Shown in pieces: positions 1 to 33,074 of a stretch of DNA of 33,074 nt. The notes beneath the pieces were generated by a model that saw only the letters and a list, made by a program, of their open reading frames with translations, was not told where the DNA came from and did no database searches. Made by a program: the position numbers and the translations under genes. This stretch comes from Verrucomicrobiota bacterium (GTDB lineage: Bacteria > Verrucomicrobiota > Verrucomicrobiia > Limisphaerales > UBA1096). Position 1 is the first letter of the stretch; every line of letters begins with the position of its first letter. The DNA is taken from contig JASLKI010000311.1 of NCBI GenBank assembly GCA_030747575.1, positions 1-33,074 of the forward strand, read 5' to 3'.

Positions 1-1
1 T

Positions 2-475
2 GGCCGCAGTCTCGTTTTGATCGCGCCTCACACCCATCCTGACCCTGCTCTTTCCGAGAACTGGCGCGTCAGCCTGCAGTCAGGTGGCAGTCTCGGAGGG
101 ACGGACGGGGCGCCGTTCCCCTCTGATCCGCTGGGGGACGCCAATGGAAACGGGGAACCCGACCTGATTGATTACGCGCTCGGTAACGACCTCGGCCTTT
201 CTCCCATCTTTCCGGGGTTCAGTTGGGACGAGGACGTTCCCGCGGGAGAGGACGCTCTTCTTTTCACAGTTCCGATCAGTCTTGCCGCGGAAGGAGTCCA
301 GATCGAATTTCATTTTTCAACGGACCTTGTCGAGTGGCAGGACGGGGCCTCGCACTTCGAATTGGTTTCGACGGAACCGCTCGGAGATGGCAGGGCTGTG
401 CGTACATGGCGTGTCAAACCGCCTCTCCACGATCAACCTCAACTTTATGTTCGATTACGCGTGCTTGGTCAGTGA
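2..475 (+). CDS. C-terminal part of a secreted protein; the 5' end lies outside the window
   Basis: Frame 2 is open from the window edge, so the listed TTG at 17 is probably internal. Contains an acidic DANGNGEPDLIDYALGND linker, then a ~60-aa beta-rich module ending LYVRLRV. Stop TGA at 473-475. Confidence 0.6.
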   Translation, partial: GRSLVLIAPHTHPDPALSENWRVSLQSGGSLGGTDGAPFPSDPLGDANGNGEPDLIDYALGNDLGLSPIFPGFSWDEDVPAGEDALLFTVPISLAAEGVQIEFHFSTDLVEWQDGASHFELVSTEPLGDGRAVRTWRVKPPLHDQPQLYVRLRVLGQ

Positions 476-484
476 TCCAACAAT

Positions 485-3400
485 TCAAGGAACCCGTCGC
501 ATAATCTTTCTCAACACAGAAATACCAGGAACCCCAGGCTGGGTCGCGAGGACATGGCCCGAGCTATCCGTGATGACCGAGGAAGGCAGCGGCGGTTCAG
601 CGCCAAAAACCTTGGTGAAGGCGGCAGCGGCACCAGCCCGCTGGCTTACGGCAATTCGGATGAGGCGTGTTGAGGGCCGATATTCTCTGTTATAATCACC
701 GAGTTTCTGGTCGTTGTCTGTATTATCGATCGGCACCGCGATGAAATCGACTCCTTCGGGGCCAAGAATTGCGCGCACATTTTGAAGGCGCGGAAGGTTC
801 TCTTTGTACGCTTGGTTGGACGTCGAAAATGTCGTGTAAACACGAAGGCGGGCGCCGGGTTTGGCGGAACTGTCCACCGCAGCGATCGGGAACACCTCCC
901 TGTTGGCCGGGGCCAGTTCTCGCTCGCTCGCCTTTACTCTATAAGTGGTGCGCTCGACCGAACCATCCGTTGGACCGTCCTCCGGATTCTCGTAAACGGT
1001 GAGTAGGGTTCCTTCCGGAACTCCCTGCGTGGTGGTAGTCCTGCCAGAAGGCCAATGGACGGTGAGCGAGGCGACATTTGTGTGAGAGCCGATACCCACC
1101 ATCATCGTTGAAGAATTTTGGGTGGACCACCCATCGCCACAGCGATGCTCGCGCGTAATCTTCTCATTACCCAGATCCACAACAACCCGGGCACCGTAAC
1201 CATCACGACACGCGAACTCGCTGGAGGAAGCCGCTGCGCGATTTCCGCCAACGAAGCGTATGGCGATAATGCCTCCACTTACTCCGGTTGCTCCCATTTC
1301 GTTGTGGTAGAGGTTGAACAGGGGCTGGTTGGCGTTGACCAACGCTATGTCCTGCCATCCATCACGATCATAGTCTAAAATTGAAAACCCCCGGCTGTCT
1401 GCCAGGTTGTCCAACCCGGACAGCGCTGAAATATCAGCAAAGGAGTGACCAGCGTGATTGGCGAAGTAACGATTGCGTTCGTTTCCGTTAAGGGAATGTA
1501 CAAGGACTTTGTCCCCCTGTCGTTCAACGCCGGCCAGACGTGCGTCGATCATCGGGCCATCACTGTCAGGCGCGGGAGTACGTTTCCATTCGGGGGAAAA
1601 CCGGAAGCTGGGGCGTGATAGGTTCTCATCTGTACGCACCATTGTGCGCCACAGATTACTTTCAAGATCCAGTCCCGAGGCACACTCCTTCGGTGCGGTA
1701 AAGTAGCCGTTCAGCACATAGAGATCGAGGAAACTGTCGTTGTCGAAATCGGCGAAACATCCACCCCACGACCAACCAGCATTCATCACAGTCATCGAGG
1801 GTGGCATCAGGCCGGCGACTTGCTCAAATTTTCCGTTGGCAATCCGGCGGTAAAGCCAATTGCCCGCAGCGGATTCAATGAACATTTTTTCCAACCCCGG
1901 GATTTGCTTGGTGATCCGGCGGCCCGGATCGCTATACATGTTCGAGACGTATAGATCGTCATGGCCATCGTTGTCGTAATCTCCCCAGGAAGCACCCATG
2001 GCATAGCCGTAGGAGGTGATTCCCGATTGTGTGGTGACATCTGTGAAACCGCCCGAGCCATCGTTGCGAAACAGCACATCTAGACCCCAATCGTTGGCGA
2101 TGTAGAGATCCGGACGGCCATCCCGATTGTAATCTCCCCAAGTGGCCTGCATCGAGTTGCGCCAGATTCCAACCGTGTTGTTTTCTGGCGCAGGTTCGAA
2201 ACGCCCGCCGCCGCGATTTACCAGTAATACGTTGGGGGGGCCAAGTTGATCGAGAACTGTACCTCCCTTGCGTTTTCGGTGTTCAGACTCCCGCTGCCGG
2301 TATTCTCGGGCCAGATTGATATCGAAGAACTCGTCCGGCCAGTCAAAGTCATCATCCTTGCTCTGCGCAACGCCTCCCGCGGGACTCGCTCCGGCCGGCG
2401 CGGCCGGCCGATAGGTGCAGATGTAAACATCCAACAGGCCATCCATGTTGTAATCAGCCGCAGACATTGATAGGGCGGCCATTGGCATGAATTTTGGAAT
2501 TGGATGTTGGTAGAATACACCCTGCCTATTCTCGAGATAGCTCGTTTTTAACAGGCTGCGTCCCAATATCACATCCTGGTCGCCGTCATTGTCGAAGTCT
2601 GCAAAGAGCGCGCAAGGGGTGTGCCCAGGGAGATCCAGTTTGAACGCCGCAGCCTGTTCGAGAAATGTTCCATCGCCCTGATTGACAAGAAGCATGTTTT
2701 TACCGAGTCGCATGGTGATGTAGATATCATCGAACCCATCGCCATTTACGTCGGCCACCGCCGTGCCTTCCTTTTGATTCGCGGAAATAGGCGCAAAGTA
2801 AGGGTGTGGCAACTGTTTTGTGCCTTCAAGGTAATGCTTTACGGTTGCTTCGTAATGGAGCGATCGTCGCAGCATGGAGGCTTCCTGTGGTACACGCATG
2901 GCCGTATCCAGTGCCTCGGCAAAAAGCCGCCTGGGGCTGGTGCGCCAATTCATCTCAGTGGTTTTCCAGCCGGTGATCTTCCACTCCCCTGCTCCGCCGC
3001 CGTCGGTTTTTGGGCGTTCCCAGGTAAGATCCATTCTTCCTTCAAATGAGAACCATTTGTCAGACTTCATGCGTGCCAGGGCTTCGAAGCCACCTTTCGC
3101 TTCATAACGCCACATGTTTTCGTCCGGATGTCCGCCGCTGATGAGCTTAACTTTTGCGTGTTCGAAGTATGAAATTTTATCGAGCATCGGGCGCCACAGA
3201 TTCACGCCCTCGGTTTGCATTGAGAGTGCGGCGACTGGCCAGGGGTGGGCCTCCAACTTGGAGGAGTCGGTTGGGGTCGCCGCAGGAACAGGATCAAGAT
3301 CGACGGTCGTCACAGTGGTTGAAAACACATTTTCAGCGCCTGCTGCCGGGCCGGGCAGGCGCAGGTCGAGAAGGCCCTCGGAAAGGGCGTTCATTTTCTG

Positions 3401-3640
3401 GTTTAGGTTCAGGTAGGTTTCCTCAGCGGCCACGAGGGCACGGATTACAGCACCGTCATGTTTTTTGATGGTGCTGTTGAGTGTCGTTGGCGTGCTCTCA
3501 TGAGCCCCCCCCTTTGGAGGCGATTTCTTTGCTATTTTCGAAATAGGTATGACCAAGACTAGCAAGACCACGGCGATCAAGGCCATGATCAGCTTGTAGT
3601 TTGCATTGGGTCGGGGTGATGCGTTTGATCGGCGTTTCAT
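485..3640 (-). CDS. CRTAC1/ASPIC-UnbV family FG-GAP (VCBS) repeat protein with an N-terminal membrane anchor and a C-terminal cysteine-less thioredoxin-like domain
   Basis: Seven DxDGDGxxD-type repeats (VNGDGFDDIY, FDNDGDQDV, YNMDGLLDVY, YNRDGRPDLY, YDNDGHDDLY, FDNDSFLDLY, YDRDGWQDIA). UnbV-like block GYGARVVVDLG..GDGWSTQNS..LTVHWPSG. Start chosen at the internal ATG 3640 (MKRRSN.., then TM helix LIMALIAVVLLVLVIPI) because it follows caggggggtcga. The ORF is open up to 3709. Confidence 0.85.
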   Translation of the reverse strand: MKRRSNASPRPNANYKLIMALIAVVLLVLVIPISKIAKKSPPKGGAHESTPTTLNSTIKKHDGAVIRALVAAEETYLNLNQKMNALSEGLLDLRLPGPAAGAENVFSTTVTTVDLDPVPAATPTDSSKLEAHPWPVAALSMQTEGVNLWRPMLDKISYFEHAKVKLISGGHPDENMWRYEAKGGFEALARMKSDKWFSFEGRMDLTWERPKTDGGGAGEWKITGWKTTEMNWRTSPRRLFAEALDTAMRVPQEASMLRRSLHYEATVKHYLEGTKQLPHPYFAPISANQKEGTAVADVNGDGFDDIYITMRLGKNMLLVNQGDGTFLEQAAAFKLDLPGHTPCALFADFDNDGDQDVILGRSLLKTSYLENRQGVFYQHPIPKFMPMAALSMSAADYNMDGLLDVYICTYRPAAPAGASPAGGVAQSKDDDFDWPDEFFDINLAREYRQRESEHRKRKGGTVLDQLGPPNVLLVNRGGGRFEPAPENNTVGIWRNSMQATWGDYNRDGRPDLYIANDWGLDVLFRNDGSGGFTDVTTQSGITSYGYAMGASWGDYDNDGHDDLYVSNMYSDPGRRITKQIPGLEKMFIESAAGNWLYRRIANGKFEQVAGLMPPSMTVMNAGWSWGGCFADFDNDSFLDLYVLNGYFTAPKECASGLDLESNLWRTMVRTDENLSRPSFRFSPEWKRTPAPDSDGPMIDARLAGVERQGDKVLVHSLNGNERNRYFANHAGHSFADISALSGLDNLADSRGFSILDYDRDGWQDIALVNANQPLFNLYHNEMGATGVSGGIIAIRFVGGNRAAASSSEFACRDGYGARVVVDLGNEKITREHRCGDGWSTQNSSTMMVGIGSHTNVASLTVHWPSGRTTTTQGVPEGTLLTVYENPEDGPTDGSVERTTYRVKASERELAPANREVFPIAAVDSSAKPGARLRVYTTFSTSNQAYKENLPRLQNVRAILGPEGVDFIAVPIDNTDNDQKLGDYNREYRPSTRLIRIAVSQRAGAAAAFTKVFGAEPPLPSSVITDSSGHVLATQPGVPGISVLRKIMRRVP

Positions 3641-3788
3641 TCGACCCCCCTGTACATCTCTGCTTAAGGGCTGTCGAGCCGAATTGCTGTCCCCTCCTAC
3701 AGCCTGCAATTAAGGCAGCTAGACCTCTTGCATTGCAAACAGCCCGCCACCAAGTGGTAATTCTCCTATTGACTCGATTTCGAGGGTT

Positions 3789-6700
3789 ATGCTTAATTTG
3801 TTGCGGATGAATAAAATTATCAACCGAACATTGATATGCTGTTCGCTTCTCCTTGGAAGCTCGACCTACTCAAATGCCCAAGAATTGTTATGGACCGTCG
3901 GGCTGGACGATAACGGTTGGCCCGCCGGCTGGGACGGGGGAGCCGAGGCCAGTTTTGTGCAGGAGAACGGAGAAATCAACCCTTTGCCAGGAAGTCCTTT
4001 CAGTGAATCAATAGCACGGGGAGCCGATAATGACTACTACTTCGCAGGAGAATACGAGACAGTTATAGACGGCAACGGCGATTATGAACCAATTGGCTTG
4101 GTGGACTTCGATGAAGAGGCAGCCGAAAGGGCTTTTGCTGGTGGGGATCTTGATCTGAGGTATCACTTTAATCTTCCTGATACCCTGGAGCCGACCAGTC
4201 TTCTATCAGTCACTTTCGACGCCTATAATTTGGATACGCGACCGGCGGACCCGCGTTTTGGGGTTGAAGTCTACTTTAACGGAGTGCTGGTGCAGCCCGA
4301 GATTCTTATTCGCGGTGCACAACTGGATGAAGATTTCAAAACACTTCAATTCACGGTGGAAAGTGTGAATGCAGAGGTCGGTGAGGGATTCGATAACATC
4401 GTCAGTCTCCGAGGCACCAGTTATAATTCAGATGGCGGTGGGAGCTGGATGGGTATCGACTACATTCAGCTTGATCACGAGACGGAACGGGATGACCGTC
4501 CGCTCGCCAATACGATCCCGGCAGCCGTCTTACCATGGGCGGTTGGGCTGGACGATGATGGCTGGCCCGAGGGAGATGGCGGCGGAGCCAATGCCACCTT
4601 TGTGCAGGAGAAAGGAGTAAATGAGCTGCCAGGAAATCCCGCCAACCCCGAAGTTGCCCAGCAGGGGGACGATGATTATTATTTTGCAGGTTTTTATTCG
4701 GAAGTTATCCCAGCCAACGGTGACTATGAACCGGTGGGCCTGGTGCCGAACAACGAGGAAGCTGCCGAACGAGCGTTTGCCGGCGCGGACAATGAACTCC
4801 GCTACCATTTCAACCTTCCCAATACACTCCAAGCAGACGACAAGCTTGAGGTCACGTTCGACGCCTATAATTTGGACACGAACGGCACCGACCCCCGTTA
4901 CGGTGTCGAAGTTTACATGAACGGTGTGCTGGTTCAGCCTGAGATAGTTATTCGCGATGGCCAGCTAAACACGGCCATCACCACGCCAGAGTTCACACTG
5001 GAGAGTGTCGGCGCAATGATCGGCTCAGGATTCGATAACATCGTAACCCTCAAGGGAGTCAATTACAGCGCTGAGGGCGGTGGAAGCTGGATGGGGATTG
5101 ATTATATTCAGCTCAACCCAGCGATTCCGACGCCCGAGTTGCCTTGGGTGGTCGGCATGAACGATGACGGGTGGCCCACGGGAGACGGCGGTGGTGCCAA
5201 TGCATCTTTCGTCCAGGAGAATGGAACGGTCAACGATCTGCCGGGCGTCCCGGACAGTCCGGAAGTTGATAAGGAGGCGGACAACGACTACTATTTCGCT
5301 GGCGTTTTTTCGACTGTGATTGACGGTAATGGTGACTACGAGCCGGTCGGTGCAGTTCGAGTCAACGAAGAGGCGGCCGAGCGCGCGTTTGCGGGTGAAG
5401 ACAATGAGCTTCGATATCATTTTAATCTCCCACCGTCACTTCAACCAACAGATCAGCTTGCAGTCAACTTTGAAGCCCTGAACCTTCAGGATGATGAATG
5501 GGATCCGCGCTACGGTGTTGAAGTGTATTTCAACAACGTGAAGGTGCAGTCCGAGATCGTCATCTATATTGATGAACTCAACCAGACGATTTCTACCTCG
5601 CCTTTTACTGTTGAGGAGGTTAACGCGCAGGTTGGACTCGGTTTTGACAACATCGTCAGCCTTCGCGGAATAAACTATAGCGAGGATGATGGCGGCAATT
5701 GGATGGGCATCGACTATGTGCAGCTCATCCAGGTTCTGCCCGCTCCGTTCCCTTGGTCAGTCGGGAAGGACGATAACGGTTGGCCCGTCGGCGACGGTGG
5801 TGGTGCAAACGCCACCTTTGTTCAAGAGACCGGCACCAATGATCTTCCAGGAAACCCCGCGAGCCCCGAGACTAATCAGCAAGCGGATGATGATTACTAC
5901 TTTGCTGGTGAATACACGAAGGTGATTGAAAACAACGGCGATTATGAACCGGTCGGCTCCGTGTTGGTCAACGAGGAGGCTGCTGAGCGTGCTTTCGCCG
6001 GTATCGATAATGATCTCCGTTACCATTTCAACCTGCCCGCAAGCTTGAAATCCGACGATCAACTGATGATCACTTTTGATGCGAACAACCTCCATAACGA
6101 TGCAGACGACCCCCAGTACGGCATCGAGGTTTATTTTAATAACGAGCTCGTCCAGGAGGAGATTGTCATTTACCCGGAAGATTTGGACACCGATTTCACG
6201 ACGCTCCCTTTCACGCTGGAGAGCGTCAATGCCGAAGTCGGTCCCGGCTTTGATAACATCATCACGCTTAAAGGCATCAACTACAATGAAGACGGGGGGG
6301 GGAATTGGATGGGCATCGACTATGTTTCATTGGACCCAATGCCGGAGCCAGTGTTTCCGTTGGCGATAGGGAAGGATGACGATGGTTGGCCGGTTGGTGA
6401 TGGTGGTGGTGCAAACACCTCTTTTGTACAAGAGACCGGCACCAATGACCTCCCGGGGAACCCTGCAAGCCCCGAAGTCGCCCAGCAGGCGGATGATGAT
6501 TACTACTTCGCCGGGGTTTACACAAAGCCCCTCGTTGAGGATGAGTGGGTGGGAGAATATGATCCGGTGGGTATCGTGCCAAAGAATGAAGAAGCCGCCG
6601 AGCGAGCCTTCGCTGGGATAGACAACAATCTGCGCTACCACTTCAACCTTCCAGCAACACTGGATCTCACTGATGAGATAACGGTTTCTTTTGATGCGAA

Positions 6701-7166
6701 CAACCTTCACGAAGGCGAAGACGATCCTCGCTATGGAATAGAAATCTATTTCAATGACGTAATGGTTCAGGAGGAGATTGTGATACGACCTGATGATTTG
6801 GGCAACAAGTTCACCACCGAGCCGTTTACTTTAGCCAGCGTGAACGCTGAACTGGGCCCTGGCCCGGATAACATCGTTAACCTTAGAGGAGTGAACTACA
6901 ACGCGGAAGGTGGCGGGAATTGGATGGGTATCGATTACGTCCAAATAGGCCCATTTGAGGACACCCCGCCTGCATTGCCGCCTGAATTCCTGCAACCCGT
7001 TGTGGGCAATGGCCAGTTGACCCTTTCCTGGAGCGGCAGCGGCAACCTCGAGTGGGCCCCTGAGGTTACTGGCCCCTGGACAGCCGTTACTCCCATTCCC
7101 ACCACTCCGTACTCGGAAAACTTCAGCGTGGCTGACCAGCGCTTTTATCGCCTTCGAAAGCCTTAG
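3789..7166 (+). CDS. Large secreted protein with five tandem repeats of an unassigned ~203-215-aa domain plus a C-terminal ~60-aa module ending RFYRLRKP
   Basis: 1125-aa ORF with signal-peptide-like N-terminus (alternative start ATG 3807, MNKIINRTLICCSLLLGSSTYSNAQ). Every repeat shows W.VG.DD.GWP..GGGAN..FVQE, DDDYYFAG, NGDYEPVG, EEAAERAFAG, LRYHFNLP, DPRYG.EVYFN and GGG.WMGIDY.QL. Confidence 0.9.
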   Translation: MLNLLRMNKIINRTLICCSLLLGSSTYSNAQELLWTVGLDDNGWPAGWDGGAEASFVQENGEINPLPGSPFSESIARGADNDYYFAGEYETVIDGNGDYEPIGLVDFDEEAAERAFAGGDLDLRYHFNLPDTLEPTSLLSVTFDAYNLDTRPADPRFGVEVYFNGVLVQPEILIRGAQLDEDFKTLQFTVESVNAEVGEGFDNIVSLRGTSYNSDGGGSWMGIDYIQLDHETERDDRPLANTIPAAVLPWAVGLDDDGWPEGDGGGANATFVQEKGVNELPGNPANPEVAQQGDDDYYFAGFYSEVIPANGDYEPVGLVPNNEEAAERAFAGADNELRYHFNLPNTLQADDKLEVTFDAYNLDTNGTDPRYGVEVYMNGVLVQPEIVIRDGQLNTAITTPEFTLESVGAMIGSGFDNIVTLKGVNYSAEGGGSWMGIDYIQLNPAIPTPELPWVVGMNDDGWPTGDGGGANASFVQENGTVNDLPGVPDSPEVDKEADNDYYFAGVFSTVIDGNGDYEPVGAVRVNEEAAERAFAGEDNELRYHFNLPPSLQPTDQLAVNFEALNLQDDEWDPRYGVEVYFNNVKVQSEIVIYIDELNQTISTSPFTVEEVNAQVGLGFDNIVSLRGINYSEDDGGNWMGIDYVQLIQVLPAPFPWSVGKDDNGWPVGDGGGANATFVQETGTNDLPGNPASPETNQQADDDYYFAGEYTKVIENNGDYEPVGSVLVNEEAAERAFAGIDNDLRYHFNLPASLKSDDQLMITFDANNLHNDADDPQYGIEVYFNNELVQEEIVIYPEDLDTDFTTLPFTLESVNAEVGPGFDNIITLKGINYNEDGGGNWMGIDYVSLDPMPEPVFPLAIGKDDDGWPVGDGGGANTSFVQETGTNDLPGNPASPEVAQQADDDYYFAGVYTKPLVEDEWVGEYDPVGIVPKNEEAAERAFAGIDNNLRYHFNLPATLDLTDEITVSFDANNLHEGEDDPRYGIEIYFNDVMVQEEIVIRPDDLGNKFTTEPFTLASVNAELGPGPDNIVNLRGVNYNAEGGGNWMGIDYVQIGPFEDTPPALPPEFLQPVVGNGQLTLSWSGSGNLEWAPEVTGPWTAVTPIPTTPYSENFSVADQRFYRLRKP
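3891..6947 (+). repeat. Five in-frame tandem coding repeats
   Basis: Equivalent Trp/Leu codons at 3891, 4536, 5145, 5754 and 6360, giving periods of 645, 609, 609 and 606 nt. The last unit ends about 6947. Copies are diverged at the DNA level and are not identical. Confidence 0.9.
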
Positions 7167-7526
7167 TAGTCTGGTGTCTATTAGAGAACTGCCGGGTAAA
7201 GCAGTGACATTGCTGTCAATCCATCGTGTACAGAGGAGAAACTCTGTGGATGTTGACTTGAAGTGACCAATTAATTCGCCTCCATGCTCCAATGCGGTCC
7301 GTAATAAATCCGTAATCGGCAGATACGAATTTATTCAAGGAGTTCGATTTTGAACCTCACCAACTCCACGCGCTCAATTCATGAACAATGGATTTGGATT
7401 TCGGGAATTTTCGGGCAAAAGAGGGCTAGTTGAATCTATAATCTTCTTTATTCAATGCGTTAAGAGTTGACATAAGTGTTTGATTAGAAAAAAATACTTT
7501 TTTAAGTAACTTATCCTTAAAAATAA

Positions 7527-8051
7527 ATGAAAAATATACTAATAATATTGCTAGCTATAACAGCATTTACCATTTCAGTAAATGCTCAGTCAGAAACACT
7601 TCCTGAAGTAAAGACAAGTGATGCCTTCAAACAATTGCAAGGCTTTATTGGTAAATGGAAAGGGAAAATAACAAAATATAATGGCGAAGTCGAGAGCATA
7701 GAGACTGAGTTTAGTTTAATGACTAATGGTAGTGTGATTGTAGAACGATTCACTGAAGGCGGCAAGGAGGTCTTTACAATGTATCATGATAAAAACGGTC
7801 AATTGACTGCTACCCACTATTGCTCACTAGGGAATGTTCCGTCGTTTACTCTAAGTAAAAAAGACAAGTATAATTTGTCATTCGCTTTCGATCCTCTTTG
7901 TGGATTAAAGGTTGGGAAAGACAAATTTCTAAACTCATTGGTTTGGAATTATGATCCTAAAAAACCAAATAAACTTCAGTCATATAGCAAGCTCATTGAT
8001 ACTGATAAAAGTATACTTTCGAACACTAAAAAGTTAACTAGAGTAAAGTAA
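7527..8051 (+). CDS. Secreted hypothetical protein in the AT-rich block
   Basis: 174-aa ORF with signal peptide MKNILIILLAITAFTISVNAQ, very AT-rich codon usage and no SD-like sequence upstream. An intrinsic terminator follows. Family not recognised with confidence (motif THYCSLGNVPSF). Confidence 0.75.
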   Translation: MKNILIILLAITAFTISVNAQSETLPEVKTSDAFKQLQGFIGKWKGKITKYNGEVESIETEFSLMTNGSVIVERFTEGGKEVFTMYHDKNGQLTATHYCSLGNVPSFTLSKKDKYNLSFAFDPLCGLKVGKDKFLNSLVWNYDPKKPNKLQSYSKLIDTDKSILSNTKKLTRVK

Positions 8052-8075
8052 AAATATTAGAAAATACCTTTTTCA

Positions 8076-8104
8076 AGCACCATTTACTAATGGTGCTTTT
8101 TTTT
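8076..8104 (+). terminator. Rho-independent terminator of the 7527..8051 gene
   Basis: Stem agcaccat (8076-8083) pairs with atggtgct (8090-8097). A run of seven T follows (8098-8104). Confidence 0.85.
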
Positions 8105-8110
8105 CATTAT

Positions 8111-9007
8111 ATGAATAAATTAATTATCTTTTGCATGCTGGTTACTATTAGCTGTAAAGAACATAAAACTAGCTATGAACACCCGAATAATTCTGCTACA
8201 AATAAATTAGAGTTTATTACAAAAGGTATAGTTAAAGAATTCTTAGATAACGGCATGATTAAAATTGAACATGAGGAGATCCCGAATTACATGCCATCGA
8301 TGACTATGCCATTTAATATAAAAAACAAGGCAGAAGCCGATGGAATTAAAATTGGAAATGAAATAAGTTTTAAATTTAATGTTGGAGAAGATTACAGCTG
8401 GATTGATGAAATAGTAATATTAAATACAGCTCCAGAAAATGAAAACAAAGAATACAGAACAGGCACAGTTAGCGAAAAAAGATATTTAACAATTGGGGAC
8501 GTGATTGGAAACTATGATTTTATCAATCATAAAAATGAAAAAGTAAGCCTGAGTCATTTCAATGATAAGGTTCTTGTTATCACGTTTATTTATACTCGAT
8601 GCCCTGTGCCTGACTTTTGCCCACAATTATCACTAAAATTTAAATCCGCACTTGAAAGTCTTAGCACAGAATTACCAAACCAAAATGCTTATCATTTCCT
8701 GTCTATTACCTTTGACCCTGAACACGATACGCCTAATGTACTAAACAATTATGCAAAACTTTATGAAGGCGACAATCACAATAACTGGAGTTTCCTAACT
8801 TCCAGTACGGAAGAAATACAAAAATTCACTGACGAAATTGGATTAGTAATAAGTCGTGAAAAAGAGAGTATATTAGACTGGGATCATAACCTTCGAACAC
8901 TAGTTACTAATCAATCAGGTATGATCAAAACTATTCTTATTGGAAACCTGTGGAGTGCCGATGAGTTGGTTAATGAAATAAAAGAATTACTGGCAGGCCA
9001 TAGATGA
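8111..9007 (+). CDS. SCO1/SenC-family copper chaperone / thiol-disulfide protein with an N-terminal CusF-like copper-binding domain; probable lipoprotein
   Basis: Thioredoxin-fold motif FIYTRCPVPDFCP, ..SITFDPEHDTP.., DHNLRTLV. N-terminal IEHEEIPNYMPSMTMPFNI Met-rich copper-site-like motif. Start moved to ATG 8111 (MNKLIIFCMLVTISC) because the listed start at 8090 lies inside the upstream terminator. Confidence 0.8.
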   Translation: MNKLIIFCMLVTISCKEHKTSYEHPNNSATNKLEFITKGIVKEFLDNGMIKIEHEEIPNYMPSMTMPFNIKNKAEADGIKIGNEISFKFNVGEDYSWIDEIVILNTAPENENKEYRTGTVSEKRYLTIGDVIGNYDFINHKNEKVSLSHFNDKVLVITFIYTRCPVPDFCPQLSLKFKSALESLSTELPNQNAYHFLSITFDPEHDTPNVLNNYAKLYEGDNHNNWSFLTSSTEEIQKFTDEIGLVISREKESILDWDHNLRTLVTNQSGMIKTILIGNLWSADELVNEIKELLAGHR

Positions 9008-9039
9008 ATGTTTGGATGCGGAAAGGGGGCTGGCAACAG

Positions 9040-9117
9040 CTACTTCCCTTCAGCTTTCAATTCTTCACCCGTCTTGCCGCCGTGTTTGCGGAGGAGGTCT
9101 TCGGTTTCTTTTCTCAT
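9040..9117 (-). pseudogene. Tail-only fragment (25 codons: MRKETEDLLRKHGGKTGEELKAEGK)
   Basis: Near-exact copy of the family tail element with stop TAG at 9040-9042. No leader or cargo is attached. It sits between the AT-rich plus-strand block and the minus-strand array. Confidence 0.6.
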
Positions 9118-9141
9118 AGGTCTGAGTTGGTCATAATATCG

Positions 9142-9489
9142 TCAATCCCACCACCAGTAGAGATAACCCTCGGGAGCAAGCTGCATCAGTCCGTAGCACA
9201 CTGGTAACGACACTAAATGCACCATGAAATAGACAACCAGATGTCGCCAGCGAGAGACAAGTAGACATACCAGAATAATTGCAGGCACTACAAAAATGGT
9301 AAAAAGCAACAAACACGTAATGTAAGCACCTTGAATTTGATCATGCATAAGCAACGCCGGAGGAAACCCATGCGTTCCAATACTCTCGGGCCACCCATCT
9401 AAACTTTTGTGCATGTGAATTGCTAAGGAGTAAAATAGTAATAGTGCCAACAAGTAAGGCAGGATTGAGATAGCAATACCTGCTTTCAT
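9142..9489 (-). CDS. Small integral membrane protein (hypothetical)
   Basis: 115-aa ORF with 3-4 hydrophobic helices. Its ATG overlaps the upstream stop as ATGA (9486-9489), directly after a tail element. Confidence 0.6.
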   Translation of the reverse strand: MKAGIAISILPYLLALLLFYSLAIHMHKSLDGWPESIGTHGFPPALLMHDQIQGAYITCLLLFTIFVVPAIILVCLLVSRWRHLVVYFMVHLVSLPVCYGLMQLAPEGYLYWWWD

Positions 9490-9935
9490 TTCCCTTCAGC
9501 TTTTAAGCCTTCTCCAAGAACTCGTAGATTCTTTTCCACCGCGCTGGTTTCACCCTTTCTTCTTTTAGCAATTATGCCATCAATACTCTGAACAGTTGAA
9601 TCCATATCTATAATTTCAGCACTATTACTGTTATCACCAAGAATTATTGCAAGATTGCTATTTAGATTTTGGGTGTAGTAACCAAATTCTTGTTTAACTA
9701 TTTTCCCATTTATATTTCCTTTGAATAAGCCGCCACCTTCTTGTTTTGATTTAAAACTAAATACTTTAAACACACCCCCATCTAGTCGATCAATTAGCAA
9801 TTGCTGTCCTACTACTGTTATTTCGATCTCCTGCCAAACATTTGTTCCGCTGTTTGCTATTGTTATTTTATTTTTTGAACACCCAAGCAGCACCGCGGTT
9901 GCGATTGTTGTGAGTAGGAGGTGTTTCATTTTCAT
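9486..9935 (-). CDS. Small lipoprotein (hypothetical) with family leader, AT-rich core and degenerate family tail
   Basis: N-terminus MK-MKHLLLTTIATAVLLGCS (lipobox); the second ATG at 9929 is the canonical leader start. C-terminus ..GEGLKAEGK-stop. Confidence 0.75.
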   Translation of the reverse strand: MKMKHLLLTTIATAVLLGCSKNKITIANSGTNVWQEIEITVVGQQLLIDRLDGGVFKVFSFKSKQEGGGLFKGNINGKIVKQEFGYYTQNLNSNLAIILGDNSNSAEIIDMDSTVQSIDGIIAKRRKGETSAVEKNLRVLGEGLKAEGK

Positions 9936-9993
9936 TCAACTTTCAATTCTTCACCCGTCTTGCCGCCGTGCTTGCGGAGGAGGTCGGCGATTT
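9884..9993 (-). repeat. Tail-leader junction element (tail of 9932..10489 plus leader of 9486..9935)
   Basis: Minus-strand sense ..ctcctccgcaagcacggcggcaagacgggtgaagaattgaaagttgaATGAaaATGaaacacctcctactcacaacaatcgca.. Confidence 0.9.
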
Positions 9994-10489
9994 CATTGAG
10001 TGAACGCGAAAGCGCTGGAGAAAAAGCATTCTGGAATTTAATTAAAGCATTCGCCGAATCTAGCGGTGTACCGAAAATATCATCCTTCGCATTCACATCC
10101 GCACCTTTGGTGATTAGCAGTTCAGCCATTTCGGGACGAGGGGGATCAATCGCCCACACTAGGGGTGTTTCCTTAGATGGTCCATTCACATTCACATCCG
10201 CACCTTCGGAGATTAGCAGTTCAGCGATTTCCTTATGGCCTTCTCGAACCGCCCAATGCAATGGAGTTCTTCTAGCTATATCCGTCATATTCACATCCCC
10301 GCCAGCATCCAAGTACTGTTTGACCAATTCAATATTTCCGTCAATGGCAGCGTCGTGAATTGAGATGTCTGGCACTTTGGCTGCCGGCGGTTCAGCTGGT
10401 TTCGCTTCTGGTTCAGGAGCCGACTGCTGCGTTTTACCACACCCCACCAGAAGCACGGCTGCGATTGTTGTGAGTAGGAGGTGTTTCAT
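9932..10489 (-). CDS. Ankyrin-repeat lipoprotein (canonical leader + tail family member)
   Basis: MKHLLLTTIAAVLLVGCGK, then ANK repeats (TPLHWAVREGHKEIAELLISEGADVN..), ending IADLLRKHGGKTGEELKVE-stop. ATGA overlap with the next gene at 9932-9935. Confidence 0.9.
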   Translation of the reverse strand: MKHLLLTTIAAVLLVGCGKTQQSAPEPEAKPAEPPAAKVPDISIHDAAIDGNIELVKQYLDAGGDVNMTDIARRTPLHWAVREGHKEIAELLISEGADVNVNGPSKETPLVWAIDPPRPEMAELLITKGADVNAKDDIFGTPLDSANALIKFQNAFSPALSRSLNEIADLLRKHGGKTGEELKVE

Positions 10490-10528
10490 TTCTCTTCAGC
10501 TTTCAATTCTTCACCCGCCTTGCCGCAA
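10441..10528 (-). repeat. Tail remnant (untranslated) fused to the leader of 9932..10489
   Basis: Minus-strand sense ttgcggcaaggcgggtgaagaattgaaagctgaagagaaATGAaacacctcctactc.. The remnant lies after the stop of the PQQ-like gene and lacks the LLRKH part. Confidence 0.85.
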
Positions 10529-10542
10529 GTCATCGAGTTCTA

Positions 10543-11835
10543 CTACTGCGCCTCGATGCGATACAAATGCCCGCCCGTGCGCATGATGAAAGCATCACCA
10601 TCGACGGCGGGCGTCGCCATGAACGGCTGCCTAGCCAGAGCATTACTGGCCATGACCTGAAGTTTGCGAGTTGGCCGAATGACTGTGGTAAGGCCTTCCT
10701 CGTTAAACAGGTAAATCCGCCCCTCTGCGTAGATGGGCGACGCCGAGTAAACGCCCTTCAGACGTTCCTTCCAGACGACCTCGCCGGTCTTAGCCTCAAG
10801 ACAGCTCGCGATACCGCCACGGTTCACGACAAACAACAAATCGCCTACCAGCAACGGAGAACAACGTTGTGGCATGCTGCGGAACGACTTCCATTCAATA
10901 TGCGTGTCGGTTACATCGCCTTTGCCGTTGAGCCGAATGGCCCACAGTTCCGGCCGGTCCCGATCCACCGTGGCAAACACCAACCCGTGGCCGGATACAG
11001 GGCGCGGTGCCACCGACCAGCCTCGATGCCGTACGTACCACAGTTCCTTGCCTGTTTTCGGATCGTAGGCGTAAAGACCGCGGCCAGCAGGGCTTACGAG
11101 TTGCTGGCCTTGACCTCTCGGCACCAGCGCCGGCATACAATAGGCCTTTCGGTGATGAACGGGAAACTTGGAATACTCGAGCGATCGCAGCGTTTTCCAA
11201 GCCGTCTTACCAGTGGTCTTGTCGAGAGCGATGATGTATTGCACATCCCGACCATCCACGTGAACCACCGCCTTGTCCCCGACGAGTGTTGGCGAACTAG
11301 CTGGCCCGGCTCCCGCCTCATGGTCGCAATTCAAATCACGTCGCTTCCACAACACATCTCCGGTTTCAGTGTCTAGGCAAGCCGTGCCATAAGTGCCGAA
11401 GTGCAGTATTACCCTACGTTCATCTATCACGGGCGTGGGAGTTGCGTAGGTGTTGTCTTTGGTGATCCTTATTGGTTTAGCCACATCGAACAAATGCAGA
11501 TCATAAACTATCTTGCCGGTTACCTTATCTAGACAGACCGCGAACAATTTCCGCCCGTCAGCTGTGGCAGTGGTAAGCCAAATTTGCCTCCCCCAAATCA
11601 CCGGGGATGACCAGCCCCGATCGTGGATAGGGGTTTTCCAAGTGACGTTTTCTGCCTCCGACCACTTCAACAGAAGATTAGTTGATGTCGTATGACCGTC
11701 ACCGCTTGGACCTCGAAATTGCCACCAATTGTGCTCAGCTGAAGCCAAACCAATCACAAGAAAAAAAAATGCAAAACAAACGATGGACTTGTCTTTAATA
11801 TGCGTTTTTTTAAGGAATTTAATCTCTTTTTTCAC
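10543..11835 (-). CDS. PQQ-like (BamB-like) beta-propeller repeat protein, secreted
   Basis: HNWWQFRGPSGDGH.., repeated ..P.V.....Y....DG.L.A.D..TGK..W propeller motifs. Own signal peptide KSIVCFAFFFLVIGLASA. Start set at GTG 11835; the listed start at 11886 runs into the orphan-leader region in another frame, so the start is uncertain. Confidence 0.8.
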   Translation of the reverse strand: MKKEIKFLKKTHIKDKSIVCFAFFFLVIGLASAEHNWWQFRGPSGDGHTTSTNLLLKWSEAENVTWKTPIHDRGWSSPVIWGRQIWLTTATADGRKLFAVCLDKVTGKIVYDLHLFDVAKPIRITKDNTYATPTPVIDERRVILHFGTYGTACLDTETGDVLWKRRDLNCDHEAGAGPASSPTLVGDKAVVHVDGRDVQYIIALDKTTGKTAWKTLRSLEYSKFPVHHRKAYCMPALVPRGQGQQLVSPAGRGLYAYDPKTGKELWYVRHRGWSVAPRPVSGHGLVFATVDRDRPELWAIRLNGKGDVTDTHIEWKSFRSMPQRCSPLLVGDLLFVVNRGGIASCLEAKTGEVVWKERLKGVYSASPIYAEGRIYLFNEEGLTTVIRPTRKLQVMASNALARQPFMATPAVDGDAFIMRTGGHLYRIEAQ

Positions 11836-11933
11836 TAAACTGCAACTTGATGAGTTGAGATGTCTGGCGACTGCGACTCTCCACACCCCGCCAGCACCAC
11901 GGCTGCGATTGTTGTGAGTAGGAGGTGTTTCAT
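11835..11933 (-). pseudogene. Orphan leader plus ankyrin N-terminal fragment (MKHLLLTTIAAVVLAGCGESQSPDISTHQVAV-stop)
   Basis: Exact 30-nt leader copy starting at ATG 11933. SPDISTHQ resembles the VPDISIHDAA start of the ankyrin protein at 9932..10489. It ends at TAG 11835-11837, which overlaps the GTG of the PQQ-like ORF (TAGTG). Confidence 0.6.
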
Positions 11934-12005
11934 TTCAATTCTGCTGTTAATTAGCGGTGCTGGCAGTGCCACCCAAGTGTGCCATGAGAAGATGGAAAAT
12001 AACGG

Positions 12006-12296
12006 CTAATACACTTGGCTTTGATAAAGAAACTCTGGAGGTGACTCAAGGAAGTCGGAGACAAACTCTTGGAGCAAGCCGCCTTCCTCTCTCCAAGCCA
12101 CATACTTTTTATGTGCTTCAATGGAAGCCCACTCTCCATAAACCATCATCGTGGAGTCATCTGGACTCCCCGCGACACGAATGGAATCACAACCTTCAAA
12201 GGAGGCAGTGTCAGGAATATGTTTTTGCATAAATGCTACAGCTTCCTCGTACTTACCCGGTTGAATCTTCATTTTTACAATAGCAATTTTAGACAT
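12006..12296 (-). CDS. Antibiotic-biosynthesis-monooxygenase (ABM) domain protein
   Basis: 96-aa ORF of typical ABM length, with the pattern ..FEGC....V......MMVYGEWASIEAHKKY.. Confidence 0.8.
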   Translation of the reverse strand: MSKIAIVKMKIQPGKYEEAVAFMQKHIPDTASFEGCDSIRVAGSPDDSTMMVYGEWASIEAHKKYVAWREEGGLLQEFVSDFLESPPEFLYQSQVY

Positions 12297-12318
12297 AAAG
12301 CGAGAACATCAGAGTTGC

Positions 12319-12405
12319 GCCTAACCGTCAAGCGGTCAGAAAAAAGAGTCGGTCTAACAGTTGCCTCCGAACAACAACCCTGTGGCGTTCAAGTGGTTGT
12401 TTAGC
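12319..12405 (-). repeat. Intergenic repeat, copy A (family A/B/C), with GTTAGAC and GTTAGGC motifs
   Basis: Plus-strand taacagttgcctccgaacaacaaccctgtggcgttcaagtggt aligns with 16157-16197 (taacggttgccgccgaac---aaccctacggcgttcaagcggt). Minus-strand sense reads GCTAAAC..(40 nt)..GTTAGAC, and a second GTTAGGC lies 27 nt downstream. Confidence 0.7.
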
Positions 12406-12503
12406 TGATGGGAGCTTTGACTACTCGATATGGTTCTATTACTGGTAATTCCAGCTCTTTTCCATCCCCAATTTTTACTATGGAAATAGAGTACGTTTTC
12501 GGT

Positions 12504-13949
12504 TTATCTCTGGACCGGAAGTCGCGTGTACGGGCTGGAAATATAGGTGTTATACGTGCGGCCTGATCGAACGATTCTTTTGCGGTGATTACTAAAAAAG
12601 TCTATATGCTTATGTCCCGGTTTAATGGCTAAAGTCACACTCCAGGAATTCTGCGCGGGGTTCATTTTCATTGGGGCGGCCTGTTCCTTCGGAAAAAGTT
12701 CAGCGATATATGCCGCACTACCATCAGGACCCCGGTCATACATCCACCATATGCGCCCACTCTCAGCCTTTGCCCCCTTGGGGAAAGTCACCGTAATCTG
12801 AATCTTATCCTTATCCAATTTGGCTTGTACCGCTGGAGGAGACAATAACCCTTCTCCCCCAAAAAAGTGATGGAGTAAGAATACCGATTTATTCTGTTCA
12901 TCGCGTTCAGCCGCTGGATGAGGTTCACGGATCCCATGACCTGAATTAGCTTTAAGGTAAATTGGAATTTGGGGGTAATGTTTCCCGCCCCATGCCAGAT
13001 CAAACGCCACAAAGTCATGGGTGCCCGGGTGAAAAAACAAATCGACACTCCGCTCCTTTAGAGTCTTCAGATGTCGAGAAACAAAAATGTGATCGGCCAT
13101 CTCTCCCGCAATCTTCTGCAAATCCTCCCACTTCTTCCCCGCAGCCAGAGCCTGGCGGTTATAGACCGGCCCAAAGGTGCCGCCCAAAAAGAAGTGATTC
13201 ATAATGCGCTCGGTGTTTACAGATTCACCGCGTGCCCTCAGTTTGACCGCATAAGTCTCATTCGCCCGGCGCAAATCTGACCACACCTTGGGATCACACA
13301 GGCGCAGGGGTGAATCCCAAATAGGGGACACACTCGCATGCAGGGCACTCAATCGCTTGTCTTCAATCAGGGTCACCGAAGGTGAGGCACCATTCTTAGA
13401 GCCGCCTGAGGCAGCGACCTTACCCTTTTCAAAATGATCCTTCTCTGCGTAAGCCGTCGTGATTGCTCGCATTAAGGTGGCCGGCCAGCCCCAGTACTGG
13501 ATGGAATAATGAGGATTGAGTGTCTCAACAAAACGCCGGTCGGCCAATCGACCCAGTTCACCCTGACCGGATACTTGCAATACCTGCACCACCGTTTGCA
13601 CCAGACCGACGCCTCCTTCAAGTAAGGTTCGATCCACCCCGCGAGGCTGCAAATCCTTTTGGAACTGGCCCGGATTGTGACCGCCAGTCAGGTGGAAACC
13701 CTTGGCCTTGCGGTTGGTCGGCACAACCATCCGCACCGGCACGCGGTATTCCTTTCCCGGCAGTAGCTCCCCCACCCGAATGGTGACCAATTTCTGTCGC
13801 GTGGACACTTCTCCCCTCACCACATGCCAGTCCTTGAGCACCTTCACCTCTAGGGTACTCGCGTCCAGCATTTCGGCCATATTAAAAAGGGGAGCTGACT
13901 GCAGAGGCAATAGCGCAACAAAAAAAACGATTAAGAACAGGTATTTCAT
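12504..13949 (-). CDS. Secreted hypothetical protein, possibly an alpha/beta-hydrolase-like PhoPQ-activated-pathogenicity-related family member
   Basis: 481-aa ORF with signal peptide MKYLFLIVFFVALLPLQSA. The block SGGSKNGASPSVTLIEDKRLSALHASVSPIWD resembles the GASKRGW..D.RV..i.P motif of that family, recalled from memory with low certainty. Its ATG is part of an ATGA directly after a tail remnant. Confidence 0.7.
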   Translation of the reverse strand: MKYLFLIVFFVALLPLQSAPLFNMAEMLDASTLEVKVLKDWHVVRGEVSTRQKLVTIRVGELLPGKEYRVPVRMVVPTNRKAKGFHLTGGHNPGQFQKDLQPRGVDRTLLEGGVGLVQTVVQVLQVSGQGELGRLADRRFVETLNPHYSIQYWGWPATLMRAITTAYAEKDHFEKGKVAASGGSKNGASPSVTLIEDKRLSALHASVSPIWDSPLRLCDPKVWSDLRRANETYAVKLRARGESVNTERIMNHFFLGGTFGPVYNRQALAAGKKWEDLQKIAGEMADHIFVSRHLKTLKERSVDLFFHPGTHDFVAFDLAWGGKHYPQIPIYLKANSGHGIREPHPAAERDEQNKSVFLLHHFFGGEGLLSPPAVQAKLDKDKIQITVTFPKGAKAESGRIWWMYDRGPDGSAAYIAELFPKEQAAPMKMNPAQNSWSVTLAIKPGHKHIDFFSNHRKRIVRSGRTYNTYISSPYTRLPVQR

Positions 13950-13976
13950 TTCCCTTCAGCTTTCAATTCTACACCC
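13946..13976 (-). repeat. 3' half of a tail element (untranslated)
   Basis: tcatttcccttcagctttcaattctacaccc has one mismatch to the canonical tail. It lies after the stop (13978-13980) of the ankyrin gene and supplies the ATGA start of the 12504..13949 gene. Confidence 0.9.
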
Positions 13977-13977
13977 A

Positions 13978-14847
13978 CTACTCAACCACCCTCACACGGT
14001 AGAACCATTGCGGGGGATCGTGATCTCTCTCTTCATCAAACCGAACCGAGGCGCCAGTCCCGGTGTAGGTCTTGATCACTTCCCAGTTTAGCAGATCAAG
14101 TGAATCCTGAACCTCGTAGACCTTTCCCTCCTTCGCATCAAAGCTGAATGCAAAGCGATTGTGCTGTATCAAGCGAGGCGTCAGTTGATGTTTGCGGAGG
14201 AGGTCGGCGATTTGCCTCTTTGCGACTTTGGCATCAGGCGAGTCCCATTCATATACCAATTCGGCAGTATCTAGCGGAGTTCGTCCAAAACCATCTTTTA
14301 CATTCACATTCGCACCATTCGCGATTAGCAGTTCAACGATTTCCTCGTGGCCTATACCAGCCGCCACATGCAATGGAGTCCCGTAATATCCACTCTCAGT
14401 ATTTAAATCCGCGCCTTTGATTATAAGCAATTCGACGATTTCCTTGTGACCTTCAAGGGCTGCATCATGCAAACTGGACTTGCCTGTAGAATCCTTTGAA
14501 TTCACATCGCTGCCATTTGAAATAAGTAGTTCGACGATTTCCCTGTGACCTTGCCTGGCTGCCGAATGTAAAGGCGTCCACCCTCCACCTCCCAACATGG
14601 TAACAGTCCTTGCATGCAAATCCGCACCTGCGGCAATCAACAACTCGACGATTTCCCCGTGACCTCCTTCAGCCGCACCATGCAAAGGAGTCGATCCACC
14701 TTCACTCTTCGCGTTCACATCCACGCCTCTGTCCAATTCCGCTTGGACGCCAGCAATGTCACCGCTCTTAGCAGCATAGTGAATCGGGTCGGCGAAGGCA
14801 GTTCTCACCAGCACTACGGCTGCGATTGTTGTGAGTAGTAGTTTCAT
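13978..14847 (-). CDS. Ankyrin-repeat protein with family leader and an extra C-terminal ~70-aa beta-rich module ending WFYRVRVVE
   Basis: Start moved to ATG 14847 (MKLLLTTIAAVVLV, a leader variant). Five to six ANK repeats (TPLHGAAEGGHGEIVELLIAAGADL..). IADLLRKH is followed by QLTPRLIQ..FYRVRVVE instead of GGKTGEELKAEGK. Confidence 0.85.
   Translation of the reverse strand: MKLLLTTIAAVVLVRTAFADPIHYAAKSGDIAGVQAELDRGVDVNAKSEGGSTPLHGAAEGGHGEIVELLIAAGADLHARTVTMLGGGGWTPLHSAARQGHREIVELLISNGSDVNSKDSTGKSSLHDAALEGHKEIVELLIIKGADLNTESGYYGTPLHVAAGIGHEEIVELLIANGANVNVKDGFGRTPLDTAELVYEWDSPDAKVAKRQIADLLRKHQLTPRLIQHNRFAFSFDAKEGKVYEVQDSLDLLNWEVIKTYTGTGASVRFDEERDHDPPQWFYRVRVVE
14192..14213 (-). repeat. 5' half of the same split tail element
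   Basis: ttgcggaggaggtcggcgattt is identical to 9972-9993. Confidence 0.85.
14806..14847 (-). repeat. Leader element copy (variant)
   Basis: Minus-strand sense atgaaactactactcacaacaatcgcagccgtagtgctggtg. Confidence 0.85.
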
Positions 14848-14905
14848 AGTCCTGACGTGCGTTAAATAAAATGGGGACCCTGAACCGGTATCGGCGGATT
14901 TAACT

Positions 14906-15097
14906 TTACCAACCAAAAACTGTGCCGACGATGATATAGACGGTTGATACTATAAAAATAATCGTCACGCACACCAGCATCACAGGTGCCTTCCGAGGTT
15001 TATAGCCTTCATTGACTGCTCCACATTTCGGACATTTTTCTAAATTAGTAGATACACCTCCACCGCAATCCTTACATTCTAAGATTAGTGTTTTCAT
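14906..15097 (-). CDS. Small zinc-ribbon protein with a C-terminal TM helix (hypothetical)
   Basis: CKDCGG..(9 aa)..CPKCG two-CxxC zinc ribbon, then the hydrophobic stretch VMLVCVTIIFIVSTVYIIVGTVF. AT-rich. Its ATG is part of an ATGA after an untranslated tail copy. Confidence 0.6.
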   Translation of the reverse strand: MKTLILECKDCGGGVSTNLEKCPKCGAVNEGYKPRKAPVMLVCVTIIFIVSTVYIIVGTVFGW

Positions 15098-15157
15098 CTC
15101 CCTTCAACTTTCAATTCTTCACCCGTCTTGCCGCCGTGTTTGCGGAGGAGGTTGGCG
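15094..15157 (-). repeat. Complete tail element, untranslated (out of frame and downstream of the esterase stop)
   Basis: Would read ANLLRKHGGKTGEELKVEGR-stop. The esterase stop (15158-15160) precedes it, and the frame offset (15158-15094=64) is not a multiple of 3. Confidence 0.9.
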
Positions 15158-16111
15158 CTACTTTTTCAAGTGGTGTATCAGGAAAGCCACATCGTCTTCG
15201 AACGGCAGTTGAGCTTGTGGAAATTTGAGGAATACATTCACGCCTTCCCGTCGCAGTTTCTTTTCCATGAAGATGCCAAAATTGACGTGGTGAATAGACC
15301 AGCCCCGGGCACGTTTGGGATCGCTGGGGATCGGATCGTCCGGATTCATGCCATAGCTCATGAAGGTGGGCGGGTCATCCGGGGTGATGTGATTGATGAC
15401 GGAGATTTCGTTGAGAAGGGCCCGCCGTTCGACAAAGGACAGGTCTTCCCTGCCCCCTTTACCGTGGAACTCTCTTTTGTAGCCCGGGATATTCTCGACC
15501 CACCAATTCATGTCCAGGGTCGATTGTCCGCCCCTGAGGGCCACCGCTTTGAGACGCGATGATTCCCGTGAGACCGGATCGGTGCTTTTCGGATTCGCAA
15601 AATCATTGCCCCAGGCGAGGTAGGCAACAAGCTGGGCGCCCGCCGATCCTCCATAGGCGGCAATGCAGTTTTTATCGATGCCCCAATCCTCCGCCTTGCT
15701 GCGGATGAACTGCAAGGCGCGAACGCAGTCTTCATGCGCAGCCGGAAAATCGGCATGCTTAAGAAAGCGGTACTCTACAGACGCATGGTGAATGCCGGCA
15801 TCGAGATATTGCCGGATTGCCTTGCCATTGACTTTGTCGTGCGAGCCTCCCTTGAAGCCGCCTCCGTGAATATAGACTATCAGGGGAGCTGGATCATCCA
15901 CGTTAGCCTTCCGGAAATCGATCACTTGGTTGGGGTGATCGCCGTAGGAAACATTTTCGTATGTAATCGACGGAGAGGGGGGCTTTTGCTGCGCTTGAAC
16001 AGTGAGGCCAGAGGTGTCTGCGATCAAAAATGCGGAGGAAAATAAAAGCGTTGAATAGAGGTGTTTTATTTGGAAGTCGGCAGCGATTGTTGTGAGTAGC
16101 ACTGATTTCAT
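15158..16111 (-). CDS. Alpha/beta-hydrolase esterase (HGGG-type carboxylesterase/lipase-like), secreted
   Basis: Oxyanion motif YIHGGGFKGG and nucleophile elbow GGSAGA (GxSxG). The N-terminus is a leader-derived MKSVLLTTIAA fused upstream of a second signal-like segment IKHLYSTLLFSSAFLIA. Confidence 0.85.
   Translation of the reverse strand: MKSVLLTTIAADFQIKHLYSTLLFSSAFLIADTSGLTVQAQQKPPSPSITYENVSYGDHPNQVIDFRKANVDDPAPLIVYIHGGGFKGGSHDKVNGKAIRQYLDAGIHHASVEYRFLKHADFPAAHEDCVRALQFIRSKAEDWGIDKNCIAAYGGSAGAQLVAYLAWGNDFANPKSTDPVSRESSRLKAVALRGGQSTLDMNWWVENIPGYKREFHGKGGREDLSFVERRALLNEISVINHITPDDPPTFMSYGMNPDDPIPSDPKRARGWSIHHVNFGIFMEKKLRREGVNVFLKFPQAQLPFEDDVAFLIHHLKK
16079..16111 (-). repeat. Leader element copy (variant)
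   Basis: Minus-strand sense atgaaatcagtgctactcacaacaatcgctgcc. Confidence 0.8.
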
Positions 16112-16142
16112 AGCGAGGGAACCGTCACCCCGATAAACTCTG

Positions 16143-16213
16143 TTTTCAAGGCGTTTTAACGGTTGCCGCCGAACAACCCTACGGCGTTCAAGCGGTGGAG
16201 TGGGTTGGTCTAG
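16143..16213 (-). repeat. Intergenic repeat, copy B (full length)
   Basis: Plus-strand ttttcaaggcgttttaacggttgccgccgaacaaccctacggcgttcaagcggtggagtgggttggtcta. Contains an imperfect hairpin, minus-strand sense CCGC-TT-GAAC..GTTC-G-GCGG. Confidence 0.8.
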
Positions 16214-16227
16214 TTGTCTTTCGAAGC

Positions 16228-16533
16228 CTAAGCGTCTTCCAGAATTTTCAGGGAGACGTCTTCTACCATGCCTTCTACCTTCGATTTGTACTCTAACATA
16301 TGCGGCGCAGTGAAATGAGCTTCAAGGTGAAGTAATGATTCCCATTTCTCAATAACCGTTACGACGTTTGCATTCGTTTCCTGGATGGGAATGTCGGTTT
16401 GGAAGTCCACCGTGGCGGAATATTCGATACACCCCTCTTCCTCCAGCACCTTGGGAACGTTCGTCTTGAATATTTCAATGAAGGCGTCGCGTTCGGAAGC
16501 TTCTACTGAAATGGATGCTATTACGTTTATCAT
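16228..16533 (-). CDS. Antibiotic-biosynthesis-monooxygenase (ABM) domain protein
   Basis: 101-aa ORF, ..EEGCIEY....D......VVTVIEKWESLLHLEAHFTAPHM... Strong AGGAGG lies 5 nt upstream of the ATG. Confidence 0.85.
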   Translation of the reverse strand: MINVIASISVEASERDAFIEIFKTNVPKVLEEEGCIEYSATVDFQTDIPIQETNANVVTVIEKWESLLHLEAHFTAPHMLEYKSKVEGMVEDVSLKILEDA

Positions 16534-16538
16534 TTTTA

Positions 16539-16544
16539 CCTCCT
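16539..16544 (-). promoter_or_regulatory. Shine-Dalgarno sequence of the ABM gene
   Basis: Plus-strand cctcct equals AGGAGG, 5 nt upstream of ATG 16533. Confidence 0.6.
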
Positions 16545-16584
16545 AAGCCTGTAAGAGAGTGAACACTCGCGGTCGAGTTGCCAT

Positions 16585-16626
16585 TTTTCAAGGCGTTTTA
16601 ACTGTTGCCGCCGAGGTGGGTTGGCT
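16585..16626 (-). repeat. Intergenic repeat, copy C (copy B with an internal ~27-nt deletion)
   Basis: ttttcaaggcgttttaactgttgccgccga has 1 mismatch over 30 nt to copy B. It then continues ggtgggttggcta, matching the distal end of copy B. Confidence 0.8.
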
Positions 16627-16662
16627 ACTTCCCTTCAGCTTTCAATTCTTCACCCGTCTTGC
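16625..16662 (-). repeat. Tail element copy (3' part only, translated in frame with the sulfatase)
   Basis: ctacttcccttcagctttcaattcttcacccgtcttgc is identical to 9040-9077. Confidence 0.9.
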
Positions 16663-18040
16663 GCGCTGCGCGTTTGCCACGTTTTCTCGGCGGCTCATTA
16701 ATCCACCATTCTGATGGCCCTTCTTTTTCAACCTCATCGTGTACCTTCAATAGCGCGGTTTTCATGAAGGCAAGCTTTTCGGGCATCTTGGACGCCAAAT
16801 CCTTTTCCTCCTTCCAATCCTCCTCGATCTTATAGAGCTGAAATTTCTCGAGGGCCCTATCCCCCACAATCTTCCACTCGCCAATACGCAGAGCCACGTG
16901 ATTGTCTGCCGGCGCCAAGTGGTTACGCCAGTAAAGCGGCACAGTCCGTTCCACCGGTTTACCGGCCAAAGCCGGCCGCATGTCCACCCCGTCAATCACC
17001 CGATCCTTGGGCAGGTCCGCACCAACAATGGCCAGTATGGTGGAGAAAAGGTCGGACCCAATCACCGGCACACTGCTCGTGGTCCCAGGCTTAATGTGGT
17101 TGGGCCAACGGGCAATACCCGGCACGCGAATACCTCCTTCATGACTCCAGCGCTTTCGTCCACGCAGGCCTCCAGTCGAACCGCGTGTACGGCCTTTGGT
17201 CCCCGCCCCCTCAGGTCCGTTATCCGAGGTAAAAAAGACGAAGGTATCCTCGGTCAAGCTCTGTTGATCGAGTTCTTTCATTAGCAAACCAAAGGCATGG
17301 TCCAACTGGGTGACATTCCCGTGGTGCTGCCGGATTCCCTCATCATCAATATCCGCGTAAGGCTTCATGAACTCAGGCGCCGACTCAATAGGTAGATGCG
17401 GTTCATGCGTCCAGACAGTGATAAAGAAAGGTTTGGACTTGTCCCTTTCCTTGCGGAGCCAGTTAATGGCTTCTTCAGCGGCAATGACTGCAGAAGCGCC
17501 TTTGATAACTCCAACGGCCTTGCCATTGCGTACGAAGTTTTTCGGATTAATATGATTGGGCGAAGCATTGTTTTGGGTTGCCAACCACCAGTCATAGCCG
17601 TGGCTATTGGGTTGGGGTTGACGCGGATCATTAAAGAACCCGTTCAGGTGCCACTTGCCGGCATGGCATGTCGTGTAGCCCTTTGATTTCAAGACCTCGG
17701 GAATGGTAATCTCACTGGTACGCAGGTGCACCTGGTGGCCCGAAGGAATCCAACGCCACACCCCGTTGCGGTAGGGGGTACGGCCTGTGAGAATGGAGGA
17801 ACGCGAAGGCGAACAAACCCCGCACGCCGCGTAACACTGGGTAAGCCGCACGCCTTCTTTTGCGAACTGGTCCAGGTTCGGCGTTTTAATCAAGGGATGT
17901 TCCTGAACACCCAAATCGCCCCAACCGAGGTCGTCGGTGAGAAAGATCACAAAATTAGGCGACTTCTCCTTGGCATTCAATTCAAGCGCAAACCCCACCA
18001 GCACCACGGCTGCGATTGTTGTTAGTAGGAGGTGTTTCAT
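16625..18040 (-). CDS. Arylsulfatase (formylglycine-dependent S1 sulfatase family) carrying family leader and short family tail
   Basis: FLTDDLGWGDLG and the CGVCSPSRSSILTGR (CxPxR) signature. N-terminus MKHLLLTTIAAVVLVG. C-terminus ..RKTGEELKAEGK-stop. Confidence 0.9.
   Translation of the reverse strand: MKHLLLTTIAAVVLVGFALELNAKEKSPNFVIFLTDDLGWGDLGVQEHPLIKTPNLDQFAKEGVRLTQCYAACGVCSPSRSSILTGRTPYRNGVWRWIPSGHQVHLRTSEITIPEVLKSKGYTTCHAGKWHLNGFFNDPRQPQPNSHGYDWWLATQNNASPNHINPKNFVRNGKAVGVIKGASAVIAAEEAINWLRKERDKSKPFFITVWTHEPHLPIESAPEFMKPYADIDDEGIRQHHGNVTQLDHAFGLLMKELDQQSLTEDTFVFFTSDNGPEGAGTKGRTRGSTGGLRGRKRWSHEGGIRVPGIARWPNHIKPGTTSSVPVIGSDLFSTILAIVGADLPKDRVIDGVDMRPALAGKPVERTVPLYWRNHLAPADNHVALRIGEWKIVGDRALEKFQLYKIEEDWKEEKDLASKMPEKLAFMKTALLKVHDEVEKEGPSEWWINEPPRKRGKRAARKTGEELKAEGK
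17993..18040 (-). repeat. Leader element copy
   Basis: Minus-strand sense atgaaacacctcctactaacaacaatcgcagccgtggtgctggtgggg, with one change relative to the 30-nt core. Confidence 0.9.
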
Positions 18041-18166
18041 GTCAGCGAAAGCTCAGCTTAATTGCGTATTATTTGCAATAGTTTTGAATGTGCATATGAA
18101 AATCTTCATGCAATACAAAAAAGGGCAGCATGCTCACGCTTAGTGGTCAAGCACCGTTGATTTGCG

Positions 18167-18194
18167 TTGACGATTTATTCAAAGTTGCTATGAA
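18167..18194 (+). promoter_or_regulatory. Possible sigma70-like promoter for the 18210..19118 gene
   Basis: TTGACG (18167-18172), a 16-nt spacer, then TATGAA (18189-18194). The ATG follows at 18210. Pattern match only. Confidence 0.3.
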
Positions 18195-18209
18195 CTTGTT
18201 CGGGTTTTT

Positions 18210-19118
18210 ATGAAGAAGCAATTACTGACAGTAATCATTACTAGTATGTTCTTTGGGTTGTCGGTGTTTGGCGCAAAGAACAAGGTCTTGAAGATTGGGA
18301 CGCGTCCAGAAAGTGTGACAAAGGGGTTCGGTGGTAAGTACTATGTCACCGTCATGAACTCGGCGGACACTGAAGGGGACGCCGTGATTAAAGTCCTTGA
18401 TGGCGACAAGTCGCGCGTATTCGCTAAGGGTATGGATGAGCCAAAGGGTATTGCGTTCACTGGTAAATATCTTGTCACTGCCGACCAGACCAAGGTTTTG
18501 AAAATTGACCGCAAGGGGAAGGTGTCGGTCTTAGTCGATAAAAAGAATTTTACGCGTAACGTGAGTTTCCTCAACGACGTCGCCTCATCGTCGGATCGTA
18601 AGAGTATCTTCGTCACTGATATGGGTGCCATTAGCATGATGTTCGATCCAGACAAGGATCGTACGCTTTGGCCCTTGGACAGCAAGCAAGCGAAAGAACT
18701 AACGGCGGAGGGTTGTGTTTATCAGATTACGCTCGACGGAAAGATTACCGATGCAGTTGCTCCGGGAAACAGCTCACTTCCGGGGCCAAATGGTGTCGGG
18801 CGAGCTGGGAAGAATGGGTTGCTTTTATGTGATTTTTTTACCGGCAATATTTTGCGTAAAACTGGAAAAGGGCAGTTAAAGGTAATTGCAAAGGGACTGC
18901 GAGGTGCCGACGCTATCAATACTGGTGGCAAGGGCGTCATTTATGTTTCGAGCTGGACGCAAGGAAAAGTTTGGAAACTAACTGAAAACGGGAAAAAGAG
19001 TGAAGTTATTCTAGAAGACCTATTGTCTGCTGCTGATTTTTTTGTCGATCTGAAGGCCAAGAAGTTGATCGTGCCGGATATGCTAGCAGGCACGCTAATA
19101 TTTGTTGATATCCAGTAG
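18210..19118 (+). CDS. Secreted beta-propeller protein (SMP-30/gluconolactonase/LRE-like or NHL-like)
   Basis: 302-aa ORF with signal peptide MKKQLLTVIITSMFFGLSVFG. Repeated blade-like segments (..PKGIAFTGKYLVTAD.., ..IFVTDMG.., ..PNGVG...GLLLCDF.., ..GVIYVSSW..). Lower GC than its neighbours. Function uncertain. Confidence 0.75.
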   Translation: MKKQLLTVIITSMFFGLSVFGAKNKVLKIGTRPESVTKGFGGKYYVTVMNSADTEGDAVIKVLDGDKSRVFAKGMDEPKGIAFTGKYLVTADQTKVLKIDRKGKVSVLVDKKNFTRNVSFLNDVASSSDRKSIFVTDMGAISMMFDPDKDRTLWPLDSKQAKELTAEGCVYQITLDGKITDAVAPGNSSLPGPNGVGRAGKNGLLLCDFFTGNILRKTGKGQLKVIAKGLRGADAINTGGKGVIYVSSWTQGKVWKLTENGKKSEVILEDLLSAADFFVDLKAKKLIVPDMLAGTLIFVDIQ

Positions 19119-19165
19119 GCAAGGCTGCTGTTAAACGCGCCGAAATTAAGATCATTGTAGCGCAT

Positions 19166-19303
19166 TCATTTCCCTTCAGCTTTCAATTCTTCACTAGTCT
19201 TGGCTCCGTGTTTGCGGAGGAGGTTGGCGGTTGCCAATACAGCCAACGGCGCGCGGTGGTCTTGATAAGTAGCATAATCCAGCCGGGTTTCGCCAACATT
19301 GCC
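19166..19303 (-). pseudogene. Ankyrin C-terminal fragment with a tail element
   Basis: ..GETRLDYATYQDHRAPLAVLATANLLRKHGAKTSEELKAEGK-stop parallels the last ANK repeat plus tail of 9932..10489. The N-terminal part of the listed 72-aa ORF overlaps a terminator hairpin and is probably not coding. Confidence 0.6.
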
Positions 19304-19331
19304 CCGTAGCCCCTTAACCTTTGAAAGAAAC

Positions 19332-19369
19332 AAAAAGCCCACAGTGGTCAACTGTGGGCCTTGTTTTTT
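19332..19369. terminator. Bidirectional intrinsic terminator
   Basis: Perfect 9-bp stem gcccacagt (19337-19345) / actgtgggc (19351-19359) with a 5-nt loop. Flanked by aaaaa upstream and cttgtttttt downstream. Lies 34 nt past the stop of the minus-strand gene 19393..19632. Confidence 0.8.
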
Positions 19370-19392
19370 GCCTTTAACGGCCAAAGCGTTAA

Positions 19393-19632
19393 TTAAGTAG
19401 GATTTTGGTCTTCAGCCTTCTTTTGGTCGGTGCACTCCTTATCACCACAGTCGGGTTTTGCGCCTTCATCGCAAGTGGCTTTCTCGTCGCACTCCTCTTT
19501 GGAAGCTGAACATTCCTCTTTGGAACCTGAACATTCGGATTCGGCTTTGGCCGAGGTGCTGCTGACGTAGTAGAATCCCGCACCCGTGACCGAAACCGCC
19601 GCAATTGCTATAAATGTAATTAGAGCCTTCAT
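19393..19632 (-). CDS. Small membrane-anchored or secreted Cys/Glu/Lys-rich protein (hypothetical)
   Basis: 79-aa ORF. N-terminal hydrophobic MKALITFIAIAAVSVTGAGFYYV, then ESECSGSKEECSASKEECDEKATCDEGAKPDCGDKECTD (7 Cys). A terminator follows. Confidence 0.65.
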   Translation of the reverse strand: MKALITFIAIAAVSVTGAGFYYVSSTSAKAESECSGSKEECSASKEECDEKATCDEGAKPDCGDKECTDQKKAEDQNPT

Positions 19633-19810
19633 CGCCGGAAAACTATCGTCTGCTATGTGTATTGCAAGACTATAAAGTGGCTACTGTGGGCCACATTTTT
19701 CGGCCTATTAGCGGTAATGTCAGCGCGCCTGGACAAGCACGTTGAGTTTTGTTCTGGCCAACCTCAGAATAGGCACAAAAAGAGGCACCACTAGATTTCG
19801 GTATAATGTT

Positions 19811-19841
19811 TTTCACTGTTAATAATTTTAAAACAGTGAAA
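19811..19841. other. Perfect 10-bp inverted repeat just downstream of the tRNA-Leu 3' end
   Basis: tttcactgtt (19811-19820) and aacagtgaaa (19832-19841) around an 11-nt A/T-only loop. Confidence 0.7.
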
Positions 19842-19868
19842 TTGGGCTTAGTTTGTCACCTAAACAGA

Positions 19869-19955
19869 TGGTGCCCGCGGCAAGAGTTGAACTTGCACCC
19901 CATTGCTGGGACTTGAACCTGAATCAAGCGCGTCTACCAATTCCGCCACGCGGGC
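19869..19955 (-). tRNA. tRNA-Leu (anticodon CAG), CCA encoded
   Basis: Folded by hand. 7-bp acceptor stem GCCCGCG/CGCGGGC; D arm GCG-GAAUUGGUAGA-CGC; anticodon stem CUUGA/UCAAG with loop UUCAGGU; long variable arm CCCAGCAAUGGG; T arm GCAAG-UUCAACU-CUUGC; discriminator A plus CCA. Total 87 nt. Confidence 0.93.
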
Positions 19956-20132
19956 ATCGTGGGAATCCCCGAAATGGGGGTTGGAGTTACTACCCATCCG
20001 TGGCCCGGCGTGCAAGCACAATCCCCCACGCACGGTCGGCCAAGCTGATAATCGGCGACTTGACCTACGGAGCGCACTCTCACATCATCCCCGGCCCGAT
20101 TTACGGATTTACATTTCAAACTAAACAGAACC

Positions 20133-21158
20133 ATGAGTGCACCCAAGTTACACAACGCCATGTGGCCCGGTCTCGTCGGCAAGGGCGACGATGAAGGTCA
20201 GGAGCCGCCGATCAGCCTCGAGCACATGCTCGACCTCTCCGCCGCCGCCGAGGTGGATGGCCAGAAATTCGACGGGATCGACTACTTCCTGTTCCTGCCG
20301 CATACCAATCCCGAGGCCACCGATGATGAACTGAAAGGCATTGCCGACCTCATCGCCGGCAAGGGTTTTGATATCGGCTCGCTGGTCGCCCCCATTTGGC
20401 CCGGCACCGTGGGCGATTCGGCGATGGGCACGGCCGAGCAGCGTGCCAAGTTTCTCGACGCGGTCAAGATGGCCTGTCGCATCGCAAAGATTTTCAACGA
20501 ACACGGCGCACGCAAGTACGGCGTCATCCGCATCGACTCAGCCGAATTCGGCGTGGAGAAATGGCGCGAGGATGCCACAGCTAATACGGCACAAATCGTC
20601 GAGACCTTCAAGGAAGCCGCGACGATAGCCGCTGACCACGGTGAGCGTCTCGCCGCCGAAGGAGAGATTTGCTGGGCCGGCATGCACAGTTGGAAAGACA
20701 TGCTCGATGTACTCGAAGGCGTAGGCATGCCCGAGGCACTCGGCTTCCAGGCCGACCTCGCGCACACGTACCTTTACACGCTTGGCTACAACGCGCCGGA
20801 GCATGCGCTTTTGCAGGAGGGCTACAGTGACGACGAATTCTGGGCGGCTTACGAGCAGATGACCGACAAGCTCCGCCCGTGGACCATCGACTTTCATGTC
20901 GCGCAAAACGACGGCGAGGTTCACGGCGCCGGCGACCACGACAAGACCGGCAAACATTGCCCTGCTGATGACCCCAATGGTAAACTGGACATCACCCGCT
21001 GCGCCGGCTACTGGCTCAAGGACGCCACCGACCGCAATATCCAACACATCTGCTGGGACGGCTGCATGTTCCCCAACGCCACGCTGGAAAACCCAGCCAC
21101 CTGGAACACTATCCTCAAGGCAATGATCGACGTCCGCGACGCACACGGCTGGGAATAA
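20133..21158 (+). CDS. Sugar phosphate isomerase/epimerase-like (xylose-isomerase-like TIM barrel) protein
   Basis: 341-aa ORF with the N-terminal [14 protein letters not shown] motif typical of this PVC-group family. A Gfo/Idh/MocA gene starts 12 nt downstream. Confidence 0.8.
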
Positions 21159-21170
21159 TAATTACAGATC

Positions 21171-22313
21171 ATGAGCGAAAAGAAATCCCTTAACATTGGA
21201 CTCATCGGCTACGGCTTCATGGGCCGCACGCACTCGAACGGTTACAAGCGCGTCAGTGACTTTTTCCCGGATCTCGGCCATCGACCTGTACTCAAGGCTG
21301 TGTGCGGTCGCACTGAGGACCGCACCAAGGCTTTCGCCGGGCAATGGGGCTACGAGAGCTTCGAAACCGATTGGCGCGAACTGATCAAGCGCGACGACAT
21401 CGACGCGATCGATATTTGCACGCCCAACGATCAACACGCCGAGGTGGCCATCGCCGCCGCCGAGGCGGGCAAGATGGTGCTTTGCGAAAAGCCACTAGCC
21501 CGCACCGCCGAGGAAAGCACGCCGATGGTCGATGCCGTGGAGAAAGCCGGTGTGCCGAATACGGTCTGGTACAACTACCGACGCGTCCCGGCCGTCACCT
21601 TGGCCAAGCAGATTGTCGATAGCGGCAAGCTCGGCCAGATTTTTCATTACCGCGCCAACTTCCTGCAGGACTGGACCATCAGCGCTGATCTTCCCCAAGG
21701 CGGCGAAGGTCTTTGGCGTCTGGACGCCGCGGCCGCCGGCAGTGGCGTCACCGGCGACTTGCTTGCCCACTGCATCGACACCGCCATTTGGCTCAACGGC
21801 AGCATTGCCGACGTGTCCGCCGTGACCGAGACGTTCATCAAGGAGCGCGTGCACACCGCCACCGGCGAGAAGCAAAAAGTCACCATCGACGACGCCTGTA
21901 TTTTTCACTGCCACTTTTCGAACGGCTCGCTCGGACTGTTCGAATCCACCCGATACGCGCGCGGGCACAAGGCGTTGTACACGCTGGAGATCAACGGCGC
22001 CGACGCCTCCATCCGCTGGGATTTGCACGACCTCAACCGGCTGGAGTTTTTCGACCACAGCGACGACTCCACCACGCGCGGCTGGCGCAGCGTGCACATC
22101 ACCGACGGCGACATGCCGTACATGGACAAGTGGTGGGTCCCCGGCCTCTGCATCGGCTACGAGCACACCTTCGTGCATCAAGTCGCCGACTTCCTCGCCA
22201 GCCTCGACAGCGGCGAACCGTGCCGCCCCACCTTCCGCGACGCCCTCGAGACTGCCCGAGTCTGCGACGCCGTCCTCGCCTCGGCGAAGGATCGCGCGTG
22301 GAAAGATGTGTAA
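21171..22313 (+). CDS. Gfo/Idh/MocA family NAD(P)-dependent oxidoreductase
   Basis: Rossmann motif [14 protein letters not shown] and the EKPLA motif ([10 protein letters not shown]). Confidence 0.9.
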
Positions 22314-22442
22314 CGCTTGGCCAAGCGCAAGTAGTATACAAAACGAAGCTGACTCGAATCCTCGACATGGCGGTATTGGATCTAAAAGGGCAATAAGTTT
22401 TATGGAACCCCGCAGGGATTCTATTCTTGCACAATTCCCCGC

Positions 22443-25400
22443 TCACACATCCACCACTACGCAGGGATGGGTAAACACGAGGCAGCAACGGATGGTTGAT
22501 TCGGGCCATCCTGTCAGCTTGGTCAAGGCCTGGCGATAGGTTTTCATTTGTGACGCGTACTTTTCGGCAGCCTGTTCCAGTGAAAGATCATCCCTCACCC
22601 TATCGCTTTTGAAGTCGATGATCTCTGCCCGATCACCGTACACATGCACCCGGTCAAAAACGCCGGAGATCATCTCATTATCAAGCACCACATCGAAGGC
22701 TCGCTCTCGCCAGAGTTGCACGTCGCCCCCGCCCTTGGCCAGGCGCTTGGCCACCGTCTCATTGGCAAGGCAACGTGCCACCTCGTCGACCGCCTCCGGC
22801 ATCACCTCGCGCAACGGTTCCAGCTTGGCCAGTGTCGTGTCATCCACCCACTCGATCTGTTCGAATACCTTGTGGACAGCCAAGCCGAACGAAATGGCAT
22901 CCGCACCGCCAAACGCAACCAATTGAGCACCTGACAAAACAACGGCATCATGACCCGCCGCCCGCCGCTTGGCCAAGCGGGCATCTCCACGCTTGGCCCC
23001 GATCAACTCCGGCTCGGCCACTGGCTTGGCTTCCTCCACCAGCTTGGCCCTCACCCAGTCGAAGCTCCCTTCCTCGAATATCACATTGCCAGGCTCTGAC
23101 TCGTCCCCGAACGAATTGTCTTCGCCCTTGGCCAAAGTCGCGGTCAGCAGTTGCGCGTAGTTTTCTGAGTTGCCGGGCTTGGCCGTGATGACGTACAGCC
23201 CGTGGCTTGATCGGGTGAGAGCGACGTATAGTTTGCAAAAACTTTCGTAACACGCTTCGGATCGAGCCTCAGCAATAGAGACTTTTAGCGAATCGTCCTG
23301 CATACAAATATCCTTGCCTGGCAAATCCAGAACCCAGTCCGCCTCACCGTCATTATTGCGTTGAGTGTGCAGGGCTTCGTTGCGCGCCTGGTCAAGCCGC
23401 TTGCCTTCGAGGTCGGGGACGATGGTAATGTCGAATGTCAAGCCCTTGGCTTTGTGAATCGTCATCACCTGCACCACGCTGGCTCCGGAGGCTTCGGTAA
23501 TTTCCTGCGCGGGAACGAAGCGCAGAAATGCGTCAATATTGCGGCTGCCGCTTTGGTCAAACTGGCGAGCCAACTCGAGAAATTGCGGGGCACGCCAACG
23601 AGCAAAGTCGTCCAGTTTTGAATCGAGTTGCTCGATCCACTGCCGGGCAACAGCCTCGAAGCCTTGCTGGTAAATGTCGCGTTGAATATCCCGCAACGCC
23701 GACTGTCGTTCAGTCGTTTCCGGCGGCAAGAACTTGGACAGCGGGGTGAGCCAAACATGGCCAGCGCTGAAGCCGTCCTCCGGGTGCGCCGCCGCTCGGA
23801 AGAGCGAAAGCAGCGCGATGCCAAGCGGATTGTCAGCGCCAGGGTTGGTGGCTGACTCGCCGACAATCGGCATGCCCAACCCCGCACCGCGAAGATGATT
23901 CACCAAGTCACGAGCAGCCCTATTAGACTGCACGAGGATAGCGCACTCCAACCGGTTATTGATGGGCTGAAGTTTCTTCAGCAGTTGCCCCACCACAGGC
24001 CAGCGGTCCTCTTTGTCATCAACTTGAAGGTACAACGAGTGGCCCTTTTCTCCAACCCGGTTTTTGGCCGACTTGTGCTCCCCCCAAATCTCCGACCACC
24101 GTTTTATAGCTGATTTATTTTCATCGAACGGTTCGAGTTTTTCGGCGTTGCCAAAAACCTGATTAACCATTTTAAGCACGTCCGGGCACGAGCGCCACGA
24201 TTTATTGAGAGAATCAACTTTAAACTCATCCCCGGTCCCCTGGTCGTATTTTTTCTTCACGCGGTCGAACAACCGGGGATCCCCGCCGCGCCATTGATAA
24301 ATGGACTGCTTCTGATCGCCGACGCAAAAGAACGTGCGATCACCGCTTGGATCCTGCACCACCTCGTCGATGAGATTTTCCACCGCACGCCATTGTACAG
24401 TGCTGGTATCCTGAAACTCATCGAGCAACCAGTGGTCAAACTCGCCGTCCAAGCGGTACTCAAGATCGAGCCGATCCGGGGCCTTGCCTCCGAGCAACAC
24501 ACGGCCATCACTAGGCGCGAGAAGCAACGGCAAGTCGGCAAACATCAAACGCCCGGCACGGCGCACCTGCACGTCGTAACGCTCCTCGTACGCCATCAGC
24601 AAGCCATGAATTCCTCGTGTGCGCTCCAGTTTTTTTTCGAGTTCCCAGGCGATGCAATAGCGCAAAACGCGCCCCAGTTTCCGGCTGAAATCCTTTGTCA
24701 CCGAATAGGTTTTTTTTCGGTTTTCAAATTCCCATTTGCCCCGCTCCAAGTCAGCCAATCCCTCCACCGCCTTCATGACCAACTTCGGTGTTTTCTTGAA
24801 AAGCCCCTTGCCAGGCGCCCACTGCTCCAGGTAGTCAGCGAGGGCATTCCAGTTGCGATGCACCTCGTTGGTGAATGCAGGATGCTCATTGATGTGCCCT
24901 CGCCAGTCGACCACCAAGTCCGGCAACTCTGCCTTCTCCCTCACCCACGGGTTGCCGCCGGGCCAGATGCGGGCGGGGTCGCCCCAGCGGTCTGAACCGG
25001 GCACTCGCAGCAGCAACTCGTGGCAATCCTCCAAATGCTCCACGAACGAGCCGATAAAATTCCGGTTGTCTTTGCCCGCCGTAGCAAGTTGGTACGACTT
25101 GATCAGTTCATCCTGATCTGTTTTTTTTACTTGCCGGTTCGCCAACAATTGCTCGAGCACGGTTAGGCGCACCTGTTCCTTGTCGAACTCGCCCATCATC
25201 TCGAATCGGCCACCCAGTCCGAACTCGAACGAGAACAGCCCTAGCACACGGTGGAAAAAACTATCGATTGTACCTAGCGAAAGATGCCCCATCGTATCCA
25301 CCAGTTTACGCAGTGCTTCCCGAAACTCCGACGGTTTGGTTTCCGGCAAGCCAATGTCCTTGGCCAGGCCTTTGGCCTCCGGCGGATCGATCGCGGCCGT

Positions 25401-25580
25401 GGCCAATTTTGTCAGAATGCCCTCGAAAAACTCGCCGGCCGCCTTGCGCGTGAACGTCAGCGCGATGATCCGCTCCGGCGCTTGGCCACTGAGCAGCAGT
25501 CGTATGAAGCGGTTGGTGAGTTGAAACGTCTTCCCCGAACCGGCCGAGGCGCGGATCATCGTGTTCGGAATCCGGCTCAT
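22443..25580 (-). CDS. UvrD/Rep-family helicase with a C-terminal PD-(D/E)XK nuclease (AddA-like)
   Basis: Walker A ASAGSGKTFQLT, DEFQDTS (helicase motif II), and the C-terminal EIIDFKSD nuclease-like motif. Confidence 0.85.
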   Translation of the reverse strand: MSRIPNTMIRASAGSGKTFQLTNRFIRLLLSGQAPERIIALTFTRKAAGEFFEGILTKLATAAIDPPEAKGLAKDIGLPETKPSEFREALRKLVDTMGHLSLGTIDSFFHRVLGLFSFEFGLGGRFEMMGEFDKEQVRLTVLEQLLANRQVKKTDQDELIKSYQLATAGKDNRNFIGSFVEHLEDCHELLLRVPGSDRWGDPARIWPGGNPWVREKAELPDLVVDWRGHINEHPAFTNEVHRNWNALADYLEQWAPGKGLFKKTPKLVMKAVEGLADLERGKWEFENRKKTYSVTKDFSRKLGRVLRYCIAWELEKKLERTRGIHGLLMAYEERYDVQVRRAGRLMFADLPLLLAPSDGRVLLGGKAPDRLDLEYRLDGEFDHWLLDEFQDTSTVQWRAVENLIDEVVQDPSGDRTFFCVGDQKQSIYQWRGGDPRLFDRVKKKYDQGTGDEFKVDSLNKSWRSCPDVLKMVNQVFGNAEKLEPFDENKSAIKRWSEIWGEHKSAKNRVGEKGHSLYLQVDDKEDRWPVVGQLLKKLQPINNRLECAILVQSNRAARDLVNHLRGAGLGMPIVGESATNPGADNPLGIALLSLFRAAAHPEDGFSAGHVWLTPLSKFLPPETTERQSALRDIQRDIYQQGFEAVARQWIEQLDSKLDDFARWRAPQFLELARQFDQSGSRNIDAFLRFVPAQEITEASGASVVQVMTIHKAKGLTFDITIVPDLEGKRLDQARNEALHTQRNNDGEADWVLDLPGKDICMQDDSLKVSIAEARSEACYESFCKLYVALTRSSHGLYVITAKPGNSENYAQLLTATLAKGEDNSFGDESEPGNVIFEEGSFDWVRAKLVEEAKPVAEPELIGAKRGDARLAKRRAAGHDAVVLSGAQLVAFGGADAISFGLAVHKVFEQIEWVDDTTLAKLEPLREVMPEAVDEVARCLANETVAKRLAKGGGDVQLWRERAFDVVLDNEMISGVFDRVHVYGDRAEIIDFKSDRVRDDLSLEQAAEKYASQMKTYRQALTKLTGWPESTIRCCLVFTHPCVVVDV

Positions 25581-28447
25581 GCCGCCACCTCCCCCGGCTT
25601 GGCCGCTGTGCCCTCAGGTTGGTCAAACAGAATGCTCTCAAAGTCATCGTGTTTCAGCTTGACAGTTGGAGGCCAAAACCGCTTCGCCGCGATGTCCTTA
25701 ACCACGCCCTTCGCGCAGGCAAGCGCCAACCCCTTTACCTCATCATCGAATGGTGCCATCAGACTCACGCCGGTGTCCATGCCCACCGACGGGATGTTGA
25801 AATAACCGACACTCACGTCCGTGCCATAATCTTCCTCCAGCGCCCAGGCGTATAGCGGCAGTTGCAAATCCAGCCAACGACGCGCGCCGCCCCGGTTATT
25901 CACCTTGATATCCAGTCTCGCGTATTCGGGCACATTTTTTGAGTCGCGCTTTTCCCAGTAAGTTCCCCAGTGCGCCTTGGCCGGTTCCTTGGCCGTGGCC
26001 GAAGTCTTGTAATCCAGCACACGCACCGTGCCAGTTTCACTATTCCGTTCAACGCGATCGATGCAGCCTCGAACCAGCATCCCGTCCAGCGTCTCGGCAA
26101 AGACCCGCTCGGCTTCGATAATCTCCCAGCCCTTCTCGCGCTCACGTGCCTGCATGGCCGCCACGTGATGAAGCCGCCGCTCGATAATCTGCTGCTGCAC
26201 CCGCAGCGGGAGCGGCGGATGACTTCCAAAATCCAACTCGACCTGCCGCTTAAGTTCCGCAACCAGAAATTTGTAAATCGTATCGGGCGATGTTGAGTTG
26301 CGAATTTTTCCGTCGTTCCCAAACGCCTCCAGCACGCAGTGCACCAGCGAGCCGAAGCCACGCGCGTCCTGTTCTCGCTGCTCGAAATCCTGCAACTCCA
26401 TCCCCAGCACATGGCGCAAATAAAAACGAAACGGGCAATTCAGATAGGACTTGATCGATGTGGGGCTGAGCCTCTCCACCGGTTTGAGTGTCTCGACGCG
26501 CAGCGGCCAAGCTGCCTTCCACGCGGGGGGTTGATCATCCGGCGGCAGTGTATCAAACAAATGCCTCACGCGATCGGGCAACTGCTCGTCAGGGCAGCGA
26601 AACAACAGGCGCGACGGCTTCAGCGCGTCTCCGTTATTGCGCTGGCGGCCAACGTAAAAATCCACTCGCCCCTCGCCCCGGCTGCTCACCAGCAACTCAA
26701 TCAACCAAGCGTCTCGGGCGAAACGATCCCCGTTTGTCCGAAGGCCAAGCGGGGCACGGATGCTCTCTGGCAAAAAACGATCGCCGTGAATCGACTTCGG
26801 CAGAAGCCCCTCGTTGGCACCGGTTACGAACAGATGCGGTGCGTCTTCCCACACCAACTCGAGCCAACCCTGCAGATCTATCGTGTCCATTGGCCGCTCT
26901 GGAAAAAGCGTTTCACGGCTTAAATCGTCGAGTACAAGTGAGAATTCCAGCGCCACGTTTCGCATGGCCTCGGGCGGCACGGCGGCGTCTAGATTAACCA
27001 AACGATCGTTCAGTTTGCCGATGACTTCGATGCGAATTTCATCCTCCGTTTTTGCGCTGTCGAACTGACGATCCGTCAGGGTCGTTTTCAAAAAACCGGC
27101 CAAGCCGACCGATAACGGACCATTCTCCAACTCACCCAACGCACTCTGCAGCAACTGCAACGCCGATCGGGCCGTGATGCGGCAACCGATTTTTTCCCGC
27201 TCACTCCGTTTTTCAAAATCAAGTTGCGTCGCCGCCGCCAAATCAGCCGGCAAATGCTTAAGCCGCAAATCGTCCAAGCCACGCAGCAAGTCCGTTGTCT
27301 GGATCGAGTCATCCTGTTGCGCCAGCCAATCCCACGCGTCCGGCAAACGGAGAAATGCATCCGCGTTGCCGAAGGTCGGATTTTGAAGCACCGACAACAG
27401 CGACTCGAGAAATGCATGCAGTGCTGTGCGTCGAACTGACTGCCCGCTCGGGTCAAAATGCCGAATCCCGCTCGCGCCCAACTCGCGCTCAAGATGCGGA
27501 ATCACCTTGGGATCGGCCGTGCCGACGCCGACCGTTTGGTAAACTTTTTTGTCGTACCGATTAAGCCACTTGGCCACGTCGCGGGCTTGGGTTCGCTCAT
27601 CCAGAGACGGGTGGAGTTGCCCGTTGGGCAAGGGCAAATCGCGCTTGCCCCAATGCTCTGGTACTGGCCGGCCCCAATCATCGAAGAGTGACTTGCCGCC
27701 CTCCGGCCCGAACACAACAGACTCGATCGCCACCCCCTGCGCCGCTGCTTGGCCAAGCGCGGACTCCACCAGCGGTGACAGATCTGTGACGCCCATCAGC
27801 ACAACCCGGCGGATGCCCTTGGGCAACACCGGCTTAGCGGCGGCGGTACGCTTGGCATCGTGCACATCATGCAAGCCCACCTTGGCCAGCGACTCACGGT
27901 AAAGCGACTCGAGTTTGCTCAAGTCCTGCCAGCGCTGCGCTTCCTCTTCACAATGTTCTGACTCCGCCACCGCCGCACAATCCCAATCGGAATCGACGAG
28001 TGTGCCGCGCAATTCGTGCAGCGATCGCGCCATCAGTCGGCGCCAATTGTAATCCACCGACGACGGTAATTGAGGGAAAAGCGCCGGGAAAAGCGCAAGC
28101 GACTCGCCTTGCAACACATTCACCCAATGCCAAAGGCAAGCCACCGTGTCGGCGACGGTCTCGGCTGACTCCTCGTCAACCAGCACAATTGCCGGCGTCG
28201 CCGTTTGAGGCGGGAACAGGCCACCGTCGCGCTTGGCCATGGCATTCGCCAACGCCTCGCGCAACCGGCGGCCTGCCTGCCGTGTGGGCAGCAGCAGCAG
28301 CGTCTCGCTCAAGTCGGCGGAGACGCCAAACTCGCCGGCGAGCAGCCACTCGGTCGCCGAGGTCAGTAGCGGTTTATCCCAGGTGAGGTAAGTTGTTTTC
28401 GGAGAGACACCCATTCCTTCGCCCGATTCTATTGGGCTACTCATCAT
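25577..28447 (-). CDS. PD-(D/E)XK nuclease family protein (AddB-like partner)
   Basis: 956-aa ORF. Its stop overlaps the AddA-like start as ATGA (25577-25580). C-terminal nuclease-like GCIDRVE..VRVLDYKTS motif. No Walker A recognised. Confidence 0.8.
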   Translation of the reverse strand: MMSSPIESGEGMGVSPKTTYLTWDKPLLTSATEWLLAGEFGVSADLSETLLLLPTRQAGRRLREALANAMAKRDGGLFPPQTATPAIVLVDEESAETVADTVACLWHWVNVLQGESLALFPALFPQLPSSVDYNWRRLMARSLHELRGTLVDSDWDCAAVAESEHCEEEAQRWQDLSKLESLYRESLAKVGLHDVHDAKRTAAAKPVLPKGIRRVVLMGVTDLSPLVESALGQAAAQGVAIESVVFGPEGGKSLFDDWGRPVPEHWGKRDLPLPNGQLHPSLDERTQARDVAKWLNRYDKKVYQTVGVGTADPKVIPHLERELGASGIRHFDPSGQSVRRTALHAFLESLLSVLQNPTFGNADAFLRLPDAWDWLAQQDDSIQTTDLLRGLDDLRLKHLPADLAAATQLDFEKRSEREKIGCRITARSALQLLQSALGELENGPLSVGLAGFLKTTLTDRQFDSAKTEDEIRIEVIGKLNDRLVNLDAAVPPEAMRNVALEFSLVLDDLSRETLFPERPMDTIDLQGWLELVWEDAPHLFVTGANEGLLPKSIHGDRFLPESIRAPLGLRTNGDRFARDAWLIELLVSSRGEGRVDFYVGRQRNNGDALKPSRLLFRCPDEQLPDRVRHLFDTLPPDDQPPAWKAAWPLRVETLKPVERLSPTSIKSYLNCPFRFYLRHVLGMELQDFEQREQDARGFGSLVHCVLEAFGNDGKIRNSTSPDTIYKFLVAELKRQVELDFGSHPPLPLRVQQQIIERRLHHVAAMQAREREKGWEIIEAERVFAETLDGMLVRGCIDRVERNSETGTVRVLDYKTSATAKEPAKAHWGTYWEKRDSKNVPEYARLDIKVNNRGGARRWLDLQLPLYAWALEEDYGTDVSVGYFNIPSVGMDTGVSLMAPFDDEVKGLALACAKGVVKDIAAKRFWPPTVKLKHDDFESILFDQPEGTAAKPGEVAA

Positions 28448-28612
28448 GGCGCAATCGATACCACGCCCGATGGGACAAAAACGGTCTCATGTGAAAACAA
28501 CCGGCATAAACGTTGAATTTGCGAAACAAACAGATCAGTGCGATTTACCCGATCTGCATCTTAATTTCCCTAACCCGACCAAACGTCGTTGAAGCATTAA
28601 ACGAGTAGACAA

Positions 28613-29425
28613 TCACCGCGGCCGCTTGGGCGGATTCTTCCAGTTTTTGTGCCACTGGTATTCCCAAAGTTTCTCATTTGGTGTCAGACTGGCATGTCCA
28701 TCGTAGAATACCAGGTTGATGGCGCCCGGCAACGGCTTGTCCCGATACTTGCTCGATGGTAGTGACAGATTTCCGGCCGGATACTTGTGGCGCGCCATTG
28801 TGATACGCGACATCCCTGCATTCTCAGTGCTACCAAGGGCAAGGTTACTCGCCGGCTGATGCCTCTCCAGTGGCCACGCATCCACCCACATCGAGTCACA
28901 GAAAATCGGGCTCTCACTCGAATGCCGAACATCCGAGTCGAGCCGGAAGGCTAGATTTCTGGCCATCCCATGCTGTGTTATCCAAGCTTGATTCCAATCA
29001 CCGGCATAAAACCAGCCATTGAGTGCATAACTGCCAGTCCATTTCGGCTCACGAGTACCAGGGCGCAATTCGCTCCCCCAAACCCATGCCGAGGTCGAAG
29101 AACCTCCCTTCCCTTTCTTGTACGGCGCAGTTGGGCAAAGACGTATCGCATCGGTCTTGGAATAATACTCCCCGATCGATTCCATCCAAAGTTTCCCTTT
29201 GCCCATGGTGTATGAGGGTGTCTTTCCGGTCTCGTTCGAATACAGGAAGAACCCCAATCCAAGTTGTTTTAGGTTGCTTAGGCATTTTATTTCCGTCGCT
29301 TTGCCCTTCGCCTTGGCCAAGGCCGGTAGCAACAACCCAGCGAGAATCGCTATGATCGCGATGACCACCAGTAACTCGATAAGCGTGAAGGCTTCCCGGT
29401 TCGCGCTTGGCTTGGGTTTTTTCAT
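28613..29425 (-). CDS. Prepilin-type N-terminal cleavage/methylation domain protein (H-X9-DG / DUF1559-like)
   Basis: [25 protein letters not shown]-terminus and the C-terminal NLVFYDGHA motif. Confidence 0.85.
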
Positions 29426-29434
29426 CTTTTTTGA

Positions 29435-30316
29435 CTAATCTTCATTTGACGCCTCCGCCGCTGCCGGGAGACCGGAGCGAACATGCAAGTCGCGCTGGGG
29501 AAACGGAATCTCGATGTCATTCTCACGCAGTTTTTGATCGATGATGAAATTCATCTCGCTGGTGAAATGAATCGGGGTTGCGGTCATTTCCTGAGTCCAA
29601 ACTCCCAACTCGAAGTTGAGCGAACTGTCGCCGAACTCGGTGAATAACACCACCGGCGACGGGTCGCGCAGGGCCTTGGGGTGTTCTGCCGCGGCTTCGA
29701 GCAACAGCCGTTGCAGCAGTTTCAAGTCGCTGCCGTAAGCCACGCCGACCGGCACGCGGATGCGCACCTTCGGGTCGCCGTGGCTCCAGTTGGTAACGGT
29801 GTTGGAGATGAAGTCGGCATTGGGAACAATCATGGTAATGTTGTCATTGGTCACCACCGTCGTGCTTCGCAGCTGAATCTTTGTGACGCGCCCGGCCACG
29901 CCAGCCACCTCGATCCGGTCGCCGATCGAGATCGGCCGCTCGGCCAGTATGATGATGCCGCTGACAAGGTTGTTGATGATATTTTGCAGTCCGAACCCGA
30001 TACCAACCCCCAACGAGGCTGCAATAATCGCCAGGGAACTCAGGTCAACCCCCACCAACTGAAAGGCGACGTAAAAGCCGACGGCGATCAGCGTGTACCC
30101 GATAATCCTACTCAAGCCGAACTGCAGTGAGGGCTGAAGTTTTGTCCTGGACAGAAACCGGCGAATGAGCTGCTTCTGAACGATCCGCTCGATGATGATC
30201 ACGGACGCAAAAAGGATCAGTAGCAAAAGAATACTGCCAATGGTGACGGAGCTGAAGAGTTCGGTATTCCAAACCTTCACGCAAAATTGTTTGATCGTTT
30301 GCAGTGTCTCGTTCAT
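29435..30316 (-). CDS. Mechanosensitive ion channel family protein (MscS-like)
   Basis: TM helices, then LAERPISIGDRIEVAGVAGRVTKIQLRSTTV.T.DN....VPN..F....V.N.S. Start moved to ATG 30316 (MNETLQ..) to avoid overlap with the upstream ankyrin gene. Confidence 0.85.
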   Translation of the reverse strand: MNETLQTIKQFCVKVWNTELFSSVTIGSILLLLILFASVIIIERIVQKQLIRRFLSRTKLQPSLQFGLSRIIGYTLIAVGFYVAFQLVGVDLSSLAIIAASLGVGIGFGLQNIINNLVSGIIILAERPISIGDRIEVAGVAGRVTKIQLRSTTVVTNDNITMIVPNADFISNTVTNWSHGDPKVRIRVPVGVAYGSDLKLLQRLLLEAAAEHPKALRDPSPVVLFTEFGDSSLNFELGVWTQEMTATPIHFTSEMNFIIDQKLRENDIEIPFPQRDLHVRSGLPAAAEASNED

Positions 30317-30326
30317 GGCTGATTCG

Positions 30327-30776
30327 TCAGGGGGAGAAAGTGCTCCCCGCCTTGCCGCCGTGCTTGCGCAGGAAGTCGGCGGTGTCGTTGTGCAACGTGC
30401 CAACAGCCCAATCCAGCGGCGTGCCCCGGTCGCTGTCCAGCGCGTTTACCTTCGCACCCGCCTTCAACAACAACCTCGTCGTCGGCGTGTCGCCCAGCTC
30501 CGCAGCCAGATGCAGCGGTGTTTTGTCGGCATTGTGTTTCACGTTCACATTGGCTCCGCTTCGCACCAACAAGCCGGTAATCTCCGGATGTTTGTTGTAG
30601 ATAGCGTAGTAGAGCGGCGTGCGTCCCAGTGCATCCCGCGCGTCTACATCCGCGCCTGACTCAATCTGCGACTGCACAGCAGCCGTGTCGCCGCTTTGGA
30701 CATCCTGCCAAACATTCGACGCTCCGCAGCCGGCTAATAGCACGACTACCACCATTACTGTACCGCAAACCTTCAA
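30327..30776 (-). CDS. Ankyrin-repeat lipoprotein (GC-rich diverged relative of the array family)
   Basis: MKVCGTVMVVVVLLAGCG lipobox and ANK repeats (TPLYYAIYNKHPEITGLLVRSGANVN, TPLHLAAELGDTPTTRLLLKAGAKVN). Ends TADFLRKHGGKAGSTFSP-stop. cttgccgccgtgcttgcg is identical to part of the tail element at 9959-9976. Confidence 0.85.
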   Translation of the reverse strand: MKVCGTVMVVVVLLAGCGASNVWQDVQSGDTAAVQSQIESGADVDARDALGRTPLYYAIYNKHPEITGLLVRSGANVNVKHNADKTPLHLAAELGDTPTTRLLLKAGAKVNALDSDRGTPLDWAVGTLHNDTADFLRKHGGKAGSTFSP

Positions 30777-30880
30777 TCTCTCCAGCGAACATCAACCAAA
30801 AAACACAGCCACAGCAAACAAAAAATGCTGACGCCGCCTGACCAAGCCGGTACAGTCCCGGAAGTCGAATTCAACTTAAA

Positions 30881-31621
30881 ATGAAAATCACACGCACCAT
30901 CACCCTCTCCCTGTTGGCCACGATTACGCTTGGCCAAGCGCAACCGCTCTCCGAGGCCAAGCCCGGCAAACCTGTCACCCAGGCGCTGATTACCGGCACC
31001 GAGGCCGGTTGGCGTGCCATGACGAAAGACGACTTTGTGAATGTCAACTGCGCCGACGACACATGGTCATTCGAGGGCAATACCATTAAGTGCACCGGCA
31101 AACCTGTCGGTGTCATTCGCACCAAAAAACAGGTCACCAATCTCGAGTTGGTGGTCGAGTGGAAACACAAGCAACACGGTGGCAACTCCGGTGTATTCCT
31201 CTGGGCAATGCCTGAGAGCATCAAGCAACTCGCAGCCGGCAAGGGCAGGCTCCCTGCCGGTATCGAAGTACAGGTACTCGATCTTGGCTATGCCGAGAAT
31301 TACGAGAAGCAGCACAAGAAACCATCCGACTGGTTCACCTCACATGGTGATGTTTTCCCCACGCAAAACGCTAGGATGAAACCGTTCCCACCGGTCGCCC
31401 CGAACGGCAAACGCAGTTTCCCGTCGAAGAACACTACGAAGGGCGTTGACGAGTGGAATCATTACTACATCCGCGCCATCAACGGCGAGGTGCGCCTCTG
31501 GGTGAACGGCGAGGAAGTCTCGGGCGGCACCGATTGCCAGCCGGCCACTGGCTACCTCTGCCTCGAGTCGGAGGGGGCCCCGATCGAGTTCCGCAACCTC
31601 CGCATCCGCGAACTGCCGTAA
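30881..31621 (+). CDS. DUF1080 (3-keto-disaccharide hydrolase-like) domain protein, secreted
   Basis: Signal peptide MKITRTITLSLLATITLGQA. ..W.....GNSGVFLW...., EVQVLD, EWNHYYIRAINGEVRLWVNG, LESEGAPIEFRNLRIREL. Confidence 0.8.
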   Translation: MKITRTITLSLLATITLGQAQPLSEAKPGKPVTQALITGTEAGWRAMTKDDFVNVNCADDTWSFEGNTIKCTGKPVGVIRTKKQVTNLELVVEWKHKQHGGNSGVFLWAMPESIKQLAAGKGRLPAGIEVQVLDLGYAENYEKQHKKPSDWFTSHGDVFPTQNARMKPFPPVAPNGKRSFPSKNTTKGVDEWNHYYIRAINGEVRLWVNGEEVSGGTDCQPATGYLCLESEGAPIEFRNLRIRELP

Positions 31622-31629
31622 TTCGAGAA

Positions 31630-32349
31630 TTAATCCGCCCGGCCGACAAGGATGACGAACTCGCCTTTCGGCTTTCGATCGGCGTACTCGGCCAATAATT
31701 CCGCCGGCAGACCTCGCTGGATTTGCTCGAATTTTTTCGTCAACTCCCGCGCCAACACGATTGGCCTCCCCGGCGCAAACTCGGCCAACTCCCCGAGCAG
31801 TTTCACAACGCGATAAGGTGACTCGTAAAGCACAAGTGTCCCCGGCAACTCCAGCAGCTTAGTCAGGCGCCTGGCCCGTTGGCCGCTCTTCACCGGCAGA
31901 AAGCCGACGAAGTGAAACTCATCCGTGGCCAGACCACTCGCCGTCAGCGCCACCACTAACGCGCATGCCCCCGGCACCGTCTCCACCCGACAACCGGCCT
32001 CGATCACCGCCGCGACCAGTCGCTGACCCGGATCGCTGATGCCCGGGCTCCCGGCGTCGCTGACCATCGCCACCGTTCCCCCGCCCTGCAGCAGCTCAAC
32101 GATCTCACCGGAGCGCTTGGCCTCATTGAACTTGTGCGCGCTCACCTGCCGCTTGGTCAAGCCGAGTCGCTTAAGCAGCATCCCGGTGTGTCGCGTATCC
32201 TCCGCTGCCACGAGGTCGCAGTCGCGCAGCGTCCGGATCGCCCGCAGCGTGATGTCCTCCATGTTGCCGATCGGCGTCGCCACAAGGTACAGTGTCCCAG
32301 GCTCCAATGGCGCGGGCTTCACATCTGGAAGAGCAATCGGCTCGGACAT
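31630..32349 (-). CDS. rsmI: 16S rRNA (cytidine1402-2'-O)-methyltransferase
   Basis: GTLYLVATPIGNMEDITLRAIRTLRDCDLVAAEDTRHTG signature of RsmI/tetrapyrrole-methylase-fold proteins. 239 aa. Confidence 0.9.
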   Translation of the reverse strand: MSEPIALPDVKPAPLEPGTLYLVATPIGNMEDITLRAIRTLRDCDLVAAEDTRHTGMLLKRLGLTKRQVSAHKFNEAKRSGEIVELLQGGGTVAMVSDAGSPGISDPGQRLVAAVIEAGCRVETVPGACALVVALTASGLATDEFHFVGFLPVKSGQRARRLTKLLELPGTLVLYESPYRVVKLLGELAEFAPGRPIVLARELTKKFEQIQRGLPAELLAEYADRKPKGEFVILVGRAD

Positions 32350-32352
32350 TGT

Positions 32353-33074
32353 TCAGGCGCCGCTGGCGAGCGCAATCGCCAGCGGCGGCATCGGGCAACC
32401 GAGTGAATCGGAGATGGCGCGGAGCAGCTCGGCCTCCTGGATTTGCAGGTAACCGTCGGCCGAGACAGTGGCCGCGGCCGCCTCGATGAGTTTACGCTTC
32501 AGATTGATCGATACTCCGTCGAGTGTAACGAGGGCTTGATCCAGTTCCTGCAAGCCGCAATCGACATCCGGCAGCTGGGTCAAACGTGTGACGTCGAGGT
32601 GGGACGCGCCGGCGGCGTAGGCCGTTTGGATGGTTTCACCATTGCTGCCAGCCGTGCAGGCGAGGGATGAAATGAGCACGCTGCATTCGTGGCTCAACTT
32701 TTTCAGCGAGTAGTATCGCGCGAGGGTTTTTTGCTGCTTCACAAAATGCGGCTCTAGATGCCGGATCACGAGCTTGGACAGCGAAAACTCGAACAGGTCG
32801 ATCTTCTCGTCCGCTGCCGCCAAGGACTCCAGCAGTTTGGTGAAACGCTCGAACTGATCCTTCGCCATGCGCCGGAGTGAGCCGACAGCCAGGTCGGCGA
32901 CGGGCAGCTTGGCGCGGGGATCGAGCGATGCCGCCGCGCCGCTCAACTTGAGGGTGGCCTTGGCCATTTGTTTGCCGAAGAGTTCGTCCACTTGGCCAAG
33001 TTGCTTTTTCCGCACCGGCCCGTCCTTCGGATCGAGCAACAGGGCGAATACCAGCGCGCAGGCGTCGTGCGTGT
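32353..33074 (-). CDS. Hypothetical protein, 5' end outside the window; the TerB-like C-terminal segment may be the C-terminal part of an M48-type peptidase-associated protein
   Basis: The frame stays open to the window edge, so the listed TTG at 33039 is internal. C-terminal ADGYLQIQEAELLRAISDSLGCPMPPL resembles TerB-like domains, recalled from memory with low certainty. Confidence 0.6.
   Translation of the reverse strand, partial: THDACALVFALLLDPKDGPVRKKQLGQVDELFGKQMAKATLKLSGAAASLDPRAKLPVADLAVGSLRRMAKDQFERFTKLLESLAAADEKIDLFEFSLSKLVIRHLEPHFVKQQKTLARYYSLKKLSHECSVLISSLACTAGSNGETIQTAYAAGASHLDVTRLTQLPDVDCGLQELDQALVTLDGVSINLKRKLIEAAAATVSADGYLQIQEAELLRAISDSLGCPMPPLAIALASGA

What the first reader, a model, noticed from the sequence alone, without database searches (positions are those of the whole stretch)
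7290..9007. Extremely AT-rich plus-strand block with a copper-chaperone gene, embedded in high-GC DNA at the edge of the array
By hand count, line 7501-7560 is 17% GC and line 8221-8280 is 28% GC, against 68% for line 20161-20220. The block holds two plus-strand genes: a secreted hypothetical protein and a CusF-like + SCO1/SenC fusion. Their signal peptides (MKNILIILLAITAFTISVNAQ; MNKLIIFCMLVTISC), lack of SD sequences and textbook intrinsic terminator are more typical of Bacteroidota-like genomes (inference). High-GC DNA flanks the block on both sides, and a tail-only fragment (9040-9117) follows directly. The adjacent minus-strand cargo (9142-9935) is also AT-rich. This suggests recent cross-phylum acquisition into the array.
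Basis: partly seen in the sequence, partly recalled or inferred. Interest (0 to 1): 0.65.

Follow-up and report, generated by a model that had tools for sequence, protein, structure and literature searches.

The report
Mobile AT-rich copper-chaperone gene cassette
The AT-rich block is real: it is a self-expressed two-gene copper-handling cassette that marine Verrucomicrobiota shuffle between many genome sites, not a recent import from another phylum and not an assembly error.

Summary
The block carries its own promoter. It encodes a secreted 174-aa beta-barrel protein of an unnamed family (p174), a conserved hairpin with a T-run, and a CusF+SCO1/SenC lipoprotein (start 8111).

The flanking core gene RsmI and the block both have their nearest named relatives in Verrucomicrobiota. 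The next relatives are Akkermansiaceae-like, then Planctomycetota, where the same gene pair sits at native GC. No Bacteroidota appear among the close hits. Most host genes in the window also lack Shine-Dalgarno sequences.

The block is not a chimera. An independent contig matches window 1-9095 at 99.3%, metagenome depth is even across the block, and the block is an AT-rich island in every related genome examined.

It is a discrete unit of about 1.7 kb. It occurs at 73-99% nucleotide identity in at least 13 left-flank contexts, and an inverted 'tail' motif of the cassette array follows it in every copy whose right end is on the contig. Some copies lie next to tRNA genes or an integrase. Metatranscriptomes cover it.

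Most likely it is a cassette of the lineage's flexible gene pool, moved by recombination at the array's repeats. Why it is AT-rich is unresolved.

The parts
7351..7437 (+). Upstream leader of the cassette. The left homology boundary of the longer cassette form starts at 'CCAACTCCACGCGCTCAATTCAT...', which in other genomes is preceded by a G-run.
   Evidence: The alignment of 7 contexts loses homology sharply to the left of this point. The short cassette form starts at 7438 instead.
7438..7526 (+). Conserved promoter region: -35 TTGACA at 7467-7472, 17-nt spacer, -10 AAAAAT at 7490-7495. There is no SD before the ATG.
   Evidence: The promoter scan scores 10 of 12. The -35 and its upstream sequence are invariant in all aligned copies. 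Metatranscriptome contigs give no cover at 7396-7469 and start from about 7489-7536.
7527..8051 (+). p174: a secreted 174-aa protein of an unannotated family, predicted to be a 10-stranded nitrobindin/calycin-like beta-barrel. Invariant W44, IVER71-74, T96-H97-Y98-C99, G102-N103.
   Evidence: No significant Pfam match (best E = 0.0058, below its cut-off) and no NCBIfam or PDB sequence match. AF2 model has pLDDT 78.8 and pTM 0.72. Foldseek gives TM 0.57-0.65 to OlmO and nitrobindin. The family has 2782 50%-identity representatives at E<=1e-3.
8075..8105 (+). Intergenic hairpin (AAGCACCAT-loop-ATGGTGCTT) followed by T8. It is probably a leaky terminator or attenuator that sets p174 above Sco in abundance.
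   Evidence: Terminator scan. The hairpin and T-run are conserved in L001, L002, L110, L112 and in the 52-64%-identity L006/L114 family. RNA contig depth is about 20 over p174 and about 4 over the Sco gene in X25 and X27, with contigs spanning the hairpin.
8111..9007 (+). Lipoprotein with an N-terminal CusF-like Cu(I) domain and a C-terminal SCO1/SenC thioredoxin-fold domain (298 aa).
   Evidence: Pfam CusF_Ec 47.5 bits and SCO1-SenC 63.5 bits. Invariant across 12 homologues: Cys15 (lipobox), H54-E-E, M61, M64, M66, T-R-C164-P-x-P-x-F-C170-P, H259. PDB Sco proteins match at 1.5e-10 and weaker.
9040..9117 (-). Inverted 'tail' motif (...EDLLRKHGGKTGEELKAEGK*) abutting the cassette's 3' end. It is the right-hand boundary of the conserved unit. 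It is in frame with ORF 9142-9489 but separated from it by a TGA.
   Evidence: Repeat families D3-D5. The translation shows the in-frame TGA. Homology with every cassette copy whose right end is on its contig runs to about 9095-9112 and then stops.
9142..9489 (-). Neighbouring cassette: a 115-aa membrane protein (44% GC) with no head motif. It is absent from the related strain L108.
   Evidence: ORF list. No Pfam or NCBIfam match. L108 joins the cassette directly to window 9488.
9486..9935 (-). Neighbouring AT-rich cassette (36% GC): a 149-aa lipoprotein carrying the array head (MKMKHLLLTTIA...) and a degenerate tail (...GLKAEGK*).
   Evidence: It is present next to the cassette in L108 at 93% identity.
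9040..19230 (-). Head/tail cassette array whose left edge the block occupies. It holds 6 heads and 6 tails. Cargo includes Ank proteins, a PQQ-propeller protein, an esterase, an ABM-domain protein, a sulfatase and a plus-strand SGL-like gene.
19869..19955 (-). tRNA-Leu(CAG) bounding the far side of the array. A truncated copy of this tRNA (its 3' 76 nt) lies about 150 nt left of the cassette in other genomes.
   Evidence: ARAGORN. L095, L100 and L107 carry the truncated copy.

Best explanation
The block is a discrete cassette of about 1.7 kb with its own promoter. It belongs to the flexible gene pool of a clade of marine Verrucomicrobiota.

Content. The cassette encodes a periplasmic copper-handling pair. 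One member is p174, a secreted nitrobindin-like beta-barrel with an invariant His-Tyr-Cys site. The other is a lipoprotein that fuses a CusF-like Cu(I)-binding domain to a Sco-type thiol/copper chaperone domain. A conserved leaky terminator between the genes probably keeps p174 in excess over the lipoprotein (inferred).

Origin. The gene pair is old within the PVC superphylum. In Planctomycetota it is adjacent and has native GC. In an Akkermansiaceae-like lineage it has a fixed left flank and 43-46% GC. In the window's clade it has become a mobile, strongly AT-rich unit.

Mobility. The unit occupies slots of head/tail cassette arrays, with an inverted tail motif following its 3' end in every copy that reaches that far. 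It has been placed in many different contexts. The most likely mechanism is homologous recombination at the array's conserved head and tail repeats. In some genomes tRNA-linked integrative islets may also be involved.

What is shown: composition, gene content, conservation, multiple contexts, transcription.

What is inferred: copper function, the recombination mechanism, and the reason for the low GC. The low GC most likely reflects long residence in a shared mobile or low-GC gene pool.
For: Composition.

Domains and conserved metal ligands. The ligand definitions for CusF and Sco are taken from PMC7558416.

p174 fold.

Host lineage: RsmI hits Verrucomicrobiota at 86-98%.

Cassette relatives, in order of distance:
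- 87-97% in marine contigs.
- 70%/67% in the Verrucomicrobiota MAG GCA_030749105.1.
- 52-64% in Akkermansiaceae-like contigs.
- 43-46% next to a CusF-SCO gene in Rubripirellula and Planctomycetaceae, at native GC.

Island status elsewhere: the unit is an AT-rich island (29-38% GC) in backgrounds of about 55% GC in L001 and L002. The second family (L091/L092) is the same in backgrounds of about 60%.

Mobility:
- 27 loci carry the unit at 73-99% nt identity, in 13 left and 10 right flank clusters. Six left contexts were replicated in independent assemblies.
- L091 and L092 share 2037 bp at 98.9% identity between unrelated flanks, and the shared stretch starts exactly at a tail motif.
- L108 shows cassette insertions and deletions bounded by tails and heads.
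- tRNA-His (L002) and a truncated tRNA-Leu (L095, L100, L107) lie within about 150-210 nt of the left boundary. In L001 an integrase lies about 1.5 kb to the right, next to tRNA-Leu.

Not a chimera:
- L094 is 99.3% identical to window 1-9095.
- Depth is 10.3 in the flank and 8.1 in the block.
- Contigs span 7171-7491 and 8513-9070.
- Unitigs tile exactly across 8960-9260 at equal depth in X3 and X6.

Expression: metatranscriptome contigs cover the cassette, and one 1548-nt contig covers both genes.
Against: - No compositionally matching donor was found, so the cause of the 33% GC is unexplained.
- The window holds no recombinase. The recombination mechanism rests on comparison only.
- Many contexts come from short metagenomic contigs. 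Junctions that cross the roughly 60-70-nt head or tail repeats could be assembler artefacts.
- Within the window's own species-level population the position is stable (window, L094, L108), so shuffling is not frequent.
- The Sco motif is Cx5C rather than the canonical CxxxC, and the CusF Trp is replaced by Tyr. Copper binding is therefore not guaranteed.
- Contig depth is a poor proxy for RNA level.
Confidence: 0.72

Rival explanations
1. One reading: the block was recently acquired from another phylum, from a Bacteroidota-like low-GC donor, into this genome's array.
For: GC is 33% and GC3 is 27-30%. The proteins are rich in K, N and I. Neither gene has an SD. A few Bacteroidota and Ignavibacteria carry p174 homologues at 29-31% identity.
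Against: None of the named proteins among the 120 best Sco hits, the 45 p174 hits and the clusters looked up is from Bacteroidota; the named ones are Verrucomicrobiota, Limisphaerales and Akkermansiaceae. The best species-representative hits are Planctomycetota, which carry the same gene pair. Host genes lack SD as well. The junction is shared by independent samples, and the cassette has diversified within the clade.
Confidence: 0.04
2. Assembly or binning chimera: a low-GC organism's contig was joined to a high-GC contig through the repeated tail motif.
For: The tail motif is a very abundant repeat, with depth 10^3-10^4 against 8-20 for the genome. No single short contig crosses its 31-mer core. 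Raw-read runs were too shallow to test read pairs.
Against: The left junction contains no repeat. It is reproduced in L094 (99.3% over 9.1 kb), in L108 and in an X4 contig covering 7171-7491. Depth is equal on both sides of the tail in X3 and X6, with exact tiling. The same AT-rich island sits in high-GC DNA in at least three other assemblies.
Confidence: 0.03
3. The vehicle is a small integrase-dependent genomic islet that targets tRNA genes. The cassette is its terminal cargo, and the head/tail repeats are bystanders.
For: In L001 a tyrosine integrase lies next to tRNA-Leu(CAA), 1.5 kb from the cassette. tRNA-His lies about 210 nt from the left end in L002. A truncated tRNA-Leu (3' 76 nt, as in an att duplication) lies about 150 nt from the left end in L095, L100 and L107, with tandem AAAAAAAGGCAC repeats between them. 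L092 has an integrase and a resolvase about 1-4 kb to the left of the shared segment. The window's array ends at a tRNA-Leu.
Against: There is no integrase in the window or in most loci. No att-like direct repeat was found in L001. Many copies sit between a head and a tail with no tRNA nearby. This rival does not exclude the main explanation.
Confidence: 0.2
4. The pair is a vertically inherited native gene pair. Its low GC is maintained in place by selection, for example for expression or regulation, and it has no special mobility.
For: The position is stable within the window's population (window, L094, L108). The L006 family has a fixed left flank and GC about 10 points below its surroundings. 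Cassette divergence across relatives (70-97%) is comparable with that of RsmI (86-98%).
Against: There are 13 distinct left contexts, six of them replicated. L091 and L092 carry a near-identical 2-kb segment in unrelated flanks. The orientation relative to the array differs between the two cassette families. No known selective force drives GC3 to 27% in a genome of about 55% GC.
Confidence: 0.08

Closest known systems
Sco (SCO1/SenC) with PCuAC: periplasmic copper chaperone systems for CuA assembly in cytochrome oxidase
   Same: The C-terminal domain has the thioredoxin-fold Sco architecture, with a Cys pair and a distal His. The protein is membrane-tethered and faces the periplasm. It is encoded next to a small secreted beta-rich partner, as Sco is with PCuAC (PMC7558416, PMC6669012).
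   Different: The Cys pair is C-x5-C, not CxxxC. The tether is a lipobox Cys rather than a TM helix. An extra CusF-like domain is fused at the N-terminus. The partner is not PCuAC (DUF461) but an unannotated nitrobindin-like barrel. No oxidase genes lie nearby.
CusF, the periplasmic Cu(I)/Ag(I) chaperone of the CusCFBA efflux system
   Same: The Pfam CusF_Ec match is above the cut-off. The His plus Met-x2-Met-x-Met ligand pattern is invariant.
   Different: Tyr replaces the Cu-capping Trp. The domain is fused to Sco. No cusCBA genes are present. NCBIfam CusF scores 35.9 bits, far below its 143-bit cut-off.
Integron gene-cassette arrays
   Same: Variable cargo genes lie in a row separated by a short conserved repeat. 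Cassettes are present or absent between strains. The newest-looking cargo sits at one edge of the array.
   Different: There is no IntI integrase and no attC-type hairpin (junction folding z is about 0). The repeats are coding sequence: a lipoprotein signal peptide and a C-terminal tail. This cassette carries its own promoter and terminator, and it lies antisense to the array.
tRNA-linked genomic islands and flexible genomic islands of marine bacteria
   Same: Low-GC accessory DNA. tRNA genes and sometimes a tyrosine integrase lie at the borders (L001, L002, L095/L100/L107). Content differs between strains.
   Different: The window has no integrase. The unit that moves is only about 1.7 kb and is bounded by an array repeat rather than by att sites.
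Nitrobindin/calycin 10-stranded beta-barrels (nitrobindin, THAP4 C-terminal domain, Rv2717c, OlmO/OssO)
   Same: The predicted p174 fold matches them with TM 0.54-0.65 and probability 1.0.
   Different: Sequence identity is 9-19%, and there is no sequence-level match. p174 is secreted and has an invariant THYC motif. Its ligand is unknown.

Membership tests
SCO1/SenC family (PF02630) | Domain model matched above the curated cut-off | tested here: met
   63.5 bits against a 22.8 cut-off, residues 132-269. PDB Sco proteins match from 1.5e-10 downward.
SCO1/SenC family (PF02630) | CxxxC copper-binding motif (PMC7558416) | tested here: not met
   The motif is T-R-C164-P-V-P-D-F-C170-P, that is C-x5-C. 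It is invariant in 12 homologues. HMMER needs a 2-residue gap to align it with T. thermophilus Sco 'TRCP--DVCP'.
SCO1/SenC family (PF02630) | Conserved distal His ligand | tested here: met
   H259 in 'DWDHNLRT' is invariant and aligns with the DH of 2k6v.
SCO1/SenC family (PF02630) | Binds Cu(I)/Cu(II) and matures a cuproenzyme | not testable with these tools
   This needs metal-binding assays and genetics.
CusF (PF11604) | Domain model above the cut-off, with a one-His and two-Met metal site | tested here: met
   47.5 bits against a 27 cut-off. H54, M61, M64 and M66 are invariant.
CusF (PF11604) | Trp capping the metal (cation-pi), and a cusCFBA operon context | tested here: not met
   Position 60 is Tyr and is nearly invariant. 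There are no RND, MFP or OMF genes in the window. NCBIfam CusF scores 35.9 against a 143 cut-off.
Integron gene cassette | IntI tyrosine recombinase with attI next to the array | tested here: not met
   No Phage_integrase hit among the window proteins scanned. tblastn with the L001 and L092 integrases finds nothing in the window.
Integron gene cassette | attC: an imperfect inverted repeat that folds as a single-strand hairpin at each cassette end | tested here: not met
   Five junctions or tails folded as ssDNA (one of them on both strands, six folds in all) give z-scores of -0.32 to +1.18 against shuffles.
tRNA-linked integrative island | Integrase next to a tRNA gene, with a direct repeat of the tRNA 3' end at the far border | tested here: inconclusive
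   Window: tRNA-Leu at 19869-19955 but no integrase and no repeat. L001: integrase plus tRNA-Leu but no repeat found. L095, L100 and L107: a truncated tRNA-Leu beside the cassette.
Insertion sequence, transposon or MITE | Terminal inverted repeats, target-site duplication, transposase | tested here: not met
   No terminal inverted or direct repeats bracket the unit in the window, L095 or L107. No transposase domain was found.
Nitrobindin-like beta-barrel (p174) | 10-stranded barrel fold | tested here: met
   AF2 pLDDT 78.8 and pTM 0.72, with ten strands. Foldseek gives TM 0.57-0.65 and E = 9e-6 to 3e-4.
Nitrobindin-like beta-barrel (p174) | Haem bound through a proximal His inside the barrel | not tested
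   H97 is invariant, but its position in the model was not inspected and no ligand prediction was possible.
Cross-phylum transfer from Bacteroidota | Nearest homologues in the donor phylum, not in the host lineage | tested here: not met
   Every named close hit is from Verrucomicrobiota, and the best species-representative hits are Planctomycetota. Bacteroidota appear only at 29-31% identity for p174.

The most novel reading that the evidence does not exclude
The array's 'head' (lipoprotein signal-peptide coding sequence) and 'tail' (...LLRKHGGKTGEELKAEGK* coding sequence) may act as portable recombination sites of an undescribed cassette-exchange system that needs no integrase. The system would be shared across marine Verrucomicrobiota. 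The AT-rich copper module would be one of its free-standing cassettes, usable in either orientation. It would keep a composition unlike any host because it circulates through a common cassette pool. Its unannotated partner protein p174 would be a new kind of periplasmic metallochaperone that works with Sco.
Probability: 0.3. Interest if true: 0.75.

Novelty: new variant of a known kind. Interest (0 to 1): 0.5.

Why it matters
First, it is a clear caution for transfer calls based on composition. A block 22 GC points below its flanks turns out to be lineage-internal and long established, not a fresh import from another phylum.

Second, it identifies a conserved, transcribed gene pair found so far in Verrucomicrobiota and Planctomycetota: a CusF-Sco fusion and an unannotated beta-barrel family with about 2800 50%-identity representatives. 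This pair is a testable candidate for periplasmic copper supply in abundant marine polysaccharide degraders.

Third, the block is a convenient marker for following how the head/tail cassette arrays of marine Verrucomicrobiota gain, lose and reorder cargo. It is single-copy, easy to recognise and present in many contexts. Short-read assembly and binning break this part of their genomes.

Tried and rejected
- Raw-read runs X21-X23 were laid on 6900-9500 to test read pairs. The organism is at only 0-2x there, so nothing could be decided.
- The first AF2 run on a 10-sequence alignment gave pLDDT 40 and was discarded. A 43-sequence alignment was needed.
- A profile of p174 against PDB sequences found nothing, and Pfam and NCBIfam gave no significant match.
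- The GTDB species-representative scan found no copy of the cassette closer than 45% identity. The window's clade is therefore not represented there with this cassette.
- Phage records, plasmids (only distant Sco at 28-33% identity) and IMG/VR contigs, searched for p174 and for the tail DNA motif, gave no sign of a phage or plasmid vehicle.
- The attC-like hairpin idea for the junctions was rejected.
- The terminal-repeat or transposon idea was rejected.
- An att repeat of tRNA-Leu was not found in L001.
- A literature search for the tail peptide, and one for Verrucomicrobiota ankyrin cassette arrays, found nothing relevant.
- A weak resemblance of window 7290-7340 to a degenerate head motif was considered and dropped, because neither the amino-acid nor the DNA similarity is convincing.
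Full report
1. Observation

The low-GC block is real and strongly atypical.
- Window 7351-9040 is 33.3% GC. Other 1690-nt windows outside 7200-10000 average 54.5% (sd 3.6), giving z = -5.9.
- The dinucleotide signature is also outside the range of random core chunks: delta* is 139, against a maximum of 92.
- GC3 of the two genes is 27-30%, against about 58% in neighbouring genes.

The block holds two plus-strand genes.
- 7527-8051 encodes a 174-aa protein with a signal peptide (p174).
- The second gene encodes a CusF_Ec + SCO1-SenC fusion. Its real start is ATG 8111, because the upstream in-frame ATG at 8090 lies inside a hairpin.

- The 'textbook terminator' (8075-8098 plus T8) lies between the genes.
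- On the right, the higher-GC sequence is only the roughly 80-nt tail motif. After it comes more AT-rich cargo (9142-9935, 40% GC).
- The 'tail-only' fragment is in frame with the 115-aa ORF 9142-9489, separated by one TGA.

2. Host lineage and nearest relatives

Pfam content of the window fits a Planctomycetes-Verrucomicrobia-type genome: FG-GAP/ASPIC, sulfatase, an N_methyl protein and AddAB. The housekeeping gene RsmI (31630-32349) has its named hits in Verrucomicrobiota MAGs at 86-98% and in Verrucomicrobiales at 77-78%.

The block's proteins have their closest relatives in the same lineage.
- p174 is 87-97% identical to proteins on marine contigs, and 70% identical to a protein of a Verrucomicrobiota MAG.
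- The Sco fusion is 95% identical to marine proteins and 67% identical to an 'SCO family protein [Verrucomicrobiota bacterium]'. It is then 52% identical to Akkermansiaceae proteins.
- All named hits at about 40% are Verrucomicrobia or Limisphaerales.
- In GTDB species representatives the best p174 hits are Rubripirellula and Planctomycetaceae (41-45%). There the gene sits next to a CusF-SCO fusion gene, and both have the GC of their genome.
- Bacteroidota appear only at 29-31%.

The supposed Bacteroidota-like signals are not diagnostic either. 16 of 21 other genes in the window have no SD-like motif at -5 to -15, and the K/N/I-rich signal peptides follow from the AT content.

3. Not an assembly artefact

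- L094, a contig from a different metagenome record, is 99.3% identical to window 1-9095. It covers the 1125-aa gene, the GC transition and the whole block into the tail.
- L108 shares the same left junction at 95% identity.
- In seawater metagenomes the contig depth is 10.3 in the flank and 8.1 in the block (X1), and 8.75 against 7.7 (X3). An X4 contig spans 7171-7491 and an X3 contig spans 8513-9070.
- Across the tail, unitigs tile the window exactly (8960-9068/9070, 9071-9146/9186, 9117/9157-9260). Depths are equal on both sides: 20.3, 20.4 and 21.4 in X6, and 8.1, 9.7 and 8.9 in X3.
- Only the roughly 31-nt core of the tail, which is a massive repeat, cannot be bridged by these contigs.
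- Raw-read runs were too shallow to use.
- The same two genes form an AT-rich island of 29-38% GC in DNA of about 55% GC in L001 (GCA_902589265.1) and in L002/L003 (two MAGs).

4. Anatomy of the unit

Alignment of the window with L001 and L002, alignment of seven left junctions, and blastn of 27 loci define a conserved unit. Its parts, in order:
- Left end, in one of two forms. The long form starts at 7351, after a G-run in other genomes. The short form starts at 7438.
- An invariant upstream sequence with -35 TTGACA (7467) and a -10 at 7490.
- The p174 gene.
- The hairpin and T-run. This is conserved even in the 52-64%-identity L006/L114 family.
- The Sco fusion gene.
- 33 nt of spacer.
- An inverted copy of the array's tail motif, up to about 9099-9112. 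Homology ends there in every copy whose right end is on its contig.

No terminal inverted or direct repeats bracket the unit.

5. Mobility

The unit occurs at 73-99% nt identity in 13 clusters of left flank and 10 clusters of right flank. Six left contexts are seen in two or more independent assemblies. The left neighbours are:
- the head and leader of another cassette (L001, L096-L099, L101, L103, L105);
- a truncated tRNA-Leu equal to the 3' 76 nt of the window's own tRNA-Leu at 19869-19955 (L095, L100, L107);
- an intact tRNA-His (L002);
- a head/tail junction (L122);
- the 1125-aa gene (window, L094, L108).

In L001 a tyrosine integrase and tRNA-Leu(CAA) lie 1.5 kb to the right.

A second, more distant family of the same pair (177 aa + 317 aa; 47% and about 41% identity) behaves in the same way. 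L091 and L092 share 2037 bp at 98.9% identity between unrelated flanks. The shared segment begins exactly at the tail of two different ankyrin genes. It is 35-38% GC in genomes whose core is above 60%. In this family the unit is co-oriented with the array, and L092 carries an integrase and a resolvase nearby.

L108 differs from the window by the absence of 9000-9487 and of 9949-11882. Both gaps are bounded by tail or head motifs.

Junctions show no excess secondary structure, so an integron-type attC mechanism is unlikely. Homologous recombination between the repeated coding motifs is the simplest reading. Site-specific integration next to tRNAs may contribute in some genomes.

Within the window's own population the position is stable. 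The shuffling is therefore old relative to strain divergence, and 'recent acquisition' is not supported.

6. Function

The fusion protein has these invariant features:
- a lipobox Cys15;
- the CusF-type ligands H54, M61, M64 and M66;
- a Sco-type Cys pair and distal His (C164, C170, H259).

These correspond to the one-His, two-Met site of CusF and the Cys-Cys-His site of Sco described in PMC7558416. There are two deviations: C-x5-C instead of CxxxC, and Tyr in place of the capping Trp.

p174 has no significant Pfam match and no NCBIfam or PDB sequence match. It belongs to a family with 2782 50%-identity representatives at E<=1e-3. With a 43-sequence alignment it is predicted at pLDDT 78.8 as a 10-stranded barrel, after a signal peptide and a short helix. 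The closest solved folds are nitrobindin and the OlmO/OssO barrels (TM 0.57-0.65). Its invariant T-H-Y-C motif suggests a metal or cofactor site (inference).

Among the loci fetched, the p174-Sco adjacency is seen only in Verrucomicrobiota and Planctomycetota. By analogy with Sco and PCuAC (PMC6669012, PMC7558416), the pair most likely captures and hands over periplasmic copper to a cuproenzyme. This is inference.

Metatranscriptome contigs cover the cassette.
- There is no cover at 7396-7469.
- Depth is about 20 over p174 and about 4 over the Sco gene in two runs.
- Contigs cross the hairpin, and one 1548-nt contig spans both genes.

This fits the predicted promoter and a leaky terminator. 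The usual caveats about contig depth apply.

7. The low GC

Across the families there is a gradient.

| Family | GC of the pair | GC of the surroundings | Context |
|---|---|---|---|
| Planctomycetota | 47-55% | 52-53% | GC equal to the genome |
| L006 family | 43-46% | about 53% | fixed left flank |
| L091 family | 35-38% | core above 60% | mobile |
| Window family | 33-36% | about 55% | mobile, at least 13 left contexts |

Neighbouring cargo is also low in GC: the 149-aa gene is 36%, the L001 island 37-44% and the L091 array 36-43%. The more mobile the unit, the lower its GC. This fits long residence in a shared mobile pool, or passage through low-GC relatives. No compositionally matching donor was found, and this step remains unexplained. 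No phage, plasmid or viral-contig vehicle was detected.

8. Verdict

- The cross-phylum, Bacteroidota-like and recent-acquisition interpretation is not supported.
- The idea that the block is mobile DNA sitting in the array is supported.
- What is there is a new variant of a known kind: a small accessory cassette that expresses itself. It carries a copper-chaperone pair, one member of which belongs to an unannotated family. It is embedded in, and apparently moved by, an unusual array of coding repeats.
- Interest is moderate for the block itself. The array system and the p174-Sco partnership are the parts worth following.

Noticed in passing
window 9040-19230 (minus strand): Array of cassettes. 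Each starts with a near-identical lipoprotein signal-peptide 'head' (MKHLLLTTIAAVLLVGCG; heads ending at 9929, 10489, 11933, 14850, 16111, 18040). Each ends with a near-identical 'tail' (...LLRKHGGKTGEELKAEGK*; 9047-9087, 9933-9973, 10493-10533, 15101-15141, 16624-16662, 19173-19213). The motifs are attached to unrelated cargo: Ank, sulfatase, esterase and unknown proteins. DNA identity of the motifs is up to 100%, far beyond what the protein would require.
   Followed up: partly
window 9047-9095: The core k-mers of the tail motif reach contig depths of 10^3-10^4 in seawater metagenomes, where this genome is at 8-20x. Many different sequences continue beyond position 9099. The motif is therefore a very abundant repeat in marine communities. 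It is also frequent in metatranscriptomes.
   Followed up: partly
window 10493-11933: The PQQ/beta-propeller gene (10543-11886) has its own signal peptide. It sits between an unused head (11899-11933) and an unused tail remnant (10493-10533, 'MTCGKAGEELKAEEK*'). This looks like a free-standing gene that replaced the body of a cassette.
   Followed up: partly
window 9040-9489: The 115-aa membrane-protein ORF is in frame with the downstream tail, interrupted by a single TGA at 9142-9144. Metagenome unitigs in two runs carry the same sequence exactly.
   Followed up: partly
L108 compared with window 7228-12783: A related strain (93-97% identity) lacks window 9000-9487 and 9949-11882. Both differences are bounded by tail or head motifs, so cassette gain and loss happen at the repeats.
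   Followed up: partly
window 19869-19955 and 19772-19797; L095 2048-2129, L100 2546-2724, L107 230-306: tRNA-Leu(CAG) bounds the far edge of the array. A copy lacking the 5' 11 nt lies about 150 nt left of the cassette in three other contigs. It is followed by tandem 'AAAAAAAGGCAC' repeats, which also occur beside the intact tRNA in the window. They could be att or arm-type sites.
   Followed up: partly
window 3789-7166: A secreted 1125-aa protein made of five repeats of about 203 aa (DNA repeats spaced 606-645 nt). No significant Pfam match, and it carries a distinct C-terminal segment.
   Followed up: no
window 18210-19118: A second plus-strand cargo gene (SGL/arylesterase-like, weak Pfam hits). 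Like the copper cassette, it lies antisense to the array with its 3' end facing a tail motif (19173-19213).
   Followed up: no
window about 19400-19633 (minus strand): A small ORF read by eye: an N-terminal hydrophobic segment followed by Cys-rich 'ECSxSKEEC'-type repeats, with a strong hairpin terminator at 19337-19365. It could be a metal-binding peptide.
   Followed up: no
L011 5168-10531; L013 100-4072: In two Rubripirellula MAGs the CusF-SCO + p174 pair directly follows a protein with an FGE-sulfatase (formylglycine-generating-enzyme-like) domain. Aerobic FGE is copper-dependent (own knowledge). Copper supply for sulfatase maturation is therefore a speculative client for this pair in sulfatase-rich PVC bacteria.
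   Followed up: no
whole window, gene starts: Most genes of the host, at any GC, lack a Shine-Dalgarno-like motif at -5 to -15. SD-independent initiation seems to be the rule in this genome.
   Followed up: partly
L001 8500-14385: A low-GC island (29-44% GC) in a 112-kb contig. It holds Ank cassettes, the copper cassette, a 72-aa ORF and a tyrosine integrase, and it ends at tRNA-Leu(CAA) and tRNA-Lys. The accession series suggests a single-cell genome, but this was not verified.
   Followed up: partly

Follow-up and report, generated by a model that had tools for sequence, protein, structure and literature searches.

Gene content and repeated elements of the locus

The window, that is, the whole 33,074-nucleotide stretch of DNA analyzed here from a Verrucomicrobiota bacterium (GCA_030747575.1, JASLKI010000311.1:1-33074), contains an array of mostly minus-strand genes in which two short elements recur, a leader and a tail. 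Six leader-like ATGs (18040, 16111, 14847, 11933, 10489, and 9929) and eight tail-core stops (19166, 16625, 15094, 13946, 10486, 9932, 9486, and 9040) were located, all on the minus strand and far above shuffle expectation (0 leader and 0.03 tail matches in shuffled windows vs. 6 and 8 observed); the rest of the window held no further copy of either. Three leaders have the same opening 30 nt, six tails share an identical gaagaattgaaag, and a 9-nt tail trace lies ahead of the leader at 11933. The GC content of the cargo, the genes associated with these elements, ranges from 0.34 to 0.54, compared with 0.57–0.62 in the core flank. On all these points, including the sharp compositional differences, the initial annotation was confirmed.

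Along the minus strand from its high-coordinate end, the first gene encodes a 79-aa Cys-rich small secreted or membrane protein (19393-19632); a strong terminator follows (19334-19362), and the gene is part of a 3.07-kb segment missing in haplotype H2. An orphan tail (19166-19229, ending ..ANLLRKHGAKTSEELKAEGK and a stop) follows and has no ankyrin gene ahead of it. Next comes an SGL/arylesterase-like beta-propeller gene with weak Pfam matches, which is on the plus strand, opposite to the array (18210-19118), and then a promoter-like upstream module, class C (18041-18120), which recurs before the leader with differing cargo in four other stretches (L001, L010, L050, and L103). The S1 sulfatase gene (16625-18040; Pfam Sulfatase) has the canonical leader as its first ~45 nt (17988-18040) and a tail relic, in frame in the window, as its last ~38 nt (16625-16662). 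Behind it lies an ABM-domain gene region (16143-16614; gene 16228-16533), in which direct copies of a spacer module stand on either side of the gene (16585-16614 and 16143-16172), each preceded by CCAACCCAC. The N-terminus of the following BD-FAE/alpha-beta esterase (15158-16111) is an 11-codon leader fragment, MKSVLLTTIAA, after which comes a second, degenerate leader-like stretch (IKHLYSTLLFSS..).

Right behind the esterase stop is another orphan tail (15094-15157), whose TGA overlaps the ATG of a 63-aa gene (14906-15097). The next ankyrin protein (13978-14847) has the leader variant MKLLLTTIAAVVLVRTAFA, contains the tail-like IADLLRKH internally (14189-14213), and carries an additional C-terminal domain whose last residues are ..FYRVRVVE. 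A 27-nt tail relic (13946-13972) follows its stop, with a TGA that overlaps the ATG of a 481-aa gene (12504-13949) having its own signal and no family match. A second ABM-domain gene region (12006-12397; gene 12006-12296) has the same spacer module ahead of it (12373-12397). The leader at 11933 belongs to the relic of an ankyrin-gene 5' end (11838-11942), composed of the 9-nt tail trace, a full leader, and ~40 nt (..GESQSPDISTHQVAV) before a stop closes it at 31 codons. Inserted between this leader relic and a tail relic is a PQQ_2/BamB-like beta-propeller gene (10543-11886), which has a start and a signal of its own. The tail relic behind its stop is degenerate and untranslated (10486-10526), and its TGA overlaps the ATG of the next leader, which opens ANK185 (9932-10489), an intact family member of 185 aa with leader, three ankyrin repeats, and tail. 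An AT-rich small lipoprotein (9486-9935; GC 0.34) carries a leader and a degenerate in-frame tail (..NLRVLGEGLKAEGK), the TGA of which overlaps the ATG of a 115-aa membrane protein (9142-9489). An orphan tail relic (9040-9108) marks the low-coordinate end of the array; in siblings it has an intact ankyrin gene upstream (L139, L141) or a further leader-ankyrin gene downstream (L136).

The initial annotation had placed a translated leader and tail around each cargo. The elements are real, but only three genes are bracketed by them in frame: ANK185, the small lipoprotein, and the sulfatase. The tails at 10486, 13946, and 15094 lie 3' of the upstream gene's stop, those at 19166 and 9040 are orphans, and both ABM genes as well as the 481-aa, 63-aa, and 115-aa genes have neither element. 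The propeller, ABM, 481-aa, and small genes each have a start of their own, and some element-free genes start directly at the ATGA that closes a tail relic.

The array belongs to an island beside tRNA-Leu

A tRNA-Leu(CAG) gene was identified by ARAGORN and Rfam at 19869-19955 on the minus strand. Its 3' end forms the border between a conserved core on the right and a variable island on the left, and the homology of relatives (77–84% nt) ends at 19863 or 19763. Directly beside it lies a remnant of a tyrosine-integrase gene (19735-19863, minus strand), consisting of ~65–130 nt of upstream region and first codons; the match to L124 reaches ~19735. In L124, which is of the same species, the integrase is intact (Pfam Phage_integrase, 1.9e-15), and relative L105 has a Phage_integrase gene in the same place. 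Pfam detected no recombinase gene in the window, which holds only the integrase remnant. Both the location at a tRNA 3' end and an integrase beside the tRNA, here as a remnant, are thus those of tRNA-linked islands. A short-word BLAST for a direct repeat of the tRNA end (attL/attR) gave only 9–14-nt chance matches against the window, beyond which the far end of the island may lie. We conclude that the array sits, in a context the initial annotation had missed, within an island next to tRNA-Leu that varies between strains and formerly had a tyrosine integrase.

Leader and tail are the ends of one gene family

The leader encodes the lipoprotein signal MKHLLLTTIAAVVLVGCG, which is the 5' end of a large ankyrin-lipoprotein family, and the tail encodes ..ADLLRKHGGKTGEELKAEGK, the 3' end of the same family, with a stop that overlaps the next ATG. 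Both elements are therefore the ends of one expanded ankyrin family, and many of their copies are relics, neither of which had been recognized initially.

The family is widely dispersed. Exact matches to the 29-nt leader were present in 103 genome stretches, among them those of at least 16 marine MAG species with the label Verrucomicrobia, and in a single MAG, FRAM bin38, leader matches were found on 7 contigs of 43–179 kb. The exact 40-nt tail-ATGA-leader junction was found on >120 metagenome contigs. Ankyrin proteins account for 56 of the 94 leader ORFs of at least 80 aa and sulfatases for 9; the remaining 29 fall into 24 other clusters, with EEP, GDPD, GH99, and alpha/beta hydrolases among them. 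Relics are abundant as well: of the closed leader ORFs, 41% fall below 50 aa, and <50 open codons precede 43% of the tails, with the same picture in the metagenome set. The 5' truncation point of tails varies and their 3' end is kept, leaders break anywhere from nt 30 to nt 48, and 58% of all tails close with an ATGA from which a downstream gene begins. Leader and tail alleles are common to several MAG species rather than genome-specific. Many public MAG contigs terminate at such repeats, and short contigs that carry them have been binned wrongly with unrelated phyla.

Dispersal with ordinary synonymous divergence had initially been named as the pattern that would speak against a special role of the elements. 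Dispersal was found; ordinary divergence was not, because, over the leader's first 36 nt and the tail's last ~55 nt, conservation is as strong at third codon positions as at the other two; this apparent conservation is inflated by the ascertainment of copies through nucleotide similarity.

Translations of the leader display a basic n-region, a hydrophobic h-region, and a lipobox of the [LVI][ASTVI][GAS]C type (MKH, LLLTTIAAVVLV, and LVGC), as required for signal peptidase II, and NCBIfam returned weak generic lipoprotein-signal matches only. The leader is thus a predicted lipoprotein-type signal reused by many unrelated secreted enzymes, in agreement with half of an earlier proposal that the elements are a shared signal and a C-terminal sorting tag. 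The other half failed. Neither NCBIfam nor Pfam gave a match to the tail, GGKTGEELKAEGK, which is hydrophilic and does not resemble the sorting tags considered (PEP-CTERM, LPXTG, GlyGly-CTERM, and T9SS CTD); these consist of a motif ahead of a transmembrane helix with basic residues behind it, or of a CTD of ~80 aa, in frame on their cargo. A general sorting tag was rejected, as the tail is often untranslated or out of frame (giving ..TRRQDG and a stop), the latter in, e.g., the sulfatase ortholog of L051. The small-lipoprotein family keeps both ends down to 49% identity, with ..GEELKAEGK in frame, so that some function of the tail end at the level of the protein or the ribosome-binding site (RBS) is possible.

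The consensus junction folded no better than its shuffles (z of 0.09 as DNA and −0.04 as RNA), and the junctions contain no inverted repeats, no Rfam match, and no attC-like fold. Nor did we find a fixed single crossover site; breakpoints are spread over ~20 nt of leader and ~50 nt of tail.

Breakpoints at the elements among strains and species

The order of the array was confirmed by at least 10 independent assemblies from different samples (among them L118-L122 and L130-L134), which are collinear with the window across every junction from position 1 to 22165 at 99.2–99.8% identity. This refutes the concern, raised initially, that repeats had produced an assembly artefact.

Comparison of same-species contigs (~99% identity) revealed replacements and indels with breakpoints in or beside the elements, in line with the strain comparison proposed at the outset. 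Five or more alternative haplotypes have a breakpoint within or bordering a leader or tail (~16677, ~10440, ~9042, and ~9107); in a sixth, L124, the sole difference lies at the integrase remnant, in place of which it has an intact integrase. In L127 and L123, positions 16678-19747 are absent (3.07 kb); one breakpoint of this indel is inside a tail and the other falls in the integrase remnant, outside any element. The breakpoint of L135 lies at the leader's 3' end, that of L136 at the tail's end, and those of L139 and L141 at the tail's 5' edge. In L135, both the tail and the leader allele ahead of the ANK185 cargo differ from those in the window. No empty-site/filled-site pairs were present among the haplotypes.

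Across species, the same cargo or the same upstream module is joined to different partners within the leader. The segment 17992-19134, which comprises the plus-strand propeller gene, the promoter-like module, and the leader, is 95% identical by BLAST to L010 (contig 16 of FRAM bin38), from which it then diverges inside the leader. On that contig the leader runs on into an ankyrin gene, and in L013 the same propeller 3' end, tail relic, and leader are followed by different cargo. L012 has the small-lipoprotein cargo behind another upstream module. The sulfatase ortholog of L051 (90% nt) has the N-terminus MKPILVSIVAAVLLLG and reads the tail out of frame. It differs from the window's gene in the upstream module and nt 7–45, plus a 1-nt indel at the tail, and only through this indel is the tail read in frame in the window. 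We conclude that the sulfatase has undergone leader replacement. Same-species breakpoints and cross-species partner changes together support the original suggestion that the elements are homology tracts for cargo swapping.

Proposed origin and turnover of the array

Taken together, these results make it fairly probable, in our judgment, that homologous recombination and gene conversion at the ends of the ankyrin family drive a cassette-like turnover and graft the leader onto foreign genes. The elements are the 5' and 3' ends of an expanded small ankyrin-lipoprotein gene family of uncultured marine Verrucomicrobia, the members of which are typically arranged head to tail with each stop overlapping the next start (ATGA), so that the conserved unit is the junction, i.e., the last ~60 nt of one gene and the first ~50 nt of the next. 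Within the island, ankyrin bodies would have been repeatedly replaced or interrupted by unrelated genes, leaving leader relics anchored 5' and tail relics anchored 3'. Some incoming genes would have been fused in frame to the leader and taken it as an export signal, as the sulfatase demonstrates. Ordinary homologous recombination and gene conversion would then act on the near-identical junction copies, and cargo and promoter-like modules would thereby be swapped between loci, strains, and probably species. From end states we infer that RecA-type recombination or conversion is the mechanism, which would leave the ends less divergent than the bodies. Another probable reason why the tail's 3' part persists is that it contains the ribosome-binding region along with the overlapping start of the next gene; the junction may couple translation of adjacent genes, and the array may be co-transcribed. 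Since alleles are common to MAG species, simple within-genome concerted evolution fits poorly, and inter-species transfer or nucleotide-level selection is needed.

As a more tentative extension, the tail-ATGA-leader junction might be a portable adaptor that doubles as a homology arm, giving the secretome an integrase-free functional analogue of an integron. A gene landing between two junctions would gain an RBS, a start codon, an export signal, and an operon context, and plain homologous recombination could then exchange it among loci, strains, and species of marine Verrucomicrobia. If true, this would explain identical alleles across species and cassettes of 90–95% identity in non-syntenic contexts.

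Could function alone account for the elements? A preferred lipoprotein/Sec signal and a translational-coupling region plus ankyrin C-terminal cap would then be under selection for protein, mRNA, or RBS function, with recombination incidental and no commoner than at other repeats. The lipobox LVGC, the leader on many secreted hydrolases, the ATGA starting a downstream gene at 58% of tails, the restriction of relics to the tail's 3' part, the protein-level conservation of both ends in the small-lipoprotein family, and the alleles common across species are all compatible with this. However, selection on the peptide leaves near-invariant synonymous positions unexplained (e.g., a rare-looking CTA Leu codon), abundant untranslated or out-of-frame relics still keep the sequence, and the breakpoints of at least five strain haplotypes fall within or beside the elements. 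We consider function alone unlikely.

It is more doubtful still that the array is a site-specific cassette system analogous to integrons, with the tail-leader junction as the site of an unrecognised recombinase. Co-oriented, tightly packed, compositionally heterogeneous, and unrelated genes with a ~110-nt repeat between them, direct spacer repeats flanking the ABM gene, and a tyrosine integrase at the island edge in sibling strains would be expected of one. Yet the window's short integrase remnant sits at a tRNA as in ordinary islands, the junction has neither hairpin nor attC-like symmetry (z about 0) nor inverted repeats, exchange points are scattered over ~20 nt of leader and ~50 nt of tail, and the element itself is coding sequence of a protein family. 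A small non-autonomous mobile element (MITE- or REP-like) that happens to encode stop, RBS, start, and signal peptide is highly improbable: high copy number, dispersal, and fragments at non-coding positions fit one, but terminal inverted repeats and target-site duplications are absent, relic length varies, and both halves are continuous with ankyrin bodies in most copies. A chimeric metagenome assembly, collapsed or joined at repeats, would accord with public MAG contigs that often end at repeats and with mis-binning of the short ones, but has next to no probability given the collinear independent assemblies, which refute it for the window's order.

Recombination at the family ends, the reading we favor, points to a possible route by which abundant uncultured ocean bacteria diversify their secreted and surface proteins: the short near-identical coding ends of a multi-copy family would act as recombination tracts and would lend unrelated genes, e.g., those of sulfatases, esterases, nucleases, and glycosidases, a ready-made adaptor for expression and export. 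Should exchange between species be confirmed, the system would parallel integron cassette capture on the basis of homology and would be a clear example of signal-peptide shuffling in bacteria. On the practical side, the repeats cause metagenome assemblies to break up and Verrucomicrobial contigs to end up in MAGs of unrelated phyla.

Comparison with known systems

Orphan-cassette arrays of polymorphic toxins (Rhs/CdiA) consist of fragments that keep a short conserved coding piece and recombine to display new cargo. The array's fragments likewise retain a short piece of a conserved coding region; in Rhs/CdiA, however, this piece is N-terminal of toxin domains and accompanied by immunity genes, and the array has no toxin or immunity content. 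In Borrelia erp (UHB), Mycoplasma vsp/vlp (conserved 5' UTR and signal peptide), Helicobacter bab/sab, and trypanosome VSG genes, conserved ends are used for gene conversion. There, as here, the promoter or leader and the 3' end are conserved at the nucleotide level, the middle is variable, and recombination at the ends shuffles modules. Those middles are homologous antigen variants for immune evasion, often with a single expression site, whereas the array's are unrelated enzymes and binding proteins with no evident expression-site logic. Antigenic-variation cassette systems have one expressed locus, homologous donor cassettes that lack promoters, and conversion in one direction; the unrelated enzyme cargo and several promoter-like modules argue against membership of the array among them.

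Integrons combine an adjacent IntI (a tyrosine recombinase with an extra domain), attI, and Pc with attC sites (R''-L''/L'-R') that fold as single-stranded hairpins. Compact, co-oriented, unrelated, and compositionally diverse genes, a ~100-nt repeat, and strain-variable cassettes are common to integron arrays and to ours (background in PMC3856429). Unlike integrons, the array has no IntI, attI, or attC structure, its exchange points are not fixed, and its repeat is translated sequence supplying stop, RBS, start, and signal peptide.

tRNA-linked or additive flexible islands lie at a tRNA 3' end and have an intact or decayed integrase, atypical GC, and strain-variable content. The array shares its position, an integrase intact in some strains and decayed in others, an atypical and mixed GC, and strain-variable gene content; it differs in that turnover occurs at a family-specific coding repeat rather than at att sites or IS elements. 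In the lpl genes of the S. aureus nuSa-alpha island, which are tandem lipoprotein paralogs, a conserved tract is the site of homologous recombination, strains are rearranged at this tract, and the evolutionary unit reaches from the 3' portion of an ORF across the junction into the 5' portion of the following ORF (Tsuru and Kobayashi 2008, PMC2568036). Our array likewise has tandem lipoprotein genes in an island, a conserved nucleotide tract, and strain rearrangement breakpoints on that tract. The lpl tract is central, with variable ends and members that are all homologous, whereas here the tract is the junction itself, the interiors are replaced by unrelated families, and the copies are dispersed genome-wide and across species.

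Leader and tail copies in the window

A motif scan and reading of the junctions gave six leader-like copies, whose ATGs stand at 18040, 16111, 14847, 11933, 10489 and 9929, and the scan found eight tail cores, whose stops stand at 19166, 16625, 15094, 13946, 10486, 9932, 9486 and 9040, plus a 9-nt tail trace just before leader 11933. All lie on the minus strand, as the initial annotation had placed them; an internal tail-like stretch on the same strand, IADLLRKH, was found at 14189–14213. Scanning the whole window returned no copy of either element on the plus strand or outside 9040–19303, and shuffled windows set the chance expectation at 0 leader and 0.03 tail matches. On re-checking, the first 30 nt were the same in three leaders and gaagaattgaaag was the same in six tails.

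Pfam assigned ankyrin repeats to 9932–10489 and 13978–14916, a PQQ_2/BamB-like propeller to 10543–11886, ABM domains to 12006–12296 and 16228–16533, a BD-FAE esterase to 15158–16111 and a sulfatase to 16625–18040. It gave no family for the 481-aa gene (12504–13949) or the small lipoprotein (9486–9935), and exact-protein look-up returned no record for the sulfatase or the 481-aa protein. The spread in cargo GC reported initially was recovered (0.34 to 0.54); the core flank has 0.57–0.62. Bracketing of cargo by leader and tail proved narrower than first described: it is in frame only for the 185-aa ankyrin gene (9932–10489), the small lipoprotein and the sulfatase, and many other elements are relics. 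Leader 11933 runs for 31 codons (ending ..GESQSPDISTHQVAV) to a stop, and the propeller uses its own separate start; tails 10486, 13946 and 15094 are located past the stop codon of the upstream gene, and tails 19166 and 9040 are without an upstream gene body. The tail TGA usually overlaps an ATG (ATGA) whichever gene comes next, be it the next leader or starts such as MKYLF.., MKTLIL.. and MKAGIA...

The esterase N-terminus (16040–16111) holds two leader-derived pieces, MKSVLLTTIAA followed by a degenerate copy in which ATG has become ATA (ATAAAACACCTCTATTCAACG, IKHLYST..), which suggests that the same gene may have been grafted with leaders repeatedly. An ankyrin subfamily (window 13978–14200; 1975–2859 of contig L051; contigs L018 and L086) carries a non-lipoprotein leader variant, ..VATTAFADPIH, and its reading frame runs on across the tail (..LRKHGGKTGAELKA..) to a conserved C-terminal domain of ~70 aa ending FYRV(R/K)VVE.

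Leader and tail as the ends of one ankyrin-lipoprotein family

An exact 29-nt leader search returned 103 stretches in species-representative genomes, spanning 16 MAG species labelled Verrucomicrobia from deep and polar ocean, oxygen-minimum zones and similar sites; in one MAG, the leader matched on seven contigs of 43–179 kb. Leader and tail counts and ORF classes were taken from the 532 kb found by exact leader match, which hold 168 leaders and 135 tails, a tail standing directly upstream of 62 leaders. Leader ORFs of at least 80 aa (n = 94) were mostly ankyrin (56/94), followed by sulfatases (9/94) and 24 other clusters (29/94), among them EEP nucleases/phosphatases, GDPD, GH99 and several alpha/beta hydrolases. 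The consensus tail translation (..TEIADLLRKHGGKTGEELKAEGK before the stop) is the last ankyrin helix with a short hydrophilic extension. Leader and tail are therefore both ends of a single expanded ankyrin-lipoprotein family whose genes lie head to tail. An exact match to the 40-nt tail-ATGA-leader junction occurred in more than 120 metagenome contigs among the matches listed, often at a spacing of 370–450 nt, which is that of one small ankyrin gene. None of the papers searched contains the leader or tail peptide strings, and topic searches of the literature gave analogues only.

Truncated copies are frequent in this family. In the 532 kb set, 41% of closed leader ORFs fall short of 50 aa, and upstream of 43% of tails the frame stays open for under 50 codons; of the 137 junctions in an independent metagenome set, 34 have a truncated leader and 28 an orphan tail. 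The 5' cut of tail relics varies widely in position, and the 3' end is kept; leader relics keep their 5' end, with breaks spread over nt 30–48. These scattered ends are evidence against a fixed crossover site, and a fixed point in the leader was rejected on this spread. The pattern is what interrupted or replaced ankyrin gene bodies would leave.

Many leader-bearing contigs of 500–750 nt were binned into MAGs from unrelated phyla (among others L001, L005, L019, L061, L068, L078, L081, L098 and L102); Acidimicrobiales ETNP14_MAG_1, for one, holds about 10 of them. The identity of L001 to the window is 99.5%. The leader and tail repeats fragment assemblies and contaminate bins.

Strain variation and genomic context

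Contigs from at least 10 other samples follow the order of the window, at 99.2–99.8% identity, through all junctions, from position 1 to 22165. An assembly artefact, raised initially as an explanation of the array order, is ruled out because independent samples agree at every junction.

The presence/absence comparison of strains that had been proposed initially supports turnover of cargo at the elements. Two contigs of the same population, L127 and L123, are without positions 16678–19747 (79-aa gene, orphan tail, SGL-like gene, promoter module and sulfatase); they carry instead an ankyrin 3' remnant whose tail leads into the spacer and ABM gene also present in the window, and their left breakpoint falls within the tail. 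Contig L135 has another ankyrin gene, a different tail variant and a different leader allele before the 185-aa ankyrin gene, which is otherwise 98.8% identical. In contigs L139 and L141, tail 9040 has different, intact ankyrin genes on its upstream side, and in L136 this tail is followed by a leader-ankyrin gene, replacing the low-GC SCO1/CusF segment.

That segment (7300–9030) is of very low GC (0.29–0.35 vs 0.58 for the core) and abuts the last tail relic. It holds two plus-strand genes, a Bacteroidota-style signal-peptide protein with a weak DUF6705 match (7527–8051) and a CusF-SCO1/SenC fusion (8090–9007). Because L136 has another leader-ankyrin gene there, the segment appears to be foreign DNA whose insertion ended the array.

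Relatives at 77–84% nucleotide identity share the gene order of the right flank (TIM-barrel, GFO/IDH, AddAB-like, prepilin-like and MscS genes). This shared order stops exactly at the 3' end of the tRNA-Leu, to the left of which relatives carry other genes, including a phage-type integrase in the relative L105. In L124, a contig of the same species (99.6%), the integrase at that site is intact; the window keeps only its first ~65 nt. Since synteny ends at the tRNA-Leu and the integrase is intact in L124 and a remnant in the window, the array sits in a decayed tRNA-Leu integrative island. A 1125-aa secreted protein (3789–7166), with five internal repeats of ~200 aa (64–70% nucleotide self-identity) and no meaningful Pfam family, adjoins an FG-GAP/ASPIC protein; the variable region may reach past the array because both genes are absent from this position in the 77–84% relatives.

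A strong intrinsic-terminator-like hairpin (12-bp stem and T run) follows the 79-aa gene at 19334–19362 and is the only one in the region. None comparable was found within the array (9040–18040), where other scan matches had 5–9-bp stems and did not exceed shuffles; this absence is consistent with operon-like transcription of the array.

Grafting of the leader and fate of the tail

The initial annotation had also proposed a shared lipoprotein signal combined with a C-terminal sorting tag. The signal half stands: the leader is found on ankyrin and unrelated ORFs, and is grafted onto the sulfatase. The sulfatase begins MKPILVSIVAAVLLLGFALELNA.. in L051 and MKHLLLTTIAAVVLVGFALELNA.. in the window; in nucleotide sequence, the two genes differ in their upstream module and over nt 7–45, and are ~90% identical from GGGGTTTGCG on. 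Positions 17992–19134 (upstream module, leader and a divergent SGL-like gene) match FRAM bin38 at 95% identity, and there the leader runs on into an ankyrin gene. In contig L013, the 3' end of the propeller is followed by its degenerate tail relic, the leader and then different cargo, and in L012 the small lipoprotein is preceded by another upstream module; several classes of upstream module recur with differing cargo.

The tag half was not upheld: the tail does not act as a sorting tag in general. In FRAM bin38 contig 16, three unrelated ORFs enter a tail relic out of frame, ending ..TRRQDG or ..TRRQDE before the stop; the L051 sulfatase ortholog (90% nucleotide identity) ends ..RKRGKRAAARRVKN and the window copy ..RKRGKRAARKTGEELKAEGK, each before a stop, owing to a 1-nt indel. 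NCBIfam has no curated model for leader or tail, and Pfam none for the tail. In the small-lipoprotein family, however, ..NLRVLGEELKAEGK stays in frame at identities as low as 49%, so the last ten tail codons may have a role, either in the protein or as the RBS/start region of the next gene. A foreign (Bacteroidota) donor for this AT-rich lipoprotein is not supported, its homologues occurring only in Verrucomicrobiota or marine metagenomes.

A second spacer module (..ACC(A/G)CTTGAACGCC..GGGTTGTT..GGCAAC.GTTAAAACGCCTTGAAAA..) lies at 12373–12397, 16143–16196 and 16585–16614 of the window and 4446–4526 of L051, where it stands ahead of the two ABM genes, of the leader on the esterase and of the sulfatase in L051. 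About 9 loci have a shorter form (ACCAACCCACTCCACCACTTGAACGC) between a ..GGCAACTAA tail variant and the leader. In the class D upstream module, one ~75-nt sequence containing a GGTGTGACC direct repeat is found ahead of truncated leaders in three different MAGs (contigs L008, L017 and L067); that this relic is the att site of a mobile element was rejected, as no integrase lies nearby in L067.

Mechanism of exchange

The best-supported reading of these comparisons is general homologous recombination and gene conversion among the many near-identical junction copies, with illegitimate insertions and deletions occurring within redundant ankyrin genes. Selection would keep in-frame leader fusions on secreted cargo, and the 3' part of the tail as a coupling region for the next gene.

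Conservation at third codon positions matches that at the other positions over leader nt 1–36 and over the final ~55 nt of the tail; pairwise identity of ends vs bodies is only rough, since ankyrin repeats align ambiguously. Because third positions are conserved this strongly, peptide-level selection alone does not account for the pattern. Genome-specific alleles, the signature of within-genome conversion, were not seen; alleles are common to several species, which points either to exchange between species or to selection acting directly on nucleotide sequence. No core genes were common to the fetched loci of the window organism and the cassette-sharing MAGs, which include FRAM bin38, NIOZ-UU28, MAG 15 and SZUA-1142. 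Leader nt 7–14 (e.g. 18027–18034, minus strand) are invariant, CACCTCCT, identical to the anti-Shine-Dalgarno end of 16S rRNA, the reverse complement being a perfect SD; this match may be a reason for the nucleotide-level constraint, but the junction gave no fold signal.

An attC-like or RNA structure at the junction was rejected: DNA and RNA folds were no better than shuffles, there were no inverted repeats, and Rfam found only tRNA, with no match at the junction. Pfam searches found no recombinase or transposase in the window. Spread is not phage-linked, because among 2.9 million viral contigs one carried the leader and one the tail.

Comparison with known systems

Surface-protein families with conserved ends occur in Borrelia, Mycoplasma and Helicobacter; the array is alike in its conserved ends, and its middles are unrelated enzymes. 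Its context is an ordinary example of a tRNA-linked flexible island, and it resembles an integron in layout without the integron's defining features. The closest described case found is the lpl lipoprotein cluster of S. aureus, in which recombination is driven by a conserved tract and the unit of evolution spans two adjacent ORFs (PMC2568036). Noteworthy in the present array are that one leader, identical in nucleotide sequence, is reused in different gene families and species, the clear strain-level evidence for turnover at the elements, and a possible integrase-free cassette-exchange system.

Follow-up and report, generated by a model that had tools for sequence, protein, structure and literature searches.

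An untranslated gene-end repeat after an esterase gene in marine Verrucomicrobiota, a probable homology patch for cassette exchange

Gene-end repeats and exchanged cassettes

Partly untranslated sequence at gene ends delimits the conversion tracts of differing gene bodies in Neisseria pilE/pilS, with the Sma/Cla repeat, and in trypanosome VSG genes, with their 70-bp repeats and conserved 3' ends. In Borrelia hermsii, the vmp (vsp/vlp) lipoprotein genes are flanked by two elements, the UHS and the DHS, of which the former, 61-62 bp long and partly intragenic, covers the coding start and the latter is extragenic (PMC6011951). In the Neisseria minimal mobile elements and the replacement flexible genomic islands of aquatic bacteria, the gene content enclosed by conserved flanks is not the same in the closest relatives; homologous recombination at these flanks exchanges it, with no mobility genes of its own (PMC3787668; PMC4033161).

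The window, that is, the whole stretch of 33,074 nucleotides analysed here from a Verrucomicrobiota bacterium (contig JASLKI010000311.1), contains an array of co-oriented gene cassettes at whose edges sit copies of a short sequence, the tail (Table 1). The copy that follows an esterase gene, T5, would be one member of a dispersed repeat of ~65-70 nt marking cassette boundaries in such arrays. These arrays appear to behave as flexible islands, the one in the window adjoining a tRNA-Leu gene, and their hosts would be marine Verrucomicrobiota of Pedosphaerales/Limisphaerales type. The tail is probably a homology patch, inside which recombination or gene conversion shuffles cassettes, so that it is conserved without coding. 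The cassettes have start codons of their own, a second repeat, the head, overlaps the start of lipoprotein genes, and some cassettes come after a putative promoter-like intergenic element. Around the PQQ-like gene lie, upstream, an out-of-frame head with a 'PDISTH' fragment of an ankyrin N-terminus and, downstream, a tail remnant.

Table 1. Tail copies, head copies and neighbouring features of the cassette array in the window.
Feature	Position	Strand	Remarks
T1, complete untranslated tail copy	9040-9102	minus	39 nt past stop of ORF 9142-9489; end of array, no start codon after
Degenerate translated tail	9486-9523	minus	end of ORF 9486-9935 (..LGEGLKAEGK, stop); stop overlaps next ATG
T2, translated tail	9932-9988	minus	end of ankyrin lipoprotein 9932-10489
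T3, tail remnant	10486-10528	minus	past two stop codons of PQQ-like gene 10543-11886; abuts next ATG and head
T4, tail remnant	13946-13976	minus	past ankyrin gene 13978-14916; abuts ATG of ORF 12504-13949
Downstream cassette, 63-aa zinc-ribbon and transmembrane ORF	14906-15097	minus	ATG overlaps T5 TGA
T5, complete untranslated tail copy	15094-15157	minus	+1 frame relative to esterase; independent assemblies match exactly
Esterase (BD-FAE / alpha-beta hydrolase, Pfam) cassette	15158-16111	minus	native stop
T6, partial tail	16625-16663	minus	fused in frame to sulfatase 16625-18040 (..AARKTGEELKAEGK, stop)
T7, tail on ankyrin 3' fragment	19166-19228	minus	just past strong terminator
Head repeat	10438-10489	minus	ATGAAACACCTCCTACTCACAACAATCGCAGCC..., MKHLLLTTIAAVLLVGC lipoprotein signal peptide
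Other head copy	9885-9929		
Other head copy	11882-11933		out of frame, upstream of PQQ gene
Other head copy	14799-14850		
Other head copy	16078-16111		partial
Other head copy	17989-18040		
Conserved intergenic element	16112-16215	minus	ACCAACCCACTCCACC...GGCGGCAACCGTTAAAACGCCTTGAAAAC..., ABM gene to esterase; left edge of esterase cassette
Intergenic element, truncated copy	16540-16623		
tRNA-Leu(CAG)	19869-19955	minus	borders cassette array (about 9030-19400)

The esterase junction and its conservation

The esterase ends in ...FLIHHLKK-TAG, with the TAG at 15160-15158, and reading one base past this stop gives GCC AAC CTC ... AGA TGA (15156-15094), which is ANLLRKHGGKTGEELKVEGR followed by a stop. 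This reading frame has a TGA three codons upstream and holds no start codon; T5 is untranslated. It forms the 61-nt spacer from the esterase stop to the next ATG, and its TGA overlaps that ATG (15097) as ATGA. The minus-strand reading bears out the preliminary description of this DNA, in which the esterase stops at its TAG and a complete tail lies in another frame; the further remnants which it placed downstream of the PQQ-like and ankyrin genes (T3 and T4) are also real. T5 has the consensus base of the family at 46 of 47 positions and departs from the translated T2 at ~5 of 63, the few bases of difference already claimed, and the two share a rare GTT variant, the T being found at that position in 1 of 135 family copies among the matches listed. 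A 16-nt core of the repeat has 8 matches in the window against 1.2 expected, a number reached by none of 100 shuffles, so that these repeats are not due to chance.

Orthologues of the esterase, reached by protein search and exact-protein look-ups (there are none among the 117 genome loci listed from the scan with the tail core), show the junction to be ancient. The stop, CGCC and tail are found in the same out-of-frame arrangement, anticipated as a check on the locus, in L118 (97% amino acid identity), L119-122 (81%), L123 and L124 (74%). Among esterase orthologues of 74-97% amino acid identity the tails are 79-98% identical, while four-fold sites are only about 0.55-0.56 identical between diverged lineages; between the window and L123 the values are 0.94 for the tail and 0.55 for four-fold sites. 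The reverse holds for L119 and L123, where the tails agree at only 0.79 and four-fold sites at 0.90, so that the likeness of two tails is uncoupled from how far their flanking genes have diverged. The untranslated tails that come after esterase, PQQ and orf115 orthologues resemble each other far more than neutral sites do. The remnant T3 recurs in L095 with 38 of 41 nt identical, next to PQQ genes whose four-fold sites are 0.54 identical. Decayed orthologous tails occur as well (L119-122, L024, L124); this favours copies that are refreshed from time to time through recombination over constant purifying selection on every one of them. Decay of the untranslated orthologous copies at a clearly neutral rate, which had been named as evidence against conservation at the DNA level, is excluded. 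Very recent cargo replacement, offered as the alternative, does not hold for the esterase-tail junction, which is common to lineages with saturated synonymous divergence; it is partly true of the neighbour downstream, where swaps happen very rapidly.

Other copies in the window vary in their relation to the neighbouring reading frame. The orthologue of T1 in L024 has the same stop-spacer-tail layout with a partly decayed tail, and the orthologue of ORF 9486-9935 in L020 ends in ..LGEELKAEGK. At the place of T4, L082 carries a complete, out-of-frame tail, and its sulfatase orthologue (92% amino acid identity) reads the tail in the wrong frame (..AARRVKN, then a stop). T7 is probably untranslated, since it is without a head or plausible start and lies just past a strong terminator.

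Tail family, recombination and competing explanations

The tail belongs to a DNA repeat family of ~65-70 nt, more than 117 stretches of which were found in a 22-nt core scan, mainly in genome bins of marine Verrucomicrobiota. No published description of the repeat was found in the literature searched by tail and head peptide strings and by topic. Since the copies were drawn with an exact 22-nt pattern, the sample is enriched for consensus-like ones. Among the matches listed, conservation of at least 70% spans -30 to +30 around the core, and third codon positions show about the same conservation as the other two. A frame shared with an upstream ORF of at least 60 codons is seen in 68 of 120 assessable copies among these matches, the other 52 (~40%) being out of frame, and 43 of the in-frame copies listed come after ankyrin-like sequence. 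The tail goes back to the 3' end of genes for ankyrin-repeat lipoproteins, there coding for the last helix and a Lys/Glu-rich end, ...ADLLRKHGGKTGEELKAEGK and a stop; translated copies are contiguous with Ank repeats, and ANK185 and ANK312 give strong Ank Pfam matches. The LLRKHGG motif would correspond to helix 2 and the loop of the ankyrin repeat consensus. Stop codons are present in all three frames within the tail, its internal TGAs ending long ORFs in the other two frames too, so that every upstream ORF is terminated there. The AAGG-N3-ATG at the tail end is a weak Shine-Dalgarno arrangement by comparison with the GGAGG-N6-ATG at the start of the ABM gene.

Among the complete copies listed, divergence from the consensus is only slightly higher where they are untranslated (8.8%) than where they are translated (6.1%), a comparison which the preliminary description had proposed as a check. 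The 5' ends of the copies are ragged, and tails and heads are also found apart from each other, truncated at many points. In the related loci, 109 head copies were found, with unrelated upstream sequence in about half, for which reason the tail was rejected as an obligatory leader of head-type genes. The family consensus is identical in six genome bins, and genome-specific homogenisation was not detected among the copies, which show 7.6 differences within a bin and 8.1 between bins (permutation 312/2000). Set against the drift expected of neutral concerted evolution, the identical consensuses point to frequent exchange between genomes or to added selection at the nucleotide level.

Exchange is evident from the neighbours of the esterase. 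In metagenomes, seven downstream contexts follow esterases at least 95% identical to that of the window, with 4 more in the 81% clade. All 11 come from short-read assemblies, in which repeats can create chimeras, a concern offset by the repeat being shorter than the largest k-mers used and by the recurrence of most contexts in independent samples (several in at least two independent assemblies). Every one of them is joined inside the tail at variable positions, with breakpoints in different contigs at its 5' edge, in its middle and in its 3' part. The zinc-ribbon/transmembrane ORF of the window also follows the esterase in L132 and L137-L140, and a tail identical to T5 is present on three of these metagenome contigs (L137-L139). 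Tails are mosaic: L149 combines the decayed L119 5' part with a consensus 3' part and a new gene, and L152 has the reverse of this pattern. At the level of strains, L136 has the same esterase protein followed by a different tail allele, and differs by an insertion or deletion of ~3 kb whose right breakpoint lies inside T6; at the T6 place it has a full tail without the sulfatase, the tRNA flank being joined via a tail directly to the ABM-esterase segment. Heads are subject to conversion too, the sulfatase start being MKPILVSIVAAVLLLG in L082 and MKHLLLTTIAAVVLVG in the window. The first ~11 codons of the esterase (MKSVLLTTIAA) are partly converted to head sequence, and close relatives have at least six variants of its N-terminus. 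That conservation without translation reflects action on DNA, through gene conversion or selection, and not only on a peptide tag, as originally suggested, is supported by tails which surpass neutral sites, by the conserved third positions, by the small added divergence of complete untranslated copies, by the mosaics and by strain-level breakpoints inside tails.

Downstream of the esterase, the tail would then be a transcribed spacer and not coding sequence. It would stay near the family consensus because exchanges with other tail copies, by homologous recombination or by gene conversion of short tracts, occur inside it. Such events would bring in another gene downstream and replace parts of the tail sequence, and may take place within a genome or between co-occurring strains. 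RecA-type homologous recombination presumably provides the enzymology, and the shuffling may be of adaptive value. The 3' third of the tail, purine-rich, unstructured and ending in ATGA, would act as the start region for translating the next gene; about half of the tails lie at a fixed distance from a start codon, so that part of the conservation could be functional.

This last point leads to a reading in which the tail is a cis-acting element under purifying selection, for instance a region where translation of the following gene starts or is coupled, or a regulator or small-RNA site of a secreted-protein regulon. It would account for consensuses that are identical across bins, synonymous positions included, for an ATG at +26, overlapping the tail stop, in 70 of 135 copies among the matches listed with the same fraction in and out of frame, and for truncated copies that retain the 3' ~30 nt beside starts. 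The tail RNA is rich in purines and its folding is not stronger than that of shuffled sequence (z = +0.7 to +0.9), which also fits an open start region. We nevertheless judge it rather unlikely, as a start region could span only the last ~25-30 nt, yet the 5' module of untranslated copies is as conserved as the rest. Furthermore, T1 is near-perfect with no gene downstream, while its L024 counterpart has a gene but a decayed 5' part; decay is seen also in L119-122 and L124, about half of head-type genes start without an upstream tail, and the Shine-Dalgarno arrangement described above is weak. A second allele of the 3' module (KTKKELEAAGK) encodes a similar peptide pattern by different DNA, which argues against a single obligatory nucleotide motif. 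A pairing of T5 with codons 9-13 of the next gene, 13 nt long and long-range, is specific to this copy and marginal (z = -1.9). Another reading is a product in which the esterase is joined to the tail, by a programmed frameshift, readthrough of the stop or a sequencing error: a +1 slip of tRNA-Lys on the AAAAA before the stop (TTG AAA AAG TAG), or the loss of one A by sequencing error, would give ...HHLKSSANLLRKHGGKTGEELKVEGR and a stop. Its likelihood is negligible. All 18 esterase homologues read, Opitutales-type sequences included, end in FLIH(H/Q)L with 1-3 further residues, mostly ...FLIHHLKK, and carry no tail, and no tail DNA lies downstream of the esterase in lineages P0011 and P0012. 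The junction is the same in independent assemblies that share the gene order, four of them (L131-L134) equalling the window over the full 129 nt compared and L135 agreeing as far as its contig reaches. These two observations exclude a sequencing error or fused product, the concern raised with the first description of the junction, and make HHLKK the native end. The A5 run of a programmed frameshift is present, but the two-frame product is not conserved in orthologues, L124 having a 1-nt deletion in the tail ORF and L119 changing 6 codons non-synonymously and 3 synonymously. In-frame readthrough would yield RQPPPQTRRQDG and not the tail, and other genes run into tails in either wrong frame.

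Two further readings concern how the junction arose. A dedicated mobile or site-specific system, with the tail (and head) as an integron-like or MITE-like site and the recombinase encoded elsewhere in the genome, is suggested by the packed, co-oriented, unrelated cassettes beside a tRNA gene, by junction sequences that are uniform across genomes and by a weak inverted similarity between the tail 5' module and the 3' part of the head. We consider it improbable, given that a Pfam scan of 29 ORFs of the window gave no integrase, transposase or reverse transcriptase family, that crossovers fall at differing tail positions, and that tails and heads occur separately and truncated. Neither strand of the tail-head junction DNA folds better than shuffles (z = +0.9 and +0.1) or forms an attC-type hairpin, the tail contains no inverted repeat, and the terminal inverted repeats of MITEs or the Rickettsia RPE type were not found; a phage carriage search met the tail core on one viral contig only. 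Other searches for a functional element gave no match: the tail peptide has none in NCBIfam at E <= 1 (C-terminal sorting signals of the -CTERM type), a terminator scan found no terminator at the tail, Rfam at gathering thresholds yielded only the tRNA-Leu in the window, and the intergenic element at 16112-16215 showed 0 consensus pairs and no RNA structure. That T5 is a neutral leftover, the esterase having recently replaced an ankyrin gene body whose tail is yet to decay with no ongoing process, would agree with cargo genes sitting within ankyrin-gene remnants, as the PQQ-like gene does, and with the decay of some orthologous tails. It is very improbable, however, as the stop-CGCC-tail junction is common to lineages with four-fold sites at 0.55-0.56 and tails at 0.79-0.96, and in view of the decoupling between L119 and L123 and of the mosaic tails.

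Implications and comparison with described systems

If the tail is a homology patch for recombination, uncultured but abundant marine Verrucomicrobia may need neither integrases nor transposases to assemble flexible gene islands and rearrange them, relying on repeats of ~50-70 nt borrowed from the ends of an expanded ankyrin-lipoprotein family. The island cargo comprises sulfatases, esterases, binding proteins and other secreted functions, and the esterase cassette alone has 11 downstream and at least six upstream contexts. The repeats account for contig breaks in marine metagenomes and probably also for short contigs placed in bins of unrelated phyla. For annotation, out-of-frame or untranslated tail and head sequence is to be expected and should not be 'repaired' as frameshifts. 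The islands offer a natural test case for the way in which short homology, together with recombination, can keep sequences identical across species. A more speculative extension, which we regard as possible but doubtful, is an integrase-independent, integron-like cassette system in marine Verrucomicrobiota, in which the tail (three-frame stops, ATGA restart), the head (start and lipoprotein signal peptide) and the promoter-like element would act as standardised recombination adapters. Captured genes would thereby be terminated, restarted, exported and shuffled between islands and co-occurring strains, the adapters being kept identical by selection for recombinational compatibility or by drive, e.g., biased DNA uptake.

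The arrays resemble those of integrons in being compact and co-oriented, with functionally unrelated, mostly promoterless cassettes, a recurring short separator and high strain turnover. Unlike integrons, no IntI-type integrase is encoded in the window, the attC imperfect palindrome (R''-L''...L'-R') is absent, and crossovers, fixed there at the G/TT of the R' core, fall at variable positions in a junction that is coding-derived and often translated. With pilE/pilS and VSG the tail shares the property of a conserved, partly untranslated gene end bounding exchanged gene bodies; in those systems the exchange varies a single surface protein at its expression locus, whereas the genes shuffled here are unrelated to each other and show no sign of an expression-site logic.

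The B. hermsii elements are similar in layout. In the present arrays the head takes in the start codon and signal peptide, overlapping the start of the lipoprotein ORF, the tail lies at or after the 3' end, the two flank unrelated gene bodies, and breakpoints lie within the elements, as in the 11 tail-joined contexts, the mosaics and L136 in T6. However, neither a single expression site nor a silent archive is evident, most cassettes having their own start and some a promoter-like element, and the cargo, a single antigen family in B. hermsii, includes an esterase, a sulfatase, a PQQ-propeller and ABM. Unlike the DHS, the tail is coding-derived, is translated in over half of its copies and is without the DHS inverted repeat, and the setting is one of chromosomal islands in free-living marine bacteria instead of the linear plasmids of a pathogen. 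As in minimal mobile elements and replacement islands, even the closest relatives have different genes between conserved flanks, and none of these genes is a mobility gene. The flanks of those two systems are whole, conserved single-copy genes at one locus, whereas those described here are repeats of 50-70 nt, many per genome, and with such short multi-copy flanks any cassette could in principle enter many sites, allowing arrays to grow and shrink.

The esterase-tail junction and its orthologues

The tail, a DNA repeat of about 65–70 nt, is present in the window as eight copies or remnants, with 8 occurrences of its 16-nt core against 1.2 expected by chance. All features of this region lie on the minus strand. 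One base past the esterase TAG, the copy T5 reads, in the +1 frame relative to the esterase, ANLLRKHGGKTGEELKVEGR to a stop (15156-15094; GCC AAC CTC CTC CGC AAA CAC GGC GGC AAG ACG GGT GAA GAA TTG AAA GTT GAA GGG AGA TGA). In this frame a TGA stands three codons upstream and a start codon is lacking, confirming the complete, untranslated, out-of-frame tail of the preliminary description, and the remnants T3 and T4 that it reported are both real. The TGA of T5 overlaps the start codon (ATG at 15097) of the following ORF, which encodes a 63-aa zinc-ribbon/membrane protein. The start codon of this zinc-ribbon ORF lies between the arms of a 13-nt inverted repeat, one arm in the T5 5' module and the other in codons 9-13 of the ORF. 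Folded as RNA, 15040-15165 reaches -31.7 kcal/mol (z = -1.9, 9 of 200 shuffles being as good); the pairing may be due to chance or may form a translational hairpin specific to this copy.

Features of the window, by position
Feature	Position	Strand	Remark
1125-aa ORF	3789-7166	plus	five tandem ~610-nt (~203-aa) repeats, 63-77% nucleotide identity (families D1, D2, D4, D8); no convincing Pfam domains
T1	9040-9102	minus	complete, untranslated
Degenerate tail	9486-9523	minus	translated
T2	9932-9988	minus	translated
T3	10486-10528	minus	remnant
PQQ-like gene	10543-11886		in wreck of ankyrin lipoprotein gene
Relevant stretch of the wreck	11835-11972	minus	
T4	13946-13976	minus	remnant
Ankyrin gene	13978-14916		
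T5	15094-15157	minus	complete, untranslated, after esterase
Inverted repeat	15056-15068, 15140-15152		12/13 complementary
Esterase ORF	15158-16111	minus	Pfam BD-FAE/Abhydrolase_3; ends DDVAFLIHHLKK-TAG
Third boundary module	16112-16215	minus	~105 nt
Third boundary module	16540-16623	minus	truncated copy
T6	16625-16663	minus	partial; in frame with sulfatase
Segment replaced in L136	16678-19747		small secreted gene, T7, beta-propeller gene, sulfatase
T7	19166-19228	minus	on ankyrin 3' fragment directly behind terminator
tRNA-Leu(CAG)	19869-19955	minus	borders cassette array
Non-array ankyrin gene	30327-30776, with 29435-30403	minus	ends DFLRKHGGKAGSTFSP-stop

An A5 run precedes the esterase stop, where a one-base slip would bring the tail in frame. 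A sequencing error or a fused esterase-tail product, either of which would have undone the earlier claim, is nevertheless ruled out. All 18 homologues read for their C-terminus, from a list of 3108 proteins that includes Opitutales and Thalassotalea, end in FLIH(H/Q)L without a tail (mostly FLIHHLKK-stop); four assemblies that share the gene order (L131-L134), 99.5-99.7% identical over stretches of up to 9.4 kb, show 0 differences across all 129 nt compared at the junction, and a fifth, L135, agrees as far as its contig end. Furthermore, the tail ORF is not preserved, being broken by a 1-nt deletion in the orthologue L124 and altered mostly non-synonymously in L119.

The same out-of-frame arrangement, a stop followed by CGCC(A/C/G)... 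and the tail, recurs in esterase orthologues of 97% (L118), 81% (L119-L122) and 74% (L123 and L124) amino acid identity, from which it follows that the junction is old; in the more distant lineages P0011 and P0012 the tail is absent. All relatives compared come from short-read metagenome assemblies. Between the window and L123 the untranslated tails are 0.94 identical and four-fold synonymous sites 0.55, whereas L119 and L123 share 0.90 of synonymous sites and just 0.79 of their tails, that of L119 carrying about 10 substitutions and that of L123 lying near the consensus. Likewise, the tail remnant of the PQQ-like gene matches that of its orthologue L095 at 38/41 positions, with four-fold sites at 0.54. 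orf115, an ORF whose stop precedes T1 by 39 nt, has a common stop-spacer-tail layout in L024, with the tail near-perfect in the window and decayed in L024; the ankyrin gene before T4 has a complete out-of-frame tail in L082. Tail sequence and flanking gene thus have decoupled histories, copies decaying and later getting restored.

Copies, frames and alleles of the tail family

An exact search with the 22-nt core in one-genome-per-species contigs found at least 117 stretches, and the long matches listed are nearly all from marine Verrucomicrobiota genome bins (Pedosphaera, Pedosphaerales, Limisphaerales, Verrucomicrobiae), a single bin contributing 20 complete copies among them. Across the 135 distinct copies among these matches, conservation reaches 70% or more between -30 and +30 relative to the core and falls to 30-50% beyond about -40, with four-fold degenerate third positions about as conserved as first and second positions. 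Many 500-900-nt contigs, little more than a tail/head junction (L004, L005, L009, L012, L017, L021, L029 and L042 among them), are binned to unrelated phyla, including Pirellulales, Kiritimatiellia, Acidimicrobiales, Dehalococcoidia and Flavobacteriales; they probably reflect assembly breaks at the repeat and subsequent mis-binning, a source of contamination in public genome bins.

The tail is the native C-terminus of a large ankyrin-lipoprotein family, since ankyrin-repeat sequence lies upstream of most in-frame copies (43, among the matches listed). This family starts with an equally repeated head, ATGAAACACCTCCTACTCACAACAATCGCAGCC = MKHLLLTTIAAV, of which 109 copies were found. Of the 120 tails that could be assessed among the listed matches, 68 continue the frame of an ORF with 60 or more codons; of the other 52, at least 31 have a complete 5' module. 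The tail has TGA in all three frames; ORFs of 500-580 codons terminate in the wrong frames as RRQDG-stop or RRVKN-stop, and the sulfatase ends in such a frame in L082 and in frame in the window. Non-ankyrin cargo is joined at variable points, e.g. AFKKE/TGEELKAEGK and AAR/KTGEELKAEGK. Divergence from the consensus amounts to 8.8% of positions in complete untranslated copies, against 6.1% in translated ones. A second 3'-module allele, ACCAAGAAGGAACTGGAAGCCGCTGGCAA (KTKKELEAAGK/N; L008:2031, L016:7778, L028, L041, L095:7016, L097, L105:4031), encodes a similar peptide in different DNA in several bins, which shows that translated copies are under selection for their peptide and that no one nucleotide motif is required. 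A third allele of this kind (KTDKELKADGD) follows the esterase in L136 and L146.

Outside the array, an ankyrin gene that abuts or overlaps an MscS-type channel gene ends in a GC-richer, diverged 5' module with the 3' module absent, a useful comparison copy. The PQQ-like gene has an out-of-frame head and ankyrin N-terminus start (MKHLLLTTIAAVVLAGCGESQSPDISTHQ, followed by stops) upstream and T3 downstream; in L095 a prepilin-type fragment lies upstream instead.

Probable exchange of genes at tails, heads and intergenic elements

Scanning metagenomes for the esterase-end/junction pattern yielded 16 contigs. Together with earlier loci, they give seven downstream contexts after esterases at least 95% identical to that of the window: the zinc-ribbon gene; a different tail allele (DLLRKHGDKTDKELKADGD-stop), then the intergenic element and a further gene; a lipoprotein gene of the head type; a gene for a small membrane protein; a truncated variant whose gene start was not found; a run-on into an ankyrin domain; and another ankyrin lipoprotein. 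The 81% clade adds four. Every context is joined within the tail, and several occur in at least two independent samples. The tails of L149 and L150 have the diagnostic decayed 5' half of L119 but a 3' half that matches the consensus, with a new gene behind it, and that of L152 joins a consensus-like 5' half to the TTA variant of L119. Together with the tail and four-fold identities, these mosaics support the earlier view that conservation acts on DNA or RNA and not just on a peptide tag.

L136, from a co-occurring strain, encodes exactly the esterase protein of the window ahead of its other tail allele, and 61 nt replace about 3 kb, linking the flank of tRNA-Leu to a remnant of an ankyrin 3' end. 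The tail of this remnant runs on into exactly the sequence found downstream of T6, which places the breakpoint inside the tail. The missing segment, between the tRNA flank and the ABM gene, is a strain-level insertion/deletion in a tRNA-adjacent flexible island.

The 5' side of the esterase varies too, with at least six upstream contexts and N-terminal variants (MKSVLLTTIAA, MKSILLTTIAA, MKHLLITTIAA, MKHILLTTIAA, MRDLFKTIAA, MKDLFKAIAA), all converging at ACAATCGCAGCC; the sulfatase N-terminus is head-type in the window, not in L082. About 100 nt upstream of the esterase start, L145 and L148 carry a tRNA 3'-end-like fragment (GGTTTCGAATCCCTCCCCTTCCGCCA), where ARAGORN found no complete tRNA; this may be what remains of an att-like site. 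Boundaries also carry a third conserved module (AACTAAACCAACCCACTCCACCACTTGAACGCC..GGGTTGTT..GGCGGCAACAGTTAAAACGCCTTGAAAACTGCGCTCAACGGGATGACAGT..ATG), of which related loci contain about 25 copies (L094, L098 and L069, for example). In most cases a second head type (ATGAAATCACAACTGATCGCAATCGTCGCAGCC = MKSQLIAIVAAVVLVGC) comes after it, and it is also present at divergent-promoter positions. No consensus RNA structure was obtained for it, and with TTGAAA-N17-GACAGT it resembles a promoter or leader.

Mechanism and known systems

The tails, heads and third intergenic element are probably short multi-copy homology patches where recombination or gene conversion exchanges cassettes. Homologous recombination and short-tract gene conversion at these patches would swap neighbouring cassettes, and the untranslated tail after the esterase would be kept by repeated overwriting from other copies, not because its peptide is made. 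Neither the tail nor the tail-head junction showed RNA or DNA structure (z = -0.8 to +0.9) or, at the tail, a terminator; Rfam matched only tRNA-Leu within the window, and among the ORFs scanned there was no match to an integrase, transposase or reverse transcriptase family. Viral contigs essentially lack the repeat, and its peptide matched no curated sorting-signal model. As crossover positions vary, with no hairpin at the tail and no recombinase in the window, we infer general (RecA-type) recombination.

That the tail is instead a functional element, conserved by selection on its nucleotide sequence, is unlikely. The consensus is identical in six genome bins without within-bin homogenisation, which does not fit neutral gene conversion, points to frequent between-genome exchange or to some such selection, and keeps this reading in play. 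In addition to its probable part in recombination, the tail may plausibly serve secondarily, with its last ~25-30 nt, as a start region for the gene that follows: an ATG lies at +26, as ATGA, in 70 of the 135 listed copies and the tail RNA is open and purine-rich; such a role cannot, however, explain the conservation of the 5' module, nor that of T1, which has no downstream gene, and the KTKKELEAAGK allele achieves its peptide with other DNA. Cassette exchange at homology patches remains the preferred reading.

The tail is a real repeat-mediated cassette-junction system, apparently undescribed so far, no description having been found in the searchable literature. The array resembles that of an integron, yet fails every attC/IntI feature tested. 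The closest analogue is the UHS/DHS pair of Borrelia hermsii, in which a 61-62-bp upstream element partly within the lipoprotein coding region and an extragenic downstream element both serve as sites of crossover when unrelated vsp/vlp genes undergo gene conversion (PMC6011951). Also close are the minimal mobile elements of Neisseria and replacement flexible genomic islands, where homologous recombination at conserved flanks alters gene content among closest relatives (PMC3787668, PMC4033161). Unlike these, the system described here has short multi-copy repeats as flanks, the downstream one coding-derived, a cargo of mixed enzymes and binding proteins, no single evident expression site, and a junction that provides three-frame stops and a restart.
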